IMG/VR virus record: IMGVR_UViG_2541047851_000007 | Strand: one strand, 5' to 3' | DNA: 41,096 nucleotides | From: a virus | Lineage: Duplodnaviria > Heunggongvirae > Uroviricota > Caudoviricetes | In this document: one piece after another, positions 1-41,096 of the stretch | Numbering within the stretch: the stretch's first letter is position 1 | Layout: the number at the start of each line of letters is the position of its first letter | Translations under genes and position numbers: made by a program | Notes under the pieces: generated by a model | What the model was told of the DNA's origin: nothing | Seen by the model: the letters and a program-made list of their open reading frames with translations, nothing else | Databases searched by the model: none

Positions 1-14
1 GGTTTGGGAGAAGG
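1..14. repeat. Right crossover half-site of invertible tail-fibre segment (partial; rest upstream of window)
   Basis: Positions 1-12 ggtttgggagaa match the reverse complement of 1827-1838 at 11/12. Confidence 0.5.
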
Positions 15-456
15 TGCTCCAGCTATTGGCGTTCCGTTCTTCTGGCCGTCCGCCGCAATGCCAAATTCTGTCATCGACAGCTGGTCCGGTATGGTGTTTT
101 TGAAGTTCAACGGGGCGAAATTTTCTGCCACTGATTACCCTGTGCTGGCGAAAGTGTTTCCTTCGCTGGTATTACCTGAAGCCCGCGGTGATTTCATTCG
201 TATCTGGGATGACGGGCGAGGTGCAGATGGTGGTCGCGAATTATTAAGCTGGCAGGAAGCTACAAACTTTTCTCAGTTTGCCGGGAATATAGGCGGAGGT
301 GCGGGACACGCAATTGACTTTCATGATGGCATCGCCGGAAATCAGCCAGGATTTTCACGATTTAATTTCACCAGTAACTCTGTGGGTGATGGTGTGAATT
401 TTGTTGCTGTCAGACCGCGAAATATTGCATTTAACTTTCTGGTGAGGGCTAAATAA
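4..456 (+). CDS. Alternative tail-fibre C-terminal segment (S'v-like), no own start; expressed only after inversion
   Basis: Frame open to window start; begins GLGEGAPAIG, the same GLGE encoded at the crossover site of the minus-strand fibre gene; tail-fibre-like C-terminus ...RPRNIAFNFLVRAK. Confidence 0.6.
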   Translation: MGEGAPAIGVPFFWPSAAMPNSVIDSWSGMVFLKFNGAKFSATDYPVLAKVFPSLVLPEARGDFIRIWDDGRGADGGRELLSWQEATNFSQFAGNIGGGAGHAIDFHDGIAGNQPGFSRFNFTSNSVGDGVNFVAVRPRNIAFNFLVRAK

Positions 457-1049
457 TGAAACCTGTTTTTGATGAAAATGGGCTGGCTACAGTGCCGGGC
501 GATATGCGTTGTTTTTATTATGATGCTGAAACAACTGAGTATACGGGCTGGTCTGATGAATATATTAATACTGGCGTAAGTATGCCCGCCTGTTCCACTG
601 GTATTGACCCGGGCGAAAACATTCCGGGAAAAGTGGCAGTATTTACGGGTAAGGGATGGAGCCATGAAGAAGACCATCGCAATGAGACTGTTTACTCAAC
701 AGAAAATGGTGCAGCTGTTACAGTGGATTATATCGGTGCCATCAAAGACGGTTATGTCACGCTTTCACCGTTAACGCCATACGATAAATGGGATGGTGAG
801 AAATGGGTGACGGATACCGAGGCACAGCATAGCGCCGCAGTAGGCGCGGCAGAAGCACAGCGCCAGTCGCTGATTGATGCAGCAATGGCTTCCATTAGTC
901 TGATTCAGCTGAAATTACAGGCCGGGCGGAAACTGACGCAGGCAGAAACAACCCGGCTTAACGCTGTGCTGGATTACATTGACGCGGTGACGGCAACAGA
1001 TACCAGCACCGCGCCGGATGTCATCTGGCCTGAACTGACGGAGGCGTAG
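456..1049 (+). CDS. Tail fibre assembly protein (partner of alternative fibre segment)
   Basis: 197 aa; Tfa-like C-terminus (LNAVLDYIDAV...APDVIWPE); start overlaps stop of upstream fibre segment. Confidence 0.7.
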   Translation: MKPVFDENGLATVPGDMRCFYYDAETTEYTGWSDEYINTGVSMPACSTGIDPGENIPGKVAVFTGKGWSHEEDHRNETVYSTENGAAVTVDYIGAIKDGYVTLSPLTPYDKWDGEKWVTDTEAQHSAAVGAAEAQRQSLIDAAMASISLIQLKLQAGRKLTQAETTRLNAVLDYIDAVTATDTSTAPDVIWPELTEA

Positions 1050-1461
1050 GCCATTCAATATCTGGCGCACTGGAAGTATCGACCATTTCCAGTGCGTCCA
1101 GGTAATCCAGCCACAAATTATATTGCGCCAGTTCCTCACCTTTCAGACGACCAATAGCCGCTTTACCAGGCCATTGTTTACTGTTCATATAATCGTTGGC
1201 CTGATTAATCAATTGCTGCTTTTCCAGTTCGGCTGCAGCAATCTGTTCCTCATGCGTTGGTGGTGGAATTTCAGACCATGCAGGAAAACCATTTTCTCCA
1301 GCGATACGGATTTTTCCTTCCGGCGGTAATCCGGAAAACTCAATATACACTTGCTCATCAACTTCAACAGCATCATCTGGCCATGAGTCAGCTTGCGTGT
1401 AATCCTCTTTCATCTCCAAGGGATAGAAAGAGTTTGTAGTCGCGGAATATATGTAATTCAT
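1021..1461 (-). CDS. Tail fibre assembly protein (partner of currently expressed fibre)
   Basis: 146 aa; C-terminus NLWLDYLDALEMVDTSSAPDIEWP is paralogous to the plus-strand Tfa; the two genes converge and overlap. Confidence 0.7.
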   Translation of the reverse strand: MNYIYSATTNSFYPLEMKEDYTQADSWPDDAVEVDEQVYIEFSGLPPEGKIRIAGENGFPAWSEIPPPTHEEQIAAAELEKQQLINQANDYMNSKQWPGKAAIGRLKGEELAQYNLWLDYLDALEMVDTSSAPDIEWPTPPSVQAR

Positions 1462-1487
1462 TTTTCACTCCATAAAGTTAAAAGAAA

Positions 1488-2195
1488 TTAACACCCTAAT
1501 GCGAAAAATGAAGCACCGATACCGGGTACGCCTGCTCTGGAAATAAATTTCACCGGGTCCTGGTTATAACCGGCACAAGCTATATAGCCAACATTTGCAC
1601 TGCCGGGAGTGTAATCCTGAGTCGCAAATACCCGCAGACATCTGTTCGGAAATGCAATCGGAAAATAGGTTACTGTGTCCTGAGACGTCAGCGGAACATC
1701 AATTGGCCCCCATTGAATAATTAAACCGGATGGCAATTTTTGATATCCAGGAACTGAAGCAGAAAGCATAAAACTACCCATATCAGGTATCTGATTCGTC
1801 CCTGTCCCCACATTCCTTTTTGCCGCCTCTCCCAAACCAAGGTTTTCGAGAGCCGTTTTCACCGTGCCATCCGATTTGATATCGCCAAACGGATTCTTGC
1901 GGCTCAGGTATTCAACAGCAAACCCCGATCCCAGCAATTCAACAAAACCGGGCAGATCACCATTATCAAGCACATCCCGTTGCGTTTTGTCACTTACAAA
2001 CTGGGCCAGAGCTGCAGCAATAAAGCTGGCCTGCCGAATAACCTTATTGACTTGCGCACTGGATGCTTTCCCTGCTGTAAATCCGGATAAAAGCGCAGGC
2101 AACGCTTCCCATTCCTCCTGCGACATAACATTGGCATTTTTACCCGTTGCGAATGCTTTAAAGTCATTTTTTGCCATCAGAGTAATACTCCCCAT
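1488..2195 (-). CDS. Tail fibre protein (constant N-terminus + variable C-terminus in current orientation)
   Basis: 235 aa; residues about 117-123 (ENLGLGE) are encoded by the crossover site; sits after baseplate genes. Confidence 0.65.
1827..1852. repeat. Hin/Gin/Pin-type recombination (crossover) site inside tail-fibre gene
   Basis: ctctcccaaacc-aa-ggttttcgagag: imperfect 12-bp inverted halves around a central AA; core AAACCAAGGTTTT as in hix/gix sites (recalled from memory). Confidence 0.6.
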
Positions 2196-2857
2196 GCCCC
2201 TACATCAAAACCACTGATGAATTCGTTATCCATATCAAAACCAAAAAATTTTGAACCTTCCGATGGGGTTTCCACCGAAGGTGTTTCAATGCCACCCGCC
2301 CACACCCCGGCGGCTTTTACTGTGAGATATCCCTGTTTAATTGCAGCAATTAACTCACGCGATACATCTGAAATATCAGTATCAGGAAAGACCCAGACCG
2401 ATATCGTCATGTCCTGGTTATCGACTATCTGCATTCGCAGCCCGGATCCTGCTGTTGCCGCGTCAAGAATTACCGGAAGCGAATCATTCCGTCCGTCCCA
2501 GTTATTAATCGCAATCTTCGCTTTAAGGATGACACGATAAGTTTCATCGCTGAGGTACATGTATCCGGAATCAGGATCGTATGGCCCCTGCCATACACCC
2601 TGATCATATCCAAGCCCGTCGGTATCCCAGCTGAAATAGACACCTGAGATAGGCTGGCTGACAACACGGCTACGTCCGATCCACAATCCAAGAATGTCAA
2701 GTTGCACACCAACCGCGGAGTCAATATCAAATGCAGTAATCAACCCTCTGGTGGCCGCCGCAACATCAATAAGCGGCCGGGTCATCAGATCAACATGCGC
2801 AAGAAATTTAGGTTTGGTGGCGTGGTAGTTCGTGATTAGTTCGGTGTATTTGCTCAT
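2177..2857 (-). CDS. Baseplate/tail-fibre-proximal protein (YmfQ / Mu gp48-like)
   Basis: 226 aa; position between J-like baseplate gene and fibre; family assignment from memory. Confidence 0.5.
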
Positions 2858-4053
2858 GACTCCACCGTTATAACGATATTTTCCGGGGTACAGGACGCAG
2901 ATTCGTTGTATCTGATATCAATGTTTGATGACGACAAAGCCCCCGGGGATTTCCCAATCGTCAGTTCCTGAATATCGTAATAGCGTGCATTCCCGCCACT
3001 CACCACGCCAAGATTCGCCGGTGAGTAAATGCGACTTAAAAGGACCGAATCACCAATCATCAGACTATTGATATAGTCGGAAATAGCCTGCTGGATCTGC
3101 TGCCCTATCTGTGAGGTATAACCCGTAAAAACTTTTAATTTAATCCGGGCATAAACAGGCACATCACTGGAACGCGAGAATTTGATTACATGGGGATTGC
3201 CGTATTTATCCGGAACCGTAACGGATGTTGTACCGTGAGTGGCTGTCCCCTGGCCTTTATTTCCTCTGATAGCCTGAGCAATATCCGTCACATCACCGCC
3301 ATCCACAATTACAGCAACAGAGTGTGGCGGTAACCCGTTACCGTCCTCTGAACCAGTATCGTTTTCATAGAGTTTGTGGCGGGTTACACCGGTAACATTA
3401 GAAACAGCACCATCCAGTGCTTCAAATGGGGTTATTGATGGCAACGCAACACTTTGCGACTGACGGATACGTAACTCCGCATCAGTTTCTGCCGGAGTGC
3501 CTACAGTAGCTGCAGCAGGATTGGTTACCGAAACCCAGCCACGGGTTGGCGTATTAATTTCAGTGATAGTTCCAGCCAGCGCCGCCACTGCACCACTGAC
3601 GGAACATGTTGCGGTCGCCATCACTGTACCATCCACGCCGACCACCACTGAAGCAGGCAAACGCCATATCACATTATTACCATCTTTCACGCTGCCATTA
3701 ATGATGGTTGTTCCGGCAGTTCCTGTAAGAAGCAAATCAACCGTAGAGTTCGTCGCGCCTTTACGTGAAATACCATTTATTTTCACGTTACTGGTCAGTG
3801 CAGCCCCATAGCCGGTTGCCGGTGAAAAACAGTTGTAGACAGTTATCGCAGTATTATTGGCATCATGAATCGCCAGCGCCATCAGAGCCACCATCTGGCC
3901 GTCTTTGCTGTCCGGTTCGAGGTAGGCATCACTGCCATAAATCTGCTGAAAATAGCTAATCAGGGTGCTGAGTATCGTCTGATAATCAGGCGCACTGATC
4001 CCCTCCGCGGTTACCTTTGCAGATAAACCGAGAGAATCAAGGTTCAGAGCCAT
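2854..4053 (-). CDS. Baseplate J-like protein
   Basis: 399 aa; size and position in baseplate cluster. Confidence 0.6.
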   Translation of the reverse strand: MALNLDSLGLSAKVTAEGISAPDYQTILSTLISYFQQIYGSDAYLEPDSKDGQMVALMALAIHDANNTAITVYNCFSPATGYGAALTSNVKINGISRKGATNSTVDLLLTGTAGTTIINGSVKDGNNVIWRLPASVVVGVDGTVMATATCSVSGAVAALAGTITEINTPTRGWVSVTNPAAATVGTPAETDAELRIRQSQSVALPSITPFEALDGAVSNVTGVTRHKLYENDTGSEDGNGLPPHSVAVIVDGGDVTDIAQAIRGNKGQGTATHGTTSVTVPDKYGNPHVIKFSRSSDVPVYARIKLKVFTGYTSQIGQQIQQAISDYINSLMIGDSVLLSRIYSPANLGVVSGGNARYYDIQELTIGKSPGALSSSNIDIRYNESASCTPENIVITVES

Positions 4054-4406
4054 TACGCCTCCGATGTAACAGTCGTTATTCCATAAAGAGTGTCGATTTC
4101 AGCGGAAAACATGACACGTCGGGTCGTGGTATCCAGCGTCGTATTGAAAGAGAGGATTGATTTAACGCCCTGCGTTTCGAGGATGCGCTTACGGATCGCC
4201 AGGTTGTAGGTTTCCGGCTTCTGCTTACCGAGTACGGACTGGATCCACGGAGTCCCCTCGGTGGTGTCGAGAAACCATTGCCCATACCACAATTCGAATC
4301 GTGTTTTTACCGCCTGCGCCACGGCCTCCGGTGAGTTAATCAGCCAGGTGTCATCACCGCTGCCAAAGGTGTAATCGCCATCGGCGTCTTCACGTCTGTA
4401 TCGCAT
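4053..4406 (-). CDS. Baseplate wedge protein (gp25/W-like)
   Basis: 117 aa; between spike-like and J-like genes; coupled start/stop. Confidence 0.5.
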   Translation of the reverse strand: MRYRREDADGDYTFGSGDDTWLINSPEAVAQAVKTRFELWYGQWFLDTTEGTPWIQSVLGKQKPETYNLAIRKRILETQGVKSILSFNTTLDTTTRRVMFSAEIDTLYGITTVTSEA

Positions 4407-5158
4407 CAGTTTACCCCGTCGGTACTGCTTTCACCGCGCTGAACACCACCATGAGTGTGCGTATCATCGATTGGCTTGCCGTTAGCCTTCACGCCCCCCA
4501 AAAACTCAACAGCACCAGTGATTTTTGAAGCCACACCAGAAACCACAGACCCCACCATGCCCCCCATCCAGGTTAACAGGCCATGAATGGTTACTTTCTC
4601 AGAAAAATCAGCCAGGGGGGCAACCACATCAAGACCACCTGGAGCGACAATTTTAATTTTCCTGGTATCAGGATTAAGCTCAAAATAGGTGCTGCCGTCA
4701 TCACTACGCAACTGTGTGGCACTGGTATTAATACCGCTAATCTTCCTTGCCTGCGACTGGGGACCGACAATACAAAACGCATCCGATAAATCATGCATTC
4801 TGTCATCGACCGACTCCTGTATCCCGCCACTCTGCCACCAGAAATCAATACAACGATCGGCAAAAATCACCAAACATTCATCACCGGCTTTAACTGGGAA
4901 CGTTAGCGTACATCCTCCGCCGCGCGGGAATACCACTGGCACATCCACCAGCAATGGGTAATTTTTGGTAATGCGGTTGCCGTCATTATCCTTTTCAACC
5001 GAACGGATAGCAGGCTGCACAACTGCCGTCACCGCATCAGGATCGAATGACTGAATAATGCCAGGCAAGGCGACACGGATCTGGTTCTTTGTTGTTTCCC
5101 GTTCAGATTTGAATGTTTCGGCAAGGTCGCCGCTGCGGGTCTGGTCAGATACTGCCAT
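4406..5158 (-). CDS. Baseplate spike protein (gpV/Mu gp45-like)
   Basis: 250 aa; C-terminal Gly-rich tail with HTHGG motif typical of spike tips. Confidence 0.55.
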   Translation of the reverse strand: MAVSDQTRSGDLAETFKSERETTKNQIRVALPGIIQSFDPDAVTAVVQPAIRSVEKDNDGNRITKNYPLLVDVPVVFPRGGGCTLTFPVKAGDECLVIFADRCIDFWWQSGGIQESVDDRMHDLSDAFCIVGPQSQARKISGINTSATQLRSDDGSTYFELNPDTRKIKIVAPGGLDVVAPLADFSEKVTIHGLLTWMGGMVGSVVSGVASKITGAVEFLGGVKANGKPIDDTHTHGGVQRGESSTDGVN

Positions 5159-5174
5159 TTAGTAGGCTCCAGAA

Positions 5175-5200
5175 AGCAAAAAACCCGCCGAAGCGGGTTT
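5175..5200 (-). terminator. Intrinsic terminator downstream of HEPN cassette
   Basis: Minus strand AAACCCGC-UUCG-GCGGGUUU followed by UUUUGCUUUCU. Confidence 0.6.
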
Positions 5201-5217
5201 GATAACGTTAATTTTAT

Positions 5218-5613
5218 TCATGAAACTCTAGCAGACTTTAGCTGTTCCCAGCGCTCAAAATAGAGTTCAGCAGCCTCGATTGCATCCTGTCCCATCTCTT
5301 TCGAAACAGTCACATTCGTCAGATCATAGTCAGCTTCATTTCTAGCATCCCGCCACTGGCGAAGTACGAAAGCTAGGGATTTCAGTGTATTTGTCGGGTA
5401 TGGCTCTGATTTGCACTCTGAGGGCGTTGACATATAACCCACAGTATTTTTGTGATGCTCATGGGTAAAATGCGGTATGGCAGTAAGTGAGCTAATAGAC
5501 TCATGTAACATACTGTAATACGCCCTTGAGATAGCGCTTCGAAATCCACTCTCAATATTTTCAGACAGACATAATCGAGCGGTATCGAGAATCTGATTGC
5601 TAGTTACCGACAT
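5218..5613 (-). CDS. HEPN-domain protein (moron, second gene of cassette)
   Basis: 131 aa; N-terminal SRAYYSMLHES and C-terminal WRDARNEADYD...AIEAAELYFE resemble canonical HEPN helices; AT-rich; RBS GGGGTGAG. Confidence 0.55.
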   Translation of the reverse strand: MSVTSNQILDTARLCLSENIESGFRSAISRAYYSMLHESISSLTAIPHFTHEHHKNTVGYMSTPSECKSEPYPTNTLKSLAFVLRQWRDARNEADYDLTNVTVSKEMGQDAIEAAELYFERWEQLKSARVS

Positions 5614-6373
5614 GGTAGCTCACCCCCGTATGCAACTGACGCGGAGAGGTAAATCTAGCTAACAGGGAACAATCATCCAGTTTAGATTCAGCGCAGACTC
5701 TATCAGCCAAGTCGAAGTTCATTTTGGCAATAGTTTTAGGCTCAAGATTTTTAATATCAACAACATAGCAACCGCTTCCACTAAGCTGAACGAAACCTGT
5801 CGTAGCCTTGTATTCACTTAGCAAGCCCCAGATTATGGATGCTAAGGTCTGGAACTGTTCCTTCGAGCACTGTGTGGCGCTATAGAAATTATCCATTTCT
5901 GCAAGGAGTTCTTCTTTGTGCTTCATAGCATTACTCCTGCCTTCTGATTCAGAAAGAAGCTTAATGTGCTCTTCCATATAAAATTTTAACTGTTCACGCT
6001 CGCCGCAACGGTACGCCCAACTGTATGCGTTGTGACTAAAGAGTTTTGTCCGATACTTCTTTGCCAGCGGGACATAGACATCCTTGAGTTCATTATAGCT
6101 AAATGTATTAATTAAAATGTGATGATAGTGCATTGCCAACGTTACATCGTTTACTTCTAGGCTTATCCTGAGATAACGTAACGCGCTTTCAATCTTTCCG
6201 GTTATTGCATCCAGATAAGATAGTGCAATGTTGGTAGCAGGCGTTGGAGAGACAGAAAGTTCCTCTCGAATTTTCTTTTCAGTGAAGGGATCTAAACTTT
6301 CCCTATCCAATAGAAGCGCATTGAATTGTTCAATATATTTTTGCGCTTTTTCTAATGGGATGCCTGCCGCCAT
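5600..6373 (-). CDS. Hypothetical all-alpha protein (moron, first gene of cassette)
   Basis: 257 aa; overlaps the HEPN gene by 14 bp; AT-rich; no recognisable motif. Confidence 0.55.
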   Translation of the reverse strand: MAAGIPLEKAQKYIEQFNALLLDRESLDPFTEKKIREELSVSPTPATNIALSYLDAITGKIESALRYLRISLEVNDVTLAMHYHHILINTFSYNELKDVYVPLAKKYRTKLFSHNAYSWAYRCGEREQLKFYMEEHIKLLSESEGRSNAMKHKEELLAEMDNFYSATQCSKEQFQTLASIIWGLLSEYKATTGFVQLSGSGCYVVDIKNLEPKTIAKMNFDLADRVCAESKLDDCSLLARFTSPRQLHTGVSYHVGN

Positions 6374-6468
6374 GGATTATTTCTCTTACTAAAGGGATTG
6401 TGATTGTGAACTTTGAACAATATCTCGTCAACCTTAAAGCGCTCATCTCGGAAGATTGACATCAAACT
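6374..6468 (-). promoter_or_regulatory. Candidate promoter of HEPN cassette
   Basis: Minus strand TTGACG - 17 bp - CACAAT, then RBS-like AAGAG before the ATG. Confidence 0.3.
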
Positions 6469-6801
6469 TTAGCGTAACGCCTTTTTACACGGGAAAGATC
6501 CAATGATTTTCGGCGCGTCCATGCTGTTCTGCAGCAGCTGGACGTTCAGGAAAGCTTTTCCGTTACGTTTCACAAACTCAAAGCCGTAATTGTTACCATC
6601 ACGGGAAGGCATCAGGCCCATGTCCATTTTCATGTTTGAATAGTCACCATCTTTTCCCAGAAATTTTATCTTCTGTGATGTGACAGTTTCACCGTTAATA
6701 ACAGTCATTCCGTCACCGGTCATCGTGTAGTTGCCGCACTGAATTGCAGCCATCGCCGGAGCAGTAACCATCATAACTAACGCCAAACATAACCGTTTCA
6801 T
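6469..6801 (-). CDS. Small exported protein (signal peptide), unknown function
   Basis: 110 aa; N-terminal MKRLCLALVMMVTAPAMA-AI signal-peptide-like; two Cys; start overlaps stop of upstream baseplate gene. Confidence 0.5.
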   Translation of the reverse strand: MKRLCLALVMMVTAPAMAAIQCGNYTMTGDGMTVINGETVTSQKIKFLGKDGDYSNMKMDMGLMPSRDGNNYGFEFVKRNGKAFLNVQLLQNSMDAPKIIGSFPCKKALR

Positions 6802-7865
6802 TAAAGCACTCTTTCCCTCGCTGATGAGGAAACAAGATCCGCCGCGCCACGCGCTTCACACATCATATCCATGTACCACGCCTGGCCCCTTGTGTCGCCA
6901 GTGTACATAATCCCGCGCACAATATAAACGCCATCCGTTGCGATGCTGGCAGGCTGCGATGTGGTGCCGCTGAGCGTGATATTTCCGTCCGTGTTCTGGT
7001 CGGTGATCTGACCACCAGCCATCGCAATATCGTTGTTCGACAACGCGGTACGATAGACGGAAGCCTGATCCAGCTGAATGAGCCCGTTAACCCGGATGTT
7101 CGGATTAATAAGCGCGCGGACGTTTACGCCGTTACCGATAGTCTGCTGCGGCATTCCAATAAGCCCGGTAGCGCTGTTGAGCACAATCGCTTCGTGAACA
7201 TATTCGTTATTCGCCACCATCTGGCGCTGACCGTCCACGAATTGCCATGTTGCGCCACATTGTCCGGCTACGTTATCCATTAGATGCCGCGTCATGCCAA
7301 AGAGTACCCGCCCCCGAGGGAATACAGTAGCAGGCATTTCAGGCGTCAGGCCTTCTGTCGCGCCTTTGGCTTCGAAGTCTTTCATCAGCGCACGGTTCAC
7401 ATCAGCGACCGTGTAACCGGCAGCCAGCGTCTGTGAGGTTATACTGGTAGCAAAAGCCAGATCAGTATCTGCTGCCTGAATCAGGACGTAGGTATCAACC
7501 GGACTGTCTTTTCCTGTGACCGAGTAGCGAATTTCACCGCTGAAAATCAGTCCGTAGTTGCGGCCATCTCTCTGGCCCACGTCCGCCGCGTCAACTTCCC
7601 GCACGGTCCCTACGTCGCTTGCTGACACCTCCGGCGCGATACCGTCGTAACCGGCAATCAGACGCACTTTCGAAAACTCCTGCCCGGTAATTCGGTTCAC
7701 AGTATCTGCCGAGAGGTTATAAATTTTGATAGTCCCTACCCGGGACGCGCTGCTGATGTTGAACCAGTCGATCGTAAAGGTGACTTTGAAATCACTTAGC
7801 TCAATTCCCTGACCGTTCCCGTCCACAAGCTGCAGCTCGAAATGTCTCATCCAGTTCTGTGACAT
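6801..7865 (-). CDS. Baseplate hub-like protein (Mu gp44-like)
   Basis: 354 aa; position between tape-measure-proximal genes and spike. Confidence 0.45.
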   Translation of the reverse strand: MSQNWMRHFELQLVDGNGQGIELSDFKVTFTIDWFNISSASRVGTIKIYNLSADTVNRITGQEFSKVRLIAGYDGIAPEVSASDVGTVREVDAADVGQRDGRNYGLIFSGEIRYSVTGKDSPVDTYVLIQAADTDLAFATSITSQTLAAGYTVADVNRALMKDFEAKGATEGLTPEMPATVFPRGRVLFGMTRHLMDNVAGQCGATWQFVDGQRQMVANNEYVHEAIVLNSATGLIGMPQQTIGNGVNVRALINPNIRVNGLIQLDQASVYRTALSNNDIAMAGGQITDQNTDGNITLSGTTSQPASIATDGVYIVRGIMYTGDTRGQAWYMDMMCEARGAADLVSSSARERVL

Positions 7866-7867
7866 GC

Positions 7868-8170
7868 TTACTCCGTTGATACCAGTAAATGGCTGCGACC
7901 GCCCAGGTCAGTTTTTGTGGGGTAATCCTGTGTGTTGTCATCACAGACCACCACCAGCTTAAAACCAAGCCCCATACAGGCGTACTGCGCCAGCAGGTCA
8001 GCACCAGTGACGAGAGGAATACCGGAGATTACCGGCTCCCCTCTGTCGTTCTGCAGGTCCATAATCCAGTACAGATCGCGCCATATGATGCTAATCCGCC
8101 AGGTGACACCACCCAGGACGATGCTGAACTGCTGGTTGTCCGCTGTCAGCGGAATTTCCTGAATTGTCAT
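7868..8170 (-). CDS. Tail/baseplate-associated hypothetical protein
   Basis: 100 aa; coupled within tail operon. Confidence 0.4.
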   Translation of the reverse strand: MTIQEIPLTADNQQFSIVLGGVTWRISIIWRDLYWIMDLQNDRGEPVISGIPLVTGADLLAQYACMGLGFKLVVVCDDNTQDYPTKTDLGGRSHLLVSTE

Positions 8171-8757
8171 TAGCCGCCCCCCAGTAATGACGCCACGTTA
8201 CCCGTGATGCTTTTCAGCAGTGAAGTATCTGGAGGCTTTGTGGTTTTGTTGCCGCTGTTCTGTACCGCCGACGTGCTGGCCCCTTCCTTCATGTTGGTTT
8301 TATCCGCGACGGTAATCTGCTGTGTCCGGGAGATAATGACCTCCCTCAGGGTGAGGACAGCGGACAGGACGTTTTCGGTTGTCTTGTCCGTCGTCACTTC
8401 CAGCGCCCGGATCAACATGTTGCTGTACAGCCGTTTACCGGTTACCACATCGAAGGGGATACGGCTTTCCTGCAGACCCAGTAGCTCCTGATACGTCTGC
8501 TGAGGACTCAGGCCGAGCAGGCTGGTAGCCGTCAGGTTACTGGCAAAATCCAGCAATGCGCCGCCACCGGCGAAACCAACCTCCATCACCACTTCTGACG
8601 GTTTTTTATAGGCATGATCAGCGACAGCGGCCCCGACCTCTACCGGATGCTCTGTTATTTCAAGCATATCTGTATGCTTCTCTGAAATAACAACACTGGG
8701 AACAATCATTCCTATTTTTCTGCTCTGCTGATGAAAAAGTGTAGAGAGAATATCCAC
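8170..8757 (-). CDS. Tail/baseplate-associated hypothetical protein
   Basis: 195 aa; immediately downstream of tape measure gene. Confidence 0.4.
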   Translation of the reverse strand: MDILSTLFHQQSRKIGMIVPSVVISEKHTDMLEITEHPVEVGAAVADHAYKKPSEVVMEVGFAGGGALLDFASNLTATSLLGLSPQQTYQELLGLQESRIPFDVVTGKRLYSNMLIRALEVTTDKTTENVLSAVLTLREVIISRTQQITVADKTNMKEGASTSAVQNSGNKTTKPPDTSLLKSITGNVASLLGGG

Positions 8758-10763
8758 TAACCCACCCTCACCTGATTACTTCGCATGACCTGAGCATTTG
8801 CAGACTGTTGCCGACGTGCAACCTCATTACCGACAGCGTGCGGATCTCCGCCACCGTAAATGTGGTAGGTATTTTGCTGGTTAACCTCTGTCACTTTGCC
8901 ACTAATTCCCGCCACGGCAGCCTTATTAATCAGCTCTCGAGAATAGATATTTCTTCCATTCTCATGCTGGATAATGCTGCTCATCAATGCTGACATGGTT
9001 TGCGGATCACTCATATTCAGGGCAGCCCGGGGATCCACTCCCAGTCGTTGCGATACAGCCCTGATATACGCTGTTGTGTTGTTATTATCAGACGCAGGTG
9101 CCCAGGTAGAGATAATTTTCTCCACACTGTTTATTCCCCGTCCGGCGTACAGCATTAACTGACGAGCAAGAGCCCGTAATCCATCAAAGGCAGTTTCAAA
9201 TCTGGCAAATCGCCCGCCCGGGCGTTCAAGAGAAGCCCCTGCCTGACCAGCAAAATTAAGGTTTCCCGGATTGTTATTCCGTTCTCCTCGTTTCGTAGCC
9301 TGTGCATATTGTTCCGGCTCAGCACCTGGAATATCTGACTGAATATTTGCGCCTTTTACGGTATGAGGATTACGACCAAAATCGGTATCAATGCCAAGCC
9401 AGCGCAATGAATCTCCAATATTTTGTTTCGTGTAATCCCAGGATGACTTCGCACTGGCACCAATATTTTCGCGATCAGAGTACAAATACGCAGCATAAGC
9501 CATCCAGCCTTTTAACCACGGCGGGACCGGCAAACCTGATATTTTCCCGAAAGCCCCCAGAACCCTGGATACCCAGACACCCGCGATGAATGTACCAAGG
9601 ATTTCCAGTGCATTTTGCCAGCCGCCAACACCATCTTTTAGTTCCAGAAGGTGATCACGAAGCCAGGTGATCGCATCCTTCGCTTTATCTATTGCCGGTT
9701 GCCATTTTTCCCAGTCGATAAGACTGTTACCGCCTTCTTTCCATGTTTTGTAGTCTTCCCACAAGAGACCGAGAGCCACGATCAGACCGGTAATCAGCCC
9801 TATAGGTGACATCCAGAAAGTAGAGTTAAGTATCCGCATGGCGACAACCAGACCGCCGATAACCTCTATCAGGGTTTTCGTTTCGGCATCCAGTTTCCCC
9901 CACCACTCGATGATATCTCCGACACCATCGACTATCCGAAATGCTACCCGCCCGACTATCTCACCCAGCCAGAGGATCCCCTTTATGACCTTTGTGATGG
10001 TGACTTCAATTTTGGGAAAATTTTCAATTATCTTTTTGCGCAGGTTATCAATCTGCCCCGCCAGTCCGTCCGCAAGATTCGATCCGATTTTGTCCCGCGC
10101 CATCCTGGCCATTTCACCGAGCGATTTCAGCGAGGTCATAAACCGGTTTGACGATAAGGCAGCCTGATCGGCATTAAATCCGATCGCTTTCACCATTTCT
10201 GAATACTGAGCGCTGAACTGCCCCACTCCGCGACGCATAGCCATCAGGGTATTTTCGTCAATGCCCAGCATCTGCGCATACTGGTTAGCCCGGTAATACG
10301 GCATGCTGCTGAGTTTCTGTCCAACGCCCGTAAAGATAGCAGCCATGTCACGCATGTTACCGCTGGCATCACGGGTCTGTACGCCCAGGCGATTCAGAAA
10401 GCCTTCTGCTCCGGGATTGTTACGAATAAACCGGGAGAGGCTTTCCAGAGAAGATCGCGCAGCGTCCACACTGCCGCCAACCTGCGAAACCGCATAGCCA
10501 ATAGACTGAATTCCCTGGACCGTCGCGCCGGTGCGCTGTGACGCCCAGTAAAGATTATCCAGGCCGGAGGCGATCTTAGCCGTGAAGGCCACCACGGACA
10601 GCGCAGCCCCTTCAACAGCCAGCCCCATTTTGATGACATTTGCAGTTGTACCGGCGAGGACAGAACCGAACTTTTTCGCTCCTGCATCATCCACACTGAA
10701 GCCAAGCGAGACGAGGAAATCTTTAATAGTTTCAGCGTTCATTATCCTCTCTCCATTTCTCAA
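8757..10763 (-). CDS. Tail tape measure protein
   Basis: 668 aa; helical with hydrophobic central segments; position after tail chaperone. Confidence 0.8.
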   Translation of the reverse strand: MRNGERIMNAETIKDFLVSLGFSVDDAGAKKFGSVLAGTTANVIKMGLAVEGAALSVVAFTAKIASGLDNLYWASQRTGATVQGIQSIGYAVSQVGGSVDAARSSLESLSRFIRNNPGAEGFLNRLGVQTRDASGNMRDMAAIFTGVGQKLSSMPYYRANQYAQMLGIDENTLMAMRRGVGQFSAQYSEMVKAIGFNADQAALSSNRFMTSLKSLGEMARMARDKIGSNLADGLAGQIDNLRKKIIENFPKIEVTITKVIKGILWLGEIVGRVAFRIVDGVGDIIEWWGKLDAETKTLIEVIGGLVVAMRILNSTFWMSPIGLITGLIVALGLLWEDYKTWKEGGNSLIDWEKWQPAIDKAKDAITWLRDHLLELKDGVGGWQNALEILGTFIAGVWVSRVLGAFGKISGLPVPPWLKGWMAYAAYLYSDRENIGASAKSSWDYTKQNIGDSLRWLGIDTDFGRNPHTVKGANIQSDIPGAEPEQYAQATKRGERNNNPGNLNFAGQAGASLERPGGRFARFETAFDGLRALARQLMLYAGRGINSVEKIISTWAPASDNNNTTAYIRAVSQRLGVDPRAALNMSDPQTMSALMSSIIQHENGRNIYSRELINKAAVAGISGKVTEVNQQNTYHIYGGGDPHAVGNEVARRQQSANAQVMRSNQVRVG

Positions 10764-10919
10764 TGCGTCGCTGGTTATCCGCTTTTACCGCCAGATGGTC
10801 ATTCAAGAGAGCAATGTCATACAAATCGACAGAGCCATCTTTAAGTGCTGTATAAGGAATTAACCCGGCGTCAACCGGATTGAGAAGGTAGGACAGCCCG
10901 TCCGGCAGGCTGTTAAACG

Positions 10920-11372
10920 TCAGCCCTGTTGCAGGCTCTGCGTCGTGCTGGTAAGGGGTGTAGGCAAAAAATTTCCCAGCGAATCGGCGACCACCCGCGC
11001 CACCAGCTGCAGCATGACCAGCAAGTCAATATCATCAAACATCAGTTCGCCCTGGGTAAATACCGGCACCCATCCGTCCATATGACGCCGCGATACCACC
11101 GCAAGACAGGGATGAATAATCGCATCGGTGTCATCTTCGGTCAGGGAAGACAGTTCCTCAGCGATACGCGGGAGCATGGTTTCAAACACCGGTTTTAATT
11201 GCTCGAATTTCACGGTGTCGATTTTGCCGTCAGCAGGCAAACGGGAGCGAATGCTCCCGAAATCTGACATCATTCCCGCCAGTACCGGCAGAAGTTTGCG
11301 GGTCACTTTCAGCTGGTCAAAAACGCTGAGTTTTGCCACGCGATATTTCACACCTTTAATTTCGAATTCCAT
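10920..11372 (-). CDS. Tail assembly chaperone
   Basis: 150 aa; between tube and tape measure genes. Confidence 0.5.
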   Translation of the reverse strand: MEFEIKGVKYRVAKLSVFDQLKVTRKLLPVLAGMMSDFGSIRSRLPADGKIDTVKFEQLKPVFETMLPRIAEELSSLTEDDTDAIIHPCLAVVSRRHMDGWVPVFTQGELMFDDIDLLVMLQLVARVVADSLGNFLPTPLTSTTQSLQQG

Positions 11373-11375
11373 GCA

Positions 11376-11816
11376 TTAAAACTCCCCGAGAACCTGGTCA
11401 ATCTTGCCGCAGTCAAACACCCACGGCATCGTATTACCGGTTTTAGCGTTGGCGTTATCCGGTTGTTTCTGGAACGCAACACTGCGTGCCGTGATGATGT
11501 CGCCGCTGACCTTGTTGCGGATCACGATAACGTTATTCCCCCATGTGGCAGAAGACTGGCTCTGTGCGTTATACGCCAGCGACAATTTTTTATTTGTCGG
11601 TGATGTCTTCAGAAGGTTAACGGTAATCGTCCCGCTTTTATCTGCATGGAGACTGTGCATCACTTCGCCATCAGCACCGATGGTCATGGTGTTTTTAGGA
11701 CCACCCATCGCAACCACAATCCCCTCTTCAGAACTTGCCGAACCGTACCCGAGGTCAATCGAACCGGTCGGCCCGGTCAGCGTCGCAGTGACATCCATAA
11801 AAGAATAGGTAGACAT
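11376..11816 (-). CDS. Tail tube protein
   Basis: 146 aa; directly downstream of sheath-like gene. Confidence 0.5.
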   Translation of the reverse strand: MSTYSFMDVTATLTGPTGSIDLGYGSASSEEGIVVAMGGPKNTMTIGADGEVMHSLHADKSGTITVNLLKTSPTNKKLSLAYNAQSQSSATWGNNVIVIRNKVSGDIITARSVAFQKQPDNANAKTGNTMPWVFDCGKIDQVLGEF

Positions 11817-11826
11817 TCACTTCCCC

Positions 11827-12972
11827 TTAGCGAACAACGTTAATCTGTACGTCAGCGTAATGAACCGCGCCTGCAAGTTTTATTGCAGCCTGAATCACCG
11901 GAGCCTTACGGGCTTCACGTTCTGATTGTGCCTGTTCATCCAGCGGCTGGGCGTATACGTAATAACCTTTGGGCAGTGTGTCACCTGATGACAACTGACC
12001 AAGGTCGCCCCCGTTCCATACGCCCGGAGCAATCAGTCCATTCTGAACGGCCTGATCCAGTGATTTTTCAACATTTGATAACAGTCGGGTAATACCGGCT
12101 TCAGTCTGGGGAACTTTCGTGGTACTGGAATAAAGCAGGTTATAGAGGTTGGTCTGCACATAATTCTGTAACCAGTCCAGGCCGTGGCGTTCATCAAAGA
12201 AATCGCCGTTAGCCATCACTCCCTGCTGGAGGATAGCTGTATCATTCTGGTAGTACACGAACACATTGCAGTTTTTTGCATCAAGTGCCGATGCCTGGCT
12301 GACTGTCAGTGTTTCATACCCGACACCCGGCTCCTGCTTAAACTTGAGCGTAATCGCGGTATTACTGCCATTGAAATTAACCGTGAATGCCCGGCCAAAT
12401 GCAGATAACGCAGCGTATTTATTACCCGATGAATACTGAATAAAACTGCGTGAATATCCGGCGGTTTTCAGTTTTGATGCCAAATCATCGCTGGATGCAG
12501 TCTGCAGGCATTTCTCATCGCTTGTCGTAATCGCCAGAATACGGCTTACAGAAGAGGATTCGATCGCCGCAGCCACTTTCAGCCAGTCTGCATCCGGAAT
12601 ATCTTCATCGCCTGCAATCCCCAGCCCATACCATGAAGTATAATCGAGCATGGCATTCACAGCCTGCTCCAGCGTCTCAGGCGTGGCCTGTTCGCTGTCT
12701 CCCTTCGTTTTCACCCAACGACCAACAAAAACCTCCTGAGGTTTCGGTGATTGTGAGAAAAACACCTGCGCAGCTTTATATTCTGGTGATTCCACGCCAA
12801 AATCTTTTCCAATATCTTCCGCGGCAGAATAACGACGAATGCGCTCACTTACCGGAATGATTGTGGACGGGCCGAGAATGAGTAATGCACCAAAATTTCG
12901 CCCTGATGCTGCACGCGGCGACATGATCACATCAACATTAACAACGTTTGATACAGGCAAGCCCTGTGCCAT
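11827..12972 (-). CDS. Tail sheath protein
   Basis: 381 aa; first gene of sheath-tube-chaperone-TMP order. Confidence 0.5.
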
Positions 12973-12975
12973 AGC

Positions 12976-13542
12976 TTAATCTCCGAAAAAGATGACTGGT
13001 GCTTCCACCAGCGATTTAATACCGTACTCGCGCACAACCTTCCGGCGCAGACGCACCGTCATATCGTAGCGGCGGACCCATTGCTGATTAATAAGTTCAG
13101 GGAAGGGAGTCAGACCTGTGTAATCGCCAAGAGACAGCCCCAGCGCATTCAGTGCTGCGTTGTTCTGCGGTACAGATATACCGTCACGAAACCGGGACGC
13201 ATACACCATCCCCGCCGGACCATAAAACGAAGCCATACACTCAATCGTTTCATGCCGCCAGAGCTGAGAGCCATCATCGGTCTGTCTGGTGAATGCCGGA
13301 CTGTCATCACCTGACCATCCGATAACCCCAAACGCACACCAGTTCGTTTCAGCCGGTAGCAGTGGCGGTTGCTCTTTCTGCCAGCGCGGACGAACCATCC
13401 CGGCAGACAGACCGGAAACGTTACGCATCCACTGGCTTAACAGCCTGTCGAGCGCTTCGTCATAATCCGGATCGCCACTGGTTGGTATTAACCATCCGCG
13501 CTCTGTACTGGTGTTATTGCTCAACCGGAGTTCCCCCATCAA
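12976..13542 (-). CDS. Neck/tail completion-like hypothetical protein
   Basis: 188 aa; between head and tail modules. Confidence 0.35.
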   Translation of the reverse strand: MMGELRLSNNTSTERGWLIPTSGDPDYDEALDRLLSQWMRNVSGLSAGMVRPRWQKEQPPLLPAETNWCAFGVIGWSGDDSPAFTRQTDDGSQLWRHETIECMASFYGPAGMVYASRFRDGISVPQNNAALNALGLSLGDYTGLTPFPELINQQWVRRYDMTVRLRRKVVREYGIKSLVEAPVIFFGD

Positions 13543-13903
13543 ACGGCATCAACTCACAATGCGCCTGAACGAATCCGGCCCCATAAGCTGTATACGGGTC
13601 GACGAAGGTCACACGATAATCACGGCCCTGATACGTCACGATATCGGCATCACGGCCAGTCTGTCCCTGCGTCAGTCGCTCAGTCGTCACGATCAGAATT
13701 GCACCGCTGATTACCTGCCCGGCCTGCATACGGCGGTTTTCCAGAGAGCGATCAACAGTTACGACTCCGGCAAACTGCTTTTTAACTTCACTGTCGCTGC
13801 CGATCCCGTCCTCATCCACCGTTTGCTCTCGGCGTGTTACCCACAAATTGAAGTCGCAAAAATCGGGGTCAAAAAGCACATCTGTTACATCAAGAGTCGG
13901 CAT
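13514..13903 (-). CDS. Head-tail joining hypothetical protein
   Basis: 129 aa; coupled in structural operon. Confidence 0.35.
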   Translation of the reverse strand: MPTLDVTDVLFDPDFCDFNLWVTRREQTVDEDGIGSDSEVKKQFAGVVTVDRSLENRRMQAGQVISGAILIVTTERLTQGQTGRDADIVTYQGRDYRVTFVDPYTAYGAGFVQAHCELMPFDGGTPVEQ

Positions 13904-14444
13904 CTTTATCCCTCACAACATGGGTAATCGCTCTGCGATATTGCCCGGTGTCAATTAATGGTTTCGCCAGATCGGTTCCCGGAGATTCGCCAGCAGCACG
14001 CCGGGCAAGTTCCAGTGTTGCCCCCTTGCGCCCCCGACGAGCCCGGGCTTCAACAGTACTGTCAGCAAGCGGCGTAAAGCCGGTAATGGTCATGTAACGC
14101 CTGACGCCATTAACGGCCAGCGTTCCGGCACGGTTGAGTGCACTTTCTGCTCCCGCAGCATTACCATCAAGTGCAGCCTGCGCCGCGGTTTTAAGCTGCG
14201 GCACCGTCTGCTCTTCTGCCGATTTAACGCCGGGGACCAGGTGAGGTCGTGGCGGGATGTTCTGCTCTGGTGAGCCGTATTCGTTGAGGTAACCGATGCC
14301 CGCATTACCAAACGGAACATCATCCCGCTCGCTGTCTTCCGAAGGGATGCCGACCAGCACATCTTTTTTGGTTAACGACCTGAGCGCATCCAGAATGGCC
14401 TTAGCGTTATCCACCCTCGTTGTTACACCGCTTTTGAAACTCAT
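13890..14444 (-). CDS. Virion morphogenesis / head-tail adaptor-like protein
   Basis: 184 aa; position only. Confidence 0.35.
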
Positions 14445-14848
14445 AGCTGGCGACCACCTGCACCGAACATCATGATCAACTGATAAAATTCAGCGCCATA
14501 TCGGGTGTTATTCCAGAAACCTGCATCAGGATTCAGCGTCGCGCTGGTGTCATAACTGACGCTTACCTTATCCACGGACTTTGAGGACTGAACACCATTG
14601 GTTGAACCGCCCGGACCACCAGCCAGCATCGCCCTGCTGTCTGCCGCCCAGAGCGTCATGTAGTGCGCAACGAACAACCCGGCAAAGTACGGAAACAACT
14701 TTTTGCCGGTGACGTTTTCGCTCAGTAGTTCATCTGCCAGATTCAGACGAAACTGGATTTGCGCTTCGGGATATTTGGCAGGGTCAGCAAACTGCGGGAA
14801 GTCGCGGCGAAAATCACTTACCGCTGGCAGACTTTGATTCTTTGGCAT
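14441..14848 (-). CDS. Head-tail connector-like protein
   Basis: 135 aa; position only. Confidence 0.35.
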
Positions 14849-15035
14849 TTTTTACCTCGTTACGCGCGTCTGTGGCTTTGCCAACGGATACTTCCGCGTG
14901 CGCACGAGTGAACCAGTGCGTGGCAACGTCTTCCTCCACAGCATGACGGCCTTTAACAAACTCGCGCCGTGAACCGTCGGGAAGCGTGAGCACAAACGGG
15001 GTATGTACGTGTATTACTGCATTATTTTTTGCCAT
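14814..15035 (-). CDS. Small structural-module protein
   Basis: 73 aa; RBS AAGGA upstream; follows capsid gene. Confidence 0.35.
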
Positions 15036-15076
15036 CGGGTCATCCTTAATGGCCCCGCCAGGGGGCCATGTGGCTG

Positions 15077-16018
15077 TTAAATGCCATCAACGTACGAAAT
15101 GGTTTCTTTGTACACTGGCTCAACCGCACCCAGCTTGCCGTAGTAAGTGACGATCTGATACAGACCGCGATACTGCACCGGCACGCTCTGAAGCGGAACC
15201 AGCGGGTAGCGGACGTATTTTTTATCGTTGGTGTACGCAACCATGCGATCCTTTTTCCCCACACCACGGCCTTTCAGCCATTTAACCGCGCGGATATTCA
15301 GCGGAACACCGTTCTGGTGATAGCTGATGGTGTTGGTCCGAAGGTACGTCAACAGGGACTGGTTACCCGCAGATGAAACGATGATGCTGGACAACAGAGC
15401 AAACTGCTCAGGCGGGATCAGCAAATCACGCGGAACCACAGAGTAACCGGAAGCGGCCCACGCATCAGACAGCACCTGGTTAATGCTTGCGCGGATTTCG
15501 TCCGGTGTTGAGGTTGCCCACGTTTTGGCAGAGTTGTTGACAGGCACGCCGTCCAGGGTAACAAGGCCTTTCAGGTTTAATGCGGAATCGCCAACATATA
15601 CCTGTTCATCGTTATCCATCTGCCATTTCAGTTGCATACCGTCATACTTCTGCGTATCAATCGGGCGGCCGACCTGCTGAGCAGCCTGCAATTCTATGAT
15701 CGTCCAGCCAAGTTCCATCCCCCACAGGTTCAGCGGGTTACCGGATTTGCCGATATCCACGTTCACGCCAGCAATAGCGGTTGAGTCTTTGCCTACCCAG
15801 TTTTTGCCATTCGGATTTGCACCAGTACCCGCAGCGGCGAAGCTGGTATTCGTCCAGCTGGAAATGTCATCTGCGATAGAGACATCTTCACGCAACTGAA
15901 TATCGCGGGTCCAGGTGTACCCCACCAGCGGCAGGTTCAGCGTCTGGTCGAGTCGCTCCAGCTCCCCGATGAGAAAGGCACCAGAGCTGTCAACGGTTGC
16001 CTGATCAAAAGTAATCAT
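15077..16018 (-). CDS. Major capsid protein
   Basis: 313 aa; after scaffold/protease-like gene; GC-rich hairpin (15052-15068) just downstream. Confidence 0.6.
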   Translation of the reverse strand: MITFDQATVDSSGAFLIGELERLDQTLNLPLVGYTWTRDIQLREDVSIADDISSWTNTSFAAAGTGANPNGKNWVGKDSTAIAGVNVDIGKSGNPLNLWGMELGWTIIELQAAQQVGRPIDTQKYDGMQLKWQMDNDEQVYVGDSALNLKGLVTLDGVPVNNSAKTWATSTPDEIRASINQVLSDAWAASGYSVVPRDLLIPPEQFALLSSIIVSSAGNQSLLTYLRTNTISYHQNGVPLNIRAVKWLKGRGVGKKDRMVAYTNDKKYVRYPLVPLQSVPVQYRGLYQIVTYYGKLGAVEPVYKETISYVDGI

Positions 16019-16029
16019 TCGTCTGTTCC

Positions 16030-16536
16030 TTAAATTTTCCAGGAAATTTCTGCATTGCCGTCAGCATCACCGGCACCTGTGAATTCAGCGTTGGTCAGCA
16101 CCACATTTTTGCCACTGACTGACGTGGACATGAATCCACCCAGCGGCACTTTGATGGATTCATCAGTGGAGACGACAACGTATACCGGGTCGCCTTTTTT
16201 GATGGTGCTGGCATCAAAATCAGAACCGAGATTAACGGTCACGTAGCCACGCTTCATGGCGTCGCCCGGGAAGTTCTTGCCACTCCCCACCTGGCGAACC
16301 ATGTCCGGCTGCGAAGTGGTCGGATAAGGGCGCACGTAGATCCCCTTCACCTTGTCTGCGGTATCACCATCTGCCAGCGGCACGAAAAAACCGTCATCAT
16401 CGTATTTACCAGCCAGCCCATAGGCAGCGAAGGCGTTATCGGATTTAAGGACCACCGGTTCGACGGTTAAGTCCTGCGGGCGAGAGACAGCCCCGGCAAT
16501 GCCAACAGGCATCCGGTACAGAAATACATTATTCAT
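16030..16536 (-). CDS. Head decoration or scaffold-like protein
   Basis: 168 aa; between protease/scaffold and capsid genes. Confidence 0.4.
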   Translation of the reverse strand: MNNVFLYRMPVGIAGAVSRPQDLTVEPVVLKSDNAFAAYGLAGKYDDDGFFVPLADGDTADKVKGIYVRPYPTTSQPDMVRQVGSGKNFPGDAMKRGYVTVNLGSDFDASTIKKGDPVYVVVSTDESIKVPLGGFMSTSVSGKNVVLTNAEFTGAGDADGNAEISWKI

Positions 16537-16539
16537 TTT

Positions 16540-17760
16540 TTACCCTTTACGGTTTGCCCAGAATTCAGCGTTTTGTTTGTTCAGGGAAGCGATACTGGTC
16601 ATGCCCATATTTGGGCGCTGTGCATCGCCGGTGGTGGCGCGGGTGTTTCGCCCTTTGGCAATCTCAGACACGGCATTAAACGCCATGTCGACCGATTGTT
16701 TCGGCAATTTGCGGATATCCGCATCACCGACTATCTGGCGAACCAGCGTTTTGTCAGCAGAAGCCAGAACCTCACGTTTGAACGCGGTCGGTTTCATCTT
16801 ACGGCTCAGATCAATACCCGGAACGATAACTTCGGCACGCCAGGCTGAGTCACCAGTAATCGTGGTTTCCTCTTCATCGTCCTCGCCGTCACCGGTCGGA
16901 TTATCGTCAGGCTTATTGTCGTTATCGCCCGTCGCATTTCCTTCCAGCTTAGCCAGCAGGGCTTTCAGTAATGTTTTGAGGTCATCATCACTGTCGCCCG
17001 TTGGACCTCCGCCCATCTCTGGTGCTTTGTCCGGTAGCGGTTGCTGCGGGGACAGGTTGATGTTGAGATTAACGCCCTGCGGCAAATCCCCCTCATCTCC
17101 TGTAACCGATGCGGGAGCCGACTCCACCAGTTCGTTCATGGTGTCAGCGTCACCCGTTTTGATGGCCGTGCGCATGCGGGTCCACCAGCTTTTCTTTTGA
17201 TTTGCCATTGTGTCTCTGTCTCCAATTGCACAACGATTTCCGGCTCTGCCTTTGGGGACAAGAGCCACATGGTTTCCGGTAATATCAACCTGCTCAGCCT
17301 TACCCGGCTCAGTCTGCTTATATTCCGCGTCATAGCCACACGACACTTCGCGCAGGCCATCTTCGATCAGCTGAATGGCGTTTTCGTCTTTGACGATAAG
17401 GTCAGCCAGCATCAAATCAGACTGCACACCCGTCCCGCGCCGGACATTCTGAAGATGCCCGACCGCGAGCTCTTTCCAGTTCTCTGGATTCACCAGCCGC
17501 ACATCCCCGTTTTCATCCTCGGGATGCAACACCGTGATACTCATTCCTTCGAATGAGGCAAGCGTGGCGGGATGGAATACCTGCTCAGGAGAACGCGTGA
17601 CGACTATTTCACCGAACTTATCGGGTTTCAGTTTTGGCAGGTCATCAGCACCATAGAGCTGCTTACCTGTTCGTCCTATCGGCACGTCTTTGCACAGCAA
17701 CGAGCCGTCAGCCAGCTGATAGCGGGTTTCCCCCAGCCGGGTATTGAAAAAATATTTCAT
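16540..17760 (-). CDS. Prohead protease/scaffold-like protein
   Basis: 406 aa; strongly acidic internal tract (GDNDNKPDDNPTGDGEDDEEE). Confidence 0.45.
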   Translation of the reverse strand: MKYFFNTRLGETRYQLADGSLLCKDVPIGRTGKQLYGADDLPKLKPDKFGEIVVTRSPEQVFHPATLASFEGMSITVLHPEDENGDVRLVNPENWKELAVGHLQNVRRGTGVQSDLMLADLIVKDENAIQLIEDGLREVSCGYDAEYKQTEPGKAEQVDITGNHVALVPKGRAGNRCAIGDRDTMANQKKSWWTRMRTAIKTGDADTMNELVESAPASVTGDEGDLPQGVNLNINLSPQQPLPDKAPEMGGGPTGDSDDDLKTLLKALLAKLEGNATGDNDNKPDDNPTGDGEDDEEETTITGDSAWRAEVIVPGIDLSRKMKPTAFKREVLASADKTLVRQIVGDADIRKLPKQSVDMAFNAVSEIAKGRNTRATTGDAQRPNMGMTSIASLNKQNAEFWANRKG

Positions 17761-17774
17761 GTGTTACCTGCGAT

Positions 17775-18548
17775 TCAGGCGGGGTAAGAATGGGAGGTGG
17801 GAAAAACAATTTCTTTATAACAACGACAATTCGGGAACTCGCCAGCGTGACCTGTCATGCCGTCAAGCGTTGGAGGTTTGCCCCATTCGACAAATTTACC
17901 TTCCATTTCCCGATGAGAATGCCTGACGTCACCATCTTCGGCTGTACGCCAGATATAACCATTCGAACCAATTGCCAGCGCACGCGCCTGATCCAGCGCG
18001 CCGGTTGCACGTCCAAGTTCAGTACGGGCAATCAGGTCAGCTCTGGACTTTGCTATATCACCCGATGCTGCTATTTCTTTAGCAAAATGTTCTGCTCTCC
18101 CACCGGTCACAACAGCTTCAATCGCCCGATTCTGGATGTCGTACACCCTGTCAGCCGCCTCGAGGGGGAGCGATTTGATGTACTTGACCTGTTCGGCGAT
18201 GATGGATTGCATCACCTGGCCCACAGGAGCGCTTTCCACAAGATTGCGGAGCTCGCGACTGATGTTCTTGCTGTGTTGCCGCCAAACTTTCTCGTTCTGC
18301 CGGGTCAGGTCCGCAGTAAAGTTTTCCGCGACCTTTGTCGCCCAGGGGGTGATGATTTCACTGTAGCGTTCCAGCGCCTCAATAATTTCCGTGATACTGT
18401 CATTTGAACCATCGTAGCGACCATTTACGATGTCTCCGACCGCCCGCGCTATCCTGCGTAGGCTGGTTCGATAGCGGATTTCCGCCTGACGGTTCCTGCG
18501 GTTCGTCATCAGGTTCGCCGATGCCGGGCGGCGCTTCATCTTCGGCAT
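17775..18548 (-). CDS. Head morphogenesis protein (Mu F / SPP1 gp7-like)
   Basis: 257 aa; immediately after portal; true start may be internal (overlaps portal 3' end). Confidence 0.5.
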   Translation of the reverse strand: MPKMKRRPASANLMTNRRNRQAEIRYRTSLRRIARAVGDIVNGRYDGSNDSITEIIEALERYSEIITPWATKVAENFTADLTRQNEKVWRQHSKNISRELRNLVESAPVGQVMQSIIAEQVKYIKSLPLEAADRVYDIQNRAIEAVVTGGRAEHFAKEIAASGDIAKSRADLIARTELGRATGALDQARALAIGSNGYIWRTAEDGDVRHSHREMEGKFVEWGKPPTLDGMTGHAGEFPNCRCYKEIVFPTSHSYPA

Positions 18549-19866
18549 TCTCGATGTCCTCGTCGGTAATGGATGCCCCGATGCCGGTTACGTCAGAATT
18601 TTCGCGCAAATCAGTCATAGCGGCTTTCAGTGTCATCAGACCATCACCCAGCGCTGTACTGATTGCGTTGGTGGTGTTTAACGCCACCGTTGAGCGATCG
18701 ACATCAGACATTTGCCAGAGCGGGTTAAACTCAAACGTGAAATCGTCCGGCAGCGGCTTGCCAAGTTCCGAACGATGCATGATGTCCAGTATCCGCCGCA
18801 CCGGAAGACGTAAACGTCTCTCCTGCAACGAGCTTACCCGATCGTAATAGTTGGCAAGGTCTGCATCGCCGGTAGAAAATCCTTTCGGGGACTGTCCGAA
18901 CAACCGCACCAGTGGGATACCAACAGCGCCACTAATCTGTTCTGCAAACTGTGAAAGGATGTCATCCAGACCACTGAAGCTGTACTGATGGGTTTCAAAC
19001 TTATCCCGCGAGTCCATGAGCGTCATGCCTTCATTACTCTGGAACTGTCGAATCAGGTCGATATTCTTCAGCAACGCTTCATACGCAGGACCACCAAGTG
19101 CGATAAGCTCGCGTAGCTTCTCCACGCTGTAGGTACGCAAATGCGCTTTGTAGACCAGCTGCGCCGCGCCGACAGTAGCGCTGTCGAACGCGGTAAGACG
19201 ATCCCAGATACGCTCTACAACCGACATTCCCCATTCGTTCTCGGTCATCTTCTGCTGAAATGGCAGCGTGACGCCATCAAAGCGAATCAGTCGACTGTGA
19301 TGAATGCGCCAGGCAGGAATTCCCGTTGCTGTGGTCACCACATCGTAAAACTCAGGTTTACCCAGGTCCGGCCCCATATCTTTAATGCGGCGGGTCAGTA
19401 CCGGGTCAATCATCCAGCGGTCGAGCGGGAGAATCCCCTTAAACTTGCCCTTACCGATGGTTTCGGGTCGCAGCGGGGTCATTGGTGCCTGCCCCTCAAT
19501 CATGATGAAACCCACCGCGCCGCCGTAGAGGCGCGACCATTTCAGCACGTCATTCAGCGCATCCCAGATTTGCAACTCATCCAGTTGTGATTCGAGAATG
19601 CCGCGATCTTTTGCATCAATTTCCGAAGTGATGCGAATGCCTTTGCGGGTCATATCATCCGGGATAGCATCGACCGCTTCGCCGATGATCCAGGACGAAC
19701 GATAGGACCATTCCACCAGCATGCGGTTACGACTGGTGAAATTAGCCCGGTAGGTGGATGCTGAGTGCTGGTTAGGTGTCTGCATCCCTACGCGGGCAAT
19801 AAAATTCTCATAACCATCAGCTGTGGCCTGCGCAGTTCGCCGCAGGGCTTGTTTGTTTCGTGCCAT
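18400..19866 (-). CDS. Portal protein
   Basis: 488 aa; directly downstream of large terminase; acidic C-terminal region. Confidence 0.7.
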   Translation of the reverse strand: MARNKQALRRTAQATADGYENFIARVGMQTPNQHSASTYRANFTSRNRMLVEWSYRSSWIIGEAVDAIPDDMTRKGIRITSEIDAKDRGILESQLDELQIWDALNDVLKWSRLYGGAVGFIMIEGQAPMTPLRPETIGKGKFKGILPLDRWMIDPVLTRRIKDMGPDLGKPEFYDVVTTATGIPAWRIHHSRLIRFDGVTLPFQQKMTENEWGMSVVERIWDRLTAFDSATVGAAQLVYKAHLRTYSVEKLRELIALGGPAYEALLKNIDLIRQFQSNEGMTLMDSRDKFETHQYSFSGLDDILSQFAEQISGAVGIPLVRLFGQSPKGFSTGDADLANYYDRVSSLQERRLRLPVRRILDIMHRSELGKPLPDDFTFEFNPLWQMSDVDRSTVALNTTNAISTALGDGLMTLKAAMTDLRENSDVTGIGASITDEDIENAEDEAPPGIGEPDDEPQEPSGGNPLSNQPTQDSAGGRRHRKWSLRWFK

Positions 19867-21488
19867 CAGGCCTGTCTCCCTAGCAGCTCCCAGATGTTCA
19901 GGGCTGAATTCATTGGGGCATAGTTGATCATCACCGAGTCGGCAAGGTTTGGCGATCGGGTTCCATCAGGCTGTTTATCAATAACTATTTTTCCCACACC
20001 ATTAATGGAATAGGTCGGCTGCGAAAGCTCGATGATGAGTTTATCTTTGAGTGCCATGCTACTGCTGATTGAGATGATTTCGTCCGGGTTGTAAGCCATA
20101 CCTTCAACCACGGCGCGCCAGGTATTCTGAAAAAGTTTACGTAACCGCCACCAGCTCTGGGCTTTGGCGTTAGCGAAGAAGTCCTTGTTCAGACGTGCGG
20201 CTTGCCCGTTGTCCCCGCGAACAGCTTCATCATCCGGATCAAATACCGCGCCACTACCTCGAAACGGTGTGGCAAGTATTGACGGTCGACGCGCAGCGTT
20301 ACGCAGTTCGTTGATAGCGCGTGCATCGCCGCGAACGCCAGCGCCCAGCCCGTCCTCGTCAAAGCGAAACTCTTCGAGGTTGTCCTGTTCGCAAAAGCCG
20401 AAAACATTCTCGACGGACTGATAAATGTCGCTGCCCACACCGGACCATTCCCGCACATTTTCCAGGAGGAAGCCATGACGGGTGGAAAAGGCATTTTTGT
20501 CCCTGCCTTCGTCGGCGACATCCATCGCGCCAAGTCGTTTGCCTGTTGGCTGGATACCCAGTTTGATATGCGCATCAACGGCAGCCTGTACCCATTCGGA
20601 TGGAATCAGGACGCCTTCCGCTGATGCGCTGTAGTTCAGATCAAGTTCCTGTGCCACCACCACCGGATTATCGATTTTCTCGCATTCCCTGCGATACCAC
20701 TCTTCATCCTTGCGAGGATCATCCCGCCAGTGGAATGTGAATACCGGTATCTTCCCGCCATGACGCTTCTGAGCGAACGGGTTAGCCATGCCGTTAACTG
20801 AACTCAGGTCGATACGGCAACGCGTCGTTTGTGACAACGCCGCATCAATCAGCAGAGGACGCTGAAGGAATGCAGCCTCATCAACCAGATAAAGCGTGGT
20901 ACGGTCACCACGACCAATATTATCGCCAGCCTCGCCTTTGATAACGGCACCAGTTTCAGGAAACTCAACACGCATATATGGCGCGTGCTTCTTCTCGCTC
21001 CACGAACCGCGAAACTCTACAGGCAGTGTTTCCACGAACTTGCGCGCCTTCCAGAACAATGCTTTCGGGTCACCGGTGCTGTCGACGTATTCCTCTTTAC
21101 GGGAGCCGAAACCGATAACCATTTCTTTGTTGAAGAGACAAAGCGAGCAGGCCAGTCCGATCGCGGTCCAACTGAGCCCCATTTCACGGGATTTTTCGGT
21201 AATACCATTCTCCCGATTGCCCCAGCGTTCCATAATCCAGTAGATCCACTCCTCCTGCTTAGGGAAGAGTAAAAACGGAATGGTCACCGGCAGGCCATAA
21301 TCAATATTACGCGGGTCCGTTGTCATGCCCCAGTCGATGATGAACTGAGCCGGATTGGTTCGGTAAAACTGTTTTAGTGCAGGCAATATTTCAGGATTCT
21401 GGCGAATGCGCTGTAGGCGTTCCATCCGCCATTCAAAAACCATCTGGTAATCAGGATGTTTAAAATCGAAGGGGAATGGTAACGGCAT
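19866..21488 (-). CDS. Terminase large subunit
   Basis: 540 aa; size and position after small subunit. Confidence 0.8.
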
Positions 21489-21490
21489 AC

Positions 21491-22063
21491 TTAGCCCATC
21501 ATTTTTCTATACGCCTCTGCAGCCTGCTCCGGCGTTAAGTTGGTAATTTCTGTTCTGACTGGTCCTCCATCAGCGCCAGTCACTTCATTTTTGACGTTGT
21601 CTTTAAACGCCTGAACAGAAACATGACGCCCAAGCAACTCAAGGTTTTTAACCTTATCAGGCCACTTAATCTTTTTAAGGATCCCGACCATTTCTCTGTC
21701 ATCTCCTCGCCCCTCAAACATTTCAGCGAGGTTAAATCCACTCAGGTACCGACGCCACGATTCCGGCCACGCAGACAGAGGCTTAATACTTAAATCGTCC
21801 TCCAGGATGTCAGCCACATCGAGCCTGTCGATCTCAACCAGTCGCATCAGCACATAATTCGCATCAATGCCCAGTTGATCAATACGCTCCTGCTTTAGCT
21901 CGTTAATACGGGCGCGTATCTCAGGTTTACCGTATAGTTCAGCCCCCGTAACATGTGCTCGCCTGGAGACGTAGCCTGCGCGAATAGCTGCTTGTGTAGC
22001 ATTCAGATCGACAAGAAACTCGCGACAAAACACCTCGTGTTTTGCTTTCAGCTTCTTAGTCAT
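21491..22063 (-). CDS. Terminase small subunit
   Basis: 190 aa; N-terminal HTH-like region; upstream of TerL. Confidence 0.6.
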
Positions 22064-22124
22064 TTTATTTTCCAGTTATCAGGTCATTATCGAAGCCCCT
22101 CCTGGAAGAGCTTCTGTAATGCTA

Positions 22125-22649
22125 TTACCGGGACTGTTCTATTTGTCGGACACCAGCCAACTGGTTATTCGCCTTCTCGATGGCCGCCAACAGTGGGTTA
22201 ATCCACAGAACAGCCTGGCAATATGTCAACGTTCTGGTGGTAGTGGCACGATCACCGGCTGAGTCAATGTCCCCGGAATCGGCGTGCAATGCGCTGGCGC
22301 GTAAACGGTTCGCGTAGTTGAGCAACCCGACAGCAATATCAACAGGAACAGGGAAATCACAGTTCTTTTCACGGAGCAGAACCTCACGGTATTTGATGAC
22401 TGTCTTCTCGTGACCGATGTCGACCAGAGAATTTAATCGGCTTGCGTTTTCTGCTATCTGGTTAAAACGATTGAAGTTTAATGCCTGATTAGCTATCACT
22501 TTCCCTTGATATTCAGCTTCACCTTCCGCTTTATCAGCCCGCAACTTTTCTGCCTGATACTTGCTGTGGTAATGGTTTGCAGACCAGACGAGCGCCCCAA
22601 AGGCAGAGAAGAAAAATGCCGCGATGACAATCTTATAAGTCAGCTTCAT
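22125..22649 (-). CDS. Rz-like i-spanin
   Basis: 174 aa; N-terminal TM helix then VWSANHYHSKY, resembling lambda Rz SWAVNHY; overlaps endolysin 3' end. Confidence 0.6.
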   Translation of the reverse strand: MKLTYKIVIAAFFFSAFGALVWSANHYHSKYQAEKLRADKAEGEAEYQGKVIANQALNFNRFNQIAENASRLNSLVDIGHEKTVIKYREVLLREKNCDFPVPVDIAVGLLNYANRLRASALHADSGDIDSAGDRATTTRTLTYCQAVLWINPLLAAIEKANNQLAGVRQIEQSR

Positions 22650-23109
22650 TTACCACCCCACCAGCATCTTTAAACCTGGAAATCAGGTCACCGATTTTAT
22701 GTTCATACTGACCGTAACCTGCACCAGGTAACGACGCCCAGATATTGCTGCAACGGTCGATTGCCTGACGAATATCGCCACGGTCAATCATCGGTAAAGC
22801 GCCACGCTCTTTAATCTGCTGCAGCGCCACAGCGTCCTGACTTTCTGGCGAAAAATCTTTCAGGCCAAGCTGCTTACAGTAGGCATCCCACCAGCGTGAA
22901 AGAAGCTGATACCGTCCTGCGGCTGTTGATTTAAGCTTCGGGTTTAGCGTGACAAGTTTGCGAGGGTGATCGGAGTAATCAGTGAACAACTCACCTCCGA
23001 CAATAACGTCATAACCGTGATTACGTGTCGGTTGTCGCCCGTTATCCGTTCCTTCTGACCATGCCACCATATCCAGGAAAGCTTTACGTTGGGAATTTAG
23101 TGTCTGCAT
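22633..23109 (-). CDS. Endolysin, lambda R-type lytic transglycosylase
   Basis: 158 aa; near-identical over long stretches to lambda R as recalled (NQRKAFLDM.AWSEGTDNGRQ.TRNHGYDVIVGGELFTDYSDHPRKLVTLNPKLKST). Confidence 0.9.
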   Translation of the reverse strand: MQTLNSQRKAFLDMVAWSEGTDNGRQPTRNHGYDVIVGGELFTDYSDHPRKLVTLNPKLKSTAAGRYQLLSRWWDAYCKQLGLKDFSPESQDAVALQQIKERGALPMIDRGDIRQAIDRCSNIWASLPGAGYGQYEHKIGDLISRFKDAGGVVNEADL

Positions 23110-23112
23110 GAA

Positions 23113-23454
23113 TTACTCCTTAGAGCCACCAAACTTGTTACCGATTACTCGCATTGCAGCCCCACGAATAGCATCGACACCGATCAGCCCAACACCACCA
23201 CCAATGGCAACAGAAAGCGATTTAGGCCATCCAACATACTCAAGAGCGGATGCAAAGGTCAGCGTCAGAGCACCACAGAGCAAAATCTCAAGCGTTTTTC
23301 GTTTCCAGCCGCCGCCACCGCCAAAATAGGCAATGCGCAAACCAGCCATAACAATTGACATAACCACTGCGCCCAACGGCGTATCTCCACGCCACCAACT
23401 TTGTAAGAGTTCCAGTAAGTCAGGCCAGGAATGAGGAGCATTGTGCATTTTCAT
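23113..23454 (-). CDS. Holin, lambda S-like (dual-start MKM)
   Basis: Start MKMHNAPHSWPDLL parallels lambda S MKMPEKHDLL; GGAGG Shine-Dalgarno lies inside the annotated N-terminal extension. Confidence 0.7.
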   Translation of the reverse strand: MKMHNAPHSWPDLLELLQSWWRGDTPLGAVVMSIVMAGLRIAYFGGGGGWKRKTLEILLCGALTLTFASALEYVGWPKSLSVAIGGGVGLIGVDAIRGAAMRVIGNKFGGSKE

Positions 23455-23555
23455 ACTTCCCACCTCCGCCATTACGGGGTGTTGTTGAAAGGCGGGCCCT
23501 GCGTATACGCCCGTAGGATTGGGTTATGAGCCGTCCTTCGGTGGGCCCTGAATAC

Positions 23556-23578
23556 AAAAAAAGTTCGCCATAGCGAAC
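23556..23578 (-). terminator. Intrinsic terminator in late leader, upstream of holin
   Basis: Minus strand GUUCGC-UAUG-GCGAAC followed by UUUUUUU. Confidence 0.7.
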
Positions 23579-23808
23579 CTTGTTAAATTTGTTAAAAAAG
23601 GAAGTTATTTAACATAATGTACGTTATAGGAACCACACGATCCCCGCTCGCAATAGATTTGCGATGAAAGGCCTATTTAATCAACTTAAGTGGTCCAGAA
23701 TGACGAAATTCGAGTGAATAAAAGGTGCATAAAAAAGGGCAAAAACTGCATAGCGTTTTTTCGCAGCGAAAGCCCTGTTTTATTAACTTTTCCCCAGAAT
23801 GAGGCAAT

Positions 23809-23832
23809 AAAAAAGGCCCCCTTGCGGAAGCC
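23809..23832 (-). terminator. tR'-like intrinsic terminator downstream of Q
   Basis: Minus strand GGCUUCC-GCAA-GGGGGCC (GNRA loop, two G-U pairs) followed by UUUUUUAUU. Confidence 0.6.
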
Positions 23833-23986
23833 TCTTCGTGATGAACTGTTTTCAACAGATATCAGGCTAATCGGCTTTTTGGAATTCCACAACTATTTTT
23901 TATCTTACCTTGATACCTGAAGCCGTCAGGTGTTTACGGCAATCCTGAATACCATCTGATTCCCTTACGTGATTGATTACTGGATA
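23833..23986 (-). promoter_or_regulatory. Candidate late promoter (pR'-like) and Q-utilisation region
   Basis: Between Q stop and first terminator; promoter-like CTGACG-16-TAAGAT or TTGTGG-17-TAGCCT on minus strand; exact site not resolved. Confidence 0.3.
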
Positions 23987-24409
23987 TTATGCCGCCGGGC
24001 AGCTCCTTCGCAAAGTCCTGATAGCCTTAGGCTTTGACTGAACTGCTTGATCCATTTCCAGAACCACGTCCAGCATAGCCAGGCAGCCGTCGATAAATCC
24101 CTCTGCAGCCTGGAGCCTCTTCAGAACTTGAGTGTGTGATACGCCGAGCTTCACACCCATAGCCCTCACAGGCATCGCCTGGATGTAATGCCACTCAAGG
24201 AGCGTACACAGGTACGGATCTTTTTTCTTCAGGCAGTTCATAGCAGAGCTGATGATCAGACCGTCATTGTCACTGCACTTCAGCCGCCCGGCTTGCGTTG
24301 CAGGTAGCAGATTCTTAAATCCAGCGGAAACAGGTGGATAGTAGACACTGCAACCTTCGCTCGCAGCCCAGCCCCCCCATCGCTCTAAAACCAGTCGAAT
24401 ATCACGCAT
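23987..24409 (-). CDS. Late antiterminator Q (phage 82 / DLP12 QuuD family)
   Basis: 140 aa; N-terminus MRDIRLVLERWGGWAA and C-terminus KRLQAAEGFIDGCLAMLDVVLEMD resemble QuuD as recalled. Confidence 0.8.
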   Translation of the reverse strand: MRDIRLVLERWGGWAASEGCSVYYPPVSAGFKNLLPATQAGRLKCSDNDGLIISSAMNCLKKKDPYLCTLLEWHYIQAMPVRAMGVKLGVSHTQVLKRLQAAEGFIDGCLAMLDVVLEMDQAVQSKPKAIRTLRRSCPAA

Positions 24410-24539
24410 AGCTCTGACCTCTACGTTTTGCTACGAAACAACTTTCCGGGAACCTCGTCTGTTTATCCGTGGGCGTGAATAACGCAGTTCCGATTCGTGT
24501 ATTACGCAGCCCAATATGCAAAAAATTACCAGTTCGCGG

Positions 24540-24718
24540 TGTTACCACCTGTTACCACTGTTACCACCATGTTCTTAACCTTTCCCTGAACGACTTATAT
24601 ATATATATGGGGTTGTTAGTAATAAGGTGGTAACAGTGGTAACAGTGGTAACAAACCTTAAATTTCAATACGTTAAAAAGTTACCACCTTACCTTTGCAG
24701 GTGGTAACAGGTGGTTAC
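24540..24718. repeat. Iteron-type replication origin (inverted iteron sets flanking AT-rich tract)
   Basis: Three direct TGTTACCAC(C) repeats (24540-24570), tatatatatatat (24596-24608), three inverted GGTGGTAACA-type repeats (24627-24654), more copies at 24680-24688 and 24700-24718. Confidence 0.65.
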
Positions 24719-26883
24719 GCCCGCCGCCAAACCTTCATTAACTTGCCTTCAACACGTCGTGTTTCACGCTTATATCCGCAATTTTGCAAAACATTGCTAA
24801 TTCGCATTTCTTCGCGTTTTCCGATGCGGTCAGGTTTTAACCCAATCGCATCTCGCAGGACGTCACTAGCACGTAAAAATTCGCAATTTCGCGGAAGTTC
24901 ATTAGTCATCAGGTCGGGCGTGTCGAGCCATTTCTCTACCGTTTCAAGCCAGGCATCCTTGATGGTGTACTGCTCATGGACACTCGCTGCCAGTTGTTCA
25001 GCCTCACGGAACTGGATACCCCCCAGACGCTGAAACACCTCACGAGCCTCAGCCCAAAGTAAAAGGAGATCTCTTTTTATCGCTTTCACGTCGACTTTCG
25101 ACACTTCCACGGGGAGCCAGCGACGGTTACCAGTCTTGTCCGCAAGGAATTCGTCCTCATTGGTGGTACCAACGAACACCAGGCGACGAGGAAACTGGGT
25201 GGCGAACTCCCGGTATTTCGGGATCCAGTTTTCGTGAGTACGCGTCACAAACGCTTTGATTGACTCCAGCTCTTTGGTATTAAGTCCGCGCAGTTCACCA
25301 ATCTCTGCCACCAGCCGACCACGCATTTTTCGAGCGAGATCATCGTCTTTTTCGGCAAAAGAGATTTCAGTAAAAAACGCAGGATCAGGGCTCAGTGCCT
25401 CCACTCCGGAAGACTTACCGCAGCCCTGCGGACCAACGAGGATCGGCACCATATCCGCTTTGATGCCTGGCTCCAGTACTCGCCCCGCCAACGCGGTCCA
25501 CATGTACATAGACACCGCACGGGTATAAGGCGTGTCGGCGGTACCGAAGTGCGTATGGTAGAAACATTCGATGCGCGGCACGCCATCCCACTCCAGTCCG
25601 TTCAGCCAGGTGATCGCTGAATCGAATGGTTGTTCATCGGCTGCAAGTAACACCACATCGCGAATAAGTTCACGGCCAACAGGTTTAAATCCCCGCTTTT
25701 CCATCGTGATGCGCAGGCGCGCATAATCCGCATCGGTGAATGCCCGCCATTGTCCGGATCCTGCCGGGGCAAACATGATTTCGTCGCGGAACTGGTCAAA
25801 GCGAATATCGATGTCCACAAAATCAGGGCGTACTACTGCTTTGGCTGCGTTGCTGATTGTTGCCTCGATACGCCCCCATTTATCACGCTCGAAAGCAGGC
25901 AGCGGTAAAGGTTCCGCCACTTCGGTGCTGGTCAGATCTTCGAAATCGTCGTTGCGGATCCCGATGGCATTCAGGAAATCTCCGTCATCACGATGCGCGC
26001 AACTGGCATGCAGGCATTTAAAATGCCCCTGCTCAAAGCCTGCGGTTCCCGCAGGAAAATAAACTGTGCTTGTTGGATCGCCTCCGCTACTGTGGCCGTC
26101 TTCAAACGGACAGCGGATATATCGTTCACCGTTTGCGCCATCCAGCAGCGTCCAGCCATTGGCATCAAGATATTCAGCTGTATCATCCGTCGCGCCGGGC
26201 GTGAATGCTGAACGGTCGCGCATCTTCGTGTTGCCCGCTTCGGTGGTTACCGACACAGGGAGTTGTTCAGCCAGGCGCTGCCACAGCGTTTCAAGCTGCT
26301 CACCAGTAATAGCCGGAGGTTCATCCGGCAAACCGCCGTCCCATTCAATACGCGCGCCGCTGCTGTGCGTACCGCAGGCAACGAACTGCTGCCCGTTCGC
26401 CAGCAACTCGATAATGCCCATATCCCCCGCCAGGCGATGGATACGCTTACGGAAATCACCATCAACGGCCAGCAGATACAGACACTTATTACTGTTTGCT
26501 CGCCAGCGTCGCGGCGGCGACTCACCCAGAAGTTGCACAAGTGTTTTGCGAATATCTGCCTGAATGTCTTCATCTTCGCTATCGCAGTCCAGCGCCAGCC
26601 AGCCATGGCCTGTACGCACGCAGATCCCATAGTCCGGTTCGTTCGACCAGCGGGCAAAATCATGCTCAGTTACGACGTGCCCAGTCCAGTCGTTAATTCC
26701 GGTAGCCAGACGGTTGCGGTTATACAGGCTCGGCGTTTTGCCAAGCACTTTGAGTTTGCTGTTCGGTGAAATAATCGCGCCCGGATTGCACACGACCGGT
26801 AGCAGCTGGTCCGTACGACCCAGCACCAGGTCGAAGTGGAACCATTCGTCAGGCGTCGCCCCCCACGGTTTGCTATCAGACAT
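24715..26883 (-). CDS. Replication primase-helicase (P4 alpha-like)
   Basis: 722 aa; Cys/His zinc-binding motif, Walker A GPQGCGKSS, downstream FVGTTNEDEF...TGNRRWLPV; adjacent to iterons. Confidence 0.8.
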   Translation of the reverse strand: MSDSKPWGATPDEWFHFDLVLGRTDQLLPVVCNPGAIISPNSKLKVLGKTPSLYNRNRLATGINDWTGHVVTEHDFARWSNEPDYGICVRTGHGWLALDCDSEDEDIQADIRKTLVQLLGESPPRRWRANSNKCLYLLAVDGDFRKRIHRLAGDMGIIELLANGQQFVACGTHSSGARIEWDGGLPDEPPAITGEQLETLWQRLAEQLPVSVTTEAGNTKMRDRSAFTPGATDDTAEYLDANGWTLLDGANGERYIRCPFEDGHSSGGDPTSTVYFPAGTAGFEQGHFKCLHASCAHRDDGDFLNAIGIRNDDFEDLTSTEVAEPLPLPAFERDKWGRIEATISNAAKAVVRPDFVDIDIRFDQFRDEIMFAPAGSGQWRAFTDADYARLRITMEKRGFKPVGRELIRDVVLLAADEQPFDSAITWLNGLEWDGVPRIECFYHTHFGTADTPYTRAVSMYMWTALAGRVLEPGIKADMVPILVGPQGCGKSSGVEALSPDPAFFTEISFAEKDDDLARKMRGRLVAEIGELRGLNTKELESIKAFVTRTHENWIPKYREFATQFPRRLVFVGTTNEDEFLADKTGNRRWLPVEVSKVDVKAIKRDLLLLWAEAREVFQRLGGIQFREAEQLAASVHEQYTIKDAWLETVEKWLDTPDLMTNELPRNCEFLRASDVLRDAIGLKPDRIGKREEMRISNVLQNCGYKRETRRVEGKLMKVWRRA

Positions 26884-26886
26884 GGG

Positions 26887-27126
26887 TTACACCTTTTGCT
26901 GCTCTGAATTTTCGCCGTTTAATAGCCAGTCAGGATCACATTTAAGAACTTTTGCCAATTCAAGAATGAAGCCAGTACGAGTGGCACGACCGGATTCAAG
27001 GTACTGAACAGACTGCTGGCGCATACCAACCCTTTCAGCCAATGAAGTTTGGGTTATGCCTAAGGCTTTGCGGCGCTCCTTTATACGTGAAGCAAGAGTG
27101 GAACCGGACATAAATAACTTCCTCAC
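26887..27126 (-). CDS. Cro-like HTH regulator
   Basis: 79 aa; XRE-type HTH (LGITQTSLAERVGMRQQSVQYLESG); divergent from CI gene; true start may be internal Met 6. Confidence 0.65.
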   Translation of the reverse strand: MRKLFMSGSTLASRIKERRKALGITQTSLAERVGMRQQSVQYLESGRATRTGFILELAKVLKCDPDWLLNGENSEQQKV

Positions 27127-27131
27127 ATGTT

Positions 27132-27193
27132 TACAGGTTTACTTGTAATTAACCCACAGGCACTCTTGTTTGTCAAATACAGATAGCTCTGTA
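27132..27193. promoter_or_regulatory. Tripartite operator region between cro and cI
   Basis: Three 16-bp sites spaced 23 bp: TACAGGTTTACTTGTA (27132-27147), CACAGGCACTCTTGTT (27155-27170), TACAGATAGCTCTGTA (27178-27193); overlaps TTGACA -35 for cro on minus strand. Confidence 0.6.
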
Positions 27194-27220
27194 ATTATCA
27201 ATGACAGAAAAGGAGTCGAT

Positions 27221-27850
27221 ATGAATCTTGCTATCCGGGCCAAAAAGCGCAGAACAGAACTCAATTTAACTCAGGTCGAAGTTGCTAAACGAGCGGGCAT
27301 AAGCCAGCAGTCAATAGAAGCTATAGAGAACGGCAAAACGCTAAAACCACGTAACCTTCTTGCTTTAGCATCGGCTCTGGAGTGTGATCCTAAGTGGTTA
27401 CTACTCGGGGGTGATGTTGTCACGAATTTCAACTACGGAGCCCGAAGGGTGCCTGTTCTAAGCTATGTACAAGCCGGAGCTTTCACAAGCACTGAACAAC
27501 TTCATGAAGGCGGTGATTTCGAATACATCCTGACAACAACGGAATTATCAGAGCGTTCGTTTGCTCTCCGTATACGCGGAGATTCGATGGAGCCAGAATT
27601 TAAAGAGGGTGACATCGTTATAATTGACACTGACGTATACCCTACCCCTGGCGAATTTGTTGCGGCATGCAATGGTAGCCATGAAGCAACGTTCAAAAAG
27701 TACCGCCCGGTAGGGATTGGCGCTAAAGGTGAGGAAGATTTTGAACTTGTTCCCTTAAACAGCGATTACCCTATTTGCCGCTCCTGGGAAAAACCTATCA
27801 AGATTATTGGAACAATGGTGGAGCATCGCATATTCCGCCGAAAAAGATAA
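27221..27850 (+). CDS. CI-like repressor with LexA-like S24 peptidase domain
   Basis: N-terminal HTH (LTQVEVAKRAGISQQSIEAIENG), Ala-Gly site in YVQAGAF, catalytic GDSMEP; start moved to ATG 27221 after AAGGAG RBS. Confidence 0.85.
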   Translation: MNLAIRAKKRRTELNLTQVEVAKRAGISQQSIEAIENGKTLKPRNLLALASALECDPKWLLLGGDVVTNFNYGARRVPVLSYVQAGAFTSTEQLHEGGDFEYILTTTELSERSFALRIRGDSMEPEFKEGDIVIIDTDVYPTPGEFVAACNGSHEATFKKYRPVGIGAKGEEDFELVPLNSDYPICRSWEKPIKIIGTMVEHRIFRRKR

Positions 27851-27871
27851 TCGCATCTTCGCTTCAAACAA

Positions 27872-27895
27872 AGAGGGCTATGGCCCTCTTTTTTA
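27872..27895 (+). terminator. Intrinsic terminator after cI
   Basis: AGAGGGC-TATG-GCCCTCT followed by TTTTTT. Confidence 0.8.
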
Positions 27896-27936
27896 TTCCC
27901 TTAAAAACAAGTAATTAGGTTTTTAATGCAAATTTA

Positions 27937-27980
27937 TACAAGAATACCTGTTGACTTAATTACAGGTTTACTTGTACTTT
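27937..27980 (+). promoter_or_regulatory. Second operator pair with rightward promoter-like element
   Basis: TACAAGAATACCTGTT (27937-27952) and TACAGGTTTACTTGTA (27961-27976, identical to 27132-27147); TTGACT (27951-27956) - 18 bp - TACTTT. Confidence 0.5.
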
Positions 27981-27989
27981 TAATCCAAC

Positions 27990-28180
27990 GAAGTAATCGC
28001 TCTTTAACAAACAGAACCGCGTGACAGGTAAGCCGCAGTGCTCCTGGCAAAACGAAATAGCACCCGATGGGATCGAGGTAAGCGCCGAGTCCGTATGCGT
28101 ACGGTAAGCGTAGAGGACAACACCGCGATGAACTGATAAGTCACGCAAGTTGAAACGCCCCGATGATGGGGCGCTTAGTT
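27990..28180 (+). ncRNA. Candidate structured non-coding RNA / leader element
   Basis: No credible ORF; closing stem GCGTGAC (28019-28025) with GTCACGC (28140-28146); internal hairpin CCGTA-TGCG-TACGG (28090-28103); terminal hairpin CGCCCC-GATGAT-GGGGCG (28156-28173) then U-rich tail. Confidence 0.25.
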
Positions 28181-28224
28181 CCTTTAACTCTGGGTGACCG
28201 GAAGGGTACCCATGCTTAAAGAAA

Positions 28225-28794
28225 TTACTGGTTGTAAGGATCGTAATCCGTGATTGCCTTCCCCGGATTTTCATCTTCAGAAGGCAGTCGGGCCTCTAAA
28301 GCATTTCGGTTGAACAGATAGGAAGCCCTACAGTACGAACAAACCATATTAACGGCTCGCCCAAGGCCTGGCTTAGTAACCAGTCCTTCCGCTTGCAATA
28401 TAGATTTTCTCTTTTGCTCGTAGCAATTGGGACAAATATAAACCGGAGATTGGTCAGCATCTGCAGAAAGCTTGCTGCGATAGACCAGAGTCCCCCGCAT
28501 AGGCTGGTAAAGTTCATAGCTCGCCGCTTCAGCGGCCCAGTTCTCTTGCTTTACTTTCTCATTTTCCAGTTCAACAATTTTCTCCTTAGCCGCAATCAGC
28601 AGCTCCTGAAGCGACATTTGCTGCATCTGAACATCCATTAGCTTATCGAGTAAGATGTGCGTCTTCTCTTTAACTGCATAGTCTACAGTCAGATTCTGAA
28701 TCTCTCTTGCTGCTCCAACCGCGCTTTTAATTGCTCCTCCCACGCCGGATAACGATTCAGTTATCCGGGAAAGAATTCCTTTTTCTTCAGACAT
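28225..28794 (-). CDS. Coiled-coil / zinc-ribbon protein, unknown function (immunity-region moron)
   Basis: 189 aa; helical N-terminus; CPNC...x25...CSYC at C-terminus; convergent with cI, divergent from early operon; AT-rich. Confidence 0.55.
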   Translation of the reverse strand: MSEEKGILSRITESLSGVGGAIKSAVGAAREIQNLTVDYAVKEKTHILLDKLMDVQMQQMSLQELLIAAKEKIVELENEKVKQENWAAEAASYELYQPMRGTLVYRSKLSADADQSPVYICPNCYEQKRKSILQAEGLVTKPGLGRAVNMVCSYCRASYLFNRNALEARLPSEDENPGKAITDYDPYNQ

Positions 28795-28810
28795 ATCTAA
28801 TCTCTCTCAA

Positions 28811-28886
28811 ACTGTAGGGGTGAAGAGATATTAGACGATTTCTCACTGTAGGGGTACAAGGAGAACCACCTCGCCTGATGTGGTTA
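28811..28886. repeat. Direct repeats and inverted repeat upstream of zinc-ribbon gene
   Basis: ACTGTAGGGGT at 28811-28821 and 28845-28855, each preceded by TCTC; inverted repeat AACCAC-N10-GTGGTT at 28865-28886. Confidence 0.5.
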
Positions 28887-28933
28887 AAAGCAGGCACTCG
28901 ATGATATCCATGTAATTGCTGTGTGTAGTCTTT

Positions 28934-28960
28934 GCCCGCCGCAAGTGACGGGCTTTTTTA
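28934..28960 (+). terminator. Possible leader terminator/attenuator before early operon
   Basis: GCCCG-(10 nt)-CGGGC followed by TTTTTT; short stem, long loop. Confidence 0.35.
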
Positions 28961-28998
28961 TGTCTGAAAGCGCACTCGCAACAGCGCGCTCCCCGATA

Positions 28999-29167
28999 TG
29001 AAAAAAGGAATACAACCGATGAAACCTGAACACATCCATCGACTGACGGGGCGCGATGTTCTCCGTTATCGCCGTAAAAACTTCGATTTGATGACCGGTC
29101 TGGCCGTTGCCACTGCGCTCGGTCTGATCATCACTTTCATTCTCCTTGTAGCGAGGACCACAGTATG
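28999..29167 (+). CDS. Small single-pass membrane protein (first ORF of early operon)
   Basis: 56 aa read by eye ([56 protein letters not shown]); AAAGGAA RBS; stop overlaps next ATG. Confidence 0.35.
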
Positions 29168-30067
29168 AGTTTAGAAACCAGTCTAGAACTTAATAATCAA
29201 CTTCTGGCACAACATAATGCGCTGCTTGAACGTCTTATCCGCACAATGGCATCAGGCATTGTTATGCATCCTGACACGATTTCACGAGTGCAGGAATGTC
29301 GGGATACAGCAACTGAAACTGAAAATATGTCAGCGGCAATGACACTGGATGATCTGGAGTTCAGCGACGTTATCGCACTGGCTGGTTTCTACCCGGTAGC
29401 CACCCCTATCACAGAAGACATGCTGCAACGTGCTGTTGCCTACCGTGATGCTGAAGGCGATAAACGAGTTGTTCAGATTGATGCTCTCGACAGCGCATTG
29501 CAGGGCGTCAAACGAGCCAGGGCGCTGCTTAAACCTGCTCTCCTGGACCTGTCCCGTAACATCCTTAAGTTCTGGGACGACCTGCCAACCATCGGCGAGC
29601 GACGTGCTTTTGCCGAGCAGCTACTTGATGCACCTGCAGATGGGCGTGATGAAGTTAAGCCGAAAAAGGCCAGTAACAAAGATGGAGAACGCACGGGGCC
29701 GTTTTACGTCAAAAATGTATCCGGCACAGCAGCCAGTGAACTCCATACCTTACGCAAGTTGAACGAGATGCTTAAAAAAGGCCATATCGAGATCAACCGT
29801 GTTGAGTACCTTCAGCTGCAGGAAGAATTTGCACGCAGAGACGCAGCAAATTCCAGCCAGAATAATGACGCCAAAGATGACCATACAATTGATTTCGCGG
29901 CACTACGCAAACAAGCTGAAGGGTTGATCCTCCAGTTAGCAAAAGGGGGTTACCGGGCAGAAGCTATTGCAATTCTGGAAAAACAGGGAGCCAGGAAACT
30001 TGGTGAAGTAACGGATGAAAATCTCGCTGAAGTAATCACCCTGGCTGAAAAAGCACTGGAGGGTTAA
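29165..30067 (+). CDS. Hypothetical early protein
   Basis: 300 aa; helical, acidic; coupled to following nuclease gene. Confidence 0.5.
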
Positions 30068-30069
30068 TC

Positions 30070-31371
30070 ATGCCAGACGTTCATGCACAACTTTCTCCAT
30101 CATCAGCGCATCGATGGATGCGCTGCCCAGGAAGTCTGGCGCTGGAGGCCACACAACCGGATAAAGAAACAACTTTTGCAATCGAGGGCACTGCAGCGCA
30201 TGCACTTGCCGAAAAGGTGCTGCGCAACCGCCAGAGCCACCCGGAGCACTATGCAGGTTGCAACGTCGCGATGTTCCTTGGATCCTATCCTCTTGCTGAG
30301 CACCCGGATGATACTTCCGGCCCGCAGGTAGATGAGGAAATGGTCGAAGCCGTTGGTCGTTACGTCGACACTGTTTGGGCGCTGGCGCAGGGCAATGAGC
30401 TGCTGGTCGAGCAGCGTGTCGACTTCTCCCATATAACGGGTGTGGAAGAATCTTTCGGAACTGCCGACAGCATAATCATTGCTGGTAGCGAATTACAAAT
30501 CCACGACCTGAAATATGGCAAAGGCGTCCGCATTGATGCAGAACAAAATGAGCAACTACAACTGTATGCTCTGGGTGCGCTCGAACAATTCAGCATGCTG
30601 TATGACTTTGAGACTGTAAGATTATTTATTCACCAGCCGCGGCTTAACCACGTTTCAGAGTGGGCTCTGACGGTGGAAGAGCTCCAGGCGTTCGGTGAAC
30701 GGGCACAGGAGGCCGCAACCAGTGCGATCCTTGTTCTCAATATTGCTGAATGCGAAGGCATTGAGACACTACCGCTGGAAAACTTCATACCTGGAGAAAA
30801 ACAGTGCCGCTTCTGTAAAGCAAAAGCTATTTGCACTGCCCAGAAAATGCAGCATTTACAAACAGCGGCCAGCGACTTTGAAGATCTGACAAAGCCTGTC
30901 AGCGAAATAATCACCAATGCCAGCGCACGTGTACCTCTGTTAACCATTGAGCAGCTTGCGGAGATCTATAGCCAGACCGACTTTATTGAGTCCTGGCTAA
31001 AGGCAGTACGGGACCGGGTTCACAATGAACTCAATGCCGGACATCCGGTACCGGGGTTTAAACTGGTAACAGGAAAACAAGGTAACCGGGCCTGGAGTGA
31101 TGAAGAGGCAGCTCGCGCACTTCTGAAGGACCAGTTCAGGTACAAAACTGAAGAAGTATTCGACTTTAAACTTATTAGTCCCACAAAAGCCGAAAAACTT
31201 ATCAAAAAGGCCAGTCCGCGCCGTTGGTCAAAAGTCGAGGCACTGATAACACGAGCTGATGGTAAACCCACCGTCGTTCCCGAGTCAGACCCACGCCCCG
31301 CACTCAATATCAACCCTGTAAATGATTTCGACGACGTATCCGACGATACGCTAACCGCAGACCTCATCTGA
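30070..31371 (+). CDS. PD-(D/E)xK nuclease, Cas4/RecB-like
   Basis: 433 aa; IHDLKYGKG (D-x-K), QLQLYALG (QxxxY), Cys cluster [10 protein letters not shown]. Confidence 0.65.
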
Positions 31372-31386
31372 TTTAAGGAAATCCCC

Positions 31387-31935
31387 ATGAAACTGAAGCT
31401 GAACAATGTTCGTCTGGCCTTCCCGTCTCTGTTTGAAGCTAAAACTGTAAACGGCGAAGGCGATCCGCGTTTCTCCGCAGTATTTTTAATGTCTCCCAAA
31501 CACCCACAACTGGAAGAAATCCGTAAAGCTATGAAGCAGGTAGCGAAGGAAAAATGGGGGGAGAAGTGGGAGTCCATTTATAACCAGCTGGAGAAAAAAC
31601 TCAATCTGTGCCTGCATGATGGTGATGAAAAAGCAGAGTATGAAGGCTTTCCCGGCAATTTCTTCCTGAACGCTGCTAACAAAGCGCGCCCAGCTGTTCT
31701 TGATCGCGATCGTTCGCCACTAATTCAGGCTGATGGACGTCCCTATGCAGGGTGCTATGTAAACGCCGTTATCGATATCTGGGCACAGGACAATAATTTC
31801 GGTAAACGCATTAATGCCTCACTCGGCGGAGTCCAGTTCCTGCGAGACGGCGATGCATTCGCTGGCGGCGGAGTGGCAAGCGCTGACGATTTCGACGATA
31901 TCAGCGAAGGTGCTGATGCTGAAGCACTAATTTAA
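31387..31935 (+). CDS. Phage ssDNA-binding-like protein
   Basis: 182 aa; between nuclease and polymerase; acidic C-terminal tail (DDFDDISEGADAEALI). Confidence 0.45.
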   Translation: MKLKLNNVRLAFPSLFEAKTVNGEGDPRFSAVFLMSPKHPQLEEIRKAMKQVAKEKWGEKWESIYNQLEKKLNLCLHDGDEKAEYEGFPGNFFLNAANKARPAVLDRDRSPLIQADGRPYAGCYVNAVIDIWAQDNNFGKRINASLGGVQFLRDGDAFAGGGVASADDFDDISEGADAEALI

Positions 31936-31956
31936 AAATATTCATCCCCCAGCTGC

Positions 31957-32625
31957 GTGCTGGGGGATCTCATGAGGGAAAGAATAATGTCACAGCCCGT
32001 ATTAACTAATTACCTTAAAACTCAAATCATCAATAACGCACTTGAGAAAGCGGGTATCCCCAAACGTAAATCAGCACTACGAGCTGCTCGTGTTGAATGG
32101 GCCGAACGTGTTCGGCTTGCAGCTATCGGGGGCGTAGAGAAAGAAGCTGAAATATTAAAAAATATAAAAAAAATAGAAACACTGGTATCAAAATTCCCCG
32201 AAGCATTAAAAACCGCCAATAACATTATCAGGGAAGAGTGTTACATGTGTCTGAATCTGGCAGGTTCTCGGGTTACCGTCTATTTCAACGGTAACTACCG
32301 AGGATATGAATCAGGGTCACCAGACCATATTCACAAAATCGCGCCGGGGGAATTTACCCTTCTGGCAAATGACCCTCTAGTTACAGAGTTTTACGGGTTT
32401 GATACACTTTATGAGCAGATACAGAGCGATGAGTCAGACATTCGACAGAATGTCAGCGCTGCACTCAGTAAAGTGCGCACAGTTAAGCGCCTGCTGGAAG
32501 AGTGGCCTGAAGCTAAAGAACTTCTGCCAGCCGATGCACCATCTGCTCCGCTTCCGCCAGCTATACGACGCGAAACTCTCAACGAAATGATCGGCCTCCC
32601 TTCTGACGAAGGGGTAGATGCTTAA
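31957..32625 (+). CDS. Hypothetical early protein (likely start at 31987)
   Basis: 222 aa ORF; internal Met with RBS GAGGGAAAG. Confidence 0.45.
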   Translation: MLGDLMRERIMSQPVLTNYLKTQIINNALEKAGIPKRKSALRAARVEWAERVRLAAIGGVEKEAEILKNIKKIETLVSKFPEALKTANNIIREECYMCLNLAGSRVTVYFNGNYRGYESGSPDHIHKIAPGEFTLLANDPLVTEFYGFDTLYEQIQSDESDIRQNVSAALSKVRTVKRLLEEWPEAKELLPADAPSAPLPPAIRRETLNEMIGLPSDEGVDA

Positions 32626-32692
32626 TATTTCTTATAACAAAGGCTGGCTTAAGAAAATAGTTATCCAAACCAGCCTACCGCAATACTAAAAA

Positions 32693-32962
32693 TTAAAATT
32701 CATTGAATTTAAAAAGACATTTCCCTATTGGATTGCCATAGTCTCTACATACCGAAATGCTGTCCCATACAGGCTGAGCCAAACACCCAAGAAAGAACCC
32801 AATAAGCGCAAAAATTATAATTTTGGGAAGAACACGATCCTTAGGACCTTCTTCACGTTCGAGCCATGCGCCACCAGCCCGAACTATTCTCCCTAAAATA
32901 TAAAGAATGGGGAAAGCAATAATACCTATCAATGAAAGTATTCCGATACCAAAGCTAAACAC
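32693..32962 (-). CDS. Small two-helix membrane protein, opposite-strand moron
   Basis: 89 aa; two hydrophobic helices; GTG start with GGAG RBS; very AT-rich; antisense to flanking operon. Confidence 0.45.
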   Translation of the reverse strand: MFSFGIGILSLIGIIAFPILYILGRIVRAGGAWLEREEGPKDRVLPKIIIFALIGFFLGCLAQPVWDSISVCRDYGNPIGKCLFKFNEF

Positions 32963-33018
32963 CGCCGTCTCCTTGTTTATTTACACCTACATAACCATAT
33001 ATCACACAAGGTTATTTT

Positions 33019-35082
33019 ATGTCCAATATACTATGGGGTGACCTAGAAACCTATTGCGAAATCCCTATTACGAACGGTACCCATGCGTATGCCGAAGGCG
33101 TTGAAGTGATGCTGTTCGCATGGGCTATCAACGACGAGCCCGTAAACGTGTGGGATATCACTGCCGGTGGTGGTATTCCACACGGCTTATACGAAGCAAT
33201 CGCAGCCCCTGAAACCCTGCTTTATTTTCATAACTCTCACTTCGACCGCACCGTCCTGCGTTATGCAATGCCGCGCCTGGCACCGCCAGTCGAACGTTGG
33301 CGCGACACAATGGTGCAGGCGCTGGCGCACGGTCTCCCGGGGTCTCTGGGGGAACTCTGCGAAGTACTAGGCGTCCCGCAAGACAAAGCGAAGGACAAAG
33401 AAGGTAAAGCGCTGATCCAGCTGTTCTGTAAGCCACGCCCGAAAAACAGCAAACTGCGCCGGGCCACCAGCAAAACCCACCCGGAAGAATGGCGGCGCTT
33501 TGTTGCTTACGCCGGACTGGATATCGAGGCAATGCGCGAAGTCTATAAACGTCTGCCGAAGTGGAATTATCAGGGGACAGAACTGGCGCTCTGGCATCGT
33601 GATCAGCAGATCAACGACCGGGGCGTCTGCATGGACATTCAACTCGCGCGCGCTGCGATCGAAGCGGTAGACCAGGAGCAAAAGCGCCTGGCAAAGCGTA
33701 CACAGGAAATGACTGATGGCGAAGTGCAGGCAGCAACACAACGGGACGCGTTGATTAAGCACATCGTTGAATCCTACGGTGTGGAGCTACCAGACATGCA
33801 ACGCAGTACTCTGGAACGTCGTATAGCCGACCCCGATTTACCATCTGCCGTGAAAGAACTGCTGGCTATCCGCCTGCAGGCCAGTACTACCAGCACCAGT
33901 AAATACAAGGCACTGATGAAAGGCGTAAGCCACGACGGGCGCTTACGCGGTACGCTACAGTTCTGCGGGGCGTCACGTACCGGTCGTTGGGCCGGACGGC
34001 TATTCCAGCCCCAGAACCTTCCCCGCCCTTCACTAAAACAGGAACAAATAGACGAAGGCATCGAAGCACTGAAAGCCGGATGTGCAGACCTGCTGTTTGA
34101 CAATATCATGGAACTAACCAGTTCAGCGTTACGTGGCTGCATTATCGCGCCAACAGGCAAAAAACTGGTGGTAAGTGACTTGTCGAACATTGAAGGCCGT
34201 ATGCTGGCATGGCTGGCGGGAGAAGAATGGAAACTGAATGCATTCAGAGAGTACGACGCCGGAACGGGTCCGGACTTATATAAACTGGCGTATGCAAAAG
34301 CTTTCGATATTGCACCAGATGATGTTGATAAACACATGCGTCAGATCGGTAAAGTCATGGAACTCGGTCTGGGTTATGGAGGTGGTGTATCGGCTTTCAT
34401 CACTTTTGCTCTGGTTTACGGTCTCGATCTCGACGAGCTGGCGAACGCCGCACTGCCAAACATTCCCCGCGATGTTATCCGCGAGGCGAAAAGCTGGTAC
34501 AACGAATCGGTTAAACGTAAGTCGACCTTTGGCCTGTCCGAGCGTGTATTCATCGCATGTGACTCGCTCAAGCGCCTGTGGCGCAGGGCGCACCCGGCGA
34601 CCTGCGATTTCTGGTACGAACTGGAGCGCACCGTCCGCACTGCAATCGCCACACCGCAAAAAACATTGTATTGCGGTTATCTTAAAATCCGCCGCGATGG
34701 CGCGTGGCTGCGCATACAGCTACCATCCGGACGCGCTGTATGCTACCCCTCTCCGGTTATCGAAAAAGGGAATATCACCTATATGGGTGTTAACTCTTAT
34801 TCGCGTAAATGGCAACGACTCAAAACCTACGGCGGAAAGCTGGTAGAGAACGTCACCCAGGCGGCCGCCCGCGACGTTCTGGCCGGAAACATGCCGCTTA
34901 TCGAAGATGCCGGTTACAGCATTGTGCTGACGGTACACGACGAGGTGATCACCGAAGCACCTGACACAGAAGATTTCAACGATAAAGCGCTTTCCGCGCT
35001 TCTCTCCACTAACCCCGAATGGGCGCCCGATATCCCACTGAACGCTGGCGGTTTTGAGGCGTACCACTACCGTAAGGATTAA
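33019..35082 (+). CDS. Family A DNA polymerase with 3'-5' exonuclease domain
   Basis: 687 aa; exo motif DLET; motif [14 protein letters not shown]; motif [17 protein letters not shown]; motif C LTVHDEV. Confidence 0.85.
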
Positions 35083-35087
35083 TCGCT

Positions 35088-35291
35088 ATGACTGTAATCA
35101 AAACGCATACCGGAACGGTTATTACCCGCACCGGTGAAAAGCAGGTGCAATTGCATCAAAACGCGACAACGTGGGTGGCTGGCCCAAAAGAGTATTACTA
35201 CAAAGACACTGGCCGCCGCGGTGGTGCTGTCGGTGTCCGCACTCGTCTGGTGCTGAGCAGCATCCGCCCAATCGAAGCAAAGCAGGAGTAA
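35088..35291 (+). CDS. Small hypothetical protein
   Basis: 67 aa; coupled ORF after polymerase. Confidence 0.35.
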   Translation: MTVIKTHTGTVITRTGEKQVQLHQNATTWVAGPKEYYYKDTGRRGGAVGVRTRLVLSSIRPIEAKQE

Positions 35292-35296
35292 CCCCT

Positions 35297-35518
35297 ATGT
35301 CATTTAAATATCGGGACAGTCCGCTTTATTACCGGGCTGCGAGGGAGGCCTTGCGCCTTGAGCAGTCCGGCGAATATGACCGGGCAGCGAAGGTCTGGGC
35401 CAAGGCTAACCGCCAGTCACGTAACGAACTGAATCAGGACTGGAGCGAACGCCGGTCTGATTTTTGTCTGATGCAGAACATGCGCGAAAAGCGTAAGGCG
35501 GTGAGCGATGACTTGTGA
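35297..35518 (+). CDS. Small basic protein, possible regulator
   Basis: 73 aa from ATG 35297 with AGGAG RBS (ORF track extends upstream without RBS). Confidence 0.4.
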   Translation: MSFKYRDSPLYYRAAREALRLEQSGEYDRAAKVWAKANRQSRNELNQDWSERRSDFCLMQNMREKRKAVSDDL

Positions 35519-35990
35519 GCAGACCATTCTTGACATGTGCTGCGGCTCTCGTATGTTTTGGTTCGACAAGGAGGACAAGCGCGCCGTGTTCAGTGATATC
35601 CGCGCCGAGCAGCATGAGCTTTGCGACGGTCGCCAGTTGGTTATAAGTCCGGACCTTATAGCTGATTTCCGCGCCCTTCCCTTTGCCGATAACACTTTCC
35701 CTGTCGTCGTTTTCGATCCGCCGCACCTCGAGCGCGTCGGCGATAACGCATGGATGAGGAAAAAGTACGGGCGGCTCAACAAAGAAACATGGCGCGATGA
35801 TCTTCGCGACGGCTTCGCCGAAGCATTCAGGGTATTGCGGCCCCACGGTGTACTCATATTCAAATGGAACGAAACGCAGATCCCGGTAAGCAATATCTTG
35901 GCGCTGACCGACGAGAAGCCGGCCATATGGCAACGAACCGGAAAAGCCGACAAAACCCACTGGGTTATTTTCGTCAAAGGTGTGGAATGA
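35508..35990 (+). CDS. Small SAM-dependent DNA methyltransferase (amino-MTase type)
   Basis: 160 aa; motif I LDMCCGS; motif IV VVFDPPH (DPP[YFH] class). Confidence 0.5.
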   Translation: MTCEQTILDMCCGSRMFWFDKEDKRAVFSDIRAEQHELCDGRQLVISPDLIADFRALPFADNTFPVVVFDPPHLERVGDNAWMRKKYGRLNKETWRDDLRDGFAEAFRVLRPHGVLIFKWNETQIPVSNILALTDEKPAIWQRTGKADKTHWVIFVKGVE

Positions 35991-36283
35991 TGGCCTACGA
36001 ACGTGAAAGCCTTATCGAAAAGCACCTCGTCGCCGAAGTGAAAAAGGCTGGCGGGGTCGCCTTTAAGTTCGTGTCACCCGGTCGCCGCTCGGTACCGGAT
36101 CGCATTGTCCTGCTACCCGGCGGTCGCATCGTCTTTGTCGAATGCAAAGCGCCAAGCAAACCACCACGGCCTGACCAGTTACGCGAGCACGAACGGCTGC
36201 GCGCGTTGGGCTTTACCGTGGTGGTATTAGATAGCAAAAATCTGGAGGGGATATTGTGCGGGGAGCCTATTACAACGAAATAG
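35987..36283 (+). CDS. VRR-NUC domain nuclease
   Basis: About 98 aa from ATG overlapping upstream stop; PDRIVLL...IVFVECK (D...E-x-K). Confidence 0.6.
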   Translation: MMAYERESLIEKHLVAEVKKAGGVAFKFVSPGRRSVPDRIVLLPGGRIVFVECKAPSKPPRPDQLREHERLRALGFTVVVLDSKNLEGILCGEPITTK

Positions 36284-37284
36284 ACCCTAACGCAGCACAA
36301 TGGCTGCGTAACCTTATTGCTGCAGGTCATATCGCCCCGGGTGAAGTTGATGAAAGGAGTATCGAAGATGTCGCACCAGACGACTTGCGCGGATTCACAC
36401 AGTGCCATTTCTTCGCCGGGATCGGCGTCTGGTCTTATGCTCTGCGTCTGGCCGGATGGCCGGATAACAAACCGGTCTGGACAGGAAGTTGCCCGTGCCA
36501 GCCTTTCAGCTCGGCTGGTAAAGGCGCTGGGTTTGATGACGAGCGGCACCTATGGCCAGCACTATTCCACCTCATCAGCGAGCGACGCCCTAAGCTGGTA
36601 TTTGGCGAACAGGTTGCGGGAGTCAATGCCTGGTTCGATCTTGTACAAACTGACGTGGAAGCAGTGGACTACGCCTTTGGGCTTGTCCCGTTTCCGGCTG
36701 CGGGCGTCGGTGCCCCGCATATCCGAGATAGAGCGTATTGGGTGGCCGACGCCAGCGGCGAGCGATCACAGCGGTGGCGAAAGCGCCTCAATAGCATTGA
36801 GGAAGATGTCTGGAGATCGTCGACCGTCCGGCAACACGCTACACAGCTCCCTGCGGAATTTTGCTCACCTAGCGGGGTGGTACACCCCAACCTGCAACAC
36901 AAACCCACAGCCGGAGACAAAACGCGGTCTAGAAACCTTAGCGGGACTATCCAGATTAGCGGGATGGCCGACAGTGACGACGATCGACAACAACCAAGTT
37001 CGTGCCGAGGGCGCAGCGGCCAATCATACCGAACGGGGAACGACCCTCGGCGGCGCTGCGAGAATCTGCGGCCCAATACGATTAACGGCTGCTGGGATGG
37101 TGCTGACTGGCTCCTCTGCCGGGATGGTCGCTGGCGGCCAGTTGAATCCGGCACATGCCCGTTGGCTAATGGGATTACCTCCAGAGTGGGACGACTGCGC
37201 GCCTACGGCAACGCGATAGTCGCACCAGCTGCCGCAACATTCATCCGCTCGTTTATGGAATGCGCAGGATACGACCTTATTTAA
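36256..37284 (+). CDS. DNA cytosine-5 methyltransferase
   Basis: 342 aa; motif I FFAGIGV; motif IV PCQPFS; motif X RAYGNAIV; GTG start. Confidence 0.8.
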
Positions 37285-37601
37285 TGCCACTCACATCTGG
37301 CATGATACCGTCCAGAAGGTAATTGCTTATATACAACGGAGCCGCCCATGGCATAAGTATAAGCATGAAGTTTTGTCCAGAAGTCCCCATAAACTAGTAT
37401 TGGGGCTAAAAATTTTGGATCGCTAACCATAGATGTAGCAGGAAGCTCGAAACCTTTAGAAAGAATGTTTACCAGTGAAGGGTAATTTTCAAAATCAGTG
37501 CTATTCCCGCCCACCTCTAAAGCATCCAGTTCAAAGTCGAGCACTCCACCATTTTTGTAATACTCCGGAACAGTTAACCCTGATGTTAACAAAGTAGCCA
37601 T
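37281..37601 (-). CDS. Hypothetical protein, opposite-strand AT-rich moron
   Basis: 106 aa; AGGAGG RBS; AT-rich relative to flanking GC-rich genes. Confidence 0.5.
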   Translation of the reverse strand: MATLLTSGLTVPEYYKNGGVLDFELDALEVGGNSTDFENYPSLVNILSKGFELPATSMVSDPKFLAPILVYGDFWTKLHAYTYAMGGSVVYKQLPSGRYHARCEWH

Positions 37602-37635
37602 TAAACAATCCTCCTGAATTTTAAAGGGTTACATT

Positions 37636-39030
37636 ATGCCCAAAGTTTTCACGCCTCGCCCCTACCAAGATCTAATTATCAACCACGAAATCGACATTCA
37701 CCGCTGCAACATCTGGGCAGGGATGGGGATGGGTAAAACCGTAGCGACACTCACCACGCTGGAAGATCTTTTCATGGCGGGCTCAGAGACACAGCCCGCG
37801 CTGGTCCTCGCGCCCCTACGCGTTGCAGCAAGCACATGGCCGGATGAAGCGCTGAAATGGGGGCATCTGCGCAATATCGAGGTGCAGCCGATTGTTGGTA
37901 ACGCCAAAGCACGCTCTGCAGCGCTGGCGAACAGCAACGCGAGCGTGTTCACCATCAACTACGATAACCTTGTCTGGCTGGTTGAGGAATTGGGAGAACG
38001 ATGGCCGTTCGGTACTGTCATTCCAGATGAAAGCACCCGGCTAAAATCCTTCCGGCTGCGAGGTGGTGGTAAGCGCGCGGCGGCGCTGGGCAAAGTGGCG
38101 CATAAGTATGTCCAGCGCTGGATAAATCTCACCGGTACGCCAGCACCGAACGGCCTGGTAGATTTGTGGGGACAATTGTGGTTTGTGGACCAGGGGCAAC
38201 GTCTCGGGCGCACTTACGGCGCGTTTACCTCACGCTGGTTCAACTCGATACAGTTTCCGGGGCAGAGCTGGACCAAACTGGAGCCGTTTGCTCACTCACA
38301 TGCTGAAATACAGCGAGCGTTAGCCGATGTGACCCTCTCGCTGGATGCGGCCGACTGGTTCGATATCAAAGACCCCATCCATAACGTAATCCGCGTGGAT
38401 ATGCCGCCGAAGGCCCGTCAGCAGTATCGTGAAATGGAAAAGGAAATGTTCCTCGAGCTGAACGGCGAAGGCATCGAAGCACCAAACGCCGCGGCAAAGA
38501 CACTGAAGTGTCTGCAAATCGCCAGTGGCGCAGTATACACAGACGACACCGGAAGTTGGTCAGAACTGCATGACACCAAACTACAAGCGCTGGACAGCAT
38601 ACTGACCGAAGCAGCTGGCGCACCTGTGCTGGTTGCTTATCACTGGAAACACGATCTTGAACGCTTGCTTAAAGCATTCCCTCGCGGTCGTCACCTCGAC
38701 CAAGATCCACAGACACTGCGCGACTGGAATTCCGGAAAGATTCCTGTTCTCTTTGCACACCCAGCCAGCGCGGGCCACGGTCTGAACATGCAGGACGGCG
38801 GAAACATACTGGTATTTTTCTCACACTGGTGGGACCTGGAGCAGTATCAGCAAATTATTGAACGTATCGGCCCCACCAGGCAGATACAGGCCGGACACAA
38901 TCGTCCGGTATTTATTCACCACATTATTGCGGCCGACACTATGGACGAAATGGTGATGGAGCGGCGCAACTCAAAACGAACAGTGCAGGACATCCTGCTC
39001 GATGCCATGAAAAAGAGAGGTATAGCATGA
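37636..39030 (+). CDS. SNF2-family helicase
   Basis: 464 aa; Walker A AGMGMGKTV; DExx box IPDESTRLK; C-terminal helicase region. Confidence 0.75.
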   Translation: MPKVFTPRPYQDLIINHEIDIHRCNIWAGMGMGKTVATLTTLEDLFMAGSETQPALVLAPLRVAASTWPDEALKWGHLRNIEVQPIVGNAKARSAALANSNASVFTINYDNLVWLVEELGERWPFGTVIPDESTRLKSFRLRGGGKRAAALGKVAHKYVQRWINLTGTPAPNGLVDLWGQLWFVDQGQRLGRTYGAFTSRWFNSIQFPGQSWTKLEPFAHSHAEIQRALADVTLSLDAADWFDIKDPIHNVIRVDMPPKARQQYREMEKEMFLELNGEGIEAPNAAAKTLKCLQIASGAVYTDDTGSWSELHDTKLQALDSILTEAAGAPVLVAYHWKHDLERLLKAFPRGRHLDQDPQTLRDWNSGKIPVLFAHPASAGHGLNMQDGGNILVFFSHWWDLEQYQQIIERIGPTRQIQAGHNRPVFIHHIIAADTMDEMVMERRNSKRTVQDILLDAMKKRGIA

Positions 39031-39227
39031 GCGAGAAACCCGACGATTTACTCACCCCAGATGAAGTATGCCAAAAGTTAGGTATTACACAGAAAACGCT
39101 ATGTGAGTGGAATATTAAGCATCGTCATCGGGCTATCCTGGCACCAATTCGTTTCAGTGCAAAAGTAGTTCGTTATGAGCGCCGAAATGTCGACGCTTTT
39201 ATTCAAAAGTGTCGCAGCCAGTATTAA
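39027..39227 (+). CDS. Excisionase / AlpA-like DNA-binding protein
   Basis: 66 aa; HTH (LTPDEVCQKLGITQKTL); overlaps integrase 3' end. Confidence 0.6.
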   Translation: MSEKPDDLLTPDEVCQKLGITQKTLCEWNIKHRHRAILAPIRFSAKVVRYERRNVDAFIQKCRSQY

Positions 39228-40627
39228 CCTCGCCGCCGTAGCAATGCAACCTGCGCAAGTATGCTCCGCTCGTGAGCCTCGAAAGCTTCGCGCTTTAACG
39301 CAATCTCTTCCTGTAAAATCTCATCAGAAAAGTCGTAATGTTCTGCCATCGGGTCATCTGACTTGCTGGAGTGGTGAAGGCAAAGGAGGCTGATTTCCCT
39401 TCGGTCTGATCGGGAATAGCCTCTTTCCTTCATCAAGGCAATAACATTGCTCTTAAGGAATTTACGGCACATCGTATTAAATGCACCGTCTTTCCCTTTA
39501 ACAGTCCCATCATGTTTTATTCCTTTTACAGCCCCGTCCGGGCTGTATGTTTTCACCAGCTTATCCAGTGATCGTTTTGAAAATGGCTGCATTGGATCAC
39601 GTGGCTGCAAAAATACATAATCCCTGTTGCACTCAGGAACTGAATCACGCCAGGCTTTCTGCTCGTCGATAATCCGCCGGATCTCAGGCGTTATCGGCAG
39701 GCGGAAAGCCTTTTGTGTTTTCATAGCCCCTCGCATGCCGATAACCCCTTCCGGATAAACAATTTCACCAGCCTCCTCGTGAACGTAGTCCCAGCGCAGG
39801 TTATGGACATTAATCGGACGAACGCCAGTGATGATCATGAAGCGAACAGCATTCTTCTGGTGTACAGAGGTGCAGGCAGCAACATTGAGCCAGAGTCGGG
39901 CGATTGATTCAATATCGGTAAAAAGCCGTGTGGGGGTAGGTTTCTGTATGCGGGAGGAAACATAATCATCTGGCAGACTGGCGGCAACATTGCGGCCGTT
40001 GCAAAGAGTAGGTGCGCAGAACTTCCAGAACCGACGGAGCTCGGCAAACAACTCCAGGGCGTTATTGTTCGAGCGAGTGGCGATCCACTCGTCCAGCACT
40101 TCCACCAGCCGATTGTATGTTACGTCGCTGAACACCTCACGCTCGCCGAACGTTGCTTTAATCCGGTCGATACGCACCCCGTAGGTTGTGAAACTGTCCG
40201 GGCTCAGCTTCTGCCGGGCGACTTTGGCTTTGAGGTCATCCCGGTACATTTCCAGCGCTGCATGTACTGACTCTGCCCGCAAGCCACAGTCAGCCATACC
40301 TAGCGCTTTTTCGCGCGCCAGCTGGATAGCGAGCTCCGGCCACTCGCCGAGCTTTTTACCCTTGAGGCCCATCTTTTTTGGAAACTCGGCGTAAAATGTA
40401 ACCTTACCGGCTTTGCTGAAATCGATACGGAGATAGTTCTCTTTTTCGTATTTGGAACGGCGAGCCACGCCGGAAGCAGCGAGGATGATTTTGGCAGCAG
40501 CAACACAGATTTTCATGTGTGCGCTGGTATAGGGGGGTTTACAGGCGTCCCATTTTTCAGATGCGGCTAAAACATCGTCATTATTGGGGCTATCCGGATT
40601 ATGTGTTACAGTGCGCGGCATTCTCAA
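39224..40627 (-). CDS. int: Tyrosine integrase (start possibly internal, near 40516)
   Basis: 467 aa ORF; catalytic-domain features (TGVRPINV, LHH, AEHYDF); adjacent to xis at prophage end. Confidence 0.85.
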   Translation of the reverse strand: MRMPRTVTHNPDSPNNDDVLAASEKWDACKPPYTSAHMKICVAAAKIILAASGVARRSKYEKENYLRIDFSKAGKVTFYAEFPKKMGLKGKKLGEWPELAIQLAREKALGMADCGLRAESVHAALEMYRDDLKAKVARQKLSPDSFTTYGVRIDRIKATFGEREVFSDVTYNRLVEVLDEWIATRSNNNALELFAELRRFWKFCAPTLCNGRNVAASLPDDYVSSRIQKPTPTRLFTDIESIARLWLNVAACTSVHQKNAVRFMIITGVRPINVHNLRWDYVHEEAGEIVYPEGVIGMRGAMKTQKAFRLPITPEIRRIIDEQKAWRDSVPECNRDYVFLQPRDPMQPFSKRSLDKLVKTYSPDGAVKGIKHDGTVKGKDGAFNTMCRKFLKSNVIALMKERGYSRSDRREISLLCLHHSSKSDDPMAEHYDFSDEILQEEIALKREAFEAHERSILAQVALLRRRG

Positions 40628-40826
40628 TCCTTATCTGCGTAGGCGCAGAAAACAAGCTCACACATACAAGTCTTTTCTACGGGACAAAATGCAATGTGTT
40701 GCGGTTTTGTGTTGCTGGACTGAGTTTATCAAGGTTAAATGCACTGGATCAACATACAGTAAGTTAATGACAGTAAAACATACAAACTCGATACAACTTA
40801 CTGATTTTAAAATGATTTAACGGTAA

Positions 40827-41096
<270 letters not shown>

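Follow-up and report, generated by a model that had tools for sequence, protein, structure and literature searches.

A prophage early region that probably carries a standard duf2800-gp2.5-polA replication and recombination cassette in Escherichia coli

The 41,096-nucleotide stretch of viral DNA analyzed here (the window; IMG/VR record IMGVR_UViG_2541047851_000007) includes, at positions 30070–39030, what is most probably the early part of an inducible E. coli prophage carrying the standard "duf2800-gp2.5-polA" replication/recombination cassette. This cassette is widespread in temperate and virulent phages and is an ordinary, already known arrangement. A sequence-only reading of the region had listed a Cas4/RecB-like nuclease, an SSB-like protein, a family A polymerase with its three motifs, a VRR-NUC nuclease and an SNF2 helicase, and all five identifications were borne out by database matches. 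The core genes, with the conserved gene that precedes them, are:

29165..30067, plus strand: conserved 300-aa protein directly upstream of the DUF2800 nuclease (phrog_6784, 1.5e-179)
30070..31371, plus strand: DUF2800 PD-(D/E)XK nuclease, Cas4/RecB-like (Pfam DUF2800, 1.2e-109; PDDEXK_1, 8.8e-11)
31387..31935, plus strand: ssDNA-binding/annealing protein of the T7 gp2.5/Enc34 ORF6 type (Enc34_ssDNA-bd, 2.4e-44; PDB 5odj, 4jg2)
33019..35082, plus strand: family A DNA polymerase with 3'-5' exonuclease domain, PolA (phrog_17, 2.5e-125; weak Pfam match, 5e-14)
35990..36283, plus strand: VRR-NUC nuclease with PD...ExK residues (phrog_93, 3.6e-31; PDB 4qbo, 1.4e-13, and 4qbn, 1.6e-11)
37636..39030, plus strand: SNF2-family ATPase/helicase (phrog_62, 1.4e-158)

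The catalytic residues of these proteins are intact. In the DUF2800 nuclease, D133, D146, K148, Q162 and Y166 are invariant among seven homologues, as are C19, C246, C249 and C255, which form a Cas4/AddB-type Cys4 pattern. Six divergent homologues of the polymerase share the residues of Exo I (D8/E10), Exo III (Y164/D168), motif A (D387/E392), motif B (R441/K445/L449/G452) and motif C (H640-D641-E642). L449 aligns opposite the Phe of a PDB Pol I, so that motif B has Leu where Klenow has F762; the protein is distant from solved PolA structures, the best PDB match (3e-6) covering about 130 residues. The VRR-NUC protein is homologous to dimeric viral and bacterial VRR-NUC proteins, and the SNF2 protein retains the invariant motifs Walker A GxGKT, DES, TP, HGLN and Q/R. 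For the 300-aa protein no match was found in Pfam or PDB; APSE-1 and about 19 IMG/VR loci carry a homologue immediately ahead of DUF2800. No SSB family other than gp2.5/Enc34 was matched among the early-region ORFs scanned, all of which lie beyond position 22632. The SSB ends in an acidic tail (...DDFDDISEGADAEALI), and the C-terminal tail of the DUF2800 nuclease is also acidic. This tail is common to the two proteins and co-varies between them, which may be a new observation.

Possible inactivation of the polymerase and helicase genes was checked, and none was found to be inactivated. None of the core ORFs is truncated, their active-site residues are invariant, and dN/dS of the five core genes and the gene for the 300-aa protein, all six in the early operon, was 0.04–0.2 when the alleles of E. 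coli O103:H2 12009 and IAI1 served as reference, a sign of purifying selection. The polymerase gene was found in 159 of 5426 complete E. coli genomes, in every one of which (159/159) it is full length, and in 1726 phage records. Because the element is a chromosomal prophage, and because its ANR cargo gene is frameshifted in one relative (IAI1), the module might be taken for a decaying, no longer functional remnant of a cryptic prophage. Set against the intact genes and the selection acting on them, and against the late genes, lysis genes and Q present within the window, this reading is extremely improbable. Near-identical modules (96% identity) are moreover carried by isolated phages recovered as virions, vB_EcoM-606R2 among them.

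The primase-helicase and its origin lie in the divergent cro operon, as follows:

27221..27850, plus strand: CI-like repressor (HTH and S24 peptidase), divergent from cro (Peptidase_S24, 2.9e-18; HTH_3, 1.1e-14)
26887..27126, minus strand: Cro-like HTH regulator that opens the primase-helicase operon (HTH_3, 2.7e-14)
24715..26883, minus strand: primase-helicase, 722 aa (Pfam VapE-like, 2.3e-60; PDB 7pds, 7e-34; phrog_256, phrog_1156)
24528..24721, no strand assigned: iteron origin, within which:
24540–24567, minus strand: three GTGGTAACA copies
24589–24614: AT-rich (TA)n spacer
24627–24653, plus strand: three GTGGTAACA copies
24680–24688, minus strand: one GGTGGTAAC
24701–24709, plus strand: one further GTGGTAACA copy, just before the primase-helicase stop codon

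The start of CI follows the RefSeq call in a relative, where it is annotated as a LexA family protein; the longest ORF begins with TTG at 27170. Control of the polymerase operon by cI would be putative, the two regulatory regions having only a 9-mer in common. The primase-helicase starts 4 nt after cro and is the sole gene between cro and Q. It consists of an N-terminal AEP Prim-Pol domain (2.1e-9 when residues 1–442 were scanned alone), a Cys/His cluster and a VapE-like SF3 helicase with the Walker A sequence GPQGCGKS; a DUF5906 match (5.5e-5) is under the family cutoff. The seven exact GTGGTAACA copies are confined to a 170-bp stretch (24540–24709), with 0.21 expected by chance, in agreement with the iteron origin that the sequence-only reading had placed with this gene. 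In BH100N and phage 606R2, too, the allelic primase-helicase genes are followed by an inverted array around TATATA, built of different iteron sequences. In these two other alleles the architecture is kept, and the iterons change in sequence along with the C-terminus or the helicase part of the protein.

The same reading had called the primase-helicase P4-alpha-like, which stands as an analogy. As in P4 alpha, primase and SF3-helicase parts reside in a single polypeptide, and the gene is flanked directly on its 3' side by short iterons of either orientation (in P4, crr at 4291–4590 beside alpha at 4636–6969). Homology was not supported: there is no detectable sequence similarity (BLASTP E 0.69), and alpha matches Zn-ribbon (Zn_Ribbon_Prim), Toprim (Toprim_3), D5_N and Pox_D5, whereas the protein here matches Prim-Pol and VapE-like. 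The helicase superfamily is common to both while the Pfam families differ, and an alpha-type Zn-ribbon plus Toprim primase is ruled out by the Prim-Pol (AEP) match. The P4 record lists neither a polymerase nor an SSB gene. A T7 gp4-type Toprim-SF4 primase-helicase is likewise ruled out by the AEP and SF3 domains. Lambda-type O/P replication, with an O initiator containing the origin and a P helicase loader, is ruled out by the content of the cro-Q interval.

The overall layout resembles lambda: cI and cro diverge, the cro operon includes the replication initiator and has the origin close by, the opposite early operon carries recombination functions and ends in xis/int, and a Q antiterminator comes before lysis. 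It differs in lacking O/P and Red/Gam homologues and in encoding a primase-helicase, a polymerase and an SSB of its own, whereas lambda relies on host replication proteins. This combination had been described as an unusual mix for a lambda-like backbone, a view that did not survive comparison with relatives, because the identical early layout (primase <- cro / cI -> DUF2800, gp2.5, PolA, VRR-NUC, SNF2, xis, int) is found in Bordetella BPP-1, Hamiltonella APSE-1 and Yersinia YeP4, the polymerase recurs in E. coli genomes as counted above, and the module has been described in the literature. In these three phages the same six proteins occur in the same order and orientation, cro-primase is divergent from cI, and xis/int close the other end. 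The polymerase shares 74% identity with that of YeP4, 68% with that of BPP-1 and 61–64% with those of APSE. Within the cassette, only the cargo differs here (Nmad5, SAM methyltransferase, Dcm, ANR and small minus-strand ORFs), as does the joined late-gene set relative to BPP-1 and APSE. Those two are podophages, whereas related isolates of the present element bear vB_EcoM, a prefix used for myoviruses. An AEP-primase/SF3-helicase occupies the homologous position in BPP-1, YeP4, SPN19 and EK99P-1.

Gene order within the cassette is rigid. DUF2800, gp2.5-like SSB, PolA, VRR-NUC and SNF2 are colinear in 57/57 IMG/VR loci, these being the loci that hold all five genes. DUF2800, with the DUF2815/gp2.5-like SSB gene directly after it, lies upstream of PolA in 54 of the 56 IMG/VR loci with enough upstream sequence, and VRR-NUC and SNF2 lie downstream on the same strand in 55/56. 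The synteny extends to Enc34 and virulent Chi-like phages, Dhillonvirus, Jerseyvirus, and Staphylococcus and Streptococcus prophages, whose polymerases belong to the Leu762 PolA class, and the Leu of motif B3 is invariant among the homologues compared. The name "duf2800-gp2.5-polA module" comes from earlier work, which noted no separate canonical ssb gene nearby (PMC8093625). Leu762 PolA has been tied to temperate phages and to RecB-like and SNF2-like neighbours, and its enzymes were described as slower and more accurate (PMC6302109); Leu at B3 is found in the SPO2-like and KPP25-like PolA clusters (PMC10201439). For Enc34, a replication module has been described, and its ORF6 has SSB activity (PMC5686142).

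Together with an origin of their own, these genes make up a coherent phage-encoded replication and recombination set. How it may work is suggested by analogy to T7, to P4 and to homologues of solved structure. Upon inactivation of cI, the cro operon would produce the AEP-primase/SF3-helicase, which would bind the inverted 9-bp iterons, open the AT-rich spacer, unwind the DNA and prime it. The leftward-type early operon would supply a proofreading Leu762-class polymerase and the gp2.5-type SSB, together a minimal replisome. By analogy only, the Cas4/RecB-like nuclease and the SSB/annealase may act as an exonuclease/annealase pair in recombination-dependent replication and concatemer formation, and the SNF2 ATPase may remodel or branch-migrate forks and junctions; VRR-NUC would resolve junctions ahead of packaging. 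The likeness to T7 (gp5, gp4, gp2.5, gp6, gp3) lies in the proofreading family A polymerase, the gp2.5-fold SSB with its acidic C-terminal tail, the fused primase-helicase, the exonuclease and the junction-resolving nuclease of a minimal phage-encoded replisome. There are differences as well. T7 gp4 is Toprim plus SF4, whereas the primase-helicase here is AEP plus SF3; the nuclease is Cas4/RecB-like with a Cys4 pattern rather than gp6-like; the resolvase is a VRR-NUC protein rather than endonuclease I; motif B3 has Leu where T7 has Tyr; and an SNF2 ATPase is extra.

Were the set to operate in this way, initiation and fork progression would proceed without DnaA, DnaB, DnaC, DnaG, Pol III and host SSB, and the host would still provide ligase, topoisomerases, primer removal and the dNTP supply. 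Genes for ligase, topoisomerase, a sliding clamp or nucleotide synthesis were not seen in the early region, nor was a processivity factor identified. By analogy with T7, fork progression independent of the host is plausible, and the "largely host-independent replication" of the sequence-only reading can reasonably be inferred from gene content; literature on the phage and its close relatives yielded no experiment showing PolA to be the replicative polymerase or the phage to replicate independently of host replication proteins. The plus-strand operon could instead be mainly a recombination/repair set, a functional counterpart of lambda Red at the PL position, with PolA filling gaps and bulk synthesis left, as in P4, to host Pol III recruited to forks that the primase-helicase has opened and primed. 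P4 replication does use host Pol III, and the iterons 3' of the primase-helicase gene resemble P4 crr. The operon also occupies the position of lambda exo/bet/gam, its DUF2800 nuclease, gp2.5-type annealase and VRR-NUC resolvase would make a complete recombination set (PMC8093625), and the Leu762 class is reported to be slower and more accurate (PMC6302109). We nevertheless consider this unlikely, since the polymerase is inseparable from the cassette in all the colinear loci, retains the complete set of proofreading and polymerase motifs, is under strong purifying selection, and is carried by virulent Chi-like, Dhillon- and Jersey-type phages with no other polymerase gene in the record stretches inspected. 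The replication components also match the T7 set one-to-one.

The sequence-only list for 30070–39030 had omitted Nmad5, two methyltransferases, the ANR regulator, two small plus-strand ORFs and two minus-strand ORFs. The proposed replication machine would not include Nmad5, the methyltransferases, ANR or the small ORFs between core genes, which would be exchangeable cargo. These features and the end of the operon are:

31944..31968, minus strand: strong GC hairpin with T-run (fold z-score -4.3), probably terminating leftward cargo-slot transcription
31987..32625, plus strand: Nmad5-family protein, cargo slot 1 (Pfam Nmad5, 3.6e-56)
32693..32962, minus strand: small 89-aa cargo ORF with two hydrophobic segments (RefSeq hypothetical protein)
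35088..35291, plus strand: 67-aa protein, cargo slot 2 (phrog_1226)
35297..35518, plus strand: ANR-family small regulator, cargo slot 2 (NCBIfam ANR_neg_reg, 1.8e-20, over the curated cutoff)
35508..35990, plus strand: SAM-dependent DNA methyltransferase-like protein, cargo slot 2 (phrog_954, 2.2e-85; weak Pfam methyltransferase matches)
36256..37284, plus strand: C5 cytosine DNA methyltransferase, cargo slot 3 (Pfam DNA_methylase, 1.5e-12; phrog_363, 3.1e-90)
37281..37601, minus strand: 106-aa ORF, cargo slot 3 (phrog_28127, 1.7e-59)
39027..39227, plus strand: excisionase-like HTH_17 protein, last in the operon
39224..40627, minus strand: tyrosine integrase

The SNF2 gene, the nucleases and the two methyltransferases could also be read as a prophage-borne defence or anti-defence island of the DISARM, Dpd or Zorya kind. 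The methyltransferases and nucleases adjoin the SNF2 gene, TIR-domain genes occur in the slots of relatives, and in PADLOC the SNF2 protein partially matched DpdE, ZorD and DrmD (best 2e-12). These matches, however, are confined to the generic SNF2 ATPase core, the matched proteins being two to three times as long, and NCBIfam scores are far under the curated cutoffs. Relatives keep all five core genes without the methyltransferases, and the core genes always accompany PolA and SSB in phage genomes, making such an island very unlikely. The start of Nmad5 is the one that RefSeq gives for BH100N, whose sequence is identical, the longest ORF beginning with GTG at 31957, and its slot holds an unrelated minus-strand gene in IAI1, O103:H2 12009 and 606R2. 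Profile searches gave no family match for the 89-aa ORF, and a DPPH motif is present in the translation of the SAM-dependent methyltransferase-like protein. In sequenced E. coli relatives, the prophage end adjoins yfhL.

The genes that the sequence-only reading had named were all found to be real, each being identified by a family or structure match in the window. Five of them make up the core of the early operon, and a primase-helicase lies in the cro operon, divergent from cI:

24715-26883, minus strand: primase-helicase of 722 aa, starting 4 nt past cro; VapE-like SF3 (2.3e-60), PDB 7pds (7e-34)
30070-31371, plus strand: nuclease; DUF2800 (1.2e-109), PDDEXK_1
31387-31935, plus strand: SSB; Enc34 ssDNA-binding family (2.4e-44), with matches to the solved Enc34 ORF6 and DUF2815 structures
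33019-35082, plus strand: PolA polymerase; phrog_17 (2.5e-125)
35990-36283, plus strand: VRR-NUC nuclease; PDB 4qbo (1.4e-13) and 4qbn (1.6e-11), PD and ExK residues present
37636-39030, plus strand: SNF2 protein with a complete set of ATPase motifs

The N-terminus of the primase-helicase, when scanned alone, additionally matched the AEP Prim-Pol family (2.1e-9). The nuclease was aligned with six homologues (from BPP-1, APSE-1, YeP4, a Staphylococcus phage, a Dhillonvirus and a Chi-like phage), and residues C19, C246, C249 and C255 were found to be invariant and to be spaced as C...CxxCx5C, as in iron-sulfur nucleases of the Cas4/AddB type. Because D133, D146, K148, Q162 and Y166 are invariant as well, the label Cas4/RecB-like is accurate. 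The chains matched by the VRR-NUC protein are deposited under the plain name "Nuclease"; we take them to be phage and bacterial VRR-NUC proteins that act as dimeric Holliday-junction resolvases. A crystal structure together with gel-shift data has established Enc34 ORF6, the relative of the SSB, as an SSB with the T7 gp2.5 fold (PMC5686142). The polymerase is weakly detected by Pfam (5e-14) and PDB sequences (3e-6), and the catalytic residues of its exonuclease and polymerase parts are all unchanged among homologues of 32-75% identity. Between motifs B and C it has a segment of ∼55 residues (about 468-525; 34420-34590) that is also found in proteobacterial relatives and is absent from the Staphylococcus and Chi-like homologues in the alignment. 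None of the core proteins had an NCBIfam match at equivalog level. When inactivated polymerase or helicase genes were looked for, none was found disrupted. The objection that the module might be dead fails because the genes are undisrupted, dN/dS is low (0.04-0.2 for the five core genes and a 300-aa protein encoded just upstream, relative to the O103:H2 12009 and IAI1 prophage alleles), and the polymerase has at least 80% coverage in all 159 genomes having it, with 100% for most among the matches listed.

The gene combination had been regarded as an unusual mix, but it is already known and is not unusual. Relatives of the polymerase were detected in 1726 of 50,697 phage records. The nearest outside E. 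coli are from Yersinia YeP4-6 (74%), Bordetella BPP-1 (68%) and the APSE phages (61-64%), with further close relatives in Acinetobacter 4316, BcepC6B and Xfas53. BPP-1, APSE-1 and YeP4 share the early-region plan of the window, including a cro-primase unit transcribed divergently from a cI-type repressor gene, with xis/int past SNF2, and the core is retained in the virulent phages SPN19 (Chi-like) and EK99P-1 (a Dhillonvirus) and in Staphylococcus phage StauST398-2. Synteny was followed in a sample of 80 IMG/VR loci retrieved by polymerase profile. DUF2800 and gp2.5 genes were found upstream of the polymerase in 54 of the 56 loci with enough upstream sequence, VRR-NUC and SNF2 genes downstream in 55 of the 56 with enough downstream sequence, and the five core genes were colinear on one strand in every locus having all five (57/57). 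A "duf2800-gp2.5-polA module" has been described in phages with Gram-positive hosts and in phages with Gram-negative hosts (PMC8093625), and in Enc34 a primase, a polymerase, a VRR-NUC protein and a helicase make up the replication module (PMC5686142). PolA enzymes with Leu762 constitute a temperate-phage class with RecB-like (70%) and SNF2-like (55%) neighbours (PMC6302109), and Leu at motif B3 is a hallmark of the SPO2-like and KPP25-like PolA clusters (PMC10201439). The window polymerase has this class-defining Leu (L449), which is invariant in the family alignment. Little is new here: the cassette is in the literature, the same names are used in RefSeq, and its frequency is ∼3% both among complete E. 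coli genomes and among deposited phage genomes.

Directly 3′ of the primase-helicase gene, GTGGTAACA occurs in 7 exact copies inside 170 bp, compared with 0.21 expected in the whole window. Three copies lie on one strand and three on the other, separated by a (TA)n AT-rich spacer, with more copies extending up to the stop codon. The proposal of a self-contained replication and recombination module is borne out, with all components intact and an origin of its own. Three primase-helicase alleles were found to go with three iteron sequences: GTGGTAACA in the window (24528-24721), TGTACCAACCT-type repeats in the BH100N prophage (L001, 2079-2263) and AGGTGACGG in the isolated phage vB_EcoM-606R2 (606R2; L002, 1303-1567). 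The latter two form inverted arrays on either side of a TATATA core, which is placed as in the window. The BH100N protein is 97% identical to that of the window and differs mainly in the first ∼65 and last ∼15 aligned residues. In the 606R2 protein the primase domain is retained (62% identity) next to an unrelated helicase/C-terminal part. Both alleles support the view that the primase-helicase and the adjoining iterons are a cognate protein-origin pair, in which the protein would bind the repeats. The BH100N differences also point to a C-terminal iteron-recognition element. The comparison of this gene to P4 alpha proved apt as an analogy because the crr iterons of P4, too, are located just 3′ of the alpha gene. 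As a statement of descent it did not hold: P4 alpha is composed of Zn-ribbon, Toprim, D5_N and Pox_D5 domains, in contrast to the Prim-Pol and VapE-like domains of the window protein, and homology was rejected on the different domains and the lack of significant similarity. By analogy, then, the primase-helicase would work like P4 alpha, but it is not a member of the P4 alpha family.

The gene set appears to map one-to-one onto the replication and recombination genes of T7. The primase-helicase would be equivalent to gp4, PolA to gp5 and the SSB to gp2.5; the nuclease together with this SSB, as an annealing protein, would fill the gp6/gp2.5 recombination role, VRR-NUC would be the counterpart of the gp3 resolvase, and SNF2 may be an extra fork or junction remodeller beyond the T7 set. 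Origin-specific initiation would be provided by the primase-helicase and iterons, as in P4. On this analogy, fork progression could be independent of DnaA, DnaB, DnaC, DnaG, Pol III and host SSB. The suggestion of largely host-independent replication can apply to the fork at most, because the early region showed no gene for a ligase, topoisomerase, clamp or flap nuclease and none for nucleotide metabolism. The main alternative is that the operon is a Red-like recombination unit, with bulk synthesis carried out by host Pol III. We consider this unlikely, since the polymerase is strictly linked to the cassette, virulent phages included, and is under strong selection. The phage-encoded replisome is preferred. 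In practical terms, the cassette offers a clean E. coli case, open to genetic work, of a replisome that many gut, marine and pathogen-associated phages use. With its defined iteron origin and cI/cro switch, it could serve as a model for testing host independence and for finding out what the SNF2 and Cas4-like proteins do.

The nuclease and SSB were found to share near-identical acidic-hydrophobic C-terminal tails (31324-31371 and 31888-31935), reading ...DFDDVS..ADLI in the nuclease and ...DFDDIS..EALI in the SSB (SSB tail DDFDDISEGADAEALI). The two tails co-vary from phage to phage, both in individual comparison loci (L003, L005, L006 and L008) and in 55 IMG/VR loci. For example, both proteins terminate in DLV in BPP-1 and in AESLI in YeP4; in StauST398-2 the nuclease ends in ...DDFDEL, and DDFDEL is also present in the SSB tail, ten residues before its end. 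In SPN19, the nuclease, SSB, primase and SNF2 ATPase all terminate in W(D/E)(D/E)E(V/E). Among 55 non-redundant IMG/VR nuclease/SSB pairs, last-four-residue similarity within a locus was 3.33 versus 0.37 ± 0.57 for shuffled pairings (0/5000 shuffles reached the observed value), a test that is inflated by the relatedness of the loci. About a third of the lineages have no nuclease/SSB tail match. Control pairings in which the nuclease tail was matched to those of SNF2 or PolA gave no signal, and pairings with VRR-NUC tails were marginally above shuffled ones (240/5000). The simplest reading of the co-varying tails would be a shared docking peptide. The tails of T7 gp2.5 and gp4 dock on gp5, and by analogy we tentatively suggest, at somewhat less than even confidence, that the tail is a handle by which the nuclease, SSB and sometimes both helicases are brought to one replisome site, most likely the polymerase. 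If true, the T7 gp2.5/gp4 tail-gp5 interaction would extend to a very large phage group, and the nuclease would be a replisome-coupled component. Discussion of tails in the Enc34 SSB paper is limited to the SSB's own tail (PMC5686142).

The gene list given previously for 30070-39030 was correct in the genes it named, but seven further ORFs inside this stretch had been overlooked:

inside 30070-39030: Nmad5-family gene (3.6e-56)
inside 30070-39030, minus strand: 89-aa ORF with two hydrophobic segments
inside 30070-39030: 67-aa ORF
35297-35518, inside the replication operon: small protein of the ANR (AraC negative regulator) family (NCBIfam 1.8e-20, above the curated cutoff)
inside 30070-39030: SAM methyltransferase (DPPH motif) from a family of phage DNA methyltransferases
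inside 30070-39030: C5 cytosine methyltransferase (Dcm)
inside 30070-39030, minus strand: 106-aa ORF

Three fixed slots are located between core genes, at 31936-33018 (SSB-PolA), 35083-35989 (PolA-VRR-NUC) and 36256-37635 (VRR-NUC-SNF2). The proposed comparison of module content with related prophages was run, and in IAI1, O103:H2 12009 and 606R2 the core is kept at 96-99% identity and the slots hold other genes, among them one for a TIR-domain protein, DUF4406 and further ORFs on the minus strand (L002, L009 and L010). O103:H2 12009, for instance, has the ANR gene, and IAI1 has a frameshifted copy. Over the E. coli relatives, slot contents comprise Nmad5, the hydrophobic small ORF, TIR, ANR, DUF4406, the SAM methyltransferase, Dcm and minus-strand ORFs, and this distribution indicates that the interspersed genes are exchangeable cargo. 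A defence-island reading was rejected: PADLOC had no match on nine accessory/unknown ORFs, and its hits for the SNF2 helicase were confined to the generic SNF2 core. A 10-bp GC-rich hairpin lies between the SSB and Nmad5 genes (31944-31968; fold z-score -3.7 on the plus and -4.3 on the minus strand). It has a T-run on the minus strand only and probably terminates leftward transcripts out of the cargo slot. A DUF2800 protein has been reported to trigger retron IX (bioRxiv 10.64898/2026.07.14.737667), and Nmad5 mutants escape Tmn (PMC11846954), making both proteins relevant to defence-system sensing.

Prophages in the chromosomes of E. coli BH100N, BH100, Ecol_542 and F11 match the stretch 29000-39400 with 100% identity, and the stretch was matched in 170 of 5426 complete E. 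coli genomes, in every case on the chromosome. The element adjoins yfhL at the same site in BH100N, O103:H2 12009 and IAI1. Three isolated phages, vB_EcoM-606R2, -611R5 and -689R2, cover 64% of the stretch at 96% identity. Outside it, the window has Q, holin and lysozyme genes and further long minus-strand ORFs, which are taken as putative late genes. The window is a complete-looking temperate phage. No RNA families or tRNAs were found in the whole window using Rfam (gathering threshold) and ARAGORN. Between cI and the polymerase operon lies a minus-strand ORF of 189 aa (28225-28794; phrog_1244) that encodes an N-terminal coiled coil and a CxxC...CxxC motif; it had no PADLOC or Pfam match and is missing from BH100N. 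The opposite-strand position between cI and the early operon is where lambdoid prophages keep lysogen-expressed genes.

The 300-aa protein (29165-30067) is encoded immediately before the nuclease in APSE-1, as P53, and in some 19 related loci. Its wide conservation is limited to a C-terminal helical segment of roughly 55 aa, and a ∼45-aa segment (TGPFYVKN...VEYLQLQEE) is differently placed in two homologues. No match was obtained in Pfam, PADLOC or NCBIfam, or with a 12-sequence profile against PDB. We make no claim of antitermination because a terminator-like hairpin ahead of the first gene (28915-28970) does not surpass shuffled sequences in folding (z -0.89). A search for cI operators common to the cI/cro region and the stretch preceding the polymerase operon gave only one 9-mer, CAGGCACTC (at 27157 in the cI/cro intergenic region and at 28891), and one 7-mer. 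Two copies of ACTGTAGGGGT, a further candidate operator sequence, lie in that preceding stretch with a spacing of 34 bp (28811-28855).

Follow-up and report, generated by a model that had tools for sequence, protein, structure and literature searches.

Organization of the locus

The window, that is the whole stretch of 41,096 nucleotides that was analysed, is an Escherichia coli prophage integrated next to yfhL. Its gene set includes a tyrosine integrase, a LexA-like repressor, a VapE primase, the antiterminator Q, a lambda-S-type holin and structural genes. The gene studied here is a small one, located in the replication module about 9 kb from the holin gene. It lies between an Nmad5-family gene and the gene for a family-A DNA polymerase (polA), and farther upstream of it are found the genes for an Enc34-type SSB and a DUF2800 PD-(D/E)XK nuclease. 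The features of the locus, with the holin gene for reference, are the following:

23113..23472: holin gene (Phage_holin_3_1, E = 1e-27), lambda-S-type, downstream of Q
31957..32625, plus strand: Nmad5-family gene (PF18757, E = 3.6e-56), convergent with the small gene
32602..33018, no strand: exchangeable cassette, delimited by pairwise blastn breakpoints
32632..32676, minus strand: terminator-like hairpin (32641-32676) and T-tract; stem AGGCUGGUUUGG / UUAAGCCAGCCU, then UUUGUUAU
32693..32962, minus strand: small membrane-protein coding sequence (89 aa, GTG start), from the ORF call and hydropathy
32969..32974, minus strand: Shine-Dalgarno sequence AAGGAG, 6 nt 5' of the GTG
32996..33030, minus strand: candidate weak promoter elements, from a comparison of 11 slots
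33019..35082, plus strand: polA, conserved gene that anchors the slot; transcribed divergently with respect to the small gene

The start codons of polA and of the small gene are 56 bp apart. The Nmad5 gene itself sits in a larger variable region (31936-33018) that is missing from some relatives.

A preliminary description of this DNA, made from the letters and their open reading frames, had presented the small gene as an 89-aa ORF with a GTG start and a GGAG-type ribosome-binding site, placed antisense to its flanking genes in a very AT-rich stretch. Each of these elements was recovered. The ribosome-binding site is AAGGAG with a spacing of 6 nt, and the ORF is on the minus strand between Nmad5 and polA, which are both on the plus strand. 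Its GC content is 0.393 (GC3 = 0.30) versus 0.508 for the window, with 0.544 for polA and 0.460 for Nmad5 on its flanks, and only 1.6% of 270-bp windows are as AT-rich. The GTG start is supported by the family alignment described below, since 68 of the 79 aligned members begin at the same column (MxxFSxG). In most of the 13 other loci that were read, AGGAG, GGAG or GGAGG is located 5-9 nt before the ATG, and two or three of these loci have no such site. In the PGAP annotation the ORF is labelled as a hypothetical protein (WP_000490741.1). Its copies in E. coli differ by a few substitutions (V71A, F84L and one C82F), which are too few to give any power to a dN/dS estimate within the species.

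Protein architecture and predicted topology

The preliminary description had also predicted two membrane helices, and two strong hydrophobic segments are indeed seen in the hydropathy profile (Kyte-Doolittle 19-residue maxima of 2.44 at residues 5-24 and 2.40 at residues 44-62). The AlphaFold2 model obtained with the family alignment has a pLDDT of 90.3 and contains helices at residues 8-34, 44-74 and 79-88. In this model the protein forms a transmembrane hairpin whose second helix runs on into a short helix-turn-helix bearing C72 and C82. The predicted segments are:

Residues ~5-24: first transmembrane helix (TM1)
Residues 25-47: basic loop with the motif R..AW..R...PK[DE]RV, predicted to be on the cytoplasmic side
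Residues ~48-66: second transmembrane helix (TM2), carrying G55xxxG59 and Q63
C-terminal tail: outward-facing helix-turn-helix with C72 and C82 (Cx9C)

Across the family the mean number of lysines plus arginines is 5.1 in the loop, 0.2 in the N-terminus before TM1 and 2.4 in the C-terminal tail, and the N-terminus has no positively charged n-region as in a signal peptide. Because the positive-inside rule is so clear in this distribution, the predicted topology is N-out/C-out, with the loop in the cytoplasm and both short ends in the periplasm. The tail carries two cysteines in essentially every member. The Cx9C pair is thus predicted to be located in the oxidising periplasm, where a C72-C82 disulfide probably staples the tail. 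The GxxxG motif in helix 2 suggests helix-helix packing, either of the protein with itself or with a partner.

A widespread and conserved family

A word-indexed protein search returned only copies of at least 98% identity, which had led to the reading of the protein as an orphan. This reading was overturned by an exhaustive HMMER search over 1.84 billion cluster representatives (clusters at 50% identity), in which 118 representatives matched at E ≤ 1e-3 and 36 of these at E ≤ 1e-10. The preliminary description had named a lack of conservation as an argument against its reading; the ORF turns out to be conserved in all these clusters. The homologues are mostly 80-100 aa long, and the large majority align nearly from end to end. 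The nearest members match the window protein at E = 8e-20 or weaker, with up to 51% identity, and the family ranges over Gamma-, Beta- and Epsilonproteobacteria.

From an alignment of 79 members the consensus can be written as MxxFSxG, TM1, R...AW..R...PK[DE]RV, TM2 with GFxxGS..Q..WD, and C...G.P...C. G59 and C72 are invariant, and G7, G55, Q63 and C82 are at least 90% conserved. The family can be defined by a length of about 85-95 aa, the MxxFSxG start, two transmembrane helices, the loop, GxxxG-S..Q and C-x9-C, and the window protein has all of these. Judged from this profile, the 89-aa protein is a member of a widespread, conserved and unnamed family, a point absent from the preliminary description. 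The small ORF is almost certainly a real accessory membrane-protein cassette.

No described family could be attached to the protein. The query has no family match in Pfam, NCBIfam, PHROGs or PADLOC (E ≤ 0.1 for Pfam and PADLOC, the latter including the anti-phage defence models of PADLOC-DB v2). With Pfam and NCBIfam, the 79 aligned members gave only scattered sub-threshold matches to unrelated membrane families. A sequence-profile search of the PDB found nothing below E = 0.2, and a Foldseek search of the AlphaFold2 model against the PDB and BFVD found nothing below E = 1. An Rfam scan of 32300-33300 gave no RNA family at E ≤ 1 and hence no antitoxin RNA; a reading of the region as a non-coding RNA was rejected. 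By tblastn, zero matches were found in 50,697 GenBank phage records and one among plasmids, in Sulfuricurvum. A literature search on the accessions, the names of related phages and the module brought up nothing specific.

An exchangeable cassette slot upstream of polA

The borders of the small gene's DNA can be located by pairwise blastn. Against E. coli relatives that carry Nmad5 and a 229-aa gene, homology ends at 32601 and is found again from 32992 onward. Where the relative has no Nmad5, it ends at the stop codon of the SSB gene (31935/6) and resumes exactly at the ATG of polA, at 33019. Because of these breakpoints, the small gene, its ribosome-binding site and its 3' hairpin can be regarded as one discrete unit of about 0.4 kb. 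Of 5426 complete E. coli genomes, 159 carry this polA, and 34 have the 393-bp stretch from Nmad5 to polA with an identity of at least 99.5%. The cassette is missing from the phage vB_EcoM-606R2 and from most of the E. coli relatives.

An opposite-strand gene of low GC content was found just upstream of polA in all six E. coli relatives sampled. Four unrelated genes were seen in this position in E. coli, encoding the 89-aa protein with two transmembrane helices, proteins of 209 and 199 aa with three, and a soluble protein of 229 aa. The 209-aa protein corresponds to phrog_10579 and is also present in the isolated phages vB_EcoM-606R2, 689R2 and 611R5. Proteins of 210-215 aa with three transmembrane helices are encoded in the slots of Morganella CYJ1 and Serratia oryzae. 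In Pectobacterium and Trabulsiella the slot holds an opposite-strand gene for a soluble protein of about 60 aa whose GC content is less depressed, and in Serratia H1w and Limnobaculum the gap of about 100 bp contains no ORF of at least 30 aa. None of the slot cassettes matches Pfam or PADLOC. Close to the slot, a SIR2 protein (PDC-S25, E = 2e-159) is encoded between the SSB gene and the small gene, right beside the latter, in Morganella and Proteus, and a TIR protein (PDC-S35, E = 1e-108) just after polA in relatives.

The preliminary description did not mention any exchange at this site. As far as can be seen from these alignments, the position upstream of polA is a slot for swappable cassettes. 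The hotspots of P2 and P4 are known as fixed sites that receive variable cargo. The polA slot resembles such prophage and satellite defence hotspots in being a fixed site between conserved genes with mutually exclusive, unrelated cargo of low GC content, in elements that are nearly identical apart from it, and in having PADLOC candidate systems (SIR2 PDC-S25 and TIR PDC-S35) in the positions that adjoin it. It differs from them in that no cassette of the slot matches a known defence model and, with regard to P2/P4, in belonging to the replication module of a different type of phage.

Homologues in the same slot and elsewhere

Homologues of the 89-aa protein are found in the same slot, on the opposite strand, in Serratia nevei (50% identity), Morganella morganii (38%) and Proteus/Providencia (35%). 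In every case they are divergent from polA, with start codons 17-56 bp apart. Between these modules the identity is 73-77% for polA, 64-65% for DUF2800 and about 60% for SSB. With 35-50% identity versus the 73-77% of polA, the small protein is thus the fastest-evolving product of the module. The Serratia element is a remnant, in which only the last 83 residues of DUF2800 are left, the SSB gene is split and two of four loci have a broken polA. In this remnant the small gene is intact and identical on 13 contigs, which hints at selection in the host.

The family also occurs in quite different settings. In lambdoid prophages, for example of Pantoea ananatis, the gene stands alone on the opposite strand between the terminase and lysis genes, and in a second genome with this context Kiwa is located 4 kb from the family member. 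In the Pseudomonas syringae group (236 contigs) it is located at a prophage end by an integrase fragment, or among IS elements. An Undibacterium prophage has a member in its early region, again on the opposite strand. Further members are found in a small integrase islet of Roseateles and, solitary and on the opposite strand, on the Sulfuricurvum plasmid. At one locus the family member comes after an RTX/T1SS locus and is itself followed directly by a Lamassu LmuA-like gene; in Polaromonas it follows an RTX/SPM protein; and elsewhere RES and AHH toxin genes are beside it. IMG/VR contains seven viral contigs with the E. coli version and seven with the Pseudomonas version.

No partner gene was conserved across the contexts read, so the protein probably acts alone or with a host component. 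The family is found in association with prophages and defence islands, and the link to defence genes, which was scored without a background rate, is circumstantial. In a neighbour-joining tree the E. coli and Serratia proteins are closer to the versions of lambdoid prophages than to the Morganella/Proteus pair. The tree is star-like and does not resolve whether the members in the polA slot are one clade. Long residence with fast evolution and repeated acquisition would both be compatible with a tree of this shape, which cannot tell them apart.

Signals for expression

The terminator-like hairpin starts 16 nt past the stop codon of the small gene. Its minimum free energy is -23.2 kcal/mol (z = -3.1), and one of 200 shuffled sequences folds as well. 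It was not listed by a simple consensus scan because its loop is longer than 8 nt. The tract UUUGUUAU follows the hairpin on the minus strand only. As there is no U-tract on the plus strand, nothing evident would stop transcripts from reading through towards polA. In the corresponding position the Morganella homologue is followed by a canonical terminator, and the Serratia homologue has a GC-rich hairpin.

A scan of 32400-33300 for sigma-70 consensus promoters gave no site that passes. Two weak candidates overlap the beginning of polA. In the first, TGGACA, which is the reverse complement of the polA start ATG-TCC-A (33020-25), is followed after an 18-nt spacer by TGaTATATG (32996-33003). In the second, TATATT is the reverse complement of the polA Asn-Ile codons AAT ATA (33025-30). 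Among the 11 slots compared, TATATT is exact before all E. coli cassettes and in Proteus and L007; Morganella, L003 and L004 have degenerate versions of it, and Serratia L013 has none. In the Serratia homologue, TGGACA-17-TAGATT passes the promoter scan (9/12 site). The synonymous-site diversity in the first 20 codons of polA is 0.41 versus about 0.49 (n = 10 codons), which is no clear excess of conservation. We infer that the small gene may be transcribed on its own from the repressed prophage, a statement that is kept conditional because the promoter candidates are weak and the synonymous-site signal is slight.

A probable prophage moron and its possible function

In the definition of Juhala and Hendrix, a moron is extra DNA in comparison with close relatives that has a deviating GC content, its own promoter and its own terminator and is expressed from the repressed prophage (PMC3594210). 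The extra DNA is delimited here by the breakpoints 32601/32992 or 31936/33019, its GC content deviates from that of the window (0.393 versus 0.508), and the predicted hairpin would be its own terminator. The proposal of the preliminary description, an independently expressed moron, thus stands as regards its anatomy (extra DNA of low GC content, reversed orientation, hairpin, and homologues at moron sites) but not as regards the promoter, for which we found no consensus and only weak candidates. Taken together, sequence comparison supports the small gene being a prophage moron, horizontally exchanged as a cassette of about 0.4 kb in temperate phages of Enterobacterales at yfhL.

Three functions had been suggested for the protein: toxin, exclusion factor and holin-like protein. 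The last is rejected because the phage has its own lambda-S-type holin downstream of Q, at 23113-23472. The small gene is not in the lysis cassette, and its product matches no holin family at E ≤ 0.1.

A role in conflict with other mobile elements is indicated by the exchange at the slot, the rapid divergence, the candidate defence neighbours and the retention in a decaying prophage. For a small protein of the inner membrane that is encoded alone and has a structured hairpin in the periplasm, the mechanism with the best precedents is exclusion at the step of DNA entry. By analogy, our preferred but tentative proposal is superinfection exclusion at the inner membrane. The small gene would be expressed alone from the repressed prophage, and during lytic growth the antisense transcription of the early operon through the gene would damp its expression. 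Acting without a partner, the protein would keep superinfecting phages out at the inner membrane, and its periplasmic hairpin may hinder the passage of DNA or the ejection machinery, as T4 Imm or HK97 gp15 do.

Several observations count against exclusion. The conserved loop AW..R...PK[DE]RV would not be needed for a simple block of injection in the periplasm; being cytoplasmic by prediction, it rather suggests an intracellular or membrane-proximal partner. Members of the family are also found outside prophages (on the Sulfuricurvum plasmid, twice beside giant RTX/SPM proteins, and among IS elements), and there is no homology to known exclusion proteins or to PADLOC models.

Some small proteins, among them MgrB and prophage proteins of the DicB type, regulate membrane proteins of the host, and MgrB likewise has a periplasmic cysteine pair. 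Residues conserved on both sides of the membrane together with a GxxxG packing motif could point to a similar activity of the 89-aa protein, namely a lysogenic-conversion factor that tunes a sensor kinase, a transporter or an envelope enzyme of the host, with secondary effects on phages. The presence of the family in chromosomal islets and on a plasmid and the preservation of the small gene in the decayed prophage would fit as well. DicB, a small protein of a cryptic prophage, is reported to act via inner-membrane proteins (PMC6832061). We consider such host modulation unlikely. No Pfam match at E ≤ 0.1 was obtained for the query, nor consistently across the 79 members, and the neighbourhoods contain no conserved host gene that would indicate a target. 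The rapid divergence (35-50% versus 73-77% for polA) and the replacement by unrelated cassettes fit a conflict better.

A small hydrophobic protein with two helices, whose GxxxG motif could allow oligomerisation and whose gene is antisense to a long transcript, may also bring to mind a membrane-damaging toxin, be it an abortive-infection (Abi) effector, a type-I-like toxin kept in check by antisense RNA of the early operon, or a holin-like pore. Some neighbours of family members are in fact toxins or defence effectors. However, a canonical S-type holin is already present in the lysis cassette of the phage, and no match was found to holin, Hok/Gef-type or other toxin families. For the type I toxins in particular (Hok/Gef, Ldr, TisB and similar), neither Pfam nor NCBIfam gave a match and Rfam gave no antisense RNA in 32300-33300. 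In every context read the gene is solitary, with no sensor or antitoxin partner, and in the lysogen a toxin would go unchecked because the antisense early operon is repressed there. Type I toxins usually have fewer than 60 aa and one helix, and a conserved, predicted disulfide-stapled periplasmic domain combined with a cytoplasmic loop is atypical of them. That a solitary gene was kept intact in a decayed prophage remnant also makes a toxin unlikely, and on the whole we regard the toxin option of the preliminary description as quite improbable.

Immunity to pore-forming colicins and microcins is often conferred by small proteins of the inner membrane. The family could accordingly consist of orphan immunity proteins that guard the inner membrane against toxins of competitors, be it a bacteriocin acting on the membrane or a toxin that is secreted or contact-dependent, and the RES and AHH toxin genes that adjoin family members, as well as the two unrelated contigs with members beside RTX/T1SS loci, might be cited for it. 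Yet in most contexts no toxin gene is close by (the polA slot of four genera, the lambdoid prophages, the prophage end in Pseudomonas), and a membrane immunity protein is not expected for RES and AHH since both toxins act in the cytoplasm, so that this explanation appears very improbable. Finally, a chance ORF in an AT-rich spacer or in a region resembling a replication origin, to which the composition, the location between replication genes and the failure to find a consensus promoter could be related, is refuted by 118 homologous clusters that share length, start position, ribosome-binding site and invariant residues, and by the high-confidence AlphaFold2 model, and its probability is negligible.

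Comparison with known exclusion proteins

Returning to superinfection exclusion, a parallel in anatomy is gp15 of HK97, which is produced by the prophage and prevents the genome from entering (PMC3594210). The GC content is 0.33 in HK97 gene 15 and 0.50 in its flanks, and a terminator is annotated immediately behind the gene. The YebO-related gp15 moron and the gene studied here both encode a small inner-membrane protein on an inserted unit of low GC content with a terminator directly 3', and homologues of both also occur outside prophages. In sequence the two are unrelated (hhalign probability of 1.2% against the family profile). gp15 has 62 aa, a single hydrophobic helix and no cysteine, whereas the window protein has two helices and Cx9C, and gene 15 is in forward orientation in the tail operon, whereas the window gene is reversed and in the replication module.

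T4 Imm resembles the window protein in architecture, with 83 aa and two hydrophobic segments. Its annotation describes a membrane protein by which superinfecting DNA is left in the periplasm, and imm adjoins the DNA polymerase gene 43. Imm, however, has no cysteine and no homology to the family profile (hhalign probability of 1.2%), and its gene is an early gene of a lytic phage, on the same strand as its neighbours and not expressed from a prophage. The 'reverse moron' gene of HK97 gp23 is alike in being an opposite-strand gene of 86 aa with its own annotated terminator inside a phage operon, but gp23 has no hydrophobic segment and no homology to the family (hhalign probability of 0.2%). With T4 Imm.1 included, the hhalign probabilities of the family profile against these four proteins are 0.2-1.2%.

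If exclusion is the true function, the family would represent sequence-novel superinfection exclusion by a single protein, with the Cx9C hairpin, the GxxxG motif and the conserved cytoplasmic loop as handles for its study. A more far-reaching extension, which we find doubtful, is that the proteins with two transmembrane helices and Cx9C are a new and widespread single-gene class of membrane-embedded anti-phage exclusion factors in Proteobacteria, and that the polA slot is an undescribed defence hotspot with five or more unrelated cassettes, all of them uncharacterised defence or exclusion genes, possibly served by one shared promoter in the start of polA. Should expression of the small gene show no effect, it would be an ordinary hypothetical accessory gene of a prophage. 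The moron is an element of a kind already known; what this analysis adds is that a conserved family and, upstream of polA, a slot for exchangeable cassettes have now been defined. Independently of the 89-aa gene, this slot is a compact natural library of unrelated and uncharacterised cargo genes, and sites of the polA-slot type have given new defence systems elsewhere. A confirmed function would provide a name and a phenotype for an unannotated family of small membrane proteins that comprises 118 clusters at 50% identity. Members of this family are common in Morganella, Proteus, Pseudomonas syringae and E. coli prophages.

Alternative cassettes upstream of polA

Opposite-strand cassettes other than the gene for the 89-aa membrane protein are seen in the slot just upstream of polA, the family-A DNA polymerase gene, at the following compared loci:

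L035:2325-2954, opposite strand, 209-aa protein
L037:2375-2974, opposite strand, 199-aa protein
L038:2250-2939, opposite strand, 229-aa protein
L006:3332-3979, opposite strand, 3-TM protein
L007:3341-3973, opposite strand, 3-TM protein
L004:3006-3191, opposite strand, protein of about 60 aa

Cassettes of the 3-TM kind encode proteins of 199-215 aa and have a GC content of 0.30-0.35; the remaining ones encode one soluble protein (229 aa) and one protein of about 60 aa. No Pfam or PADLOC match was found for the cassettes at these loci.

The opening codons of polA are ATG TCC AAT ATA (window 33019-33030), of which ATA is a rare isoleucine codon. The opposite strand of these first codons reads TATATTGGACAT, which yields a -10-like TATATT and a -35-like TGGACA, pointing at whatever cassette fills the slot. 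Equivalent sites were compared in L001, L003-L007, L013, L023, L031 and L035-L038. Judging from these motifs, it is possible that the start of polA carries a shared promoter for the slot cassettes.

Candidate defence-gene neighbours and variable cargo

Relatives of the prophage, namely the one in Morganella and vB_EcoM-606R2, bear PADLOC candidate defence genes beside polA:

L023:7294-8817 (Morganella), SIR2 protein of 507 aa, PDC-S25, E = 2e-159, between SSB and the small membrane-protein gene
L001:8129-8890 (vB_EcoM-606R2), TIR protein of 253 aa, PDC-S35, E = 1e-108, just after polA

The Nmad5 gene (window 31957-32625, plus strand) is itself variable cargo: it is missing in several E. coli relatives and lies at a different site in the Morganella prophage (L023:11680-12294). 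According to a 2025 conference summary (PMC12908700), mutations that escape the Tmn defence system are located in a phage Nmad5 gene. In phage T4, imm and imm.1, whose products are both annotated as membrane proteins, directly adjoin DNA polymerase gene 43 (L044:2374-3014). They have no sequence relationship to the small membrane-protein gene of the window, and the parallel is positional.

The family at other loci

In Serratia nevei (L013-L016), the prophage is reduced to a remnant of ~7 kb in which DUF2800 is truncated, SSB is split and polA is broken in two of the four genomes. The gene for the small membrane protein has stayed intact there, with identical copies on 13 contigs. Giant RTX/SPM-domain proteins adjoin family members on two unrelated contigs (L019:1-160; L043:4123-7968), and YciI-family genes do so in Serratia (L013:9541-9837) and on a Sulfuricurvum plasmid (L022:6375-6662). 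Both kinds of neighbour may be coincidental.

Further opposite-strand genes

Other minus-strand genes of the window include:

37281-37601, minus strand, 106-aa soluble protein, phrog_28127
27960-28794, minus strand, two ORFs of 104 aa and 189 aa

None of their products has a Pfam match. The 106-aa gene, the second opposite-strand gene within the plus-strand operon, is flanked by DNA cytosine methyltransferase and SNF2 helicase genes, and it is conserved in the corresponding place in Morganella (L023:4118-4438) and Serratia (L013:4330-4650). The two ORFs lie in the interval that separates the repressor gene from the beginning of the plus-strand early operon, and vB_EcoM-606R2 has a 189-aa ORF at the corresponding position (L001:1562-2131).

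Follow-up and report, generated by a model that had tools for sequence, protein, structure and literature searches.

A 106-residue antisense protein from a variable prophage slot: a candidate phage-conflict protein of a family without assigned function

Introduction

In the window analysed here (41,096 nucleotides of viral DNA, class Caudoviricetes, IMG/VR record IMGVR_UViG_2541047851_000007), a short AT-rich gene runs against the direction of an otherwise GC-rich early operon, between the genes for a C5 cytosine DNA methyltransferase and a SNF2-family helicase. A sequence-only reading of this locus had recognised no family for the encoded protein and had proposed a defence or anti-defence moron. 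The locus thus raises the question whether the ORF is a gene at all and, if so, whether its product protects the prophage and its host against other phages, protects the mobile element against host immunity, or serves neither purpose.

Results

The locus and its prophage

The element in the window is a myovirus-type prophage of approximately 40 kb, integrated at yfhL in Escherichia coli, with a tyrosine integrase gene (39224-40627, minus strand) at the prophage end that adjoins yfhL; over the 3.1 kb around the gene under study, E. coli BH100N and other strains match it at 100% identity. The early operon on the plus strand encodes a DUF2800 nuclease, an Enc34-type ssDNA-binding protein, an Nmad5-family protein, a family A DNA polymerase, an ANR regulator, a SAM methyltransferase, a VRR-NUC nuclease (35990-36283), the C5-methyltransferase, the SNF2 helicase and an AlpA-like HTH protein. 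The SNF2 protein shares 95.5% identity with its counterpart in the induced E. coli phages vB_EcoM-606R2, 689R2 and 611R5, 75% with APSE-1 P41 (from a Hamiltonella phage) and 66% with Bbp47 of Bordetella phage BPP-1; because of these resemblances, the replication module is regarded as APSE/BPP-1-like and the prophage type as inducible.

The antisense ORF was found at 37281-37601 (minus strand); it starts with ATG and encodes a protein of 106 amino acids with a mass of 11.8 kDa, a pI of 5.15 and a net charge of approximately -4. The perfect AGGAGG ribosome-binding site that had been described for it is present at 37615-37610 on the same strand, 8 nt 5' of the ATG at 37601; the intervening spacer is ATTGTTTA, and the minus-strand sequence 5' of the ATG is AATTCAGGAGGATTGTTTAATG. 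Orthologues carry AGGAGT (Klebsiella) or AAGAGG (Pectobacterium) as Shine-Dalgarno sequence. The reported AT-rich stretch between GC-rich genes was also recovered, with a GC content of 0.40-0.425 across 37300-37699 in comparison to 0.58-0.64 in the left and 0.58-0.60 in the right flank (200-nt windows). With a GC of 0.417 and a GC3 of 0.346, the gene is compositionally foreign to its flanks, where GC3 is approximately 0.58-0.62 (C5-methyltransferase, 0.58; SNF2, 0.606; PolA, 0.577). Both neighbours were assigned as proposed, the left one by Pfam DNA_methylase (36256-37284, plus strand) and the right one by Pfam SNF2-rel_dom (37636-39030, plus strand). The methyltransferase and the antisense gene are convergent, and their stop codons overlap in the TTAA at 37281-37284.

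The gene and SNF2 diverge from a spacer of 34 nt (37602-37635) that holds both ribosome-binding sites, and because this gap is so short, any promoter of the antisense gene must overlap the start or the coding sequence of SNF2. A consensus scan between 36800 and 38200 gave neither a sigma-70 promoter nor an intrinsic terminator. A putative promoter element is the -10-like hexamer CATAAT (5/6 matches, 37638-37633, minus strand), which overlaps the reverse complement of the SNF2 start codon and lacks an acceptable -35; it is kept in both alleles of the family (that of the window and the divergent one of L033), and a BstA cassette has TATAAT at the equivalent place. A second hexamer, GATAAT (5/6 matches, 37680-37675, minus strand, within SNF2 codons 13-15), also lacks a good -35, reads GATGAT in several relatives and might at best be a faint promoter candidate. 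No clear excess of synonymous conservation, as an embedded promoter might leave, was seen at the 5' end of SNF2, whose first 90 nt are 82-91% identical versus 78-93% in the rest of the gene. Rfam gave no match in the window, and a repeat scan of the window yielded nothing meaningful. The antisense placement within the early operon together with an own strong ribosome-binding site would fit independent expression. Orientation, composition and analogy suggest that the gene may be expressed from the lysogen.

The ORF is a gene under purifying selection

The protein has a RefSeq entry (WP_000212683.1, hypothetical protein), and the exact sequence occurs on at least 1000 public contigs, always unnamed. 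A word-indexed search retrieved 12 close clusters at 64-97% identity from Escherichia, Salmonella, Klebsiella, Enterobacter, Pectobacterium and Buttiauxella; 11 of them are 106 amino acids long, the twelfth is a 77-aa fragment, and there are zero indels. An exhaustive HMMER scan of 1.84 billion representatives gave 56 clusters (clustered at 50% identity) at E ≤ 1e-3 and 24 at E ≤ 1e-10, nearly all of them standalone proteins of 100-140 amino acids. In an alignment of 54 sequences, G18, G19 and G87 are invariant, and E38, G50, F51 (motif GFELPP), W75, Y91 and A101 are nearly so. Pairwise Nei-Gojobori comparison of five orthologous DNA sequences gave dN values of 0.16-0.25 at dS values that were at least 1.2 or saturated, and dN/dS was 0.05-0.15 where defined. 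The 34-nt spacer is kept at 30-32 of its 34 positions in Klebsiella and Pectobacterium (counted from the alignment), in front of an ORF that is itself saturated at synonymous sites.

The ORF is a genuine gene under purifying selection. A functionless chance ORF in AT-rich spacer DNA could appeal to the negative consensus scan for promoter and terminator and to the lack of any family annotation, but it is at odds with a dN/dS of 0.05-0.15 at saturated dS, with a length kept without indels across genera, with 56 clusters of relatives, and with a conserved ribosome-binding site and a confidently modelled fold (see below); its probability is close to nil, and the conservation data exclude it. The sequence-only reading had named a lack of conservation as an outcome that would speak against its proposal; on both measures, dN/dS and the 56 clusters, the ORF is conserved.

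A family without recognised relatives and with an apparently new fold

The protein matched PHROG 28127 ('unknown function') over its entire length (E = 1.7e-59, residues 1-106 versus profile positions 1-106), as did all 54 aligned relatives. It is a full-length member of a family that is itself without function, structure or literature; literature searches for WP_000212683 and phrog_28127 gave no relevant paper. The earlier statement that no family is recognisable holds apart from this profile: the protein had no Pfam or NCBIfam match, none of the 54 relatives matched Pfam, PADLOC-DB v2.0 (including BstA) gave no family at E ≤ 1, and a sequence-profile search of the PDB returned only noise (E > 1). 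Structure prediction had been recommended along with profile searches; the AlphaFold2 model (pLDDT 94.3) had no Foldseek match in BFVD. The model predicts a soluble alpha/beta fold without solved relative, which appears to be an orphan or new fold among the PDB profiles and BFVD models compared.

Domain searches revealed no HTH, nuclease, DNA-binding or other regulatory domain and no catalytic signature. No likeness in sequence or fold was detected to the solved anti-defence families (Ocr, ArdA, KlcA, Acr, Tad, Acb, Gad and others). The longer relatives, checked for informative domain fusions, gave no functional clue; they comprise C-terminal tails, probable frameshifts, one tandem duplication and one Zn-ribbon-like tail.

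The gene occupies a variable cargo slot that behaves as a defence hotspot

The presence or absence of the gene across related prophages, a check that the sequence-only reading had suggested, was determined in complete E. coli genomes, 162 of 5,426 of which carry the SNF2-integrase module. In most of these 162, similarity to the window begins only at 37632-37681, at or just inside the SNF2 start. Pairwise blastn comparisons set the right boundary of the variable segment at 37632-37663 and the left one at the VRR-NUC stop (about 36255) or, where the methyltransferase is present, at its stop (37280). The result is a cargo slot from the VRR-NUC stop to the SNF2 start (36284-37635) with VRR-NUC as conserved left and SNF2 as conserved right border; in the window it holds the optional methyltransferase on the plus strand and the 106-aa cassette proper (37281 to approximately 37632) on the minus strand.

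Slot cargo is usually antisense. The 106-aa gene was found in 20 complete genomes, always at ≥99.7% identity, and 15 carry BstA (309 aa, PADLOC E = 2.5e-110). Elsewhere the slot holds a three-gene cluster whose largest protein is PDC-S42 (PADLOC E = 4.7e-40), or antisense genes of 236, 265 and 214 aa without known identity. Regulators occur as well (Arc/Arc/Rha in the L003 variant; Ant plus a regulator in APSE-1), and in Yersinia phage YeP4 the place is taken by an antisense gene of 164 aa. The methyltransferase is itself optional, independent cargo that accompanies the 106-aa gene or BstA and is missing elsewhere. The interval between PolA and VRR-NUC is a second hotspot, with a TIR protein (PDC-S35, E = 1.6e-109), an antisense ATPase, Ant or YfbU.

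The VRR-NUC-SNF2 slot behaves as a defence hotspot with tight boundaries; its other occupants include a validated (BstA) and a candidate (PDC-S42) defence gene, and by alternating with these the 106-aa gene lies where a defence gene is expected to lie. Of the anatomy of a classical prophage moron (in the sense of Juhala and Hendrix), presence or absence between genes that adjoin in related phages and a distinct, foreign composition were both observed, but for an own promoter and terminator the scan found only the 5/6 -10-like hexamers without -35, and the stop codon overlaps that of the convergent gene. The literature searched contained no account of this slot.

Divergence of the gene within a conserved backbone

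The lineage also has prophages in Klebsiella, Pectobacterium and Enterobacter, which carry the gene at the identical position and in antisense, without the methyltransferase; here its stop overlaps that of VRR-NUC, and 34-35 nt separate it from the SNF2 start. Relative to the window, the 106-aa protein of these prophages is 67-71% identical, in comparison to 91-95% for SNF2 and 85-91% for PolA. Deeper divergence was seen in E. coli Sx181-0-1, where the slot encodes a 104-aa protein of the same family with only 33-34% identity to that of the window (BLASTP E = 2e-23) in a backbone with 94% (SNF2) and 92% (PolA) identity; no other complete E. coli genome carries this allele, which is common in Enterobacter. 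The PHROG 28127 gene is the most diverged of four genes compared. Strong purifying selection within alleles and deep divergence between them in a conserved backbone form the pattern that would be expected of a conflict gene.

The constant position of the gene also admits a different explanation, in which the protein is an accessory without a role in phage defence, i.e. a modulator of prophage replication, of induction or of SNF2, or a factor of host physiology or fitness. Across four genera the gene is always divergent from SNF2, with its start 32-35 nt from the SNF2 start and a conserved spacer, two very different alleles share this position, and the regulators Arc, Rha and Ant are found in the slot of relatives. 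We consider such a role unlikely: BstA, PDC-S42 and unrelated genes freely replace the 106-aa gene while SNF2 is unchanged, which means that SNF2 does not need it; homologues reside in islands without SNF2 or phage genes; and the protein has no DNA-binding or other regulatory domain.

Distant homologues reside on mobile elements and in islands

The contexts found for distant homologues were all mobile or island-like. In an integrase/AlpA island of Dyella, the homologue lies between a Lamassu system (matches to LmuA, 8e-34; LmuC, 6.5e-6; LmuB, 4e-114) and PDC-S06 (E = 3e-161). On metagenome contig L046, it lies approximately 900 nt from a type I methyltransferase (8e-284), SIR2 (7e-153) and HerA (1e-252), and on a further contig it is followed by a 1,734-aa protein that weakly resembles Avs4/PDC-M54A. 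Further homologues were located between an integrase and a MobA relaxase (one metagenome-assembled genome), on an ICE-like contig with TraU, DUF1525, DUF3742 and HipA, beside an HNH_2 protein in a Buttiauxella island, on a contig that carries HEPN/MNT toxin-antitoxin genes and, in two Burkholderia megaplasmids, among a series of small unknown genes that follows a ChpB toxin-antitoxin pair. The family is restricted to mobile elements and defence islands. Three different queries gave no member of it in 50,697 GenBank phage genomes, scans of viral contigs with two distant members gave no match, and only 2 of 72,556 plasmids carry it. This rarity in isolated phages and plasmids is more in keeping with a gene of benefit to the resident element and its host than with one carried by invading virulent phages or plasmids.

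No conserved neighbour or partner gene was found across these contexts, from which it follows that the family works alone; the genes downstream of the homologue are unrelated between Burkholderia and contig L014 and between Dyella and Buttiauxella. This bears on the idea of a two-gene module to which the gene would contribute one half, as antitoxin or immunity gene, as toxin, or as partner or controller of the C5-methyltransferase in a restriction-modification-like unit. Such a module would account for the abutting methyltransferase gene with overlapping stops in 20 of 20 E. coli genomes, for the proximity of some homologues to toxin-antitoxin genes (ChpB, HipA, HEPN/MNT) and for the tandem duplication in one relative, which hints at dimerisation. 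It is nevertheless very improbable, since the neighbours vary, since the methyltransferase is not beside the gene in Klebsiella, Pectobacterium and Enterobacter and is found beside BstA instead, and since the protein has no HTH, hence is no C protein, and has neither the size nor the features of a restriction endonuclease. The link between the gene and the methyltransferase that the sequence-only reading had implied in its title is accordingly incidental, each occurring without the other. Two specific forms of the module were rejected: a type II toxin-antitoxin or toxin-immunity pair, as the neighbours differ in every context and are mutually unrelated, and a restriction-modification unit with the C5-methyltransferase, as presence and absence of the two genes are uncoupled and neither an HTH nor a nuclease domain is present.

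Discussion

The 106-aa ORF is a selected gene of a standalone family with an apparently orphan fold, and it lies in a variable slot that sister prophages fill with BstA or PDC-S42. In the explanation that we favour, tentatively and at somewhat less than even confidence, its product is a candidate non-enzymatic defence protein expressed from the prophage. The ORF would be a horizontally acquired accessory cassette of moron type in a defence hotspot, and the protein, most likely made from the resident prophage, would protect the lysogen against superinfecting phages. By analogy, it may act by binding a phage protein or a host factor that the phage needs, in a stoichiometric rather than catalytic manner. 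The earlier proposal of a defence or anti-defence moron found partial support here, namely in context: BstA or PDC-S42 in the slot, homologues by Lamassu, PDC-S06 and SIR2-HerA, and faster divergence than the backbone.

Some observations speak against this explanation. Neither a consensus promoter nor an intrinsic terminator came out of the scan, and the 5' end of SNF2, where a promoter would have to lie, shows no clearly raised conservation. The slot also holds non-defence cargo (Arc/Rha in the L003 variant, Ant plus a regulator in APSE-1), and a neighbourhood of defence genes says little where the islands are mobile elements in their own right, with integrase, AlpA, relaxase or ICE genes. 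To our knowledge, very few single-protein defence systems of approximately 100 amino acids without a recognisable effector domain have been validated, and a small, acidic protein that stands alone on a mobile element is more usual for anti-defence.

Anti-defence is the main rival to the defence reading. As a small binder or mimic, the protein would then inactivate a host defence, e.g. restriction, Lamassu or SIR2-HerA, either upon entry of the phage or island into a new cell or as a shield of the resident prophage against host immunity. Its size, acidity, lack of domains and spread over prophages, ICE/IME-like elements and plasmids fit this function equally well. At 106 amino acids, a pI of 5.15 and a charge of approximately -4, standalone and without enzymatic motif, the protein is of a size and character typical of anti-defence proteins. 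Its rapid divergence relative to the backbone, including allelic replacement, the variety of the mobile elements that carry the family (prophages, an integrase and MobA element, an ICE-like contig and Burkholderia megaplasmids), and a strong ribosome-binding site, as would suit a protein needed in stoichiometric amounts, point in the same direction; in E. coli, moreover, the gene lies beside two orphan methyltransferases of the phage, which represent another anti-restriction strategy. The absence of the family from isolated phages and the antisense placement argue mildly against anti-defence, and we regard it as possible but doubtful.

Among known proteins, the defence reading has its nearest parallel in Tab of Pseudomonas phage JBD26, a constitutively expressed prophage moron of 83 residues without similarity to known proteins, which binds a phage protein and thereby stops invading phages from assembling their tails (PMC10884400). 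Both are single small moron proteins of prophages (83 versus 106 residues) without known domain. Tab is encoded between the terminase genes of the late operon and is matched by a cognate anti-Tab, whereas no such partner was seen for the 106-aa gene; no relationship in sequence or structure was detected between the two proteins, and what they may share is the proposed mode of action only. BstA provides the parallel in position, as a prophage-expressed single gene that 15 E. coli genomes carry in exactly the same slot, likewise antisense and directly next to the SNF2 start. It is a prophage-encoded abortive-infection protein that is usually encoded downstream of the prophage repressor (PMC8585504), unlike in the slot described here. 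With 309 amino acids and an HTH/KilA-N-like N-terminal region, it also differs from the 106-aa protein, which does not match the BstA model. On the side of counter-defence, Ocr, ArdA, KlcA/ArdB, Acr, Tad and Acb resemble the protein in being small, acidic, standalone, non-enzymatic and fast-evolving and in occurring on several types of mobile element.

The slot itself shares with defence hotspots of temperate phages and satellites, such as the P2 and P4 hotspots and the lambdoid cI-N region, two conserved flanks, sharp boundaries, mutually exclusive cargo including defence genes, and low-GC antisense cargo; it differs from them in belonging to another phage lineage, one that has a replication module of the APSE/BPP-1 type and integrates at yfhL. 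Accessory genes as cargo of such hotspots in prophages are a known kind of finding, but the family, the fold and this hotspot appear to be undescribed in the literature searched. A more far-reaching proposal, to which we give a little less credence than to the defence reading, is that PHROG 28127 represents a new single-gene phage-conflict family of approximately 12 kDa with an unseen fold, a recurrent and perhaps ancestral occupant of the hotspot in APSE-like enterobacterial prophages, which would act by binding a phage or immune component without an enzymatic domain.

If the protein acts in neither defence nor counter-defence, it would be an ordinary uncharacterised accessory gene product of a prophage. 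If it acts in one or the other, it would be a structurally new and very small effector in the arms race between phages and bacteria, and as a defence protein it would rank among the smallest standalone anti-phage proteins known. The prophages themselves amount to a natural experiment, in which near-identical elements of clinical E. coli, Klebsiella and Enterobacter carry the 106-aa gene, its 33% identical allele, BstA, PDC-S42 or other antisense genes. Together with two neighbouring slots, the hotspot offers further candidates within a short stretch of DNA, among them the unknowns of 214, 236 and 265 aa.

Replication module and its relatives

The replication module of the window (29165-39227) comprises DUF2800/PDDEXK, Enc34-type SSB, PolA, VRR-NUC and SNF2 helicase genes. 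Comparison with the loci L042, L043 and L044 (the last from Yersinia phage YeP4) identified this module as a relative of that from Hamiltonella phage APSE-1, whose SNF2 helicase P41 is 75% identical; the modules of Bordetella BPP-1 and Yersinia phages YeP4-6 are also akin to it, with identities of 66% and 74%, respectively. Near-identical replication modules were found in the induced E. coli phages vB_EcoM-606R2, 689R2 and 611R5. From approximately position 29165 rightward, the coordinates of the window equal those of E. coli strain BH100N (NZ_CP025703.1), and the gene coordinates of the left structural part (1 to approximately 28000) are shifted by approximately 250-540 nt versus the same sequence. 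Thus, either the window stems from a prophage or strain that differs slightly, or its left part contains indels.

Antisense genes between VRR-NUC and SNF2 helicase

In the E. coli locus L002, the gene for the abortive-infection protein BstA (2573-3502, minus strand) is located between the C5 cytosine methyltransferase (C5-MTase) and SNF2 helicase genes, antisense within the early replication operon. The same placement was observed in 14 further E. coli genomes, including that of ETEC H10407, and RefSeq mostly lists the BstA gene product in these genomes as 'hypothetical protein'. Many BstA homologues sit downstream of the prophage repressor (PMC8585504), whereas those of L002 and the 14 other E. 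coli genomes do not.

The slot between the VRR-NUC stop and the SNF2 helicase start also harbors unannotated minus-strand genes in three E. coli prophages, encoding proteins of 236 aa (L030, 3737-4447), 265 aa (L031, 3614-4411) and 214 aa (L032, 3685-4329), and in phage YeP4 (164 aa, L044, 5448-5942). A PADLOC search gave no match for the three E. coli genes and only a marginal match to a type II restriction endonuclease for the YeP4 gene (E = 5e-4). All four are candidates for additional defence genes.

A second and a possible third variable interval

The PolA-to-VRR-NUC interval (35083-35989) is a second variable slot of the same prophage lineage. In the window it contains a 67-aa ORF (35088-35291) along with genes for a regulator of the ANR family and a class I SAM methyltransferase (35508-35990). 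In relatives, it is occupied instead by a TIR protein matching PDC-S35 in PADLOC (E = 1.6e-109); other occupants are Ant, DUF4406, YfbU and an ATP-binding protein of 342 aa encoded in antisense.

A small antisense ORF annotated as hypothetical (89 aa, 32693-32962, minus strand), for which PADLOC gave no match, lies between the Nmad5-family and DNA polymerase genes. In relatives, too, antisense genes are found at this position; their annotations cover 537-690 nt, and some of these genes are truncated by the end of the locus. The interval may be a third cargo slot.

C5-MTase and a putative nucleotide modification gene

The C5-MTase gene (36256-37284, plus strand), which shares 28 nt with the 3' end of VRR-NUC, is optional cargo: it is confined to prophages with the 106-aa gene or with BstA (94.7% nucleotide identity between the two groups) and is missing in other variants. 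RefSeq further annotates a 'Nmad5 family putative nucleotide modification protein' (31987-32625, plus strand) within the early operon. The presence of this gene together with two methyltransferases suggests that the phage modifies its own DNA.
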